Positions 1 to 64,000 of a stretch of DNA of 64,000 nucleotides are shown here, piece after piece (the first letter of the stretch is position 1; each line of letters starts with the position of its first letter). The translations under genes and the position numbers were made by a program. The stretch spans positions 1-64,000 of the forward strand of contig NIVC01000656.1 of assembly GCA_002269645.1 (NCBI GenBank), written 5' to 3'. The notes under the pieces were generated by a model. The model had not been told where the DNA came from and made no database searches. It was given only the letters and a program-made list of their open reading frames with translations. This DNA is from Macrostomum lignano. Taxonomy: Eukaryota.

Positions 1-215
1 ACATTGGGTGTCCGAGGGGGCGCCACATTGGGTGTCCGAGGGCGCCACATTGGTGTTCGAGGGGCGCCACATTGGGTGTCGAGGAGCGCCACATTGGGTG
101 TCCCAAGGGGCGCAGCATTTGGGTGTCCGAGGGGCGCAGCATTGGGTGTCCGAGTGGCACAGCATTGGGTGTCTGAAGGAGCGCTACATTGGGTGTCCGA
201 GGGGCGCACATTGGT
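1..215. repeat. ~23-bp minisatellite (ACATTGGGTGTCCGAGGGGCGCC), truncated by window start
   Basis: About 9 degenerate tandem copies read directly. Confidence 0.9.
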
Positions 216-288
216 AGAACCCACACTCTACTTCTCATTCGGGGTGCCGAATTGGGTGTTTGGGTGCAATTCCTTTTTTCTGCCCTAG

Positions 289-369
289 CAAGCGGCGGCG
301 CAGTCTATCGATTGTAAGCTCCGCGGGAACCATGAAAGGTATGCAAGTTTGACACCTGCCCGTGTCCGC

Positions 370-436
<67 letters not shown>

Positions 437-3400
437 ACGTTCGATTCTGGGTCTCAGCAAGTTTCTCTACCTCAGCTCCCAAAACCCCACCCAATATAAA
501 GTCCCGTTCGCAATCAATAGCTTTTTTGTCTGGAATTCTTCCTTCAATGAATTTTCTGCATAGTTTTTAAAGCTCTGCTGTCTAGCGACTCTAACATGTA
601 GCAGCTTTCAGCACTCTTGTCTACCAGCTCTCCATCTCCCTCCCCTCTCATTCCCTCTCCCCCTCTCATCCCCTCTCCCTTCTCATTCCCTCTCCCCTCT
701 CTCATTCTCTCCCCTCTCTCATTCTCTTCCCTCTCTCATTCTCTCCCCTCTCTCATTCTCTCCCCTCTCTCATTCTCTCCCCTCTCTCATTCCCTCTCCC
801 CTCTCTCATTCCCCCTCCCCCTCTCATCCCCTCTCCCTTCTCATCCCCTCTCCCTTCTCATTCCCTCTCCTCTTTCTCATTCCCTCTCCCCTCTCTCATT
901 CTCTCCCCTCTCTCATTCCCTCTCCCCTCTCTCATTCTCTCCCCTCTCTCATTCCCTCTCCCCTCTCTCATTCTCTCCTCTCTCTCATCCCCTCTCCCTT
1001 CTCATTCCCTCTCCCCTTTCTCATTTCCTCTCCCCTCTCTCATTCTCTCCCCTCTCTCATTCCCTCTCCCCTCTCTCATTCTCTCCTCTCTCTCATCCCT
1101 CTCCCTTCTCATTCCCTCTCCCCTTTCTCATTTCCTCTCCCCTCTCTCATTCTCTCCCTCTCTCATTCCCTCTCCCCTCTCTCATTCTCTCCCCTCTCTC
1201 ATTCTCTCTCCCCTCTCATTCCCTCTCTCCCCACTCTACCTCTCATTCTCTCATAGGTGTATATTCGCAGGAGTTAAAAAGCTTGGTTACTTTGTAATTA
1301 AGGCCTATGTTGTATCTCAACTTCCAAGTCTACGTAAGAGCCGCCTTGCCTGTCTATACGCAGTGTTTGCCACAAAGCGATTGCAAAATTATATATTGCC
1401 TGCATTAGTGCATCACGTGAGGCTCAATGAAACTGCTAATTATTATATACCTTCTATAGTTATCGATTATACCCCCTTGCTTGTCAGAAACCTGCGCCAT
1501 GCACCTCTGCCATAGCGTGTTGCTCAAAGTTAAGCTGAGCTAAATTAGTCAGTTAATTGCTTGCCCCTTTTGGGTGAAGTATTGCTTCTGCCGCCTCATG
1601 TGCGCCCCAGCTATTCGGAAGCAAAATTAAAGACTGAGGGGACTGATTGAAGGCCGGTCGCAACGGGAGAGCAGAGTTTTCAAAACAGTTTTTTCTACAT
1701 TCAAGGAATGAAGGGAGCTCCGATACTGGAGATAAAGGGAGCTCAGATACTGGAGATGAAGGGAGCTTAGATACAGGAGATAAAGGGAGCTCAGATACTG
1801 GAGATAAAGGGAGCTCAGATACAGGAGATAAAGGGAGCTCAGATACTGGAGATGAAGGGAGCTCAGATACAGGAGATAAAGGGAGCTCAGATACTGGAGA
1901 TGAAGGGAGCTCAGATACTGGAGATGAAGGGAGCTCAGATACTGGAGATAAAGGGAGCTCAGATACTGGAGATAAAGGGAGCTCAGATACTGGAGATAAA
2001 GGGAGCTCAGATACAGGAGATAAAGGGAGCTCAGATACTGGAGATGAAGGGAGCTCAGATACAGGAGATAAAGGGAGCTCAGATACTGGAGATTAAGGGA
2101 GCTCAGATACTGGAGATGAAGGGAGCTCAGATACAGGAGATAAAAGTGAGCTCAGATACTGGAGATGAAGGGAGCTCAGATACTGGAGATAAAGGGAGCT
2201 CAGATACTGGAGATGAAGGGAGCTCAGATACTGGAGATAAAAGTGAGCTCAGATACTGGAGATAAAAGTGAGCTCAGATACTGGAGATAAAGGGAGCTCA
2301 GATACTGGAGATAAAGGGAGCTCAGATACTGGAGATAAAGGGAGCTCAGATACTGGAGATAAAGGGAGCTCAGATACTGGAGATGAAGGGAATTCAGATA
2401 CTGGAGATGAAGGGAATTCAGATACTGGAGATGAAGGGAATTCAGATACTGGAGATAAAGGGAGCTTAGATACTAAAGATGTAGGGAGCTCCGATACTGG
2501 AGAAGGGAACTCAGATACTGGAGATGAAGGGAGCTCAGATACTGGAGATAAAGGGAGCTTAGATACTAAAGATGTAGGGAGCTCCGATACTGGAGATGAA
2601 GGGAACTCAGATACTGGAGATAAAAGGAAGTCAGATAGTGGAGATAATAGGAGCTCAAATACTGGAGATGAAGGGAGCTTAGATACTGGAGATGAAGGAA
2701 GCTCAGATACTGGAGATGAAGGGAGTTCAGATGCTGAAGATGAAGCTTATTTTATCAAAAGTATATCAAAAGAACCCTATTTAGTGGGCCTATTCATCGT
2801 GTACTTTTATTTAGCAACGTCCAAGCCATCAATCTTTCAACCCCGGTGCATTACCAGTGTATACAATTTTTAAACGCAGAAATTTGCTGCAGGAAAAAAG
2901 CTAATCTTCCTTTTCGAGCCTTGTAGACAAAAATCAGGCATGAAAAATGGAGCCAAGCAAACTGACGTTGCTTCTGCGGAAAAGGGGATTTTTCTTCTTC
3001 CCATCCTAATTTTTCCCAGGGTCGGTCCAACGACACCAATGTTTTTCCCTTCGGTTTTCGCGCTTACCTCTTGAATGCACAAGAGGTTGACAGGCCTGGG
3101 AGCGACAAGGGCGCGGGCGCGGGCGTCGAGTCTTTTCTTGCGCAAGGGAAAGGAATCCTCTCCCTTCATCTCCATCTTGCACTGATGGGATGTTACCAGG
3201 CAATATCGAGATTTTTCGACGGGATTTTTTAAAAAGCAGTCAAAGATAACCGTTATCTCCGCCGCCTCCACTTAGCCTGGCCGAGTGACCAGTTGGACTT
3301 TTCCAAGCCGATGAGGGCGCGCCGTGACTGGCAGATTCTTGGGGGCTTGCTTAAAGTTCGCCCCACCCACCCCCCGCGTGCCGAGCCTCGCTGACTGCTT

Positions 3401-3446
3401 AATGAGCTTGAGGCCTCAGCAGCCTCTGCAGCCTCTGCAGACAGAC

Positions 3447-3543
<97 letters not shown>

Positions 3544-3568
3544 CTAAGACAGAAACTGACAGAAAGGC

Positions 3569-3635
<67 letters not shown>

Positions 3636-6600
3636 GCGGTGAGTTGTGTAAAACTTGGTTCACCTTCTCTTGAACAATACTGTGCATAAGATTCTATTTT
3701 TATCCATCAGCTGCCATTTGCCTTTTTAAACTGCAGAGGTTGGTACGAGATTGGACAGGAAATGAGGGCTGGATAAGCGTTGCCTTTGCAGTCGCGCCTT
3801 TTCAGAACTTTTGCCTGCCGCTGAATTCTGATTGACAGTAAATGCCAGAGTGACAGGCGCTTTTGGGACTCATAGGCAGGCTTGAATTAAACTGATATTA
3901 AACTGATTGGTAAGAAGAGAGCGAAATAAAAGCAGGGTGAGAGAGAGGAGGAGGAGGGAGAGGAGGGTGAGGGAGAGGAGGTGAAGGAGAGGAGGGTGAG
4001 GGAGAGGAGGGTGAGGGAGAGGAGGGTGAGGGAGAGGAGGGTGAGGGAGAGGAGGGTGAGGGAGAGGGAGAGAAGAGTGAGGGAGAGGGAGAGGAGGGTG
4101 AGGGAGAGTAGGTGAAGGAGAGGAGGGTGAGGGAGAGGAGGGTGAGAGACAGCAGGGTGATGGAGTGCAGTATAATATAAAGGGTTCGCATTTCACAGAA
4201 TGCAATGCAATGAAAGACAGCACGTCCTGAACTGAGAAATGGCATCCTGAATCGGGTCCTTGGATGAGATTTAATTACATCCTGCTTCTGGGGAATTAAG
4301 AGTTAGCCCATGTAGAGACTGCAAAGACAAAGATTTGTGTCAGATGCATATTAGGTTTAGCCGCTTTCGCTAGCTAATTCCGCATAAATCTGTGTGCTTG
4401 TTGAAAGCTAACCGTTTGTTCACTTTTAGCTAGTGAACCCGCTTTGCTACCTGCACAGTACTGTTTCTAAGATACCTGTAATCCTAAAGCTTCATAATTG
4501 TTAAGCATTTCTGCTTTGTAGACGAGGTGCTGCTTGAGAGGATCAGCGGCTCAGGCCTCAGCGCCTCCGGCCTGGGCAGAGGTAATTGCTTTGCGATTCT
4601 TGTTGTCTCTGGCTTCACCGTTGTTGTGCGTCTACTTTAATCACTGTGTAACCCAATGCTAATCTCAGATCTTAACAATCGCTTTATTAACCTAATTTGC
4701 ATCGATTTTTTGCTTTTTTAGTTTGAGATAAGACTTAAGATAGAGTGGTAAAGAAGTACAGGGGAGATGAGAGGAAGAGTGACACAGGGGGAGATGAGAG
4801 GTAGATTCGATAGAGGGGGAGACAAGAGGTAGAGTCGATAGAGGGGGGGATGAGAGGTAGAGTCGGTAGAGGGGGAGACAAGAGGTAGAGTCGATAGAGG
4901 GGGAGACAAGAGGTAGAGTCGATAGAGGGGGGATGAGAGGTAGAGTCGATAGAGGGGGAGACAAGAGGTAGAGTCGATAGAGGGGGGATGAGAGGTAGAG
5001 TCGGTAGAGGGGGAGACAAGAGGTAGAGTCGATAGAGGGGGAAACAAGAGGTAGAGTCGATAGAGTTGGAGATGAGAGGTAGAGTTGATAGAGTTGGAGA
5101 TGAGAGGTAGAGTTGATAGAGTTGGAGACAAGAGGTAGAGTCATTAGAGGGGGAGATGAGAGGTAGAGTCGATAGAGGGGGAGATGAGAGGTAGAGTCGA
5201 TAGAGTTGGAGACAAGAGGTAGAGTCGGTAGAGGGGGAGATGAGAAGTAGAGTGGGTAACAGAGGAGAAGATGAGAGGAGGCAGTTAGGGAAGTGAGCAG
5301 ACAGAGGCGCCCACAAAGCTGAGCAGTTTTGGCTGAGCAGTCAAAAGCGGACGCTCGCGTCAAAGTTCTCAACCAAGGGAAAAATCAACAGAGAAGTGCA
5401 GCTTCTCTCTAATCACTGATGGGAAAGGGAGGCATGCGTGCGGCATGAAATCCCGGCGATGTTTTTTTTCATCATGCCCCATCTCAGGCCCGTGCAGCCT
5501 CCCCTGCTGACGCAAGCGCGTGCATCGGACAAAGAGGCGAACCACCGACCGCTGAAATTTTTTTGAGCGTCACGGAGGTGCACAAGAATGAGGGCTGCCC
5601 CTCCCCCGCCGCTTTGTGCTCATAGGGCCGCCTTCTTGGCTCAGCAAAGTACTTTTGTCCCCTTAGCCAGGTATTGAGCTGCGTATCGAGGAAGTAACTA
5701 TGCGGCGATTCACTAAAGATCTGTGCACGAATGCGAACAAAACTAAGCTAATATTTTCCGTTGAAAGGCTTCTTCTAAAAATAGAAATAATTGTTAACTG
5801 GTCCCTGTGAGGCCTGGATATATTTATTATTCACTATTAATATTGCTATTCGTAATATCACTCCATCTAATCTCACCCAATCTAAACTCATTCCATCTAA
5901 TCTCACCCCATCTAAACTCATTCCATCTAATCTCATCCAATCTAAACTCATTCCATCTAATCTCACCCCATCTAAACTCATTCCATCTAATCTCACCCCA
6001 TCTAAACTCATCCCATCTAATCTCATCCAATCTAAACTCGCCCCATCTAAACTCACTCCATTTAGTCTCATTCCATCTAATCTCACTCCATCTAATCTCA
6101 CTCCATCTAATCTTACCCAATATAAACTCCCTACATCTAATCTCATCCCCTTTAATCTCAACCCCATCTTATATCAGACCCAATTCATCTCACAAAATCT
6201 AATCTCATCCAATAAATCTCACTTTATCAAATCTCACCTCATCTAGTCTCAGAACGTCTTATCTCAGAGCTATCTAACCACATCCCATCTAATCTCATCC
6301 TCAAATCTCACACCATAACTATCTCACACCAATATAATCTTGCCCATAGCTTATCTCAATCCCACGTCTTACCTCTAATCTCACCCCAAACGCAGGCTCG
6401 GGCCACCACACGGCCATCTCCCGCTCCCTGACCATGGACAGCTTCCTTCAGGACATCAAGGCCTCCGAAAGATTTCGCCGCCGACGAAACGCGATGCACG
6501 ATCTCGACGTTGCCGAGCTTGGCGCCGACGTTGGCGCTTCTATCCGGCGCCGCGGTGGCGCCGGCGGCGGAGCGTCCTTCGATTCCGTCGGCGACGACGC

Positions 6601-6766
6601 AAAGCCAGTCGGCGGCGGCGGCGGCGGCGGCGGCGCTGGCAGCGGCGAATCGGCGGAGTCGGCGAGAAGCCGACGAAAATCGGCGCACGAGCATCGACAC
6701 GTCGGCAGGGATCTTTATCCCCTGGCAGATGAGGAGGCCGGGGAGGGCTGCTCGACTGGCACTTAG
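289..6766 (+). CDS. Spliced gene (possibly 5'-partial) ending in an exon with a PKA pseudosubstrate/PKI-like motif; putative exons 289-338, 4522-4581, 6396-6766
   Basis: Each exon has AG/GT boundaries (ttctgccctag|...AAAG|gtatgc; tttgtag|...GCAGAG|gtaatt; aaacgcag|) and the phases join into one frame: KRRRSLSIVSSAGTMKDEVLLERISGSGLSASGLGRGSGHHTAISRSLTMDSFLQDIKASERFRRRRNAMHDL...GT*. The last exon is GC-rich and matches ORF 6434-6766. RRNAMHD resembles the PKI inhibitory core RRNAIHD (recalled). The upstream exon joins are inferred. Confidence 0.5.
372..432. repeat. (CT)n microsatellite
   Basis: Pure dinucleotide run. Confidence 0.95.
630..1250. repeat. Pyrimidine-rich minisatellite (CCCCTCTCTCATT(C/T)(C/T)CT-type units)
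   Basis: Tandem CT-rich units; explains ORF 617-1297. Confidence 0.9.
1715..2745. repeat. 24-bp minisatellite (GAGCTCAGATACTGGAGATAAAGG)
   Basis: About 40 copies, more diverged at the 3' end; produces the 8-aa-periodic ORFs. Confidence 0.95.
3440..3635. repeat. (GACA)n microsatellite
   Basis: Direct reading. Confidence 0.95.
3940..4160. repeat. 15-bp purine-rich minisatellite (GAGGAGGGTGAGGGA)
   Basis: Direct reading. Confidence 0.9.
4770..5245. repeat. ~27-bp minisatellite (GAGAGGTAGAGTCGATAGAGGGGG...)
   Basis: Direct reading. Confidence 0.9.
5855..6360. repeat. 15-bp minisatellite (CATCTAATCTCACCC)
   Basis: Direct reading; it runs up to the acceptor at 6395. Confidence 0.9.
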
Positions 6767-6814
6767 CGACTGGCGATCGAGTATCCGGTGGCCTCATCAC
6801 CCTGCGTGTGCTTT

Positions 6815-7313
6815 CAAGGACAACTTAAGTAGAAGGACGCTACACTCGAAATCTATTGTAAATGTTTTGAAGGCAACTTTTCGCCGAAAAATACACTACA
6901 GAGATAGGAAATTTCACGATTTTCAACACTAAAACAGTGATAGGGTCTCTTAACAGTGTCAGAGAAAGCTCTAATCGCACTATTTTGTGCCTCACATGCT
7001 GCTCTAACGACGCATTAATCGATTTTTCATGTTAAATTGGTCTTGTCATTATTGTAAACGTTCTTTCAAGTGACAGACCGATTTACCATGAAAAATCGAT
7101 TAATGTGTCGTTAGAGCAGCATGTGAGGCACAAAATAGTGTGATCAGAACTTTCTCTGACACTGTTAAGAGACCCAATCACTGTTTTAGTGTTGAAAATC
7201 GTGAAATTTCCTATCTCTGTAGTGTATTTTTCGGCGAAAAGTTGCCTTCAAAGCATTTGCCATGGATTTCGAGTGTATAGCGTCCTATATATATGTTACT
7301 TGAGTAGTCCTTG
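6815..7313. mobile_element. Foldback/MITE with ~235-bp inverted arms, P-superfamily-like termini
   Basis: 6815-7048 is the reverse complement of 7071-7313 (differences mostly transitions), with a 22-nt loop. Termini are CAAGG...CCTTG. Flanks are TGTGCTTT and TGTACTTT (8-bp TSD, 1 mismatch). CANRG ends with an 8-bp TSD fit P elements (established knowledge). Confidence 0.8.
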
Positions 7314-7599
7314 TGTACTTTTAAACTGGCTCGATTCTCCCATAGCTTAATGTCGCATATATGTCTATAATTTTGTTGTAATTGAAAGTTTTGTTTGTTT
7401 TTGTTTTAATCGAACACATTTATTTGTTTGGATTACCTACTTTCTAAGAAAGCCCTGTTACGCAATATTCGATGCAATAATTTTTGAAGTTTCGCTCTTT
7501 CCAATGCAGTAAATCTCATGGAAATTTTTGTGGCGATGTTTAATTTTTGAAGCTCAATCTCATGTTTCCCAGCTTCCTGTCGCGCCATATTGTATCGGA

Positions 7600-8060
7600 A
7601 ATCTCAACTTCCACACCGGAAGTCTCACACCTTCCACACCGGAAGTCTCACCTTCCACACCGGAAGTCTCACACCTTCTACACAGGAAATCTCACACCTT
7701 CCAAATAGGAAGTCTCACACCTTCCACATTGGAAATCTCACACCTTCCAAATAGGAAGTCTCACACCTTCCAAATAGGAAGTCTCACACCTTCCACATTG
7801 GAAATCTCACACCTTCCAAATAGGAAGTCTCACACCTTCCACACTGGAAATCTCACACCTTCCAAATAGGAAGTCTCACACCTTCCAAATAGGAAGTCTC
7901 ACACCTTCCACACTGGAAATCTCACACCTTCCACACAGGAAATCTCACACCTTCCAAATAGGAAGTCTCATACCTTCCACATTGGAAATCTCACAAATTT
8001 CACAGAGGAAATCTCACACCTTTCACACCGGAATTATTATGACTTCCACATCGGAAATCT
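7600..8060. repeat. 23-bp minisatellite (GGAAGTCTCACACCTTCCAAATA)
   Basis: Direct reading. Confidence 0.9.
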
Positions 8061-8544
8061 CATGCCTAGCAGTCGGAATATCAAATTCCGAAGTAATTTT
8101 TCTGATCCAGCATCCTTCACAACATCACCCATGAATTGTAAAATCATCTGCAAATTGTTTTGTTATATCTGGTAATCTGGATTATGATATTTATTAAAAA
8201 GTAGAAAATACACTAACAATTTGGCAGAGATTTCATCACTATATAATTTTCTCAAACAAACTTGTGATTCTCGAATGTAATATTTTTTATTACTTTAATA
8301 GATTAAAATTATTTTGAATTTGCACTTTTCTATTGCTTTCAGTGTCTGTGTCTGGCAATATTGATTTTGTGTCCTGCGGCAGATCCCATTTTGTCAATTG
8401 AACTTCAGAAACTAAATATAACTCTGTTCTCTGCAATTCAGCAATCTTGCATGCCCGTGACTTCAGTTAATTATTTATTGACTGTCGGAGCGGAATTTAA
8501 TCGCCTCTGTTCGCTTTCGAACCCTCACAGTTATTAAATAAGCA

Positions 8545-9400
8545 GTAACTCTCCCTCTCTATCCCCTTCTCACTCTCCCACTCCACTCCCGCTCTCCCAT
8601 TCTACTTCTCCCACTCTACCTCTCCCCCTCTCCTACTCTCCCTCTCCATCCCCTTCTCACTCTCCCACTCCACTCCCGCTCTCCCACTCTACTTCTCCCA
8701 CTCTACCTCTCCCCCTCTCCTACTCTCCCTCTCCATCCCCTTCTCACTCTCCCACTCCACTCCCGCTCTCCCACTCTACTTCTCCCACTCTACCTCTCCC
8801 CCTCTCCTACTCTCCCTCTCCATCCCCTTCTCACTCTCCCACTCCACTCCCGCTCTCCCACTCTACCTCTCCCCCTCTCCCACTCTCCCTCTCCATCCCC
8901 TTCTCACTCTCCCACTCCACTCCCGCTCTCCCACTCTACTTCTCCCACTCTACCTCTCCCCCTCTCCCACTCTCCCTCTCCATCCCCTTCTCCCTCTCCC
9001 ACTCTACCTCTCCCCCTCTCCCACTCTCCCTCTCCATCCCCTTCTCACTCTCCCACTCCACTCTCCCTCTCCCACTCTACTTCTCCCACTCTACCTCTCC
9101 CCTCTCCCACTCTCCCTCTCTCACTTTCCCAATCCACTCTCCCTCTCCAACTCCACTCTCCTACCCTGCTCCCTCCCCACTCTACCTCTCCATCCCCTTC
9201 TCAATCTCCCACTCCACTCTCCCACCCCACTCTCCCTCCCCACTCTACCTCTCCATCCCCTTCTCACTCTCCCACTCTACCTCCCCCCTCTCCCACCCTC
9301 CCTCTCTCACTCTCCCTCTCCTACTCTTCCTCTCCTTCTACCCCACTCTCCACCCCACTCTTCTTCTCTACATCTCTCACCCTCTCTCCCACTCTCCCCT
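8545..9400. repeat. CT-rich ~90-bp satellite
   Basis: Recurring CATCCCCTTCTCACTCTCCCACTCCACTCCCGCTCTCCCACTCTAC units. Confidence 0.85.
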
Positions 9401-9786
9401 TGACCCAGTACATGTCTCAGCTTTCCCCATCTACATGTACAGCTTCATCCTCAGTCCCCTGCTTCACTAACCGGCACTTCAGTCTTCTCGAAGAGTCTAA
9501 GAAGCACACTTATTGTGCTTTAAGTGGCCAGCTCTGGTCTTAAGCACTACTCTCTTTTTGAGCAGCTTTTCCGCTAGAAACTTTACTGGTAATATCATAA
9601 TATTATATAGCTTACTGCTGAAAAATAATCGCCAATCGGTATAATGAATTAAACATGGGCTGCTCTTTTTAAGAACCATTTCTTTAGAAGCGTCGTGAAA
9701 ACGAGAATCAAACAAGAAAACTGGCGGATCTTCTTATACTACTGAGTCGGGCAAATCAATAGTAAGGTTAGAATATTGAATAGACG

Positions 9787-10094
9787 CAGGGGGCGTCGCC
9801 ATGGATTTACAGTGGTGGGGAAGAAGCCAAGAATTCTACATGTACATTATTTTGGGAATCGTTGTGGTTAGCACTCATTTTGGCGCCACAGGCACTCATC
9901 TTGGCGCCACAGACACTCATTTTGGCGCTTCAGGCACTCATCTTGGCGCCACAGACACTCATTTTGGCGCCAAATGCGCTACATCTTGGCGCTCTGAAGC
10001 AAAATTATTGATTTCCATCACGGGTCACAGTCACAATTTGAGGTGGGGGACAAAGCATTGGCATGCCCCCCCCCCCCCGGTGGCGACGCTCCTG
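9787..10094. mobile_element. hAT-like MITE with an internal GGCGCC-containing tandem repeat
   Basis: TIRs are CAGGGGGCGTCGCCA and TGGCGACGCTCCTG. Flanks are AATAGACG and AATAGACC (8-bp TSD, 1 mismatch). Internal ~21-bp CACTCATTTTGGCGCCACAG repeats at ~9870-9980. Confidence 0.75.
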
Positions 10095-10659
10095 AATAGA
10101 CCAACTGAAACATTAAATTAATTCGCAAGACGAAAAGTTTTTAGAAATATACTATTTATACGATTTACACTACTCACTAAAAGCTTCAGTAGTGCATTTT
10201 GCTTGCGATAAAATTAATTTAAGAATGAGCTAAATTTATTTCGCCAACATTACGCTCGTATTCGTATTGCTCAGCTTAGAAAGCAATTCTTTACTTTTTA
10301 TTGCGCGCGAGTTTCGTAATGCCAAAACTTTTCGAGTCTGTTCCAGCTTAGCACTCGATTTACTGTCTAGATATGCGCAGATTTTTATTTTTGTTGTCCA
10401 TCTCCATGTTGTTGGCCAGGCATATTTGGAATTTCACCTGGCTTGGCATTGGCTGTTAACCATATATAGTCAGAAGAATTCTTGACGAAATGGTGCCAGA
10501 ATGACCAAATATGGACTTGCTGAGATTTTGGCTGGAGCAGTTTCAGAAACAAAAAATACATTTAGATCCATTAAAAATATTAGTCATGCTGCCTTAGTTT
10601 CTAAGCAGACAATATTACCTTCCATACTTAAATATTAACCGCATAACGACAAGATCTTG

Positions 10660-10960
10660 ACTGTCACATGACCCCACTGACCCTCCTTATGATCCCACTG
10701 AGTCTCTCATGACCCCGGACTCTCCCATGACCCCGACTGAGTCTCCCATGTCCCCACTGACTTATTGAATGAATTACCCCACCGACTCTCGAACATCACT
10801 GACTCTCCCATGACCCACTGACTCTCCCATGACCCCAAGGACTCTCCTTTATGACCCCTTTGAGTCTCCCATGACTCCATTGAGTCTTCCATGACCCCAC
10901 TGACTCTCCCATGACCCCACTGACTCTCCCATGACCCGACTGACCCAACTAGATTCTCTA
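10660..10960. repeat. 20-bp minisatellite (ATGACCCCACTGACTCTCCC)
   Basis: Direct reading. Confidence 0.9.
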
Positions 10961-12134
10961 TGACCTCAGCAATCCCCCTTTTACCTTACTGACTGATCAA
11001 ATGTAAAAGGTCCCAATAACTCCATTAACTGACTCCGTCACACAACTCCCGCACTAAACTGCATGTTTTTCTGACTACTCAATTTACTATCTCCACTCCC
11101 CAACTATTCACCAACTCTCATGCTCAATCTCAATCTATAGACAACTGAAGTAGCTACTCGATTTTTATTAGAAATCGATCCATACGTTCTTTACCGTGGC
11201 CTCCTTGCTCATTTCCAAGAAACTCGAGTTGTACTTCAGTGTGTTCACGACTTAATCAAGCCCCAGCAACACCTTATTCATGTACATAACTACTGTACCA
11301 ATCCTTGTGACTGCAGACTGCATTCCAATTAACGGCCGCAGATTTTAGCTCTCCGAGTTCTCTTTTTTTAGCAGACACTTGCGCGTACACTAAATTGTTA
11401 TATTCTGCCAGCTGCAAGCAAGGACGGCTGCACTGTGTCTGTAGCCAGGCACTTAAAATTGCTGTACGTGCTGTATGTGCCTGTGTGTACGAGTCAGTAA
11501 CAGAACTTCCCTATGTATGTAGGTACAATTCTGGCGCAGACGTACAATTGTTAACAAGTGTAAGCCCTCCTCCATACCACTAAATCAATGACAGAAGAGG
11601 ATAGCTAGAGGATATGAAAGATGCGAGAAGAAAGATAAGATCAATGCGATGAGAGAGAAGATAATAGCCGACCCCTCCATTTGAACCGAAAGACCAACAA
11701 AACGAAAACGTTTCTTAAGCATTTTTAATAAAACAATTATAAATTGAGGCAGTTTATACGTTTTTGTTATAGTTTTTATTTTCAGCTTGTTTTTTTATTT
11801 TTTTGACTAAGTTTTTTACGACGATTAAACAGAAGTGTTAAAAAAACAATGAATGAGCTTAGTTGATGAATGATTAATGACATGATATAGTTTCGCAAAT
11901 CCATCGAATACATACTGACACTAAACTTCCAATTACAAAGCCCAGTGGCTTGTAGCCTATGGTACAAATTGAATATACAGTTTAACTTCGAATTAAAACA
12001 AATAGTATGGCAAACTTTTTGTTGAAGCAAATATACAAACGAATAAATGAGATCGCGCGGTGAAGTGAAAGTGGATAATAAAAGACAAGACACGCCAGAA
12101 GAATTGTCTTTTAAACTCTCATTTGTGCTTGCTT

Positions 12135-13440
12135 TTAGTTGGCCGGCTTCTTTTGCTGCTGTTGCTGCTGCTGGCCGTGACTCTTCCGCTTCTGCAGCTG
12201 GCCCATCCGGCAGACCCGGTCACGGCAGGCCTGGCACGTGGCCGAATTGTGCTCCTTCTTCGGATGGCCCATTCGACGGTCTACGCGCTTCCTGTGGGCC
12301 GGCATGCCGTAGTAGAGGTGGCCGACTTGATGGTACAGGTTCTCGATGACCTTCTCAACCTCCTCCTGGTACCAGATGGCGTGCTCATAGTACTGACTAT
12401 TGCAGTCGGTGCACTTCTGGCCGTACAGCTTGAAATGAACGTAGCCCTCGTTCTTGGCGTCGTCTTTGTACACCCAGAAGACCACTTGGCCGCCCATGCT
12501 AGTCCAGGCTTTTTGGCATTTCTGTAAATAAACAAATTTAAATCTACTGTTAGTAGGCGTCGTAGCATATAAACGGATTTTTTTCTCAAAACAAAAAAGT
12601 TTTTAATCTAGCAAACTTATTTGTGTATTTTATTGCAAAATGAAGATAGAAATGAAAGAGAAACAAAAGCTCAGCACTTACGTAGCAGATGAAGCGGACT
12701 TTGGCCTGATCTTTGAAGTAGCGCCACTGATTCCTGGGGATGCCAGTGTTGTCAACGTCCGGCGGGTCGAACACCGGGAATAGGTGCCAGCTACCGAACG
12801 AAAATCGGCTGAAAAAATCCACGAAGCGTTCGTGCCAGACGATTTCCATTCTGAAAGATTGAAGATAATTTAAATTTATTGAAGTTGATTTAGTTTTAAA
12901 GTAGGATCTCAAGTTAATAATAATAGTAAAGAATTCGCGTTTAGCTATGTGTACTATCGATACATATCGGCAGAGAATAAGTAATTGAGAAAATACTTAC
13001 TGTTGGCTAAGCGCCATGTCCACCGGCCTGGGCCCGGCGATACGGAATCCGGCCAGATCCTCGGCCAGCTGGCTAGCATCGGCGTCAGGCGATTCTGGCC
13101 GAGCGGAGTCGCACGGCGAAGCGGCTCGACTGGGCGAGGACTGCGCCTGGATCGAATTGCTGTCCGAATCTTTGTCCTCGCTCTCGTAGCCCGGATCGGG
13201 GCGACGCTGCTGAGGCTGTTGCATCGGCGACGACATTGCAGGCGAAATCAGCGCGGACGACTGCAGCGGCGCTGGTGGCGGTGGCGCCGAAAACGCGGAC
13301 ATCGGCATCGGCACTGACATCGTCGGCATTGGTGGCGAAGGTAGACAGCAGAACGGCGGCGGTGGCACGCTAAAGTCAAGGCCGTGAGGCGGCGGTGGCA
13401 CAGAGATATTCACTGGGTGCTGGTAGCCGTAAGTCGACAT
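12135..13440 (-). CDS. 3CxxC zinc-binding domain protein (RTP/ZAR1-like family), 331 aa; exons 13440-13001, 12850-12682, 12521-12135
   Basis: GTAAGT donors and (T)TTCAG/TACAG acceptors join in frame: Pro-rich N-terminus, then WHERF...WRYFKDQAKVRFIC-YK-CQKAWTS...FKLYGQKCTDC...EHAIWY...H-NSATCQACRDRVC. This is the three-CxxC-plus-His pattern of RTP-type zf-3CxxC domains. No C-terminal TM helix. Confidence 0.9.
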
Positions 13441-15744
13441 TATATTGTTAGGCAAGTAAAAATGATATTCGCAGCAGAGCTTGCTTAAGTTTGCTTAGGA
13501 GTTGCTTTTGGCTTGAAGGGCCTCTGGCTGCCAGCCGGGGATCTTGTTATATAGGCCCCTGATTCGAGGGGCAGTCTATTTTTAGAACTGAGTCAACCCA
13601 AAGCAACGTAAGAAACACGTTGGCAGAATGGGGCCCGATTCCACTGTACTGCAGGGCGGGGGTTGAAGGCGAATCCTCGACCTAAGGAAAATTCTAGAAT
13701 TTTGGCATCTATTTTTAGGTCAGTGGATACTATTCGTCAGATTCTATTTTTAGCATCACGCTTCAGTAGAGGAGAGAAATAACCACGGCTTTCCCCTGGA
13801 CTCGCCATTGGTTTGCAAGTAGAAGCAAGTCGCCACACGCGAGGGTATGAGAAGAACGGGGTTGGTTGGCGCCCACCCCCTCCGCATGCGCGCCACCGCA
13901 CATTGCAAGTTCATTTGGTTCAGTTCAGTGGGGTTGGTCACGCGAGAGTGGAGTGAGAAAAAGTAGAGAGGAAAGGCGGGAGGGCAACTGCATGGCCAGG
14001 GTCGTCATTCAAGTTCGCTGTGTCATTCAATTTCTGAAACAAAATAAAAGGGAACTTCCACCTCAGTGGCATTAAAATAAAGTTTAACTGAAATGAAACG
14101 GAGGCGTGCCAAGTGCCAACTAATACAGTGTGGTTAGATCAGATTAAGGCATGGACAGTTAAATGAGTGTTTAAAACAGATTATACGGTACGCATGCGAT
14201 GCGCATTTGTAAAAAGTTTATGATAGAAATGACAAACTAATTAATGGTTGCAAGTTTTCGAAGTTTAATTTGAACTTCGAACGTTTAGGTGCAATGAAGC
14301 TTTTCAGTTGGTCTGGTCTAGATTCGGAACGGATAATAATAGAATAACAGAAAGTCTCGTGATCCCATCCCAATCCCTTAGCAACACATATTTAGTTATC
14401 TAAATCCCTTACAGCGTGACATCCCCATTTTTCCCAGTTGATCCCCATTCCCCATTCAATACTGCACTTACGTTAAGTCAGCTGATTTTTTGGTGCAGGG
14501 GAATAGCGGATAGGAAATGCAGACAGAAGGGTATATAATTACTGTACATTAGCCATTTTGGTATAAGCCATAAAAATATTGTAATCCACTCAATAAGTGT
14601 ATTCATGACAGGATAATATCAGTTATTAAAATTTACTAGATAGTTATTGCTTTCATGACGAATAAAAAGGAACTTTTTCCAAGTTTAGTTTTAGTTCCTT
14701 ATTCTAAGGAACAGATACAAATATTTCCACGCCATCATTAGTTCCGTGTTGGCCCACCCCAAACCTGCCCGCCCTTCCTCCTCACGGTAGATTTCTTAGA
14801 AATCATGAAATCAGCTCAAGGTCATAAAATGTTTCTAGTAGAGTTAGCTAGCTGTACGCGACATTTTGTTGTCTGGGCGGGAGGCCATGAATTCCTCTTT
14901 CCAACTCTCCCTCAAGTGACAAATCCGAAGTGATCAACTTGACCAATGTACATGCTGGCCATAAACACACCAATGTACAATCTATTTTTAGATCTGGACG
15001 CACCCCCTCTGTCTGTCCACGCGCCAGCAGATAGAAACGGAGTGACTTGGGGGTAAGTTTCATATGTTAGACGGCGTGTCATTTCACGCTGGAACTTATG
15101 CGTCACTGTACGCCCTGAGCTGGCTCAGTTGGCCCTCGCTCTGCTGCGTACGTAATGTGTACGTGTACTGTCTGTCTGTCTGATTGTGGAGAGTAAGCCA
15201 AATGAAATTTCCTACGAAAACATTTGAGTTATAATACAGCTAAGCCAAACAGCCTACTAATCGTTTTCTTGTTTGTTCAGTAGGCTTCAGGGGTCACGTC
15301 ACGTCACGTGTCAAAAATTGAAATATCGAAATCAATAATTAGGAAATGCATGTACGGCAGCTAAACCCTGGATTTATTTTTACAAATCCAGTCCACCAGA
15401 AACACAGACAAGCTCATGATTAGTCGGAACAGAATGGTAGATTTCTGTATTAGCGTATTAGCGATGTGTATTAGCGATAGGATAAGCAGAGAAAATTCGA
15501 GAGGGTAAAACAAGAAGGGTCACACTCACATGCAATGACAAGGCATTCCTGTCTTTCGTTAAGTGTCTTTTCCGGATCGCTTTCACAAGACCGAACTTTC
15601 ACATCGTGGAAAACTTGATATAACAAGGACCCTGCACCCCCAAAAATACACCCAAATTTGTGTTTAGGAGCGCGGAGTTCTAAAACAGTAATTTTTCAAA
15701 CTTTTTACACAACCATTTAATTGGCTTCAGTTCTCCTTCAGTTC

Positions 15745-16360
15745 AGGAGAGAAGAGGAGAGGAGAGGAGAGGAGAGGAGAGGAGAGGAGAGGAGAGAAGA
15801 GGAGAGGAGAGGAAGAGGAGAGGAGAGGAGAGAAGAGGAGAGGAGAGGAGAAGAGAGTAGAGGAGAGTAGAGTAGAGTGGAAGAGAGTAGAGTAGAGTAG
15901 AGTAGAGTAGAGGAGAGGATAGGAGAGAGGGGAGAGGAGAGGAGAGGAGAGGAGAGGAGAGGAGAGGAGAGGAGAGGAGAGGAGAGGAGAGGAGAGGAGA
16001 GGAGAGGAGAGGAGAGGAGAGGAGAGGAGAGAGGGGAGGAGAGGAGAGAGGGGAGGAGAGGACAGAGGAGAGGACAGAGGAGAGGAGAGGAGAGGAGAGG
16101 AGAGAAGAGGAGAGGAGAGGAGAAGAGAGGAGAGAAGAGGAGAGGAGAGAAGAGGAGAGGAGAGGAAGAGGAGAGGAGAGAAGAGGAGAGGAGAGGAGAG
16201 GAGAGAAGAGGAGAGGAGAAGAGAGTAGAGGAGAGTAGAGTAGAGTGGAAGAGAGTAGAGTAGAGTAGAGGAGAGGATAGGAGAGAGGGGAGAGAGGAGA
16301 GGAGAGGAGAGGGGAGGAGAGGAGAGGAGAGGAGAGGAGAGGAGAGGAGAGAGGGGAGAG

Positions 16361-16391
<31 letters not shown>

Positions 16392-16744
16392 GGGAGAGGG
16401 GAGAGGAGAGGAGAGGAGAGGAGAGGAGAGAGGGGAGGAGAGGAGAGAGGGGAGGAGAGGACAGAGGAGAGGACAGAGGAGAGGACAGAGGAGAGGAGAG
16501 GAGAGGAGAGAAGAGGAGAGGAGAGGAGAGGAGAGAAGAGGAGAGGAGAGGAGAGAAGAGTAGAGGAGAGGAAGAGGAGAGGAGAGGAGAGAAGAGAAGA
16601 GGAGAGGAGAGGAGAGAAGAGGAGAGGAGAAGATAGTAGAGGAGAGTAGAGTAGAGTGGAAGAGAGTAGAGTAGAGTAGAGTAGAGTAGAGTAGAGGAGA
16701 GGATAGGAGAGAGGGGAGAGGAGAGGAGAGGAGAGAGGGGAGAG

Positions 16745-16775
<31 letters not shown>

Positions 16776-16950
16776 GGGAGAGGAGAGGAGAAGAGAGTAG
16801 AGGAGAGTAGAGTAGAGTAGAGTAGAGGAGAGGAGAGGATAGGAGAGAGGAGAGGAGAGGAGAGGAGAGAGGGGAGGAGAGGACAGAGGAGAGGAGAGAG
16901 GGGAGGAGAGGACAGAGGAGAGGAGAGAGGGGAGAAGATAGGAGATTAGA
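15745..16950. repeat. (GAGAG)n/(GAGTA)n polypurine pentamer array
   Basis: Direct reading. Confidence 0.95.
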
Positions 16951-16972
16951 GAGAAGACAGCTGAGAAGAGAC

Positions 16973-17065
16973 AAACCTTAGGAGGGCCGGATTGCTATTG
17001 TAAAGTTTCAAAGGACCCGAGGGCCGTATAGAGAGGCTTTGCGGGCCGGAGTTTTCCGACCCCTG
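16973..17065. mobile_element. Right end of a hAT-like MITE, homologous to 48047-48132
   Basis: Ends GCGGGCCGGAGTTTTCCGACCCCTG (reverse complement CAGGGGTCGG..., a hAT-type TIR). Shares AAACCTT..GGCC.GATTGCTATTGT.AAGT.TCAAAGGACC with 48047-48100. Confidence 0.65.
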
Positions 17066-17719
17066 AGTTAAACAAAGCAAGAAAGCAGCATAAGATAAAA
17101 ACGTAAATTCAAAATAAAATAGAAATAGATGTAGGCAAGTGGAAAGGACAATAAAGGGTGTCACACTTTGAGTTTTTGTTTAGAAGCAGCTAAACATACC
17201 GGATAGCAAATCTAGCTCTAATCAATTGATACATTATATATTATCAGTTGTCACAATGCATCTCCAGCAAGCCGCATATTTCGACCTTCCTACTTACAGT
17301 AAGCTACAATGATAACGAACCGAAATTAAGATAGTTAAAGCCGATGGAAGTCTACTCTTAAAAATAGTTTTTCTGAAGTAAAACAAAGGACAATTGCTTG
17401 TGCGGCGTTTTGAATTTTGTATTTTGTCGAACATAAAAAATGAAATCGAAACACACAACACATGTTAACAATAGAAACTTTTTATTAATGCTATTACCAG
17501 TTTATGAGTTTTTACCAATGTTTATTGTACCCGTTATATGGACAATATTAGATTTGAATTATTTACTAAATATATTAAGCAATTTCGACTACAATTAAAA
17601 TAAGGAAAAAATGCTAAAATATGATAAGAAAGAATTGGTACTTTTAATGCACTAATTGCCTCGGTTCACTAGAGTGGTTCAGCATGTAACACTTTCCATA
17701 TACTGAGTCTCTGGGAATT

Positions 17720-18390
17720 CTGAGCAAACAATAAATACCCCATGAGTCCCTGGGGGCTGGGGCAATCTGAGAAATCAATAAATACCCCATGAGTCCCTGG
17801 GGGCTGGGGCAATCTGATAGATCAATAAATACCCCATGAGTCCCTGGGGGCTGGGGCAATCTGAGAAATCAATAAATACCCCATGAGTCCCTGGGGGCTG
17901 GGGCAATCTGATAGATCAATAAATACCCCATGAGTCCCTGGGGGCTGGGGCAATCTGATAGATCAATAAATACCCCATGAGTCCCTGGGGCTGGGGCAAT
18001 CTGAGAAATCAATAAATACCCCATGAGCCCTGGGGGCTGGGGAACTTGAGCAATCAATAAATATCCCATGAGTCCCTTAGGACATTCTGAGAAATCAATA
18101 AAGACCTCATGAGTTTTTGGGAAACATGAGAAATCAATAAATACCCTATAGAGTTTTTGGGAAAACCTGAGAAATTAATAAATACCCCATGAGTTTTTGG
18201 GAAAACCTGAGCAATCAATAAATACCCCAAGAATCCCTTAGGACAATCTGAGAAATCAATAAATGCCCAATAAGTCCCTTAGGACAATCTAAGAAATCAA
18301 TAAATCATATAAATCTGAGAAATCAATGAATACCCCATGAGTCCCTTATGACAATCTGAGAAATCAATAAATACCCAATGAGCCCCTGGG
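17720..18390. repeat. 47-bp minisatellite (GAAATCAATAAATACCCCATGAGTCCCTGGGGGCTGGGGCAATCTGA)
   Basis: Direct reading; copies degenerate to the right. Confidence 0.9.
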
Positions 18391-18505
18391 GCAATTTAAA
18401 AAAACAAATGCCACACGAATCTTGAACAATGTGACAACACAAACTTTTTATTGAAAATACTTGAAAAGCGAGACTACTGCACCACTAAGCGAATCAATCA
18501 CTATA

Positions 18506-21500
18506 CTACTGACAGTAGATTGTTACCCGACCGCAATTGACGCACACATTGAAGGCAGACTCCGGCTGCGAGGCATCCAAATCACAGGCGACGCCATTAG
18601 CCAGCCACAATCGCTGATTAGTCAAAGCCAGGGTGCCCCGGTCAACATCAACTCCATCTGCTAGCCAATCCTTCAATTCCCAATCCTTCACAGCAGCATC
18701 CAACTGTTGTTGGCGCCGAGCGTTGGCATTGTTGACAGCTAGGCGAATAGCTCGACCGGGTAGGGTTGACGTGCGAGTACAGCCGCACTCTTCACAACAG
18801 CTGCTGCTTCTGTTGCCAGTGCTGTTGCTGCTATCAGTGCTAATCAAGTCGATAGCTTGGTCCAACTGCTGGGCGGCGGTTTTCCTGGAATCAATTCGAT
18901 AGCATTCGATGCTGGCATTGGCCAACCTGGGCTGCACAGTTTCGCAATAGCCGCCAGCTGCTAGGAATATTCGGCGACAGTTTCTGCTGCTGCTGCTGCT
19001 CCTAGAAGATATTAATTGGCTAACGGTGGACTCGCGAGCCTTGGACATGTTTGACAGTGAACTCGGCGTGCAGATCACTTCGATGCCGAACTGGTCCCGC
19101 AGGCGCGAGTCTAGACCGCGAAGTGCGGGATCAACTCCCACTATAACAGAGCCATTATTAGTGCTCGCTGTCTTCAAATCTGACTCTGCCATTGCTGGAA
19201 GAAACATTGATTCGACAATTAGGCGGCTCTCATCGCTAGTAGCGGCCAATAGAAGCGCCTGGCGCACCAACAGCGGGCACAGGGCGTCCAGAGCGGCGTA
19301 AACAATCTGACTGCGGCGCAAGGGTCGCCGGGACCAGTCGCTCAGCCGTTCAGATTTGTCCAAACGCCTGCCGAGCACTTGCTGGCACAGTTCGCTCAGG
19401 CCGCGCTCGCCGCCACACTCGTCTGTAGCGGACCGGTTCAGCCGATGCAGCAGCTCCGGATGCTCGGCTACTAATCTCTTTGCTAATCCGTCCAGATCAA
19501 CCAGGCCGTTGAACTGAACAGCAGAAGGCAGCGGAGAGCCAGCCGCAGACAGAACTTGACTTAATCGGCGAAGATCTTCGCCAATGCCGATGCCCAGCTT
19601 GGGCACCGCGGGATCGGCCAGGACGCCAGTCAGACTGAGCCAGTGCTGTTGCTTCACCTGCAACAGGCTGGGCAAGTCGAATAGGTAAACTCGACGGTTG
19701 GGCTCCTCAATTGCAATCTGTAATAGCTGGATTAAAGCCGATGATGAGGCTGGGCAGCTGTTTGAATTCGATGACCATTCAGCGTCAATGCCGAGACGAC
19801 TGGCTGCCTGTTGAATGGGAATAGAAATGATGGAGTAGATATATTCTTACTGATTAGCGTGCAGTGACTTTAAATGGTGTACTGCATGGCTTCACGTATG
19901 ATCAATATCAGCCTCTTAGCTTGCAACCTGTTAGAGTGCAGCCTGGTAGATAGAGTGCAGCCTGGTAGATAGTGTAACCTGTTAGATAGAGTGCAGTCTG
20001 TTAGATAGGATGTAACCTGTTAGATAGGGTGTAACCTGTTAGATAGTGTAACCTGTTAGATAGAGTGCAGCCTGGTAGATAGAGTACAGTCTGTTAGATA
20101 GGATGTAACCTGTTAGATAGGGTGTAACCTGTTAGATAAGGTGTAACCTGTTAGATAGTGTAACCTGTTAGATAGGGTGTAACCTGTTAGATAGGGTATA
20201 ACCTGTTAGATAGGGTGTAACCTGTTAGATAGTGTAACCTGTTAGATAGGGTGTAACCTGTTAGATAGGGTGTAACCTGATAGATAGGGCGCATCCTGTT
20301 AGATAGAGTGCAGCCTGTTAGATAGTTTGTAACCTGTTAGATAGAGTGCAGCCTGTTAGATAGTTTGTAACCTGTTAGAGTGCAGCCTGTTAGATAGTTT
20401 ATAACCTGTTAGATAGAGTTCAGCCTGTTAAATAGTGTAACCTGTTATATAGAGTGCAGCCTGCAAATCCCCCAATCAAGATCCCGCAAAAGACCAGAAA
20501 AGGGAAAATTATAGAAACTTCAATGTTAGAAAAAACATTTCCTAACCGTGCTTTATTCACTGATAAAAATCTAATCGATTTGATCAACAAACACAATACT
20601 ACTGTAGACGCGGGGTCAACGATGCGTTAAAAACCCGATAGCAAAAACGCATATTTATATACAAGCGCCTAACGGGACCTGCGAGAAGGCCAGAGCAGGC
20701 ACACACGACACACAGAGAAAGCAAGTTTGACTTAGTTGCCATGGGCGGTACTCAGTCCTGGCTATCGTGCGACAAAACCTATCCAAACCCAACAGGGCAG
20801 TCGCAGCCGCCTATTAACTCGGCTGGTAGTCACCATGGCAGCATTAATCACACGACCGATGCAGGCAGTTTGCCATTGGCAATGGCCATGTTTTTAATCG
20901 CACTATTGGGTGTATTGGTCTGCACCTGTGTGGCCAACTGCTTAGCCATCGGTTGCGGTTGCTGCTACTGCTGCTGTTGCCAAACGAACAGTGGTGAGCA
21001 GCAAGGACGCCAGGCCGATGATAATTCTGGCTCTGCGCCATCCAGTGAGGCTGAAGACTCGGTTAACGACGATGATGATGAGGTAGTCAAGATAGTGACG
21101 ACGGCGTCTGAGCTGCCGCAGGCGCAGGCCCCAGCACAGCCAGCTGCTGGTTTCCATGACAACGCAGGATTTTTGAGCTACTATTATTGACAAAGATCGA
21201 CTCTGCGTGACCCGAGCTGACCTGACTCTGCGTGACCCGAGCTGACCCGACTGCTGACTCCGCGTGACCTGACTCCGCGTGACCTGAGCTGACCCGAGCT
21301 GACCTGACTCTGCGTGACCCGAGCTGACCCGACTGCTGACTCCGCGTGACCTGAGCTGACCCGAGCTGACCTGACTCTGCGTGACCCGAGCTGACCCGAC
21401 TGCTGACTCCGCGTGACCTGAGCTGACCCGAGCTGACCTGACTCTGCGTGACCCGAGCTGACCCGACTGCTGACTCCGCGTGACCTGAGCTGACCCGAGC

Positions 21501-22644
21501 TGACCTGACTCTGCGTGACCCGAGCTGACCCGACTGCTGACTCCGCGTGACCTGAGCTGACCTGACTCTGCGTGACCCGAGCTGACCTGACAAGGAACCT
21601 GCGTGACCCGAGCTGACCTGACAAGGAACCTGCGTGACCCGAGCTGACCTGACAAGGAACCTGCGTGACCCGAGCTGACCTGACAAGGAACCTGCGTGAC
21701 CCGAGCTGACCTGACAAGGAACCTGCGTGACCCGAGCTGACCTGACAAGGAACCTGCGTGACCCGAGCTGACCTGACAAGGAACCTGCGTGACCCGAGCT
21801 GACCTGACAAGGAACCTGCGTGACCCGAGCTGACCTGACAAGGAACCTGCGTGACCCGAGCTGACCTGACAAGGAACCTGCGTGACCCGAGCTGACCTGA
21901 CAATGAACCTGTGTAACTTATTGCAACAAGAAGACTTCATAAGAACTATTGACGCAGATAAATAAATAGCGTTAAACGCGTCTGAATCTCGCGCTGCACG
22001 ACCCCTGGTTCGATTCCGTGTGATTAATTCGGGGTCAGCCATGAGGCCCAACCCCCAAGGCACAGAGACTGTACATGCCTGACTATTAGAAAGTCAAAGG
22101 GGCCGCTGTACACCCTGTTTGAGCGAGTGTATGAGTGCGTGCCTGAGCACCGCGTTGGCTGTGGCATGATGTCGCCAGGGTTGGCCTATACAGCTCGCGA
22201 ACACCAACCTGAATGTGGCCAACAGCCAGTTGAAATTCCTCAGCCGAATCAACCCAGACAACACCATCCGACTCCAATTCCAACGGTAGAGTCAGTGTTG
22301 GCGACTCGGCTGAAGCACTGGCACTGGCGAATCCTCCGGGAAAGCCCGCTGATTGGTCATCTTCGCTATCGGCTTCCGCCCAGTTGCCGGGCAGCTGCCG
22401 CCAGGCCTCGTAGCGATCCTGCAGCCGGTGAGGCAGGTCCTCCATAGTCCAGCAGAACTCTTGCAGGGAGTAGTTCAACGCCTCGTCCAGCTTGCCGTGC
22501 TGCATCAGGCTGGTCACGATTTCGCGTTGCAATTCCGGGTCGTCCAGAATCGGATCGATCAGCTGATCGAGCTGCTCGGATAGGGCCGCCCGACTCAGGC
22601 AGCGATTGATGAGGCGCCTGCGAGTGATGGTGGAACAGACACTA

Positions 22645-22677
<33 letters not shown>

Positions 22678-22748
22678 CTAAGACAGACAGACTAAAAGAC
22701 AGACACTAAGACAGACAGACTAACAGACAGACAGACAGACAGACACTA

Positions 22749-22813
<65 letters not shown>

Positions 22814-22896
22814 CTAAGACAGACAGACAGACAGACACTAAGACAGACAGACAGACAGACAGACACCAAGACAGACAGACAGACAGACAGACACTA

Positions 22897-22945
<49 letters not shown>

Positions 22946-22948
22946 CTA

Positions 22949-23013
<65 letters not shown>

Positions 23014-23068
23014 CTAAGACAGACAGACAGACAGACACTAAGACAGACAGACAGACAGACAGACACCA

Positions 23069-23105
<37 letters not shown>

Positions 23106-23108
23106 CTA

Positions 23109-23149
<41 letters not shown>

Positions 23150-23152
23150 CTA

Positions 23153-23199
<47 letters not shown>

Positions 23200-26100
23200 G
23201 ACAGACAGGACAGGACAGATAATAAGACACGCAGCAGCAACTCACTCTCGCAGCAGGAAGCGGACCTTATCAGCGGTCAGTCTCTTAGCCCTAGCCGGAC
23301 AGACATCGGCCGGGTCCACCCCGAACTTCTTGGTCAGCCTGTCCAGCAGTTTGCGCAGCTGCTGCGGCAGCAGTTTCTCCGGGCGCAGGTCAGGCAGCCG
23401 GCGATCGTTCAGTTCTAAAACTAAACTCTTGCCATTCTCTAAAGCGTCGTCAAGGTAACGCAGAGTAGCTAACTGAGCGTCCGGATTCGAGTCCAGGAAT
23501 TCCTCGGCAACGCCAACTTTGTCCTGGCCAATCAGAGGCAGCACAAGTTCGTCGGGCGATAGCAGCTCTTGAATGTACAGGGCAGTGGCAGCCTGAGGTG
23601 GGCGAGGCGGTGAGGCCAGTTGACTTGTTGGTTACCAGCTTACTATCAGTGTTTAGCTGCACGAAATTATAAAGTCAAGTGACCGATCAAGGTCCTACAG
23701 AATAGCGGTATGATTTATCACGGAAAATGCATGAATGTGCGTTAAATAAGGGAGAAAAAAGGATAGAAAACGGACAAGGAAAACAAAAGGGGGAGAAGCG
23801 AGAGAAAGGAGAAGAGAAGAAGAGGGAGGAGAAGAGAGAGGGGGGAGAAGGGGAGAAAGGAGAGATGGGGAGAAGTGGGAGAGCGAGAGAAGGGAAGAAG
23901 GGGGAGAAAGTGGAGAAAGTAGAGAAGGGAGACAGGGAGAAGGGAGAGAAGGGAGACAGGGAGAAGGGAGAGAAGGGAGGCAGGGAGAAGGGAGAGAAGG
24001 GAGACAGGGAGAAGGGAGAGAAGGGAGGCAGGGAGAAGGGAGAGAAGGGAGACAGGGAGAAGGGAGAGAAGGGAGACAGGGAGAAGGGAGAGAAGGGAGG
24101 CAGGGAGAAGGGAGAGAAGGGAGGCAGGGAGAAGGGAGAGAAGGGAGGCAGGGAGAAGGGAGAGAAGGGAGACAGGGAGAAGGGAGAGAAGGGAGACAGG
24201 GGAGAAGGGAGAGAAGGGAGACAGGGAGAAGGGAGAGAAGGGAGACAGGGAGAAGGGAGAGAAGGGAGACAGGGAGAAGGGAGAGAAGGGAGACAGGGAG
24301 AAGGGAGAGAAGGGAGACAGGGAAGAAAAAAGCAGGGACAAAAACTTAAATACTGACCGGCTCCAACGCCCTCCAACCCTGTAGCAGCTCACCTGGGCAG
24401 CCTCCTTGTACAGGTGCAATTCAATGAGACGCCGGATAACAACCAGAAACGATTGCGCAACGGGCCTCTCAGTGAGCTGAAACGCATCGCCAACCAGACA
24501 GAAGAACTGCAGGCCACCTCTGTAGCCAAGGCAGAAGGCCAATTGCTTGAGCCAAACTGGCAGAGCCCGGCCGCTTTGCCTCCGCTCCCGCTGCCAGTCA
24601 ATTAGCTCGCTGACGCAGACCAGCTCAAAGCTGCCCGGCTGGCCAAATTGCTGCTTCTGCTGCGATTTCTTCTTCCTGCCCGAATTCGGCACTCTACACC
24701 CGGAGTCAGCCAGACACCAAGCCGCTGTCCACGGACTGCCGACCGAGTCGAAGCAGCGGCGAAGAGCTCGACGAAGTTCGGGCAAATTGTCAACTCCAAT
24801 GGCCTGGAAGCAGTGAATAGTACATCTGAGGGGATTCTAATGCTAGAGATGGGATCTCAATCTTTGCCGGATGGGATCTCAATCTGTGACAGATGGGATC
24901 TCAATCTGTGACAGATAGGATCTCAATCTGTGCCGGATGGGATCTCAATCTGTGACAGATAGGATCTCAATCTGTGCCGGATGGGATCTCAATCTGTGAC
25001 AGATGGGATCTCAATCTATGACAGATAGGATCTCAATCTGTGCCGGATGGGATCTCAATCTGTGACAGATGGGATCTCAATCTTTGCCGGATGGGATCTC
25101 AATCTATGACAGATACGATCTCAATTTGTGCCGGATGGGATCTCAATCTGTGACAGATGGGATCTCAATCTGTGCCGGATGGGATCTCAATCTTTGCCGG
25201 ATGGGATCTCAATCTGTGCCGGATGGGATCTCAATCTGTGCCGGATGGGATCTCAATCTGTGCCGGATGTGATCTCAATCTGTGCCGGATGGTGTAATTG
25301 CCTCGCAATATTATTATCAATTTGTTCTAAATAGGCGAGTGAGTTATATTATAAATGTACATCTTGTGTCGCATGAGTCATGTACGCCGTACGCGTAAAA
25401 CCTCAAATATATATATCGCTAACCTGGCCAGTTAGGGCCCCATGCTTGATTTTCTCGCTCAGCTTAACACGCGGCCTTGAGACTTTACAGTGGCGTCGCA
25501 AGCAAGCCCACTTTGTCCAGTCACTCATGGCTCAATTCATCTCACTGCCACCCCCTGAGCAATTCAGCACTAGTGCAGATCAACAGAATGCCGGTAAACG
25601 CTGGAACAAATGGTCCGATCATTTTTGTGACTTTATCGAAGCGTCAGGCATCAAAGACGAAACTCAGAAGTGCAAGCTCCTGGCCTACACGGCCGGCAGA
25701 GAAATCGCGGAAATCATTAAAGACCTGCCAGATGACAAGAAAGACAGCCTCAAAACTCTGCTCGCAGCAATAAAAGAGCACTTCAAGGAGCGCAACAACA
25801 TCGTATTTGGCCGCTATCAGTTTCGTCTATGCGTTCAGCAAACCGGAGAGCCAGTGGACTCCTGGTACTCCCGACTCAACTCAGCGGCCGAGACATGCGA
25901 GTTCTCAGCACTCAAGGACTCCCTAATCAGAGATCAGATAGTGGCGACATGCTGCTCCGATAAACTTCGGCGAAGATTGCTGCAGGAGTCCAACATCTCT
26001 CTCGGCGATGCGTTGAGACAAGCGCGCGCGTTTGAAGCAGCAGAAGAGCAGGCCACGGCCATTGAGAACTCCAGTAGCATCGCAGCAGTGCACAGAGCGG

Positions 26101-29100
26101 CACCGAAGCAGTTCAGAGACAGCGGAACGCGCCCGAACAGTCAGCGGGTCCCTGGCGGCCAAGCAAACAGCGGCCCAACCAGCTGCTATCGATGCGGCGA
26201 ACGCGGGCACAGCTCATGCAACGCGGCAAAAGGCAAAACCTGCCTGGCATGCGGCAAGCCAAACCATCTCGCCAAAGCATGCAGACAACGCAGGCCTCAA
26301 ACAAGCTCCAGCATCAACGCCGTAGCGGACAAAGAAGCTGAGGAGGTCTTCATCGATCACGATTCGCTAAATGAGGAGGCCTTCACTATCCAGTCGCAAA
26401 AAACGGCACCTAGACGCAACTCCGCCAACACTAATCTGAGGATCGAGGGCAAGGACTTCATCGTACTCGTGGGTAGTGGAGCCAGTTGCAACGTCATGAG
26501 CGAGGAGAACTTCCGGCGGCTAAGAAATGTTCGACTGCGCAGCGCCATCCATCCAATTTTCAGCTACGGGTCCACAACGCCTCTCCAAGTCCTGGGTGTC
26601 GCTGACCTCAACGTGAGCACCGCAGCTAGCAGACAACTAGCTTCATTCTACATCACCAAAGGCTGTGGAACCACACTACTCGGTCGAGAAACCGCTTTCA
26701 ACATGGGAATTCTGCACATCCAACATCCAACAGTTGAAGTCAACTCGGTGCAGCCCACGGAAAATCTAGCCGCATCAGGTATTCAAGAGCTGTTCTCCAA
26801 GTACAGAGATGTCGACCAAGATCTTCCAACCGAACTCCGCATCAGCAGCATCCTTGGTGAGTTTCAGTCAATCTTCGAAGGCCTTGGCTGCGTTAAGGGC
26901 GTCGAGGTCGACGTTCGTCTTCGACCAGAAGCTGTCCCAGTCTGTCACCCACCCTCCAGAGTTCCCGTCCACCAGCGGTCGGCGGTCATCGCGGAACTTC
27001 AGGCTCTCCTCGACCAAAGAATCATCGAGCGCGTCAACGGCCCGTCACCGTGGGTCTCCCGCATGGTTGTCGTCCCGAAAGAAGGCGGTGGCATCCGCAT
27101 CTGCCAAGACCTGCGCGACGTCAACTCATTTGCCGTGCCAGAAAAGCAGCCCATCCCAACCTTTGAAGAGATCACGGACGAAATGGCGGGTTCCACGGTA
27201 TTCAGCGAGCTCGACATCGTAAAGGCTTTCCACCAAATTCTTGTCAAACCGAAATCCCGTCACGTCTTCACCTTCAGCACCCCACTGGGTCTCATGCGAC
27301 TGACCAGACTCAGCATGGGATTCACCAACGCAGCCGAGATATTGCAAAGGGTTATGACAGGCGTCCTGAGCGGCCTTGACGGTGTCCGATGGGCACACGA
27401 TGACATCACCGTCTTTGCGAGCACGATGGAAGAGCACAACATCCGACTAAAACAGTGCTTCAAGCGCCTACAAGACCATGGAATCACACTCAACCCGAAC
27501 AAGTGTCGCCTGGCACAGCCTTTCATCGATTTTCTTGGTATGCGCATCAGCGCACGAGGCGTTCAGCCTGCAGCCGAGAAGATCAAGGCCGTCAAAGACT
27601 TTAAGGAGCCAACAAATGTGTCAGAGCTGCGCTCATTCCTCGGTTTGGCCACCTACCTGTCCAGGTTCGTTCCGAACTTCTCAGATCTGACGCAGCCAAT
27701 GCGAGAACTGTTAAAAAAAGGTCATAAATGGTGCTGGTCAGAAAGGCAACAAGAAGCATTCCTGCAAACAAGAGCAGCGATCTGCAAGGAGAGCGTCCTG
27801 GCCTTCTTTGACGTGAATCTCCCAACAGAAGTTCATGTGGACGCCTCACCAGTCGGCCTGGGTGCCATTCTCAGCCAGGTGGATGAGAAAGGCGTTCGCA
27901 AACCGGTCGCCTTCGCCAGCAGGTCGCTCACGCCAGTTGAGCAGCGATACGCCCAAATTGAACGCGAGGCGCTTGCGGTGAAATTCGGGTGCCTACGTTT
28001 CGAGCACTACCTCAGCGGCTGCCCAGATCTCACAGTCATCACGGATCACCGCCCATTAGTCCCGCTTTTTCAACCTGGTTCCAGGCCTCCACCAAGGATT
28101 GAACGGATGGCTTTAAGAGTGCAGCACCTCAAATTCAAGCTCATCTATTAGCCGGGGCCACAGAATCCAGCGGATGTCCTCAGTAGACAACCTGAAATGC
28201 AGACAAAGGACAACCCCGGGGAACTCCTGGACAGACGCTTCATCAACGCAGTCGCCATCGGCTCTACTCCGAAAGGACTGAACTTTGCAACAATTCAGGA
28301 GGCTTCAAAGTCAGACGGCACGATCCAAGCAGCTCTATCAGCTCTACGAACTGGCCAATGGGACAAGCAGAACAGAGAACTGCGAGCCTTGTCCTGCCTG
28401 CAGCAGGAGCTTTCAGAACATGACGGCGTGCTACTACGGAGCTCGTTGATCGTGATCCCGAGCAGCTTACGTCGGACGGTGCTCCAGCTGGCACATGCAG
28501 GCCACCAATGCTGCCGAAAAACTATGGACAGACTGCAAACCAAAGTCTGGTGGCCAGCGATGAGAAGCGACTGCCAGGCGTTCGTCCAGTCTTGCCTTCC
28601 CTGCCAAGCGACATCGCCGAAGAGCCTCGCACCGCCACCACTCTCACCGTCGCAACTTCCGGACGGAGCATGGCTGGTTCTTGGAATGGACTTTTACGGC
28701 CCAGTCCAAGGGAAAATGCTCCTGGTGACAACCGATCTGTTTTCAAAATTTCCCGAGGTCGACATAGTCAGCTCAACATCAGCAGAGGCAGTGCTTCCGC
28801 ATCTCCGGACTCTGTTTAGCAGATACGGCATCCCGTTGGAAATCGTCAGCGACAATGGACCTCCGTTTAACTCGGCAGAATTCACAAACTTCCTCTCAGA
28901 GTTTGGCATCAAGCATCGCCGGATCTGTCCGCTGCACCCCGAGGCGAACGGAGCGACCGAGCGAGTCAACAGGTGCATCAACAAGGTCATCAGAGCGGCC
29001 ATCGCAGAAGGACGCAACTGGCGCACCGCACTCGACGACTGGCTGCTCGCTCATCGCGTCACTCCGCACTCGGCAACCGGCGTGGCACCAGCCGAACTGC

Positions 29101-30730
29101 TCATGGGCCGAGCTCTCAACGACGGCCTCCCGTCAATCCAACCATCGCAGCCTGTGCAGCACGACCGCGCCGAACTCGCAAAGCGCCACGAGGCCTACAA
29201 CAACCAGATCGCAGCAGGTTTCAACCGCTCCAGGAGGGCCAAGGCAGCCAATGTCAAGCCGGGTTCGGCGGTTCTTCGCAAGCGGACGAGACGCACGAAA
29301 ATTCAAACGCCTTTCGAGCTCGAACCCTGGACCGTCACCGACAGGCGAGGCGATTCCTACGTCCTGCGGCAAGGCGACCGGACATGCACTCGCCACCTGA
29401 CGCACATCCGGCCTCTGACAGCGACCGAGGACCCACCACCAGAAGCGGACGCCGGCGCCGCCTCGCCGGAGCGCGGCATTGCTGAGAGGCCGCACCCGAG
29501 AGCGGCCAAGGACAAGCCTATCAGCTACAGAGTTTGACGGGTTTTGACGGGTAACTGGTGCTAAGGGCTGAGACAAGTGTTTTTTACCCTTAATGTTTTA
29601 TTCCTTTTTCCTTATCCTTTTAATCCGCATTTTTGAGCTTTTTCGTTTTTTGGGGAGAAGTGTAATTGCCTCGCAATATTATTATCAATTTGTTCTAAAT
29701 AGGCGAGTGAGTTATATTATAAATGTACATCTTGTGTCGCATGAGTCATGTACGCCGTACGCGTAAAACCTCAAATATATATATCGCTAACCTGGCCAGT
29801 TAGGGCCCCATGCTTGATTTTCTCGCTCAGCTTAACACGCGGCCTTGAGACTTTACAGATGGGATCTCAATCTGTGCCGGATGGGATCTCAATTTGTGAC
29901 AGATAGGATCTCAAAATCTATGACAGATGGGATCTCAATCTATGACAGATAGGATCTCAATCTGTGACAGATGGGATCTCAATCTGTGCCGGATGGGATC
30001 TCAATCTGTGCCGGATGGGATCTCAATCTGTGCCGGATGTGATCTCAATCTTTGCCGGATGGGATCTTAATCTGTGCCGGATGGGATCTCAATCTTTGCC
30101 GGACGGGATCTCAATCTATGACAGATGGGATCTCAATCTATGACAGATGGGATCTCAATCTATGACAGATGGGATCTCAATCTATGACAGATGGGATCTC
30201 AATCTATGACAGATGGGATCTCAATCTATGACAGATGGGATCTCAATCTATGACAGATGGGATCTCAATCTATGACATACGGGATCTCAATACGGGAGTT
30301 CAATAATCGTACAATAAGTCCTCATTGGCATCCCAGCACCAACCTGATTCTCCAACTGTCGCCGCCATCCCTCAGCCTCCTGCATCCAGTCCCTGGAGAT
30401 TGGCTCGGCATAGGCTGTCCTTCGAGCGGATTCGTCCAAATCCGACAGCAGATTTCTGGCTCGCTCCCTTGCCGCTCTCATCTCGTCGGCTGATACGCCG
30501 GCTCGCGAGGTCGGCTGCTTTGTGGTTGAGTCGTCAACTCGGGTGATTCCTGCGCCGCTGAAACCGCCGCGGTATTTCGGCACATAGGCCAGTCTGGATT
30601 GCCAGCTTGAGCTGGAGGCGACTCCATGCTGCTGCGGCACCAATCGACCGCAGTAATCATCGTCCGAATCTGACTCGTAATAATACTCGTCTGAGTCGTC
30701 TCCGGCGTCGCATACAAATCGACTAGACAT
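18506..30730 (-). CDS. EXD3: Exonuclease mut-7 homolog / EXD3, 951 aa; exons 30730-30344, 24803-24393, 23592-23246, 22617-22209, 19807-18506
   Basis: All five exons join in phase (387+411+347+409+1302 = 2856 nt). DEDDy motifs: GIDAEW (ExoI), [13 protein letters not shown] (ExoII), [11 protein letters not shown] (ExoIII). N-terminal [11 protein letters not shown] motif, C-terminal Mut7-C-like region with CEEC...CVNC zinc ribbon. Minus-strand AATAAA near 18445-18450. Exon 1 is the least certain. Confidence 0.9.
19920..20462. repeat. ~18-bp minisatellite (TGTAACCTGTTAGATAGG) in EXD3 intron 4
   Basis: Direct reading. Confidence 0.9.
20741..21190 (+). CDS. Small N-myristoylation-motif single-pass membrane protein (149 aa), nested antisense in EXD3 intron 4; paralog of 43372-43641
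   Basis: MGGTQS (MGxxxS); hydrophobic [27 protein letters not shown]; [10 protein letters not shown] cluster; acidic tail; FHDNAGF. AG 5 nt upstream of the ATG, AATAAA near 21960. The N-terminus and tail motif are conserved with the second copy. Confidence 0.75.
   Translation: MGGTQSWLSCDKTYPNPTGQSQPPINSAGSHHGSINHTTDAGSLPLAMAMFLIALLGVLVCTCVANCLAIGCGCCYCCCCQTNSGEQQGRQADDNSGSAPSSEAEDSVNDDDDEVVKIVTTASELPQAQAPAQPAAGFHDNAGFLSYYY
21200..21903. repeat. Composite GC-rich minisatellite (CTGCGTGACCCGAGCTGACCTGAC core; ~72-bp compound units, then 31-bp units), likely in the 3' UTR of the nested ORF
   Basis: Direct reading; lies between the stop at 21190 and AATAAA near 21960. Confidence 0.9.
22635..23215. 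repeat. (GACA)n microsatellite filling EXD3 intron 3
   Basis: Direct reading. Confidence 0.95.
23780..24330. repeat. Purine-rich minisatellite (AGGGAGAGAAGGGAGAC(AGGGAGA)) in EXD3 intron 2
   Basis: Direct reading. Confidence 0.9.
24848..25292. repeat. 22-bp minisatellite (GATGGGATCTCAATCTGTGCCG), left arm, split by the gypsy insertion
   Basis: The same unit resumes at 29858. Confidence 0.95.
25293..29857 (+). mobile_element. Full-length Ty3/gypsy LTR retrotransposon (Mag-like clade, inferred)
   Basis: LTRs 25293-25489 and 29661-29857 (197 bp, TG...CA, no difference seen by eye). 5-bp TSD GATGG (25288-25292 / 29858-29862). PBS-like TGGCGTCGC after the 5' LTR, polypurine tract GGGGAGAAG before the 3' LTR. 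Domain order gag-PR-RT-RH-IN. Confidence 0.97.
25527..29537 (+). CDS. gag-pol polyprotein interrupted by one in-frame TAG (28149-28151); protease catalytic Asp replaced by Gly
   Basis: Two Zn knuckles (CYRC..H..C; CLAC.KPNH..AC); PR motif LVGSGAS (expected LVDSGAS); RT ([16 protein letters not shown]); RH ([29 protein letters not shown]); IN (H..H..C..C, DFYGP, SDNGPPF, ANGATER). ORFs 25380-28151 and 28197-29537 are in the same frame. Confidence 0.92.
29858..30290. repeat. 22-bp minisatellite, right arm
   Basis: Continuation of the array at 24848-25292. Confidence 0.95.
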
Positions 30731-30802
30731 GATTGATAGCTCGAACTGGCTGAAATAACGAGCAGGTGCCTTGCTCATAAGGGAATCTGTATAACTTTTT
30801 AC

Positions 30803-31577
30803 CTCGCTATCTATATACCCGAGTGCTTAATGATATCGGAGCTAATTACCTTCACTATCTATATACCTGAATGCTTAATGATATCGGAGCTAATTACCTT
30901 CACTATCTATATACCCGAGTGCTCAATGATATCGGAGCTAATTACCTTCACTATCTATATACCTGAGTGCTTAATGATATCGGAGCTAATTACCTTCACT
31001 ATCTATATACCTGAGTGCTTAATGATATCGGAGCTAATTACCTTCACTATCTATATACCTGAGTGCTTAATGATATCGGAGCTAATTACCTTCACTATCT
31101 ATATACCTGAGTGCTTAATGATATCGGAGCTAATTACCTTCACTATCTATATACCTGAGTGCTTAATGATATCGGAGCTAATTACCTTCACTATCTATAT
31201 ACCTGAGTGCTTAATGATATCGGAGCTAATTACCTTCACTATCTATATACCTGAGTGCTTAATGATATCGGAGCTAATTACCTTCACTATCTATATACCT
31301 GAGTGCTTAATGATATCGGAGCTAATTACCTTCACTATCTATATACCTGAGTGCTTAATGATATCGGAGCTAATTACCTTCACTGTCTATATACCGGAGT
31401 GCTTAATGATATCGGAGCTAATTACCTTCACTATCTATATACCGGAGTGCTTAATGATAACGGAGCTAATTACCTTCACTATCTATATACCTGAGTGCTT
31501 AATGATATCGGAGCTAATTACCTTCACTATCTATATACCGGAGTGCTTAATGATATCGAAGCTAATTACCTTCACTA
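30803..31577. repeat. 48-bp minisatellite (TATCTATATACCTGAGTGCTTAATGATATCGGAGCTAATTACCTTCAC), about 16 near-identical copies
   Basis: Direct reading; explains the 16-aa periodic ORF 30830-31600. Confidence 0.95.
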
Positions 31578-33340
31578 TGACAGAGTTCTTAAAACAATAG
31601 AATGTACAAGGTTCTATAATTATTTAACCGCTTTCAGTTCATTTAATTCTTTCATATGTAGCTCTCTAAGTGTACAACACATTACTAGGAAATTGTGCAG
31701 TAATATGTACTTTTTGCATAAGAGAGCACAATGTACTTTTGCAAGATTTAAAAATTGAGCGCAGACATTATAATAATGAGTCTGGAACAGAGTGCATCTT
31801 GCATTTTGATTTATATTACAAATTATCAAATTTCTCAATACTAGCAACCCCTACCCACTCAAATCATATGAACATTAGTAATTATAATGTAGCTTGCCAA
31901 AAATGCTGCAGAAATTATTCTTCTGCAACAAGCACAGAAAAGCTAGATCTGGCACAAGCTATTTGTTATGTTGCAAGATTAAAAAATTGAGCACAGACAT
32001 GTAAGTATTATTGGTCTGGAACAGAGTGCATCTTGCGTAATCAGATAATATTGGTACATTATGTAATTTGCTTATACTGAGAAGTGAATCAATTTTTACT
32101 ACATTTTTACCCAATAGTCTAACAACAAACTAGCTTTTTTACTATGAGTAGCTAACCGACACCTAAATGGTTTTTTAAAATAGTCTTCCAACTATACTTA
32201 TTGTCTTATGTGCCGAAAAAAACACAAAAGAGGCAACAGCCGCTAATATTAAATTTTTATTTGTGCGCCAAGAACTCGCAGATCAGATGAATTTTGTTAT
32301 AACTTGATCTACGAAGTGAAACACAAACTTCCAGAATTCTTGAATCCAAATTCAAACAAAAATTTACTTGTTTTATAATTATTATCGTAGCGACAGTAGT
32401 ATCAGTAGTCAGTAGTATATAGGCATGGCCACCACTACCAGTAGTATGCGGTAGTACGAGAGGCTCGACATCAAAGAGAAACTGCACAGATTACTGATGC
32501 GAGTTAAAACACGGATCACAATATTTTCAAGTATAAAAAGACATTATTTTAATTAGCTACTCTGAGTAATAGGTATATGCATTAGAATATTAAATATATG
32601 TACTTTGACCAGCCGATTAAACAGAAACGCAAGCAAATATAATAAAGTACATAGAAAGAAACCATTTGGAAATATTATTGAAACTGCAGGGCTGTCAATA
32701 AGGAATTATAATGAATCAGGAGCCAGTGCTATCAATATTAAAAAGGTTATAATTCAGAGCATTTCCACCAATGCAGATTAAAAATCGCAATAATCAAAAT
32801 TGTTACTTTTTCTGTCAAGAGAAACTCAAAGAAGGAACACGAAGGGGAGTTAGGAAAACTAACTAGACAACTAATCTATGCAGTTTGAAAATTAAAAAAA
32901 TTACAAGACGACAACACTGCATTACTACTGAAAGTGTGAAAACTATTATGGAATATGAAACGTTATAATAAGCAGTATCGTTTAACTTGTTGGTCGATAA
33001 TGTGATGACGAAAATGACGTTTCAATATCGTCATCAGTTATGCAATATGTAAAATCACAGTGCAAAGCGAACAGGTTTATTGGCATGCCTCTGTGTAATC
33101 AATTTTTGTTTATTTAATAATACGCTCGTAATGATGATATGTACTTTATGCGGATGTACTAATAAACTAAATACCCCCCCCCCGATTACTATATAAACTA
33201 CTTGGATCAAATAGACAGAAGCAACATAGACAAAAAGTTACAATAGAATAGACAGGAAACCATATTAAAATAAAACAAGAATACATGTAACACAGTTAAC
33301 TGAACATATTTGGTTGCATTATTATCTACGGTAATTATTC

Positions 33341-33545
33341 TTAGACACACATGCGCAGCAACCTGATTTACACCGGCCGTGCGACTTACTTCTTAACCAA
33401 AAATGTAACTTGCCTAAAAAAACCCTAAGCGAAATAAACATTGTATGTAAACGGTAGGAGTAACTATGACTGTATTATAGGTTAAATACCTCGGCATCTA
33501 ATTAGTACTCGATAGCCGGCCGGATGTTCCGCATGTATGTTCTTA
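33341..33545 (+). other. ~200-bp element with imperfect terminal inverted repeats enclosing a 60-nt 28S rRNA-like fragment (33447-33506)
   Basis: GTAAACGGTAGGAGTAACTATGACT...AAATACCTCGGCATCTAATTAGT versus recalled 28S GTAAACGGCGGGAGTAACTATGACTCTCTTAAGGTAGCCAAATGCCTCGTCATCTAATTAGT: 23/25 and 21/23 matches in the outer blocks. Flanking IR: TTAGACACACATGCGCAGCAAC / GATGTTCCGCATGTATGTTCTTA. It is not a functional rRNA gene. Confidence 0.65.
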
Positions 33546-33762
33546 GAACAAACAATTCATCCTGTTGATATTCAATACCCGTAGTTATCATCATCAAACT
33601 TACTAATATAATTAGCGATGACAACAGATCTTGAACAATCAAATAATTAATCAAAAAGTAAAAACAGAGGGGGCTTGTCTAGTCAGTAGAAGGTCAGTAG
33701 GGTAAGGGAAACTGAATGTCGGTACTAAATGACCGGCCAGAAGCCTTACAATAATTATTTTT

Positions 33763-36274
<2,512 letters not shown>

Positions 36275-36724
36275 TTAACAAATACAATTAAATCAACACT
36301 TTTTTCAATTCAGGGTCAGTGTATTTCTGGGGAGATTTGCGCTACTCACAATGCTGGCTTGCAACTGATCAGTTAACATGAATTTGAGGAAATATATATT
36401 ATTTAACTAGAAATGGTTGCAAGAATCAAATAAAAAAACTTTTATCATAATACCAATCTCCAAGAACTTTTGAACCCTTCTGTTTTGGTAATGGCCTAGC
36501 TTTTTTGGTGCCCCCTATAGTAGCCAATGGTAGTAAATTAGTGAATGACCATTATTATAGATAGTATCTAGTCACTAGTGCAATAGGTTAGTTGGTACCA
36601 AATTAGCATAATCATTAGGTATATTATTTATGTTTTCATTAAAATGATAATTATTAAATACGAGCTATATTATTGTTTTATTGTATAATACATTTATTAT
36701 ATGGTATATTCAAGTTCTCTATTA

Positions 36725-37507
36725 GGCCCATTCCATATAAGATGGACATATTTGGAAAAAAGAAAAAAGTCAATATTTTTGCTTGTCATTGCCTTATCAG
36801 CCAATTTTTTTACCAAATCTTTTTTGTATGTAATGTATACAATCTAAGAAAAAAAAATGATAAAATGTTGGATTAGTATGTTATTAATTGGCAAAAAGTT
36901 ATTTTTGTAAAAAATTGGACATTTTCTAAGCAAAAGACATCATTAAGTTTATGTACCTTTTAAAAACAAATAGAAAGCTTTAGGTTAAAACAAACTATAT
37001 ATAAAATTATAGTACTTGCATCATCAGATAAAAACATTAGCAACCATATAATCTATTATATTTTTAATATATTAGTACTTCAAAGTTACTGAATTGACAG
37101 AAAAAAATATGTTACGACCATAATGTTACGACCATAAGGCTGCCTTTTCTTTTGTATCTTTGTTGCCTTTTTGAGTTTATATATTCTAATAAAAGAGTAT
37201 GACTTCTAAAGATGTTCTTAGTCAAATTTAAAAAAAAATTATTGCAAAATATCAAAATGAAAAATTTTATAAGACTTTTATCTTTTAGTTTCTATATGTC
37301 AAAAATCCTGTTGTTACGACCATAAGTGCCATTCAAGGTTTAATAACATCTATACTAATGATGATATCTATATGAAACTTTATAAACATATTCTTGACAA
37401 AATAATCTTTCATTCAAAATATTGGTTTAGTATATTCTATTATTAGATTTCATTTTATAAGTAAAAATAGTCTGTCACGTTACGACCACAATTATATGGA
37501 ATGGCCC
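36725..37507. mobile_element. Degenerate AT-rich MITE-like relic
   Basis: 16-bp inverted ends GGCCCATTCCATATAA / TTATATGGAATGGCCC (1 mismatch); four internal GTTACGACCA motifs (37111, 37125, 37313, 37479). No clean TSD. Confidence 0.4.
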
Positions 37508-39045
37508 ATTATAGATATACATTAGCCAAGGTCTGAACTATGCTAGACACCCGTTTCCTATGCTAGATTGTGCCAGATTGCACTGCCAAAGGCGAATTGA
37601 TAATTGTGCTATATTGGATAATGTCTGCAATAATTACCATTGGTTGCAATAGGCAGTGAAAAGGTTTCATGCTTGATATATTGCATGTGGCTAAGGTATA
37701 GATGCATACAAATTCAAAAAATATAATTAGATCAGGTTGAGCTTGAGCCCTGGGTTCTAATGTATAATAGGCCTAGACAATTAAATGGTAGATTCATATC
37801 ATTGAAAGTCAGAGTTCCAAGGTGTGGCATAAGTGGTAATCCTCCATAGTCAAGAAGATGGTCTTTTGCATGGAAAATTCTGGCACAAAAGGAGGTTGGA
37901 TATGTGCCATGCCGGTGCATTCTGGTGCAACAGCAGGCAAAGGAGAAAAATCCAACATAATATGGCCCAAGACAAAATAATTGGCACAATTTGGTACAAA
38001 ACGAAAACTTCCAATTAGACAATATTTTTTTGAGACAGAAAATTAGCATGTTTTTCTTTTTATTAGAACCTTTTTTGATAGTGTATTGACAGATTTTTTA
38101 ATTAACATACGTTACCATTGCATTTTCTATGAAACAGATTCAAATACAAGCTCTACTAGTATTTTTCAAATGGAAAATTACTGATTTTTGTGTTTTTTTT
38201 CAAAATGTTGTAGTACATGTTGCAAGCAAACTTTTTTGTTAGGAATAATTCTGATGCATGATAAAAGCAAATTTTTTTAAAGGATTTATTCTGGTACACA
38301 GTGTAATCAAACTTTTTTGATAGGATTTGTTGTGGTGCAAGTGTGCCATGATCCTGACTATGGGCAATCCTATTAGACCATTGCCTTAAACTGACTTTTA
38401 TTAAATTTTATTACTTTAAACTTTCATTGATCATGAATTTGTACTTTTTTGTCTATGGGAAAAACCCTTTACTATTGCACCTTTCTTAGTAATTTCTTTA
38501 GTTCACCATCACTTTTCTTTGTTTACTTGGTTTTTTTTTCTGTCTAGTTCAACCTTGCTATTCCTCTTTCTCTTTCTTGCCAACTGATTGGCTCTCCATT
38601 CTTTGTCTCTTTTTATTTGCAAATTTCATCTCTTTCATTATTATTCTAGACTCAACTCCTCTCTTTAAGTTAGTTTTCTAAACATATTGGTTTGGGCCCT
38701 GCACACTCTTAATACTATTTCTGCTTTGCTTTTCAATTTAGCTCTAATAAATAAATTTGTCCTAAAAACAAATAACCTATTCTATATTCTACATCAATTA
38801 AAAAATTAAATGTATGTATATACAAAATATAATTTAAAAATTCCTTTTTTGGCCTTGATAGAGCTTTAGTAAATTAATATAGGTGCCAGTTTAATCATTG
38901 TTATATTTAGATCTAACATCAACAATATGTTTGCTCTTTCTTGCAAAAAATCTACTGCTTTATATGCCTCTCTTGGTCAATTTTTTGTTCTGGGCACTGG
39001 ATATATAAAGTGCATTCAGAGACAAAGTGTCCATGAATTTTTTTT

Positions 39046-39295
39046 GGAAGTGCTTATCCCCACAGTCCTATGCTGATAATTCTAATTTTATCCACACGGA
39101 TCCATGTTGATAATTTCTAGCTTATCCCCACAGCAGCTTATTGAAATAGCTGCTACTATTCAAGTCTATAGGCCATGTCAATAATTCCAATTTTATCCAT
39201 ATAGATCTGTGTCAACAATTTTTAGCTTATCCCCATAGCTAAGATTGTGTAGCTTTTTGTTTAGTTTTGTATACTGGTGTTAAATAGATATTATC

Positions 39296-39326
<31 letters not shown>

Positions 39327-39669
39327 TTATATATTGAATTTTGAAATTTGCAAGTCTCATTTGCCTCAATCTTAGGGTCCATTAGGTCATTCTAAGTGAA
39401 GCCAACAGCTAAGCAAATATTTAAAATTAACCCTTTAAACAACCAAAAAGTTTTACCAAAGTACTCAATACTATTCAATATTCAATAGTTTATTTCATAT
39501 TTGGAAGATTTATAAAACACTGAAAACAAACAGATGGTTTTTGAATAGATTCATTTTAAGGTTCTATATTCCAATAAGCTGCCGTGGGAATAAGCTGAAA
39601 ATTATTGACACAGATCCATGTGAATAAAATTGGAATTATCAGCATGGGACCATGGGGATAAGCACTTCC
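39046..39669. repeat. Inverted repeat, ~98-bp arms (39046-39143 / 39572-39669); old foldback element
   Basis: GGAAGTGCTTATCCCC...GCAGCTTATTG matches the reverse complement of the right arm at roughly 80-85% by eye; a partial third copy lies at ~39175-39240. Confidence 0.75.
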
Positions 39670-42600
39670 TTTTATTTTTTGTCTATGGTAAAAAGGCTTT
39701 GTAACAGAGAAGTTCAATGTTCAAGTCTTGACTTGGCATTTCTTTAAGCAAGCCTTAGTCTGCAATAGCTTTTTTAGCTTTCTAGCAATCTTTATATAGC
39801 CTAGCTTATAATAGAATTAACAACTTTTCCTATTAATTGGCAAAACTATCTAGTTTGACATGTTCCTATTTTATAGGCCTATTGTAGGTACCATTTTGCT
39901 TTAGAGTACAGCTAAGAAGAGCATACAAAATTTATGAAGACTTGCCTGCAGACTACATATTAACATAGATAGATAGGATTACTACTGCCTATGCCTTCTT
40001 ATGATACTATGTTATCAAAGAACAAGTCCATACATGCGCAACTGCTGGCTGACCTGGCCACCATAAATTGTGGTAGACTAGGGGTAAGTCGCAAAAATGC
40101 CCATCCCAAAGAATATAGATATAGTACTAATTAGATGATGAGGCATTTAGCCCTTATAAGACAGACATAGTTACTCCTGTTGTTTACCCAAAATTGTGTT
40201 AATGTTGCTCTAGGGTTTCTTTCAACACCCTAATGGAAAAGTGACATTTTCCCGGACATGCATCCGGCACATTTTTTAAATTTCAGGTTGGTGCAGCGTG
40301 GCTATGGGAAGTCACGTGTTTGGCATGGCACGATGCAGTGCAGGAGGTTGCGCAGCGGCAAGACGCAGCATAGGAGGTTGCGTAGCAGCGCGACATGGCG
40401 CAGTATGGTGCAACCCAAGTCGCAACAAGGAAATATATATGCAGCGCGACATGGAGCTTGGCTTGGAGCTTTTAGCTTGGCGCACTTTTAGGGCTAAATT
40501 TTTGGCCTTGGCGCACTTTTAAGCTAAAGGCTGTCGCTTCTTGGCGCATGTCCGAGCAGTTTATGCAAAAATTCCAATTGGGTTTCACAGGTAAATCACA
40601 TTTTTGGTTAAAAAGTAAGTCACATGGCCAGTGTAAATCTAGGGGCCTATTGATCTATTGAAGGTCAAACAGCATAGGCCCTAGCAATAGCAACAATAGG
40701 CCTAAATAGGCATCTGCCTTGGCTTTACTACCTAAGGCCATCAAGAAGAACCATTTGTTCTATGGTTACTAGCTAGCAGTGATGAAAAACCAAAGTTATC
40801 AAGCAAGTAGAACTGTAGAAAATTGACTAGGCCTATTTTATTCATTTTGGAGTTATAGGCCTACAGAAAAGCTATTTGCATAGGCCTAATATTATAAATT
40901 CTGATTAAAAATGGCTGGTCAATGCAAAGGACATTGCATTGAACTAAAATAAAATTTGAGCAATGACCAAATATGACAATTTAATACAAGTCAAAGGCAT
41001 AAAAGTCAAACGATATAGGAGACAAAGTCGCAAAAATAAACACTTTTGTTCAACAAAACTAGGCCTAGGGTAAGTCAAGTTTTCAATTTTCAACCAAAAG
41101 TCGCATAGGCCTAGCCAGAGTAAGTTCAAAGGTTGCACATGGGTTATACAGACCAGTACTACTACAACTTTACAGGTGGCGGATGACTGACAGTTGAAAG
41201 CACTTAATCAACTAGGCCATATACGATTACACGATACCATAGGCCTGCCTAGGCCTAACGATCTGGGCATCTGGCCTAACTTTATTTCATTTTCTGAGTT
41301 TTAGGCCTATGAGAGATACTCTATCACATTCAATGTTTGTAGCTAGGCCACATCGTAAGATTTGTTATATATTTATATCATTTAAATAATTTCAGACATT
41401 AGTGAACAACGGGTGTAACTATAAAACAACTACTAAATTTTTACTAGAATATAACTAGCCAGTTAGACCCCCTTAGGGGGTTGTGGACAAGTTGACCCCC
41501 TTCAGGTACCACGAACTTACAACAACTGTTCATACAAAAAGTACTAAGCCAATCAGCCCCCCCTCCGGAGAGCACAGAATGTAAACATAATGACCAACGT
41601 TTATAGTATAAGACCTAAAGTATAGTATAAGAGTATAGGAGACAAGACAAGAGAGTGTAAGAAATACTATTTTCTATTACATTTAAACTGCAATCGTATT
41701 AACAAAGTATATCCTTATCTCGGCACTATAAGTTTAAAAAGTATCAATTTTAATAATAAAATACATGAAGCAAACAACCGCATTGACATCAAAACGACTA
41801 AAACATTGATAAAAGGCTCAAACTATCAAAGATCGTATTTAGGACATTATCAGACAGACAAACCTTAGAGATTTAGTTATATTGTGATAATGTAAAACGT
41901 TTTAGCGAATTAGCTCAGCTCAGCATCGAACCCATGTTCAGTTCCGTGGTGGGTGGCTAAAATTATTTGCTGCTATAGTGCACGAAATTTGGCCCATCGG
42001 TAAATGTACATGTATACCTGCATATTGTTATCATGTAATTTCACACCCCATGGCACGCAAAAGCCCAAGACAACAGAGATTCCTTGGTCTACTGGGTTTG
42101 TATTCATTCAAATCTGTGTAGCATTTACCATCGATTTTACAAGTTATTTCGAAGCTGCTTTAGAAGTTGATATTCAATGACGATTGACGATCGACTTATA
42201 ATTAAGTGGTGTAGCTATAGGATATCCGCGTGTCGACGCAAATTAATTTCCCCGCTCATGTATGCCTTATACATGTAATAAGTTTTACACCTTCAATTCA
42301 GTTTGAATAGTGTATCAACCCAATTTAGTGAACGTTAATGTTAAAAAATTCTAACATTAAATGGCCGCGGTTTTGATTTGTGTGAAACGTGATTCGACGG
42401 AGGTGTTTTTGAAGGCCCGTTTTTACTTGTATTTATAGCGATGCTTGCCTCTTCAAAAAAGACATTCTACTTTTGCACTATTTACATGTACGAGTGTTGC
42501 GTTCTGATACAATGGCATCTTCTAGTGGTCTAATTAGGTCCTCACGTACATTAATTAATTATACGCGAAAGTTCAATGTACACATGTACATTATACATGC

Positions 42601-43371
42601 AAAAACACATGCAGCTGTGCTGTATGCTTAATACAAGGAGAGGCCGCCATGGATTCCATTGTTAGGGGATTATTAATAAATAACGAAAAATTAATTGTCT
42701 TTGCTAATTTTAGAGCTGCGCATATGGCTCTCATTTTGGCGCCGTAGAAACTCAGCTTGGCGCTGTGGGCACTCGATCATATCACATGTACAGTAGCATG
42801 CATGTTTCCCCAAAACAAAACGACTGATTTCAAATGCGCAAGTTATAAGAGTTTGTTTTATGAACAAATTATAAAAAGCTTTTGAATAAATAAACTTTTC
42901 AAAGACCACGCGGGCGTCACAAGATCCCCGCATTCTTCACTTGGATTTTAGTGATCCATACATGTACATGCATATACCTACATGTACATGTACGTGTACA
43001 TGTGTAAGCTAGTTATAACTCAAACTGAGACGGAAGCATAAGCTCTCGACTAAACTTGTTCTGCCCAGAAACAATTTACATGTAAAAATAAGCGCTCTCA
43101 TGCAGCACACACGACAGTACTCGTACATGCACTGCACCATATGGCGGATATGGAAAATTGCTATAGAGATTGATCGATAAAATATCCTAATAGATTGAGG
43201 GGGGGGGGATCGGCTGTTGCTGCACTGTCTCGACTGTATAACTTATGGATTGTAAATTTTCTTTCTCCAATTTTTTAAAGTCTTTAATATATATGCTGCA
43301 CACAGTGCTTAGGGCGGTAATTCTTCCAGGCAGATTGTATAATCGCGCGACCACACACGGCTTTAGCAACA

Positions 43372-43641
43372 ATGGGAGGCAATCAGTCCTGGCTAAACTG
43401 CGATTCAGCATTGCCAGCTCCGGCTGGTCAGCAGCAGACTGAAGAGGCCGAAGGCAGCCTGTTGCTAGCCGCCCTGCTGTTAATCGGTACAGTACTGCTC
43501 ACTCTGCTCATCACCGCCATCGCTGTTTGCGTAGTCATGATGCGTCGTCAACGAAACGAAGCGCCTGGTACACCGTCCGAGGATATGGACTTCGAAACAT
43601 CTCGGTCGGCTGCTGCGTTCGAGAATAAAGGCTTTAAATGA
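43372..43641 (+). CDS. Small N-myristoylation-motif single-pass membrane protein (89 aa); paralog of 20741-21190
   Basis: MGGNQSWLNCD; TM LLLAALLLIGTVLLTLLITAIAVCVVMM; RRQR; tail AFENKGFK. AG 5 nt upstream of the ATG. A GC-rich island in AT-rich DNA. Confidence 0.75.
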   Translation: MGGNQSWLNCDSALPAPAGQQQTEEAEGSLLLAALLLIGTVLLTLLITAIAVCVVMMRRQRNEAPGTPSEDMDFETSRSAAAFENKGFK

Positions 43642-43802
43642 TTAATACATTATATGAATTTTGCATGGACTCAATTTACTTCATAAACATTGTAAACCAA
43701 TATTTTAGTTACGTAATACATTGTACCCATTGTACCTGGACACTGTAGTTAGAGAGCGCTTTTATTTTTTGTCGTGATTTTTATGCTGGAGGTGAGACGA
43801 AA

Positions 43803-44390
43803 CGGGCGCCCACTAAGGGGGCAGGGGCGCCCACTAAGAGGCAGGGGCGCCCACTAAGGGGGCAGGGGCGCCCACTAAGGGGGCAGGGGCGCCCACTAAG
43901 AGGCAGGGGCGCCCACTAAGGGGGCAGGGGCGCCCACTAAGGGGGAAGGGGCGCCCACTAAAAGGCAGGGGCGCCCACTAAGGGGGCAGGGGCGCCCACT
44001 AAAAGGCAGGGGCGCCCACTAAGGGGGCAGGGGCGCCCACTAAGGGGGCAGGGGCGCCCACTAAGGGAGCAGGGGCGCCCACTAAAAGAGGCAGGGGCGC
44101 CAATAAAGGTACTTATTTTGGAAGGCGCCACTTTATTGGGGGCGCTATTGACTGGGCGCTATTGATCTAGAGCATTAAATTGATACACTAAGGGCGCCAG
44201 CACCAAGGGGCGCCAGCACCAAGGGGCGCCAGCACCAAGGGGCGCCAGCACCAAGGGCGCCAGCACCAAGGGGCGCCAGCACCAAGGGGCGCCAGCACCA
44301 AGGGGCGCCAGCACCAAGGGGCGCCAGCACCAAGGGGCGCCAGCACCAAGGGGCGCCAGCACCAAGGGGCGCCAGCACCAAGGGGCGCCA
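43803..44390. repeat. Two adjacent GGGGCGCC-core minisatellites: 21-bp (GGGCGCCCACTAAGGGGGCAG, 43803-44100) and 16-bp (AAGGGGCGCCAGCACC, 44190-44390)
   Basis: Direct reading. Confidence 0.9.
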
Positions 44391-44899
44391 GAAAACTCAA
44401 CTTTTTCCATTGATGGTGCTTAGACAATAAACGCCAAATTATTTTGTACTTGAAATCCCTCAGCTTAGAGGGAACGATGAAATAGCGCAGCAGCAGCTTA
44501 TTTATAATTCATAGGCAGCAGGTACGCAAACAGCGGTATGAACCGGGAATTCAGTGCTGAAGTGAGGCTTGAGTCTCGGAGCTTCCTTCCTCATCTAGGC
44601 GCATTGTCAGTTCCGATACAATAGCCACTTAAACGGGAGAGGCTACTCCTGGCTACCTTCCTGCTTTCCAGCTGATGAGAAGTAGATCTGAGCGCTTTAA
44701 GCTAAATATATGCTACTGTATTTGTGTAGTATGTGGTTCAGGCTATCGGTAGGCTTCTGGTTACGTACTATTATTTAATTTATTGTTTTAATCAATGTAG
44801 TTCGAGAGATTTTGCTGCGTCTTTAGAAATAATCGGACGCTAAATTAGAAATAAACTGGAGGCGGGTATGGAACTTAGTGCATTTATTATGCTTTATAG

Positions 44900-47800
44900 C
44901 AAGGGTTGGCAAACACGTTTACCTCAAGGGCCAGATGAGGAATCTAGCGCATGACTGCTGAGAGGAGAGGGTGAAATGGAATAGAGAAGAGAGGAGAGGA
45001 GAGGAGAGGAGAGGAGAGGAGAAGAGAGGAGAGGAGAGGAGAGGAGAGGAGAGGAGAGGAGAGGAGAGGAGAGGAGAGGAGAGGAGAGGAGAGGAGAGGA
45101 GAGGAGAAGAGAGAGAGGAGAGGAGAGGAGAGGAGAGGAGAGGAGAGGAGAGGAGGAGAGGAGAGGAGAGGAGAGAGAGAGAGGAGAGGAGAGGAGAGGA
45201 GAGAGAGGAGAGGAGAGGAGAGGAGAGGAGAGGAGAGAGAGGAGAGGAGAGGAGAGAGGAGAGAGAGGAGAGGAGAGAGAGAGGAGAGGAGAGGAGAGGA
45301 GAGGAGAGGAGAGGAGAGGAGAGGAGAGGAGAGAGAGGAGAGGAGAGAGAGGAGAGGAGAGGAGAGAGAGAGGAGAGGAGAGGAGAGGAGAGGAGAGGAG
45401 AGGAGAGGAGAGGAGAGAGAGGAGAGGAGAGGAGAGGAGAGGAGAGGAGAGGAGAGGAGAGGAGAGGAGAGGAGAGGAGAGGAGAGTAGAGGAGAGTAGA
45501 GTAGAGTAGAGTAGAGTAGAGGAGAGGAGAGGACAGGAGAGGAGAGGAGAGGAGAGTAGAGTAGAGTAGAGTAGAGTAGAGTAGAGTAGAGGAGAGGAGA
45601 GGACAGGAGAGGAGAGGAGAGGAGAGTAGAGTAGAGTAGAGTAGAGAAGAGTAGAGTAGAGGAGAGGAGAGGAGAGGACAGGAGAGGAGAGGAGAGGAGA
45701 GTAGAGTAGAGTAGAGTAGAGAAGAGTAGAGTAGAGGACAGGAGAGGAGAGGACAGGAGAGGAGAGGAGAGGAGAGTAGAGTAGAGTAGAGTAGAGTAGA
45801 GTAGAGTAGAGGAGAGGAGAGGACAGGAGAGGAGAGGAGAGGAGAGTAGAGTAGAGGAGAGGAGAGGACAGGAGAGGAGAGGAGAGGAGAGGAGAGTAGA
45901 GTAGAGTAGAGTAGAGTAGAGTAGAGGAGAGGAGAGGACAGGAGAGGAGAGGAGAGGAGAGTAGAGTAGAGTAGAGTAGAGTAGAGTAGAGTAGAGTAGA
46001 GTAGAGTAGAGTAGAGTAGAGGAGAGGAGAGGACAGGAGAGGAGAGGAGAGGAGAGTAGAGTAGAGTAGAGTAGAGTAGAGTAGAGTAGAGGAGAGGAGA
46101 GGACAGGAGAGGAGAGGAGAGGAGAGTAGAGTAGAGGAGAGGAGAGGAATGGAGAGGAGAGAAGAGGAGAGGAGAGGAGAGGAGAGTAGAGTAGAGTAGA
46201 GTAGAGTAGAGGAGAGGAGAGGACAGGAGAGGAGAGGAGAGGAGAGTAGAGTAGAGTAGAGTAGAGTAGAGTAGAGTAGAGTAGAGTAGAGTAGAGGAGA
46301 GGAGAGGACAGGAGAGGAGAGGAGAGGAGAGGAGAGTAGAGTAGAGTAGAGTAGAGTAGAGTAGAGTAGAGTAGAGTAGAGTAGAGGAGAGGAGAGGACA
46401 GGAGAGGAGAGGAGAGGAGAGTAGAGTAGAGGAGAGGAGAGGAATGGAGAGGAGAGAAGAGGAGAGGAGAGGAGAGGAGAGAAGAGGAGAGAAGAGGAGA
46501 GGAGAGGAGAGGAGAGTAGAGTAGAGTAGAGTAGAGTAGAGGAGAGGAGAGGACAGGAGAGGAGAGGAGAGGAGAGTAGAGTAGAGTAGAGTAGAGTAGA
46601 GTAGAGTAGAGTAGAGTAGAGTAGAGTAGAGGAGAGGAGAGGACAGGAGAGGAGAGGAGAGGAGAGGAGAGTAGAGTAGAGTAGAGTAGAGTAGAGTAGA
46701 GTAGAGTAGAGTAGAGTAGAGTAGAGTAGAGGAGAGGAGAGGACAGGAGAGGAGAGGAGAGGAGAGGAGAGGAGAGTAGAGTAGAGTAGAGTAGAGTAGA
46801 GTAGAGGAGAGGAGAGGACAGGAGAGGAGAGGAGAGGAGAGTAGAGTAGAGTAGAGTAGAGTAGAGTAGAGTAGAGTAGAGTAGAGTAGAGTAGAGTAGA
46901 GGAGAGGAGAGGACAGGAGAGGAGAGGAGAGGAGAGGAGAGTAGAGTAGAGTAGAGTAGAGTAGAGTAGAGTAGAGTAGAGGAGAGGAGAGGACAGGAGA
47001 GGAGAGGAGAGGAGAGTAGAGTAGAGGAGAGGAGAGGAATGGAGAGGAGAGAAGAGGAGAGGAGAGGAGAGGAGAGTAGAGTAGAGTAGAGTAGAGTAGA
47101 GGAGAGGAGAGGACAGGAGAGGAGAGGAGAGGAGAGTAGAGTAGAGTAGAGTAGAGTAGAGTAGAGTAGAGTAGAGTAGAGTAGAGTAGAGGAGAGGAGA
47201 GGACAGGAGAGGAGAGGAGAGGAGAGGAGAGTAGAGTAGAGTAGAGTAGAGTAGAGTAGAGTAGAGTAGAGTAGAGTAGAGGAGAGGAGAGGACAGGAGA
47301 GGAGAGGAGAGGAGAGTAGAGTAGAGGAGAGGAGAGGAATGGAGAGGAGAGAAGAGGAGAGGAGAGGAGAGGAGAGAAGAGGAGAGAAGAGGAGAGGAGA
47401 GGAGAGGAGAGTAGAGTAGAGTAGAGTAGAGTAGAGGAGAGGAGAGGACAGGAGAGGAGAGGAGAGTAGAGTAGAGTAGAGTAGAGTAGAGTAGAGTAGA
47501 GTAGAGTAGAGTAGTAGTAGAGTAGAGGAGAGGAGAGGACAGGAGAGGAGAGGAGAGGAGAGGAGAGTAGAGTAGAGTAGAGTAGAGTAGAGTAGAGTAG
47601 AGTAGAGTAGAGTAGAGTAGAGTAGAGTAGAGGAGAGGAGAGGACAGGAGAGGAGAGGAGAGGAGAGGAGAGTAGAGTAGAGTAGAGTAGAGTAGAGTAG
47701 AGGAGAGGAGAGGACAGGAGAGGAGAGGAGAGGAGAGTAGAGTAGAGTAGAGTAGAGTAGAGTAGAGTAGAGTAGAGTAGAGTAGAGTAGAGGAGAGGAG

Positions 47801-48132
47801 AGGACAGGAGAGGAGAGGAGAGGAGAGGAGAGTAGAGTAGAGTAGAGTAGAGTAGAGTAGAGTAGAGTAGAGGAGAGGAGAGGACAGGAGAGGAGAGGAG
47901 AGGAGAGTAGAGTAGAGGAGAGGAGAGGAATGGAGAGGAGAGAAGAGGAGAGGAGAGGAGAGGAGAGAAGAGGAGAGAAGAGGAGAGGAGAGGAGAGGAG
48001 AGGAAAGGAGAGGAGAGGAATGGAGAGGAGAGGAGAGGAGAGACACAAACCTTGAGTCGGCCAGATTGCTATTGTGAAGTGTCAAAGGACCGAGGGCGCA
48101 CGTGGCCCGCGAGCCGAAATTGGCCGACCCTG
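44900..48132. mobile_element. hAT-like MITE expanded by an internal 3-kb pentamer array
   Basis: Left end CAAGGGTTGGCAAAC...AAGGGCCAGAT; right end GGCCCGCGAGCCGAAATTGGCCGACCCTG (reverse complement CAGGGTCGGCCAA). The right end is homologous to 16973-17065. No TSD match. Confidence 0.55.
44985..48040. repeat. 3-kb (GAGAG)n/(GAGTA)n polypurine array with ~890-bp higher-order periodicity
   Basis: The rare variant GGAAT occurs at 46146, 46441, 47036, 47336 and 47927. Confidence 0.95.
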
Positions 48133-48832
48133 CATGCTCTCCAGAGAACGCACAGCGTTGAATGGGATTTCGCCATAGACAAATTATTTTTGCTTTTTAG
48201 TGCGCGAAGCGTTAGCATTAGCAGTAACATTAAGCAAACAATATTAAAATTAACATTCTCACCCTTGAGACAAAAAGGGGAGATTGTCTGGGGTGGGGGG
48301 GAGATTCTCAAGGAGAAGAAGTTTATTTCGTTGGGTGCTTGCAGGATCCAAAAGGCCGCCAAAAGGTATACTCATGAGCTGCTCTGGATATTTCAGGAAC
48401 AACTCGTGGCAAAAAATCTTAAAAGGTGCACTGTCCTATGACCAATACCATTATAGTCTGCATTTGAAATTCCTGCTGTACTTCATAACCAACTAAATTT
48501 TAACAATCACTCTATTTGTAAACCTGTACGAATATTATATTATAACGGGTGTAACTCCAACAACATGCGGACGGATAAATAAAGACTGACTCTTTTTCCG
48601 CGAGGGCACGAGAATGCACTGTGAGCTTCAATCGCAATCGATTCATCAGGTCAGTACATGCGTAGACGCGCAGCTGCGACTGGAGAGGTCTTAATGCAAT
48701 AATGAAAGCGGTCTTAATGCTAGCAAGATTGGCATCCACAGCTACATTGATCCCAAATGTTCCAATAAAATCCCACTGCATGGGATTATAGAAGCCCTCG
48801 CAGCCGCGCACGACTCCTGCTCTCAAACGCAG

Positions 48833-48834
<2 letters not shown>

Positions 48835-48892
<58 letters not shown>
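48835..48892. repeat. (GT)n microsatellite
   Basis: Direct reading. Confidence 0.95.
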
Positions 48893-48895
<3 letters not shown>

Positions 48896-49225
48896 TGTGT
48901 ATGTACGCGCAGAACCCCCTCTCCTCCTTGTGCTCATCCTGCACTGGATTGGATTGCTTGATCTTGGACTGGCTCCTCCTGTCCTCCCTTCCCCTCCCCA
49001 TCACCTCTTCCCACGTTTCTTGCACGAAGATGTAGCTGCTATGGATTTTCCTTTCTCCCCTCTGGCAGATGCTCAGGGCGGATCAGTAGGTTGTGGGAGA
49101 GATAAATTTTAGACTGCAGTTCAGATGTTCAGGGCAAAAAAGTTAAGAATGGAAATAGGCATCATTGAAATTAGCAGGGAATGAACAGCAGCTGTCATCT
49201 AACCGAGACGATCTGCGGCAGGGGA

Positions 49226-50341
49226 ATGTCAAAACTAAAATTATTAGGCGCGGTTGTCTTCATCGCAGTTGCTTTAGTAACGCTCAGCGGATGGGACGAG
49301 AGACTCTTTGGAAAGACTCGCCGCCCGTTGCTGAGGCCAACTGATCACGACTCGAATTCGGCTGAATCGAACTTGCTGCCGCCTTTGTGCGGCAAGTTGC
49401 AGGCAAGATTTCCTCCCGGCTCGATCCCACCGCTGGTGCACTGGACTAGCAGGGACGGCCGAATTCCAGCTAAACTGGTGAACAGCGTGCTGACTTGGCG
49501 ACGCCTGTTGAACAGCAGTGGTGGCGACGCGATTAAGTGGCAATTCATGCACTGGGACGACAGGCAGATCTCTGAGCTGGTCTCAAAGCACTACCCGATG
49601 CTGAACAGGAGCTACGCCAAGCTGGTCAACGGTCTGGAGCGATCTGACATCGGCAGGCTGGTGGTGCTGCACCATGTCGGCGGCATGTACGTCGACACGG
49701 ACGTGGAATTGTTGCGCGATCTTTCGCCGTTGATGAATTCGTCTCGTCTACTGCTCGGTAAGGACACCAGCCGGGCCAGCTGTTGCAGCGCCGTGCTCGT
49801 TGAGGAACCGGTTGAGCACGCTCTGTTTGTGCACAACATGCCAAGACTGGTCTCCAATGCCGTGATGCTGAGCAGGGCGAATCACAGCTTCCTGAATTAT
49901 TTATTAAACTCTTGGCCAACCTGGTTTGAAGCTAACTGGGCCAGAAAAACGAACAGGAGACACACGCAAGCGCCCGAGGTCACCGGGCCGCTCATGCTGA
50001 ACCGGTTCTTCAATGAGTACAGAGCCTGGCCGCCGGACCAGCGACCGTCGGACTGGCCGGGCCTCCAGCTGGTGGACGCTGAACTGTTCCAGCCGAGATT
50101 TGACGAGGCCAGCCAGCACCACCGGTTGAAGAAGGTCTGCTCCACTGCTCCGGAGAAATTGAACCGGCTGAAGAGGCTGCACTGTGAACGGCTGGCGCAG
50201 GCAAAGTTTAGAAATCAGCCAATTCCAAAGCGCGCCTTCACAGTGCACGCCTTCATGCATCTGAGCTACACAAACACCATGGACTTGGCCAATTCGAAGA
50301 CTATCGCTGATTTGTTGCCAATTTCGCACTGTCAATTATGA
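49226..50341 (+). CDS. Intronless GT32-family (OCH1/SUR1-like, DXD) glycosyltransferase, type II membrane protein, 371 aa
   Basis: N-terminal signal anchor LLGAVVFIAVALVTL; IPPLVHWT; HWDD; ERSDIGRLVVLHHVGGMYVDTDVE (RSD..R...L...GG.Y.D.D); VSNAVM; VTGP; HAFMH. Confidence 0.88.
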   Translation: MSKLKLLGAVVFIAVALVTLSGWDERLFGKTRRPLLRPTDHDSNSAESNLLPPLCGKLQARFPPGSIPPLVHWTSRDGRIPAKLVNSVLTWRRLLNSSGGDAIKWQFMHWDDRQISELVSKHYPMLNRSYAKLVNGLERSDIGRLVVLHHVGGMYVDTDVELLRDLSPLMNSSRLLLGKDTSRASCCSAVLVEEPVEHALFVHNMPRLVSNAVMLSRANHSFLNYLLNSWPTWFEANWARKTNRRHTQAPEVTGPLMLNRFFNEYRAWPPDQRPSDWPGLQLVDAELFQPRFDEASQHHRLKKVCSTAPEKLNRLKRLHCERLAQAKFRNQPIPKRAFTVHAFMHLSYTNTMDLANSKTIADLLPISHCQL

Positions 50342-50794
50342 CAAACTCGTCACTGATTGTGTTTTTCTTACATATACATGCAGTACGTCTCACAATTAAG
50401 CCTTCATTATAATTATCAAAGAGTATTTATCAAAGTTGTCATTTCTGGTTGAAGTTTGCTATCGTGTTTTTCTCGATCAAAAAATGGATTTGTTGTCAAG
50501 CAGTGTATTGCTTTTTTTTCACTCCACGCCTCAAATTGTTTCCTCCCTGCTTGACGAACCAAAACTGGTTTGGTCAGGCCTGTTGCAGCTCATATTGTTC
50601 AGTTTTCTATCTCTAAAACCAACCCGTGAATCTTTCTTTGCCTTTCTTATTAATTTTCAAACGCTAAACTCATAAATAAGTAGTCGTACATGTATTTGGA
50701 CTCAATATAACTGCTGACTGGTTTTCATAGATTAAGACATCATTCTGATGGTTTGGTGAGCAACTGGGGGCTTTAGCGTCTCTTCAAAGCATTA

Positions 50795-51170
50795 GTGGCG
50801 CCACATTCATAGTGGCTGTAGCACCACATTCACAAGTGGCTGTAGCACCACATTCACAGTGGCTTTAGCGCCACATTCACAGTGGCTGTAGCACCACATT
50901 CACAGTGACTGTAGAACCACAGTCACAGTGGCTGTAGAGCCACAGTCACAGTGGCTGTAGAGCCACAGTCACAGTGGCTGTAGAGCCACATTCACAGTGG
51001 CTGTAGAGCCACATTCACAGTGGCTGTAGAGCCACATTCACAGTGGCTGTAGAGCCACATTCACAGTGGCTGTAGAGCCACATTCACAGTGGCTGTAGAG
51101 CCACATTCACAGTGGCTGTAGAGCCACATTCACAGTGGCTGTAGAGCCACATTCACAGTGGCTGTAGCGC
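50795..51170. repeat. 23-bp hairpin-forming minisatellite (GTGGCTGTAGAGCCACATTCACA)
   Basis: Each unit contains GTGGCT-GTAG-AGCCAC; the array ends in GCGCCCCCTG, a hAT-like terminus. Confidence 0.9.
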
Positions 51171-52009
51171 CCCCTGGACTGGTCTCTTTGATCATCTTTC
51201 CCAAGAGGCGGCTCCCCAATACAAACAGCTGCCTGCTCCTGGTGTACGCACACACACTGACAATTCAAGATAATAGAATTATTTGAGCTTCGCGAATGTC
51301 AGCGAATAAAAATAGCAATAGTAGAGGTTCTCATATAAGGGATATAGGAAACAACTTGCCCAACTCAGTCCAAGCAGACCCCGTACTCGCTCGCTGTGCG
51401 GTCAACACGCGTGGCCGCACAGCGAGCTGCTGGTTGCCATATAGCTCAAGCAGACAATAGCTTAGCGCTACAGCAGACGATCGGTCCCTATCGCTCGCAA
51501 AAATGCAAAGCTACTGCAGTACTGTAAACTCCACTGCAGTTACTCATTCAATCTACAGCATTTAACCCGAAAGCCACTTCAGCTATACTGACCGAGTGAT
51601 TATGACTAAGTCTCTGCCTATTGGTGACCTGCTGCCCATAGTTAAGTGTAGAATATAGTGTGTTATCGTTATTGTGTACTGTTGTGCCTGAGCTAAATGA
51701 CATTCTACGAGATGAATATACCTCATACCTCACGAGGGTGGCTAGATGATCTCTAAATTCAAAAGTACAGGTTCTCAAGTACAATGTTTCATATTCTTCT
51801 TAATTACATGCAATACAGTGTAATTTGGTAGAAAATGCGTATTGAACCGCTTTGCTCTGATGCATGTACATATACAGAAAATAAATACAATAGTATCGTA
51901 CAATGAAACAATCGTACAATAAATAACTACGTAACTATCATCTAAGCCAATCATTTTAGAAAATTGCGATGGATTTATTAGGGATTGTCGATAATAGCAT
52001 GAAGTTTAA

Positions 52010-52910
52010 GCCATAGACTATTTCAATTAACTCTCAGCATGCATTTGAAGCCATAGACTATAGCGATTCACTCTCAGCATGAAGTTGAAGCTATAAACTA
52101 TTGCAATTTACTCTCAGAATGCAGTTGAAGCCATAGACCATTGCAATTCACTCTCAGAATGCAGTTGAAGCCATAGACCATTGCAATTCACTCTCAGAAT
52201 GCAGTTGAAGCCATAGACTATTGCAATTCACTCTCAGAATGCAGTTGAAGCCATAGACCATTGCAATTCACTCTCAGAATGCAGTTGAAGCCATAGAATA
52301 TTGCAATTCACTCTCAGAATGCAGTTGAAGCCATAGACAATTGCAATTCACTCTCAGAATGCAGCTGAAGCCATAGACAATTGCAATTCACTCTCAGAAT
52401 GCAGTTGAAGCCATAGAATATTGCAATTCACTCTCAGAATGCATTTGAAGCCATAGAATATTGCAATTCACTCTCAGAATGCAGTTGAAGCTATAGACTA
52501 TTGCAATTCTCTTTCAGCATGAAGTTGAAGCCATAGAATATTGCAATTCACTCTCAACTAGAAGTTGAAGCTATAGACTATTGCAATTCACTCTCAACTA
52601 GAAGTTGAAGCTATAGACTATTGCAATTCACTCTCAACTAGAAGTTGAAGCTATAGACTATTGCAATTCACTCTCAACTAGAAGTTGAAGCTATAGACTA
52701 TTGCAATTCACTCTCAACTAGAAGTTGAAGCTATAGACTATTGCAATTCACTCTCAACTAGAAGTTGAAGCTATAGACTATTGCAATTCACTCTCAACTA
52801 GAAGTTGAAGCTATAGACAATTGCAATTCACTCTCAACATGCAGTTGAAGCCATAGACAATTGCAATTCACTCTCAGCATGCAGTTGAAGCCATAGACTA
52901 TAGTAATCCA
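52010..52910. repeat. 40-bp minisatellite (TTGCAATTCACTCTCAGAATGCAGTTGAAGCCATAGACTA)
   Basis: Direct reading; two variant zones. Confidence 0.95.
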
Positions 52911-53194
52911 CCCTCTACTGGAATATGGCCCAATTTAAATAACAAAAAAGTAATTATTTTTTTTGAATTTAAAGTAAGACAAGTAAAAATGCAGGTAAAA
53001 AGCGTAAAGATATCATTCTTAGAAACACGGCATTTTACTTTATTTTTTAAATGGTACAAAACAGAATGTCCTTTAGTTACAGAAAAAACATACAGTGAAC
53101 AGAAAATAGAAAATACAATAATGATGAGCTTTAAGAGACATTACATATGTATTACAGACAGCAATAATTAGTATTGCAGAAATAATTCCAGAAC

Positions 53195-56100
53195 TCAATG
53201 AATCACCGCCTCGTCCCAGGGCCCATGAATATTGTTTTTCTGAGCCTGCATAGCAACAAACATAATTGGGCAGATTAGCATGATGAAGCAGCTCAATAGA
53301 AGGAAGCAGCACGCTGCCGGCATTGAGATGAAGCACATAGCGCATTGAGCAGCCAGATTGAGTAGAAATGTCAGGCCCAGACTCAATACGGGCTGGAATG
53401 GCGAGTGCAGACCGACAGACATGTTCCGGCGCAGCTCCGGCCAGAAGGCGAAGACGAACAGGGCGAGCTCCACTGTGGTGAACGTGTGCAGCGAGCTGGG
53501 CAGGCGGGAGGCCAGGCAGATTGCGGCGAATACGGCCGAGTTTAGGGAGAACGATTTCAATACTCTGGCGGGCGAGCGAGTTTTATTGTTGTTTTCGATA
53601 CATATCGGCTCATTGGGCGCTTTATATTCAATTTATTGTTAAATTAAAGTGCGTCAGAGGGTCAATTTGTATTACTTTCTACGTGTCTTAGCATCTTAGG
53701 GTCCAAGTGTTACAGGGTATTAGTGTCTTAGGGTCCAAGTGTTACAGGGTATTAGTGTCATAGGGTCCAAGTGTTACAGGGTATTAGTGTCATAGGGTCC
53801 AAGTGTTACAGGGTATTAGTGTCATAGGGTTTAAGTGTTACAGGGTATTAGTGTCTTAGGGTCCAAGTGTTACAGGGTATTAGTGTCATAGGGTCCAAGT
53901 GTTACAGGGTATTAGTGTCATAGGGTCCAAGTGTTACAGGGTATTAGTGTCATAGGGTCCAAGTGTTACAGGGTATTAGTGTCATAGGGTCCAAGTGTTA
54001 CAGGGTATTAGTGTCTTAGGGTCTTAGGGTCATAAGGTATACGTGTCATAGAGTCTTTAGGTCTTAGGGTCTAAGTGCCATAGAATCCAAGTGTCATAGG
54101 GTCTAAGTGTCATAGGGTCTTAGTGCCACATGGTCTTCTCTTAAGTAGTATGAGTAGTAAGAATAAGTATAGTGAGTAGTATGGAGTGGACGCTAGCGCT
54201 GTATTCACTACGCAACTCACATTGCTGCTGAGCCGCCATAGTCGTGGAAAAGCAGGTTGGCTGTGAGAAAAAATGCCGTCATAGCGTGAATTGTATCGGT
54301 ACTGATTGTGGCGGTGAGGCTCTTCAATAGCGGCGACCACATCAGGGTGAAGGCGGTGAGCACCAGCAATAGGCGGCAGTGGCCGAATGCTGAAGTGTTA
54401 TTGTTAATTAACATTTATTAAAACCCGAAATATTCATGCCCAGTTCCGCTGAACACAGCACGCACACGCTCATAGTGTCATGCAGTCTTTGTGTCATAAG
54501 CTCATAGAGTCATGCAGTCTTTGCGTCATAAGCTCATAGTGTCATGCAGTCTTTGTGTCATAAGCTCATAGAGTCATGCAGGCTTTGTGTCATAAGCTCA
54601 TAGTGTCATGCAGTCTTTGTGTCATAAGCTCATAGAGTCATGCAGTCTTTGCGTCATAAGCTCATAGTGTCATGCAGTCTTTGCGTCATAAGCTCATAGT
54701 GTCATGCAGTCTTTGTGTCATAAGCTCATATAGTCATGCAGTCTTTGTGTCATAAGCTCATAGTGTCATGCAGTCTTTGTGTCATAAGCTCATAGTGTCA
54801 TACAGTCTTTGTGACATAAGCTCATAGTGTCATACAGTCTTTGTGACATAAGCTCATAGTGTCATACAGTCTTTGTGACATAAGCTCATACTCGTAGTGT
54901 CATTCAGTCTTTGTGTCATAAGCTCATAGTGTCATACAGTCTTTGTGTCATAAGCTCATAAGAGTCATGCAGTCTTTGTGTCATAAGCTCATTGTGTCAT
55001 ACAGTCTTTGTGACATAAGCTCATAGTGTCATACAGTCTTTGTGTCATAAGCTCATAGTGTCATACAGTCTTTGTGACATAAGCTCATAGTGTCATACAG
55101 TCTTTGTGACATAAGCTCATAGTGTCATACAGTCTTTGCGTCATAAGCTCATAGTGTCATGCAGTCTTTGTGTCATAAGCTCATAGAGTCATGCAGGCTT
55201 TGTGTCATAAGCTCATAGTGTCATGCAGTCTTTGTGTCATAAGCTCATAGAGTCATGCAGTCTTTGCGTCATAAGCTCATAGTGTCATGCAGTCTTTGCG
55301 TCATAAGCTCATAGTGTCATGCAGTCTTTGTGTCATAAGCTCATAGAGTCATGCAGTCTTTGTGTCATAAGCTCATAGTGTCATGCAGTCTTTGTGTCAT
55401 AAGCTCATAGTGTCATACAGTCTTTGTGACATAAGCTCATAGTGTCATACAGTCTTTGTGACATAAGCTCATAGTGTCATACAGTCTTTGTGACATAAGC
55501 TCATACTCGTAGTGTCATTCAGTCTTTGTGTCATAAGCTCATAGTGTCATACAGTCTTTGTGTCATAAGCTCATAAGAGTCATGCAGTCTTTGTGTCATA
55601 AGCTCATTGTGTCATACAGTCTTTGTGACATAAGCTCATAGTGTCATACAGTCTTTGTGTCATAAGCTCATAGTGTCATACAGTCTTTGTGACATAAGCT
55701 CATAGTGTCATACAGTCTTTGTGACATAAGCTCATAGTGTCATACAGTCTTTGTGTCATAAGCTCATAGTGTCATACAGTCTGTGTCATAAGCTCATAGT
55801 GTCATACAGTCTGAGTCATGCAGTCTTTGCAACATAAGCTCATAGTGTCATGCAGTCTTTGTGTCATAAGTTCATAGTGTCTTGCAGTCTGTCATGCAGT
55901 CTTTGCAACATAAGCTCATAGTGGCATGCAGTCTTTGTGTCATGCATTCCTTGTCTCAAGCAGTCTTTGTGTCATGCGTCTTTGTGTCATGCATCTTTGT
56001 GCCATGCATCTTTGTGTCATGCAGTCTTTGTGTCATGCATCTTTATGTCATGCAGTCTTTGTGTCATGTAGTCTTTGCATTTCAGTGTCCCAGTTTCCAG

Positions 56101-56458
56101 TGCGTCATAAATCACCAGTTCGCATAGGTGACAGATCGGATTTGTCAGCGCTGCCAGACGCGCAGAACAGATAGGCCAGGTACAGCGGAGGCGCCAGCAT
56201 CCCCAACCCAAACAGGACCGTCTCCGGAGCCAGAGTGCCCTGCAGCATCAGGCAGTAGGCCTGTACAAACAAGCACAGACTGCAGAAATGTTGAAACACT
56301 CGACCTGTGGCTACAACTACTGTTAGTAGAGAGTGCCGCTTAACGTAGAGATTGCGTTTCAAATCTTCTAAGAAATCGTCGCCAGTAAAATTGTCCGGCC
56401 GTTCGGGCCAGCTGGGTTTGTGCAGACATTTGCGGTGGCTGATGGAGCCGCTGTGCAT
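53195..56458 (-). CDS. PIGC: Phosphatidylinositol N-acetylglucosaminyltransferase subunit C (GPI2), 293 aa; exons 56458-56116, 54389-54221, 53564-53195
   Basis: Family motifs [22 protein letters not shown]; [19 protein letters not shown]; ANLLFHDY; [16 protein letters not shown]; [11 protein letters not shown]. Exons join in phase (343+169+370). Confidence 0.95.
53690..54125. repeat. 32-bp minisatellite (GGGTCCAAGTGTTACAGGGTATTAGTGTCATA) in PIGC intron 2
   Basis: Direct reading. Confidence 0.93.
54470..56060. repeat. 32-bp minisatellite (GTCATGCAGTCTTTGTGTCATAAGCTCATAGT) in PIGC intron 1, with a 615-bp higher-order duplication
   Basis: Variant markers GGCTTT at 54581/55196 and CTCGT at 54891/55506 are both 615 bp apart. 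Confidence 0.93.
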
Positions 56459-56504
56459 GGCGACTGACTGCGCAGGAATTGTTAGCGAATTCACAACTGA
56501 TGTA

Positions 56505-56507
56505 TCC

Positions 56508-56540
<33 letters not shown>

Positions 56541-56743
56541 TACTGTCTGTCTGTCTGTCTGTTTGTCTTACTGCCTGTCTGTCTGTCTTACTGTCTGTCT
56601 GTCTTACTGTCTGTCTGTGTGTCTGTCTGCCTGCCTGTCTGTCTGCCTGCCTGTCTGTCTGTCTGTCTGTCTGTCTTACTGTCTGTCTGTCTGTCTGCCT
56701 GCCTGTCTGTCTGTTTGTCTTACTGCCTGTCTGTCTGCCTGCC

Positions 56744-56800
<57 letters not shown>

Positions 56801-56880
56801 TACTGTCTGTCTGTCTGTCTGCCTGCCTGTCTTACTGTCTGTTTGTATTGGTGTCCGTCTATCTTAGTGTCTGTTTGCCT
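56505..56880. repeat. (CTGT)n microsatellite
   Basis: Direct reading. Confidence 0.93.
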
Positions 56881-57264
56881 TAGTGCCTGCCCGTTTACTT
56901 TATTAAGGAATAGATAAGCAATAAAGATAAGGATAAACAATTTAACATTTTTTCATCAGACAATATATTTATGCTTCAGCATATAGTGCACAGCCAAGGA
57001 TCACTGTATGGTAGCTTGGTGACGTAACAGTTGTCCTTTTGACAATCCAGTAGTCCGTAAGTATCATCCACAGTAAGTATTCTGTGGTACTATCTGATGC
57101 TTATGAGATGTATAAAATGAATTGTAAACAAATGAAACATAAGCTACGCTCGTACAAATACAGACGCAAGATAATGTGTTTGCTATGCTATTAAAATGCC
57201 ATTAGAAACGCTGGGTTAGAAACGCAAACTGGTACTAGAATGTCAATTACAAAAGTTAGAAAAG

Positions 57265-57725
57265 CCTCTAGCAGTGTCTCTAGAAGTGCCTCTAGAAGTG
57301 TCTCTAGAAGTGCCCCTAGAAGTGCCCCTAGAAGTGTCTCTAGAAGTGTCTCTAGAAGTGCCTCTATAAGTGCCCCTAAAAGTGTCTCTAGAAGTGCCTC
57401 CAGAAGTGCCTCTAGAAGTGCCCCTAGAAGTGTCTCTAGAAGTGCCTCCAGAAGTGTCTCTAGAAGTGCCTCCAGAAGTGCCTCTAGAAGTGTCTCTAGA
57501 AGTGCCTCTAGAAGTGCCCCCAGAAGTGCCTCTAGAAGTGTCTCTAGAAGTGCCTCTAGAAGTGCCCCTAGAAGTGTCTCTAGAAGTGCCTCCAGAAGTG
57601 TCTCTAGAAGTGCCTCCAGAAGTGCCTCTAGAAGTGTCTCTAGAAGTGCCCCTAGAAGTGCCCCTAGAAGTGCCTCTAGAAGTGTCCCCAGAAGTGCCTC
57701 TAGAAGTGCCTCTAGAAGTGTCGCT
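57265..57725. repeat. 12-bp minisatellite (CTCTAGAAGTGC), in the 3' UTR/downstream region of GTDC1
   Basis: Direct reading. Confidence 0.93.
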
Positions 57726-57863
57726 GGAAGTGTCTTAAGGTGCCTTTGGAAGTTTCTACAGAAGTACCACCAAGAGTATCAGACAGTGCGTTTGAACTTG
57801 TCATTATCATTGCCGTGATATATCTCTCTCTGATTGTGTCCTTCCTATAGCAGACAACTCTAT

Positions 57864-60800
57864 TCAAGCGAACAGTTGCGCATAGCTGTCACGCAACGCC
57901 TCCGGTTTCAACCTGTCCAAACGCGTTTGAAAATCGCCCTCAGCTCGTAGCCGTCTGGCCAGCCCTGGCCCACCGCGGCACAGCCAACGCAATCGTTTAA
58001 CCAACTGAGTGTCAGTGTTGTACAAACAATCCGATGGGAACAGTTCCGGATAAGCGAGACGACGCGGAGCGAGCGGGTAGCAACCGGCCGATGTGGCTTC
58101 GAGCATGGCTAAACCAAAGAATTCGTGTTCGGCAGTGGACACAACTACGTGACAGGCTGACAGGCAGGCTAAATAGGCTTGACGATTCTCTAAGTAGCCC
58201 CAGTGTGCGATCTGATCGGATGGAAGGCGCTTCTTAGCCGCCTCAAAGGCTGGCGGAGGCGGCCCGGCAAACGACTGTCCGAGGATGCACAGAGCAAAAT
58301 TGGTTTCGCCCGAGTCGGCCAGAGCGAAGATGGCGGTAAAAAATGAGTCTGGATTCTTGTCGTGCTCCCAACGATGCGGCCAAAGAATTAAAAGCCGATT
58401 GTCTAGCTGATTGGATGGGGACTGAAGGAATGAGGGATAGAGCTCAGTGTCCGATGGTGGCTGCTGTAGAGCCTCCAGGTCTTGAGGTTGTTGTTGCTGT
58501 TGGATGCTACGTTGTTTCTGAGTGTCTAGATCTTGTTTCTGAGCAGAAATCCGCGACCTCTTCGGTTCCAGCTGGCCATCAGCAAGGCTAGCCAGCGGAA
58601 CAATAGGCAGGTATAATATCTGAGACTTAGCAGCAATCCCAGCACCCAGACCGCGAGTTCTGTAGTCGGGCATAGCATTGAGAAATGAATCGATACCGTG
58701 CAAAAAAGTATCCATATTGTGCCGGGAATTGAACAGCACAAGGTCGGCGGCCAGTGCGGTGAGTATCTGATTGTAGCCATACTGGAAATCTCTCTCGCCT
58801 CGCATCTTTCTAACCGGATAGACCAGCTGGTTCTCGTGAAAATAAACTAATTTCTTTGTAGCTGCCAGACACGGACAGAGACCCACTAGTTCGGCTAGGC
58901 TGAGCACGCTGCTGCAGAACAGGTGACTAAACTGCTTGTCTGAAAATTTTATGTTTAGACAACAGATACTAAAGTAACTAGATGGGCCACTCAGGCATAT
59001 ATACTTAGTAAAACAGCTTTCTACTTTCAGTTCAGTAGCAAAGAAGAATACATAAGCTATTTTATAAAAAAGCCAGCTGAAATGACTTTGATAAGTTTAG
59101 AAGCCCAAGCTTGCAGGCGTAAACAACTTGCTAATTGGTACGGCAGTAATGTACATTGGCCAGTCCACTGAAATGTACATGGCAGCCTTAGGCTGATATT
59201 CCGAGACAGGCAATAAAAATTGGGGCGGGGCGGGGCGGGGCGGGCGGGGCGGGGCGGGGCGGGCGAGGGTTAGGGGTAGTGTGGAAAGGCGTGGTTGGGA
59301 GTTTAAGCTTGGGGGTAGCCAATAAATAAACCTCGGCTTTAAAAATGCTTCCGTTTAACATGCTACTGAACTGAAAGTAGCTTACACACAAATGTGCTGA
59401 GTGGCCCAACTAGTTATTCTAGTATCTGTGGTTAAGACAGACTAATTAAGAATCAGTGCGCAATTTAACAATAAAAAGCGTATTTGTTACTAACAGTAGC
59501 AACTCAAAACTGATATTTAAACTGCTGCGCTGGGCGTGGTTTTTGAAGCTCGAATTTAGGCCATTTTTTAAAACTAGCAAATTTAAACACAATTTTCTAC
59601 TATTAGTACAATCATGATGAAACAGATCTTTTAACAATAAAATATCGCTACTAATCATTAAAAAATCGATCGATTCCTCTAAAATGGAATTTAAAGACAG
59701 CTGGCAACAGTTTGTATAGATTATAGTTCTACTTAGCTAACCGATACGAACCAGTTCTTTACAAAATAAAACACTGTGTGTGTGCACGATAGAGTGCAGT
59801 GCAGGTACTGCGTAGCCAGCATGACAAGGTGAACCAGAGTTAACGAGTGAATGCTTGGCTATTGGAACCATTGTGATCAGTGTTAGCACCATTGGGAACA
59901 GTACTATCGTTATTTAGGATCACTATTAATGTTATTAGGATCAATATTCCAGCCCTTAGGATCAATACTAGTGTTATAAGGATAAATTATTAGAGATATT
60001 ATTAGGACCAATATTAGCGTCCTTAGGATCAATACTAGCTAGATATTAGGATCCATATTAGATATTAGGATAGACATTCGCTAAATTAGGATCATAATTA
60101 GTGCCACTAAGATTAATATGAGCACCATTTACACCAGAATGTAAAACTAGTTCGTGATTTTCGGCGTCTGTAATGCAACGACCCCAGCCAGCTATAAACA
60201 TATTGAACAAAACATTACAAAAGCAATATAAGACAAGGAAGAAGAGACAGCCACAACAAAGGAATTAACACAGCTAATCTAAGGAATGCTCAAACCAGTA
60301 CATTGTCCATTGCCCTACTGAGTGATGTGCACAAGGACATTTACCGTCTTGGTGGCAATCCGTAAAGCAGATTATCTCATACGGCACTTGCGTAGGAGTC
60401 AGCATAGGACTACGACCCAAAGGTTCAATGCAGTGCAAAAATGCTACAGCCATAAATTTACTCACTGAATACGAACTAAACTGCTCAGACACCACACTGA
60501 TCCCACAAAACTGCTCAGACACCACACTAATCCCACAAAACTGCTCAGAGACCACAATGATCCCACAAAACTGCTCAGACACCACACTGATCCCACAAAA
60601 CTGCTCAGAGACCACAATGATCCCACAAAACTGCTCAGACACCACACTGATCCCACAAAACTTCTCAGAGACCACACTGATCCCACTAAACTGCTCAGAG
60701 ACCACAATGATCCCACAAAACTGCTCAGACAACACACTGATCCCACAAAACTGCTCAGACACCACACTGATCCCACAAAACTGCTCAGAGACCACAATAA

Positions 60801-61497
60801 TCCCACTAAACTGCTCAGACATCACACTGATCCCACAAAACTGCTCAGACACCACACTGATCCCACAAAACTGCTCAGAGACCACAATAATCCCACTAAA
60901 CTGCTCAGACAACACACTGATCCCACTAAACTGCTCAGAGACCACAATAATCCCACAAAACTGCTCAGACACCACAATGATCCCACTAAACTGCTCAGAC
61001 ACCACAATGATCCCACTAAACTGCTCAGACACCACAATGATCCCACTAAACTGCTCAGACACCACACTGATCCCACAAAATTGCTCAGACACCACACTGA
61101 TCCCACAAAATTGCTCAGACACCACACTGATCCCACTAAACTGCTCAGACACCACAATAATCCCACAAAACTGCTCAGACACCACAATGATCCCACAAAA
61201 TTGCTCAGACACCACACTGATCCCACAAAATTGCTCAGACACCACACTGATCCCACAAAATTGCTCAGACACCACACTGATTCCAACACGGAGCCGCTCA
61301 CCCTTAGCAGCCTCGGCCACCTGTTGTGCCACGTGCAGCGCGGAGCACCTGGCTCGCCAGTGCCACTTCTTAGCCGTCATGGCAACCAGATGCCAGCAGC
61401 CTGGCGGCAGAATCTCCCCAGTCAGGTAGTCAATTAGCTGCCGATGCGAGCCGCCGTAAAATGGCTCGATAATTAGGACTAACGGCTGGGTTGACAT
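57864..61497 (-). CDS. GTDC1: Glycosyltransferase-like domain-containing protein 1 (queuosine-tRNA mannosyltransferase, QTMAN) ortholog, 423 aa; exons 61497-61302, 58939-57864
   Basis: LIIEPFYGGSHRQL; AKKWHWRAR.SAL; SSVLSLAEL; LVYFHENQLVYPV; RDFQYGYNQI; FNSRHNMDTFL; WPHRWEHDKNP; STAEHEFFGLAMLE; RLAYPELFP. Exons join in phase. Confidence 0.95.
58962..59429. mobile_element. MITE-like element with ~75-bp inverted arms and a G-rich core, in the GTDC1 intron
   Basis: ACAGATACTA..AACTAGATGGGCCACTCAG...CTACTTTCAGTTCAGTAGCA (58962-59040) matches the reverse complement of 59361-59429. Core (GGGGC)n-GGGTTAGGG at ~59222-59280. Confidence 0.65.
60478..61282. repeat. 30-bp minisatellite (CTGCTCAGACACCACACTGATCCCACAAAA) in the GTDC1 intron
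   Basis: Direct reading; starts about 20 nt inside the donor. Confidence 0.95.
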
Positions 61498-61609
61498 CGA
61501 AGCGTTGGGCTGAAACTAAGGTATATAATAAATGCATTATTATAATTGTACTAACTGCCTATCAGACTACAATTTTATGAGCTTGATTTATAAGCGGATA
61601 TTTCAATTC

Positions 61610-62270
61610 GGGCATAGGACCCCACAGCTTGGTATAGTCAGGGGGGGTCATAGGACCCCACATCTTGGACTAGTCAGGGGGTCATAGGACCCCACAGCTT
61701 GGCCTAGTCAGGGGGTCATAGGACCCCACAGCTTGGCCTAGTCAGGGGGTCATAGGACCCCACAGCTTGGCCTAGTCAGGGGGTCATAGGACCCTACAGC
61801 TTGGCCTAGTCAGGGGGTCATAGGACCCCACAGCTTGGTATAGCTTAGGGGACATAGGACCTCACAGCTTGGTATAGCTTAGGGGACATAGGACCTCACA
61901 GCTTGGTATAGCTTAGGGGACATAGGACCCCACAGCTTGGTATAGCTTAGGGGACATAGGACCCCACAGCTTAGTCTAGTCAGGGGGGGTCATCGGACCC
62001 CACAGCTTGGACTAGTCAGGGGGGTCATAGGACCCCACAGATTGGACTAGTCAGGGGGTCATAGGACCCACAGATTGGACTAGTCAGGGGGTCATAGGAC
62101 CCACAGATTGGACTAGTCAGGGGTCATAGGACCCCAGAGCTTGGCCTAGTCAGGGGGGTCATAGGACCCCACAGCTTGGCCTAGTCAGGGGGTCATAGGA
62201 CTCCAAAACTTGGTTTAATCCTGGGGGGTCATGGGACCCCACAGCTTGGTTTAGAGTAGGAGAGTCATAG
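61610..62270. repeat. ~34-bp minisatellite (CATAGGACCCCACAGCTTGGCCTAGTCAGGGGGT)
   Basis: Direct reading. Confidence 0.92.
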
Positions 62271-62659
62271 GAACTTTAAAGTTGTTAATATACTATTGTA
62301 GTAGAGCCTTAACAAGGCATAAGAATCCCACAAGCTAGAAACGGTACTGGTTAAACTTTTTCAGCGCTTCGCTGTAACTTTTTAAAGTCTACCGCTATCG
62401 ATACTCTATATTGATTAATTGAATTGGTAGACTACTATATAATAATTATGATTTATGACAGCAGCTATAAGCTGACGGCTGATAAGCTGATATTTGATAA
62501 GTGGAACAGAGAAATACTTTAGAAACGCATAGGCAGACAGAATTACCACGCAATGAGTAGGGCGAGTGAGTAAATATTACAGTAGCATTTAATAGTATAT
62601 AAATATAGATAAACAAAAAGCGATTTAACATGCATAGAGATAAAACACAGGCCAAATAG

Positions 62660-63880
62660 AGAGAAGAGACAGGCCAGATAGAGATAAGAGACAGGCCAGA
62701 TACAGATAAGAGACAGGCCTGATTCAGATAAGAGACGTACCAGATACAGATAAGAGACAGGCCAGATACAGATAAGAGACAGGCCAGATACAGATAAGAG
62801 ACAGGCCTGATTCAGATAAGAGACGGACCAGATACAGATAAGAGACAGGCCAGATACAGATAAGAGACAGGCCAGATACAGATAAGAGACAGGCCTGATT
62901 CAGATAAGAGACGGACCAGATACAGATAAGAGACGGACCAGATACAGATAAGAGACAGGCCTGATTCAGATAAGAGACGGACCAGATACAGATAAGAGAC
63001 GGACCAGATACAGATAAGAGACGTACCAGATACAGATAAGAGACAGGCCAGATACAGATAAGAGACGGACCAGATACAGATAAGAGACGTACCAGATACA
63101 GATAAGAGACAGGCCAGATACAGATAAGAGACAGGCCAGATACAGATAAGAGACAGGCCAGATACAGATAAGAGACAGGCCTGATTCAGATAAGAGACGG
63201 ACCAGATACAGATAAGAGACAGGCCAGATACAGATAAGAGACGGACCAGATGCATATAAGAGACGGACCAGATGCATATAAGAGACGGACCAGATGCATA
63301 TAAGAGACGGACCAGATGCATATAAGAGACGGACCAGATGCATATAAGAGACGGACCAGATGCATATAAGAGACGGACCAGATACAGATAAGAGACGGAC
63401 CAGATGCATATAAGAGACGGACCAGATACAGATAAGAGACGGACCAGATGCATATAAGAGACGGACCAGATACAGATAAGAGACGGACCAGATACAGATA
63501 AGAGACGGACCAGATGCATATAAGAGACGGACCAGATGCATATAAGAGACGGACCAGATACAGATAAGAGACGGACCAGATGCATATAAGAGACGGACCA
63601 GATGCATATAAGAGACGGACCAGATGCATATAAGAGACGGACCAGATGCATATAAGAGACGGACCAGATGCATATAAGAGACGGACCAGATGCATATAAG
63701 AGACGGACCAGATGCATATAAGAGACGGACCAGATGCATATAAGAGACGGACCAGATGCATATAAGAGACGGACCAGATACAGATAAGAGACGGACCAGA
63801 TACAGATAAGAGACGGACCAGATACAGATAAGAGACGGACCAGATACAGATAAGAGACGGACCAGATACAGATAAGAGAC
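62660..63880. repeat. 22-bp minisatellite (AGAGACGGACCAGAT(A/G)CA(G/T)ATA) with zoned variants
   Basis: Direct reading. Confidence 0.95.
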
Positions 63881-64000
63881 CAACTGAGCTAAACTAACCG
63901 AACCGATCAAAGATCAGCCACCAGTACACTGCTCCAGAACGCCCCTATACTCAATATAAAAATTGATTGCTGTAAACTGCGTGGGAGTGAAATGGCATGC

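What the first reader, a model, noticed from the sequence alone, without database searches (positions are those of the whole stretch)
43372..43641. Family of tiny myristoylation-motif single-pass proteins (two paralogs: 20741-21190 and 43372-43641) with FAST-fusogen-like architecture
Seen: two intronless ORFs 22.6 kb apart share MGG-x-QSWL-x-CD-xxx-P-x-P-x-GQ-x-Q at the N-terminus, GSL-x-LA at the start of a ~25-aa hydrophobic helix, and F-x(1-2)-N-x-G-F near the C-terminus. Both have an AG 5 nt before the ATG. After the TM helix, one has RRQR and the other CGCCYCCCC. Established: MGxxxS is the N-myristoyltransferase motif; juxtamembrane basic residues and palmitoylated Cys clusters mark the cytosolic side. 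Reovirus FAST proteins (p14/p15: myristoylated short ectodomain, TM, polybasic; p10: palmitoylated di-Cys) are minimal cell-cell fusogens with this layout. Inference: with no signal peptide the topology would be N-out/C-in with a myristoylated exoplasmic peptide, which is rare for cellular proteins. These could be an undescribed host-encoded family of small fusogens or membrane-remodelling/trafficking proteins. I recognise no known family, and no sequence homology to FAST proteins is claimed.
Basis: partly seen in the sequence, partly recalled or inferred. Interest (0 to 1): 0.72.

Follow-up and report, generated by a model that had tools for sequence, protein, structure and literature searches.

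The report
Flatworm-only family of tiny membrane proteins
The two small ORFs are real members of a selectively constrained family of at least four genes, seen so far only in the flatworm Macrostomum, that encodes tiny single-pass membrane proteins with an invariant lipidation-type N-terminus and a trafficking-type C-terminal motif; the family has no described relatives, and the idea that it fuses cells rests on resemblance only.

Summary
ORF A (43372-43641, 89 aa) and ORF B (20741-21190, 149 aa) are paralogs (BLASTP E 3e-11). The window is Macrostomum lignano or a very close relative.

Two more paralogs exist on other scaffolds (Mlig011772.g1, Mlig025670.g1), and A has a syntenic copy (Mlig015330.g1). 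Searches of 1.84 and 5.8 billion proteins, Pfam, PDB, and viral and metagenome contigs found no other relatives.

The family shares:
- an invariant MGGxQSWLxCD N-terminus, which fits the N-myristoyltransferase (NMT) pattern;
- one 26-30 aa hydrophobic helix;
- a juxtamembrane polybasic or poly-Cys cluster;
- an invariant C-terminal N-x-x-F.

A is under purifying selection: dN/dS is 0.11, and the CDS diverges 1.5% against 9.5% in the flank. Three loci carry RNA-seq-derived gene models; B has none.

Charge distribution predicts N-out/C-in. The C-terminal motif is best read as a cytosolic NxxY/F sorting signal that binds PTB or FERM domains.

The FAST-like layout is real, but the ectodomain fusion peptide and the endodomain amphipathic helix are not evident. 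No viral or transposon linkage exists. The AG 5 nt before the ATG is absent from the other two paralogs. Fusogenic function is untested.

The parts
43372..43641 (+). Gene A: intronless CDS, 89 aa plus stop. It is a family member with a syntenic, 99%-identical counterpart, Mlig015330.g1.
   Evidence: dN/dS is 0.11 and there are no indels, while the flanks diverge 9.5%.
43372..43437 (+). A: conserved N-terminal peptide (aa 1-22). MGGNQSWLNCD is invariant across the family at positions 1-3, 5-8, 10-11 and at P15. It fits the NMT pattern PS00008.
43453..43542 (+). A: single hydrophobic transmembrane segment, aa 28-57 (GSLLLAALLLIGTVLLTLLITAIAVCVVMM), including the family-invariant T48 and C53.
   Evidence: Hydropathy. 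AlphaFold2 predicts a helix at 26-62 with block-mean pLDDT of 84-93 over residues 31-60. Invariant columns.
43543..43554 (+). A: juxtamembrane polybasic cluster RRQR (aa 58-61).
43618..43635 (+). A: C-terminal motif FENKGF (aa 83-88). N85 and F88 are invariant in the family. The motif fits the Phi-x-N-x-x-[YF] / NxxY/F class.
   Evidence: Motif class from PMC11589680 and PMC9006456.
43365..43366 (+). AG dinucleotide 5 nt upstream of the ATG of A (cTTTAG|caacaATG). It is a possible splice or trans-splice acceptor, but this is unverified.
   Evidence: It is conserved in the L001 counterpart but absent from the other paralogs.
20741..21190 (+). Gene B: intronless ORF, 149 aa plus stop. It is a divergent paralog with no annotated counterpart in the databases.
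20741..20806 (+). B: conserved N-terminal peptide (aa 1-22), [22 protein letters not shown].
20870..20950 (+). B: hydrophobic transmembrane segment, about aa 44-70.
20951..20980 (+). B: juxtamembrane Cys cluster [10 protein letters not shown] (aa 71-80) in place of the polybasic cluster. It is a candidate multi-palmitoylation site.
   Evidence: Palmitoylation is inferred, not tested.
21152..21172 (+). B: C-terminal motif FHDNAGF (aa 138-144). N-x-x-F is retained, but the upstream Phe is displaced by one residue.
20734..20735 (+). AG dinucleotide 5 nt upstream of the ATG of B (aCTTAG|ttgccATG).

Best explanation
A and B belong to a family restricted, as far as the databases show, to Macrostomum. 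It has at least four paralogous loci plus a duplicated or homeologous copy of A.

The proteins are small (89-208 aa) and bitopic, made from intronless genes without a signal peptide.

Predicted topology is type III. A 27-45 aa acidic, Pro-rich N-terminal segment faces the exoplasmic side. A long (26-30 aa) single helix spans the membrane. The C-terminal tail is cytosolic.

The tail starts with a polybasic cluster, or in B a palmitoylatable Cys cluster. It continues as a disordered acidic and Ser-rich stretch of variable length. It ends in an invariant [FY]-[DE]-N-x-x-F.

I read that last motif as an NPxY-like NxxY/F signal for PTB or FERM-domain adaptors of the SNX17, Numb, Dab or ARH type. 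The proteins would then cycle between plasma membrane and endosomes.

The invariant N-terminal undecapeptide MGGxQSWLxCD would be the functional exoplasmic head. Its single Cys suits a disulfide-linked dimer, and its Gly2/Ser6 suit N-myristoylation.

Shown here: the family exists, is constrained and is transcript-annotated at three loci; it has a one-helix architecture with the stated charge asymmetry and motif invariance; and it has no known homologs.

Inferred: topology, lipidation, adaptor binding and cellular role.
For: Family membership:
- A and B are paralogs at E 3e-11.
- A profile search of 1.84e9 representative proteins found only Mlig015330.g1, Mlig011772.g1 (7.6e-12) and Mlig025670.g1 (3.1e-9).
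- A five-sequence profile over 5.8e9 proteins found no others.

Constraint:
- A against its syntenic counterpart shows 4 differences in 270 nt: 3 synonymous and 1 non-synonymous (F83Y).
- dN/dS is 0.11. The CDS has no indels, while 400 nt upstream has 9.5% mismatches and 24 gap columns (P 5e-8).
- Invariant residues use different synonymous codons among paralogs.

Transcription:
- Mlig_3_7 gene models derive only from RNA-seq assemblies plus TransDecoder (PMC5730564).
- All three annotated CDSs are single-exon.

Architecture:
- There is one hydrophobic segment. The N-side net charge is -1 to -6.
- A, Mlig011772.g1 and Mlig025670.g1 have 3-9 K/R within 15 aa after the helix. The PS00008 pattern is true in all four.
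- AlphaFold2 gives one confident helix and the rest is disordered.

C-terminal motif:
- N and F are invariant in otherwise unalignable tails of 32-149 aa, always 1-5 residues from the stop.
- NxxY/F is the cargo motif read by the SNX17 FERM domain (PMC11589680; PMC9006456).
- Mlig025670.g1 has FDNPAF, the classical FxNPx[YF] form.

Genomic setting: the host loci sit among ordinary genes (Arf-family, LRWD1-like, EXOSC1).
Against: - No experimental or expression-pattern data could be retrieved. The gene IDs occur in no searched paper text or supplement.
- Topology rests only on the positive-inside rule and motif logic.
- N-myristoylation of an N-terminus that is then translocated is rare for cellular proteins. 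Either the lipidation or the N-out topology may therefore be wrong.
- NxxF is a short motif. In B the upstream Phe is shifted by one residue, so B does not fit Phi-x-N-x-x-F strictly.
- B has no annotated counterpart, lacks a polybasic cluster, and has a 3' flank of satellite with no poly(A)-like hexamer within 700 nt. It may not be expressed.
- The family is visible in only one annotated species, so deep conservation cannot be assessed.
Confidence: 0.5

Rival explanations
1. One reading: these are host-encoded FAST-like cell-cell fusogens. A myristoylated short ectodomain would destabilise the apposed bilayer, while the polybasic or Cys cluster and the tail drive trafficking, clustering and pore formation.
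For: - The layout matches the class: 89-208 aa, no signal peptide, one transmembrane helix, predicted N-out/C-in, an invariant MGxxxS, an ectodomain of 27-45 aa, and a polybasic cluster in 3 of 4 paralogs.
- It satisfies the published operational screen for sORF2/FAST-like proteins.
- The ectodomains carry P-x-P stretches, loosely recalling the proline-rich ectodomain described for p15 (PMC7830690).
- FAST proteins lack sequence homology to each other, so the absence of homology does not exclude the class.
Against: - No hydrophobic patch or fusion-peptide-like element lies in the ectodomain beyond W7-L8.
- No convincing endodomain amphipathic helix is seen. The maximum hydrophobic moment in an 18-aa window is 0.28-0.43, and AlphaFold2 confidence is low outside the transmembrane helix.
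- B lacks the polybasic motif.
- All known members of the class are encoded by viruses or LTR elements. These are dispersed host genes.
- No viral hits were found.
- The same layout fits many non-fusogenic type III membrane proteins.
- No functional data exist.
Confidence: 0.1
2. The N-terminus is cytosolic and lipid-anchored. Gly2 would be myristoylated and Cys10 palmitoylated. The hydrophobic stretch would then be either a re-entrant hairpin with both ends cytosolic, or a type II anchor with the C-terminus outside.
For: - NMT acts in the cytosol, and cellular myristoylated N-termini normally stay there.
- The invariant Cys10 near Gly2 suits dual acylation.
- The hydrophobic stretch is long for a single span, at 28-30 aa in three paralogs.
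- A hairpin would also keep the NxxF tail cytosolic.
Against: - AlphaFold2 predicts one continuous helix at 26-62.
- There is no conserved Pro or Gly break in mid-segment.
- The type II variant would place up to 9 K/R, the Cys cluster and the NxxF motif on the exoplasmic side, against the positive-inside rule.
Confidence: 0.12
3. The genes are domesticated or transduced small ORFs from Ty3/gypsy retroelements or a virus, of the sORF2-like type.
For: - Gypsy pol ORFs lie near two of four loci: 4.1 kb downstream of B on the same strand, and 2.3 kb from Mlig025670.g1 on the opposite strand.
- sORF2/FAST-like ORFs occur upstream of gag in insect Metaviridae.
Against: - The window element is bounded by identical 199-nt LTRs at 25292-25490 and 29660-29858 and sits inside a split 22-nt satellite, so B lies outside it.
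- The L003 pol is a truncated fragment inside a 23-nt satellite.
- The two pol proteins are only 33% identical, so they are different elements.
- The loci of A and Mlig011772.g1 have no RT ORFs.
- The paralogs are 33-39% identical to A and low in copy number, unlike transposon families.
- The IMG/VR scan was empty.
Confidence: 0.05
4. The ORFs are chance or dead ORFs with no protein product.
For: - B has no annotated counterpart and its 3' flank is satellite.
- The window's exact proteins are not on record.
- The window is full of repeat-generated spurious ORFs.
Against: - Similarity at E 3e-11, with motifs conserved at both ends of the ORFs.
- Purifying selection on A.
- Synonymous-only variation at invariant residues.
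- RNA-seq-derived gene models exist for three loci.

For B alone, a silent or decaying copy remains possible, at perhaps 0.25.
Confidence: 0.03

Closest known systems
Reovirales FAST proteins (p14/p15 type)
   Same: Small size, no signal peptide, a single transmembrane helix, predicted N-out/C-in topology, an N-terminal MGxxxS/T motif on the ectodomain side, a juxtamembrane polybasic cluster and a disordered tail (features from PMC7830690).
   Different: - Host-encoded and dispersed paralogs, with no sequence or fold match.
- No evident ectodomain fusion peptide or hydrophobic patch, and no evident endodomain amphipathic helix.
- An invariant C-terminal NxxF is not among the FAST features listed in the review read here (PMC7830690).
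- Fusion activity is untested.
sORF2/FAST-like small ORFs of Metaviridae LTR retrotransposons (bioRxiv 10.1101/2025.03.14.642691)
   Same: The family meets that study's screen: 60-210 aa, one transmembrane helix, N-out/C-in, MGxxxS/T, an ectodomain of 10-50 aa, a tail under 150 aa, and at least 3 K/R within 15 aa after the helix. A, Mlig011772.g1 and Mlig025670.g1 pass; B fails the polybasic criterion.
   Different: The genes are not inside an LTR element or upstream of gag. They lie at unique host loci with a syntenic duplicate. The preprint describes the class in insects, fish viruses and bird viruses, not flatworms.
NPxY / NxxY/F-bearing cargo tails (LDL-receptor-type FxNPxY; SNX17-FERM and PTB-domain ligands)
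   Same: A [FY]-[DE]-N-x-x-F lies at the end of a predicted cytosolic tail. Mlig025670.g1 has FDNPAF. SNX17 reads NxxY/F (PMC11589680).
   Different: Only the short linear motif is shared and there is no homology. Pro is absent in 3 of 4 paralogs (NKGF, NAGF). Binding is untested.
Small type III or short-ectodomain adaptor and accessory subunits (LAT/SIT-type transmembrane adaptors, DAP10/DAP12-like dimers, TMIE, KCNE). This comparison is from my own knowledge.
   Same: A short ectodomain with a single Cys, one transmembrane helix, juxtamembrane Cys or basic residues, and a motif-bearing disordered tail. Weak hits restricted to the transmembrane region were found to SIT and TMIE.
   Different: All hits fall below curated cut-offs: SIT 17.9 against 27.6 bits, and TMIE 12.2 against 27 bits. 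There are no conserved tyrosine motifs, and those families do not have an MGxxxS N-terminus.

Membership tests
FAST proteins (functional class) | Small bitopic protein without signal peptide, N-exo/C-cyt | tested here: met
   By prediction only. The proteins are 89-208 aa with one hydrophobic segment, an acidic N-side and a basic C-side. AlphaFold2 gives a single helix.
FAST proteins (functional class) | N-terminal acylation (myristoylation motif, or palmitoylated Cys) | tested here: inconclusive
   The PS00008 pattern, MG[^EDRKHPFYW]xx[STAGCN][^P], is present and invariant in all members. Actual lipidation cannot be tested here.
FAST proteins (functional class) | Ectodomain fusion peptide (hydrophobic or amphipathic element, or polyproline helix) | tested here: inconclusive
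   Only W7-L8 and P-x-P stretches are present, with no hydrophobic patch. Block-mean pLDDT over residues 1-30 is 48-54.
FAST proteins (functional class) | Juxtamembrane polybasic motif | tested here: met
   RRQR, RRRK and RACRSRHRKRRHRK in three paralogs. B has [10 protein letters not shown] instead.
FAST proteins (functional class) | Endodomain amphipathic helix | tested here: not met
   The best 18-aa hydrophobic moments are 0.28-0.43 (Eisenberg scale), and several of these overlap the transmembrane helix. The A tail helix at 76-82 has low confidence.
FAST proteins (functional class) | Encoded by a non-enveloped virus; induces syncytia | tested here: not met
   Viral origin is not met. The genes are host loci with synteny, and IMG/VR and BFVD searches were empty. 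Syncytium induction cannot be tested with these tools.
sORF2/FAST-like ORFs of Metaviridae | Located inside a Ty3/gypsy element, in the gag-pol orientation | tested here: not met
   B lies 4.1 kb outside the LTR-bounded element at 25292-29858. Mlig025670.g1 is on the opposite strand to a truncated pol. No RT ORFs occur at the other two loci.
NxxY/F (NPxY-like) adaptor-binding cargo | Phi-x-N-x-x-[YF] in a cytosolic tail | tested here: met
   FENKGF, YENKGF, FDNKGF and FDNPAF fit. B has FHDNAGF, with NxxF kept and Phi shifted by one residue. Cytosolic location is predicted, not shown.
NxxY/F (NPxY-like) adaptor-binding cargo | Direct binding to a PTB or FERM domain; motif-dependent trafficking | not testable with these tools
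   Requires pull-down or localisation experiments.
Pfam SIT / TMIE / DUF6479 / EphA2_TM | Score at or above the curated gathering threshold | tested here: not met
   SIT 17.9 against 27.6 bits; DUF6479 17.4 against 25.4; TMIE 12.2 against 27; EphA2_TM 13.8 against 28.9. All cover only the transmembrane region. The PDB TMIE hit is E 0.032.

The most novel reading that the evidence does not exclude
These are the first host-encoded (non-viral, non-transposon) FAST-like proteins. They would be small type III membrane proteins whose N-terminal glycine is myristoylated and then displayed on the exoplasmic face, acting in cell-cell fusion or membrane remodelling in a flatworm.
Probability: 0.1. Interest if true: 0.85.

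Novelty: new variant of a known kind. Interest (0 to 1): 0.4.

Why it matters
If the architecture works as predicted, this family would be a rare cellular example of an NMT-type N-terminus on the exoplasmic side of a type III membrane protein. That arrangement is otherwise documented mainly for viral proteins.

The organism is favourable for testing it, because M. lignano has working transgenesis and RNAi.

Even on the conservative reading, the result adds a lineage-restricted gene family with clear purifying selection and two sharply defined short linear motifs. The family is currently annotated only as 'hypothetical protein'. The conservative reading also gives concrete, cheap experiments: G2A, C10S and N85A/F88A mutants, plus topology tags.

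On present evidence it is a well-supported orphan family with a speculative function, not a demonstrated fusogen.

Tried and rejected
- **Homology.** Pfam at E up to 10 on all four proteins gave only noise from the transmembrane region. A PDB profile search gave only a TMIE hit at E 0.032 over the helix plus basic stretch.
- **Fold search.** Foldseek of the AlphaFold2 model against BFVD gave nothing below E 2.8. The model is one helix, so this was uninformative as expected.
- **Wider relatives.** The profile and word searches found only M. lignano proteins. The IMG/VR scan for MGG[NTS]QSWL matched nothing. The metagenome scan gave 20 pattern matches, none confirmed by tblastn.
- **Exact-protein look-ups.** The window's A, B and the 386-aa glycosyltransferase ORF are not on record, so the window is not an annotated record in the collection.
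- **Expression data.** Mlig015330, Mlig011772 and Mlig025670 occur in no paper's full text. They also occur in none of the supplements held as text for PMC5816591, PMC12896417 and PMC7336406. PMC8629364 and PMC10786194 have no supplements held.
- **Transposon linkage.** This was considered because of the sORF2 preprint and rejected on LTR boundaries and pol divergence.
- **AG at -5 as a family-wide trans-splice acceptor.** This is rejected as a family feature. If the 35-nt SL, which ends in ATG (PMC8629364), were added at that AG, its AUG would lie 8 nt upstream and out of frame. In A it would open a 10-codon overlapping uORF (MQQWEAISPG*), and in B one of more than 50 codons. That argues mildly against that use, but the point needs SL-read data.
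- **Technical note.** L003 and P0003 were readable with the tools but were not available to scripts.

Full report
**Observation**

Both ORFs are present exactly as described.
- Window 43372-43641(+) encodes an 89-aa protein, A.
- Window 20741-21190(+) encodes a 149-aa protein, B.
- They align at BLASTP E 3e-11 over the N-terminal peptide and the hydrophobic segment.
- A six-frame search of the window with the 22-aa N-termini finds only the reciprocal copy (E 5e-8). All other matches have E of 0.7 or more, so there are two copies in the window.
- RRQR (A) and [10 protein letters not shown] (B) follow the hydrophobic helix.
- FENKGF and FHDNAGF lie near the C-termini.
- An AG lies 5 nt before each ATG.

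**Source organism and further members**

- A is 99% identical to 'hypothetical protein BOX15_Mlig015330g1 [Macrostomum lignano]'.
- The contig carrying that gene (NIVC01000654.1, locus L001) is collinear with window ~32.7-44.6 kb. Identity is about 82-94% over the aligned blocks, and the contig includes an Arf-family gene.
- The window is therefore M. lignano, or a very close relative. It is a duplicated or homeologous copy of that region.
- The window's own proteins are not on record.
- An exhaustive HMMER search of 1.84 billion representatives, using a profile of A, B and P0001, returned two more proteins, both from M. lignano: Mlig011772.g1 (E 7.6e-12) and Mlig025670.g1 (E 3.1e-9).
- A five-sequence profile against 5.8 billion proteins added nothing. 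B alone found nothing.
- Scans of IMG/VR and of JGI metagenome contigs for the N-terminal signature found no relatives.
- Pfam, PDB sequences and BFVD folds gave only noise from the transmembrane region, below every threshold.
- The family is real, small, dispersed on different scaffolds among ordinary host genes, and undescribed.

**Anatomy of the family (alignment A2)**

Invariant residues, in A numbering:
- M1 G2 G3 Q5 S6 W7 L8 C10 D11 P15;
- G28 at the start of the hydrophobic helix;
- A33, L45, T48 and C53 inside the helix;
- N85 and F88 at the C-terminus.

Each protein has one hydrophobic segment of 28-30 uncharged residues, or about 27 in B (aa 44-70 read from the translation).
- The N-terminal segment (27-45 aa) has net charge -1 to -6 and contains P-x-P stretches.
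- The first 15 residues after the helix hold 3, 4 and 9 K/R in A, Mlig011772.g1 and Mlig025670.g1. B has a run of eight Cys there.

The tails (32-149 aa) are unalignable and rich in acidic residues and Ser. All end with [FY]-[DE]-N-x-x-F, 1-5 residues before the stop. The forms are FENKGF, YENKGF, FDNKGF and FDNPAF; B has FHDNAGF.

AlphaFold2 on A gives one confident helix at 26-62 and low confidence elsewhere.

**Is it a functional gene?**

- Between A and its syntenic counterpart the CDS has 4 differences in 270 nt: three synonymous third positions and one F83Y change. It has no indels.
- Nei-Gojobori dN/dS is 0.11 (Fisher P 0.05, on small counts).
- The 400 nt upstream show 9.5% mismatches and 24 gap columns. 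The probability of 4 or fewer mismatches in the CDS at that rate is 5e-8.
- Among paralogs, the invariant G2, G3, L8 and D11 are encoded by different synonymous codons, so the constraint is on the peptide and not the DNA.
- Each ATG is the first in-frame ATG after an upstream stop, and all four have G at +4.
- The Mlig_3_7 gene models were built only from RNA-seq-based transcript assemblies, with ORFs called by TransDecoder (PMC5730564).
- The three annotated loci therefore have transcript support, and their CDSs are single-exon.
- B has no annotated counterpart. Its stop codon abuts a 67/31-nt satellite, and no poly(A)-like hexamer occurs within 700 nt.
- B's intact 149-codon ORF keeps motifs at both ends, which argues for recent or current function. 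Its expression is open.

**How it most likely works**

The charge asymmetry, the Cys cluster and the nature of the tail all place the C-terminus in the cytosol and the N-terminus outside. This is a type III topology with no signal peptide. It is an inference from the positive-inside rule and is not shown.

The invariant C-terminal N-x-x-F, preceded by an aromatic residue two positions upstream, is the form of the NPxY-like NxxY/F signals. The FERM domain of SNX17 reads these signals in over 100 cargo tails (PMC11589680; PMC9006456). From my own knowledge, Dab/Numb/ARH-type PTB domains read them too. One paralog has the classical FDNPAF.

I therefore favour small plasma-membrane or endosome-cycling proteins. 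Their tail would engage such adaptors, and their invariant N-terminal undecapeptide would be the exoplasmic functional head. The single ectodomain Cys10 would allow disulfide-linked dimers.

MGG[NST]QS fits PROSITE PS00008. From memory, it resembles known cellular MGGxxS NMT substrates such as BASP1. However, residues 1-11 are almost all invariant, so conservation of G2 and S6 is not independent evidence for myristoylation.

**The FAST-like reading**

The layout resemblance is genuine. The family even passes the operational screen used to define 'sORF2/FAST-like' proteins in insect Metaviridae, nackednaviruses and picornaviruses (bioRxiv 10.1101/2025.03.14.642691).

Against membership:
- FAST endodomains are described as polybasic motif plus amphipathic helix plus disordered tail, and their ectodomains carry a fusion peptide (PMC7830690).
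- Here no amphipathic helix stands out. The maximum 18-aa hydrophobic moment is 0.28-0.43, and this partly falls within the transmembrane helix.
- The ectodomain has no hydrophobic patch beyond W7-L8.
- B lacks the polybasic motif.
- Nothing links the genes to viruses.

Because the sORF2 class sits inside gypsy elements, I checked the Ty3/gypsy ORFs near B and near Mlig025670.g1.
- The window element is bounded by identical 199-nt LTRs (25292-25490 and 29660-29858).
- It is inserted into a 22-nt satellite, which leaves B 4.1 kb outside it.
- The L003 pol is a truncated fragment on the opposite strand inside a 23-nt satellite.
- The two pol proteins are only 33% identical.
- The other two loci have no RT ORFs.
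- Proximity therefore reflects transposon density, not linkage.

Fusion activity remains an untested possibility, which I put at about 0.1.

**The AG at -5**

The AG is present in A, its counterpart and B. In Mlig011772.g1 the nearest AG is at -3/-2, and in Mlig025670.g1 the nearest AG is 15 nt upstream of the ATG. It is not a family feature.

M. lignano trans-splices about 30-39% of its genes to a 35-nt leader that ends in ATG. The acceptor motif is YTNCAG (PMC8629364; PMC5730564).

Joining that leader at the AG would put its AUG 8 nt upstream and out of frame, creating an overlapping uORF. This reading comes directly from the sequence. It speaks mildly against that use, but only SL-read data can decide.

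**Verdict**

The family is a new, constrained, FAST-like-in-layout family with no known relatives.
- The fusogen idea has no positive evidence. The conserved tail motif points to adaptor-mediated trafficking.
- Novelty: an undescribed lineage-restricted family whose architecture is a host-encoded variant of a known architectural class.
- Interest is moderate (0.4). It would be high only if exoplasmic myristoylation or fusion were demonstrated.

Noticed in passing
window 25292-29858 (+): A young Ty3/gypsy LTR retrotransposon. Its gag-pol ORFs at 25380-28151 and 28197-29537 carry zf-CCHC, RVT_1, RNase H and integrase domains. Its 199-nt LTRs are 100% identical. It is inserted into a 22-nt satellite array, which it splits into 24848-25292 and 29855-30291. 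I saw no room for an sORF2-like small ORF between the LTR and gag.
   Followed up: partly
window, whole (e.g. 44984-48042, 15745-16945, 54468-56067, 62634-63880): The window is extremely dense in mini- and microsatellites (46 TRF rows at score 400 or more). It includes a 3-kb (GAGAG)n array with GC skew near +1. These arrays generate long spurious ORFs, such as 44924-48085 (1053 aa) and 30830-31600, whose 'Zfx_Zfy_act' Pfam hit is a repeat artefact.
   Followed up: partly
window 21187-21911: B's stop codon runs directly into 67-nt and 31-nt satellite arrays, so any 3' UTR of B is made of satellite. No AATAAA-like hexamer occurs within 700 nt downstream.
   Followed up: partly
window 18506-19675 (-), ~32.7-36.5 kb (-), 49181-50341 (+), 60274-61497 (-): Neighbouring host genes or fragments are present. 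There is a 3'-5' exonuclease-domain ORF divergent from B. An Arf-family GTPase gene is inferred from synteny with L001. There is a DXD glycosyltransferase (Gly_transf_sug) ORF. A QTMAN_N (tRNA-queuosine mannosyltransferase-like) ORF is largely overlapped by a 30-nt tandem array.
   Followed up: partly
L001 10248 (codon 83 of Mlig015330.g1) vs window 43619: The only amino-acid difference between A and its counterpart is F83Y. It turns FENKGF into YENKGF, a Y-x-N sequence, which from memory is the Grb2-SH2 consensus when phosphorylated. It is not conserved in the family.
   Followed up: no
L002 10001-10069: The GenBank model of Mlig011772.g1 is marked 'partial' and carries 23 extra N-terminal residues read from the 5' UTR. 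The family alignment places the true start at the ATG at L002 10070.
   Followed up: partly
L003 5534-7723 (-) and 340-1371 (-): A truncated gypsy pol (RT-RNaseH-integrase) is embedded in a 23-nt satellite 2.3 kb from Mlig025670.g1. A separate gag-aspartyl-protease ORF lies further upstream. The pol is only 33% identical to the window element.
   Followed up: yes
window 1-64000: There are no Rfam matches at gathering thresholds on either strand, so no SL RNA, snRNA or rRNA genes were detected in the window.
   Followed up: yes
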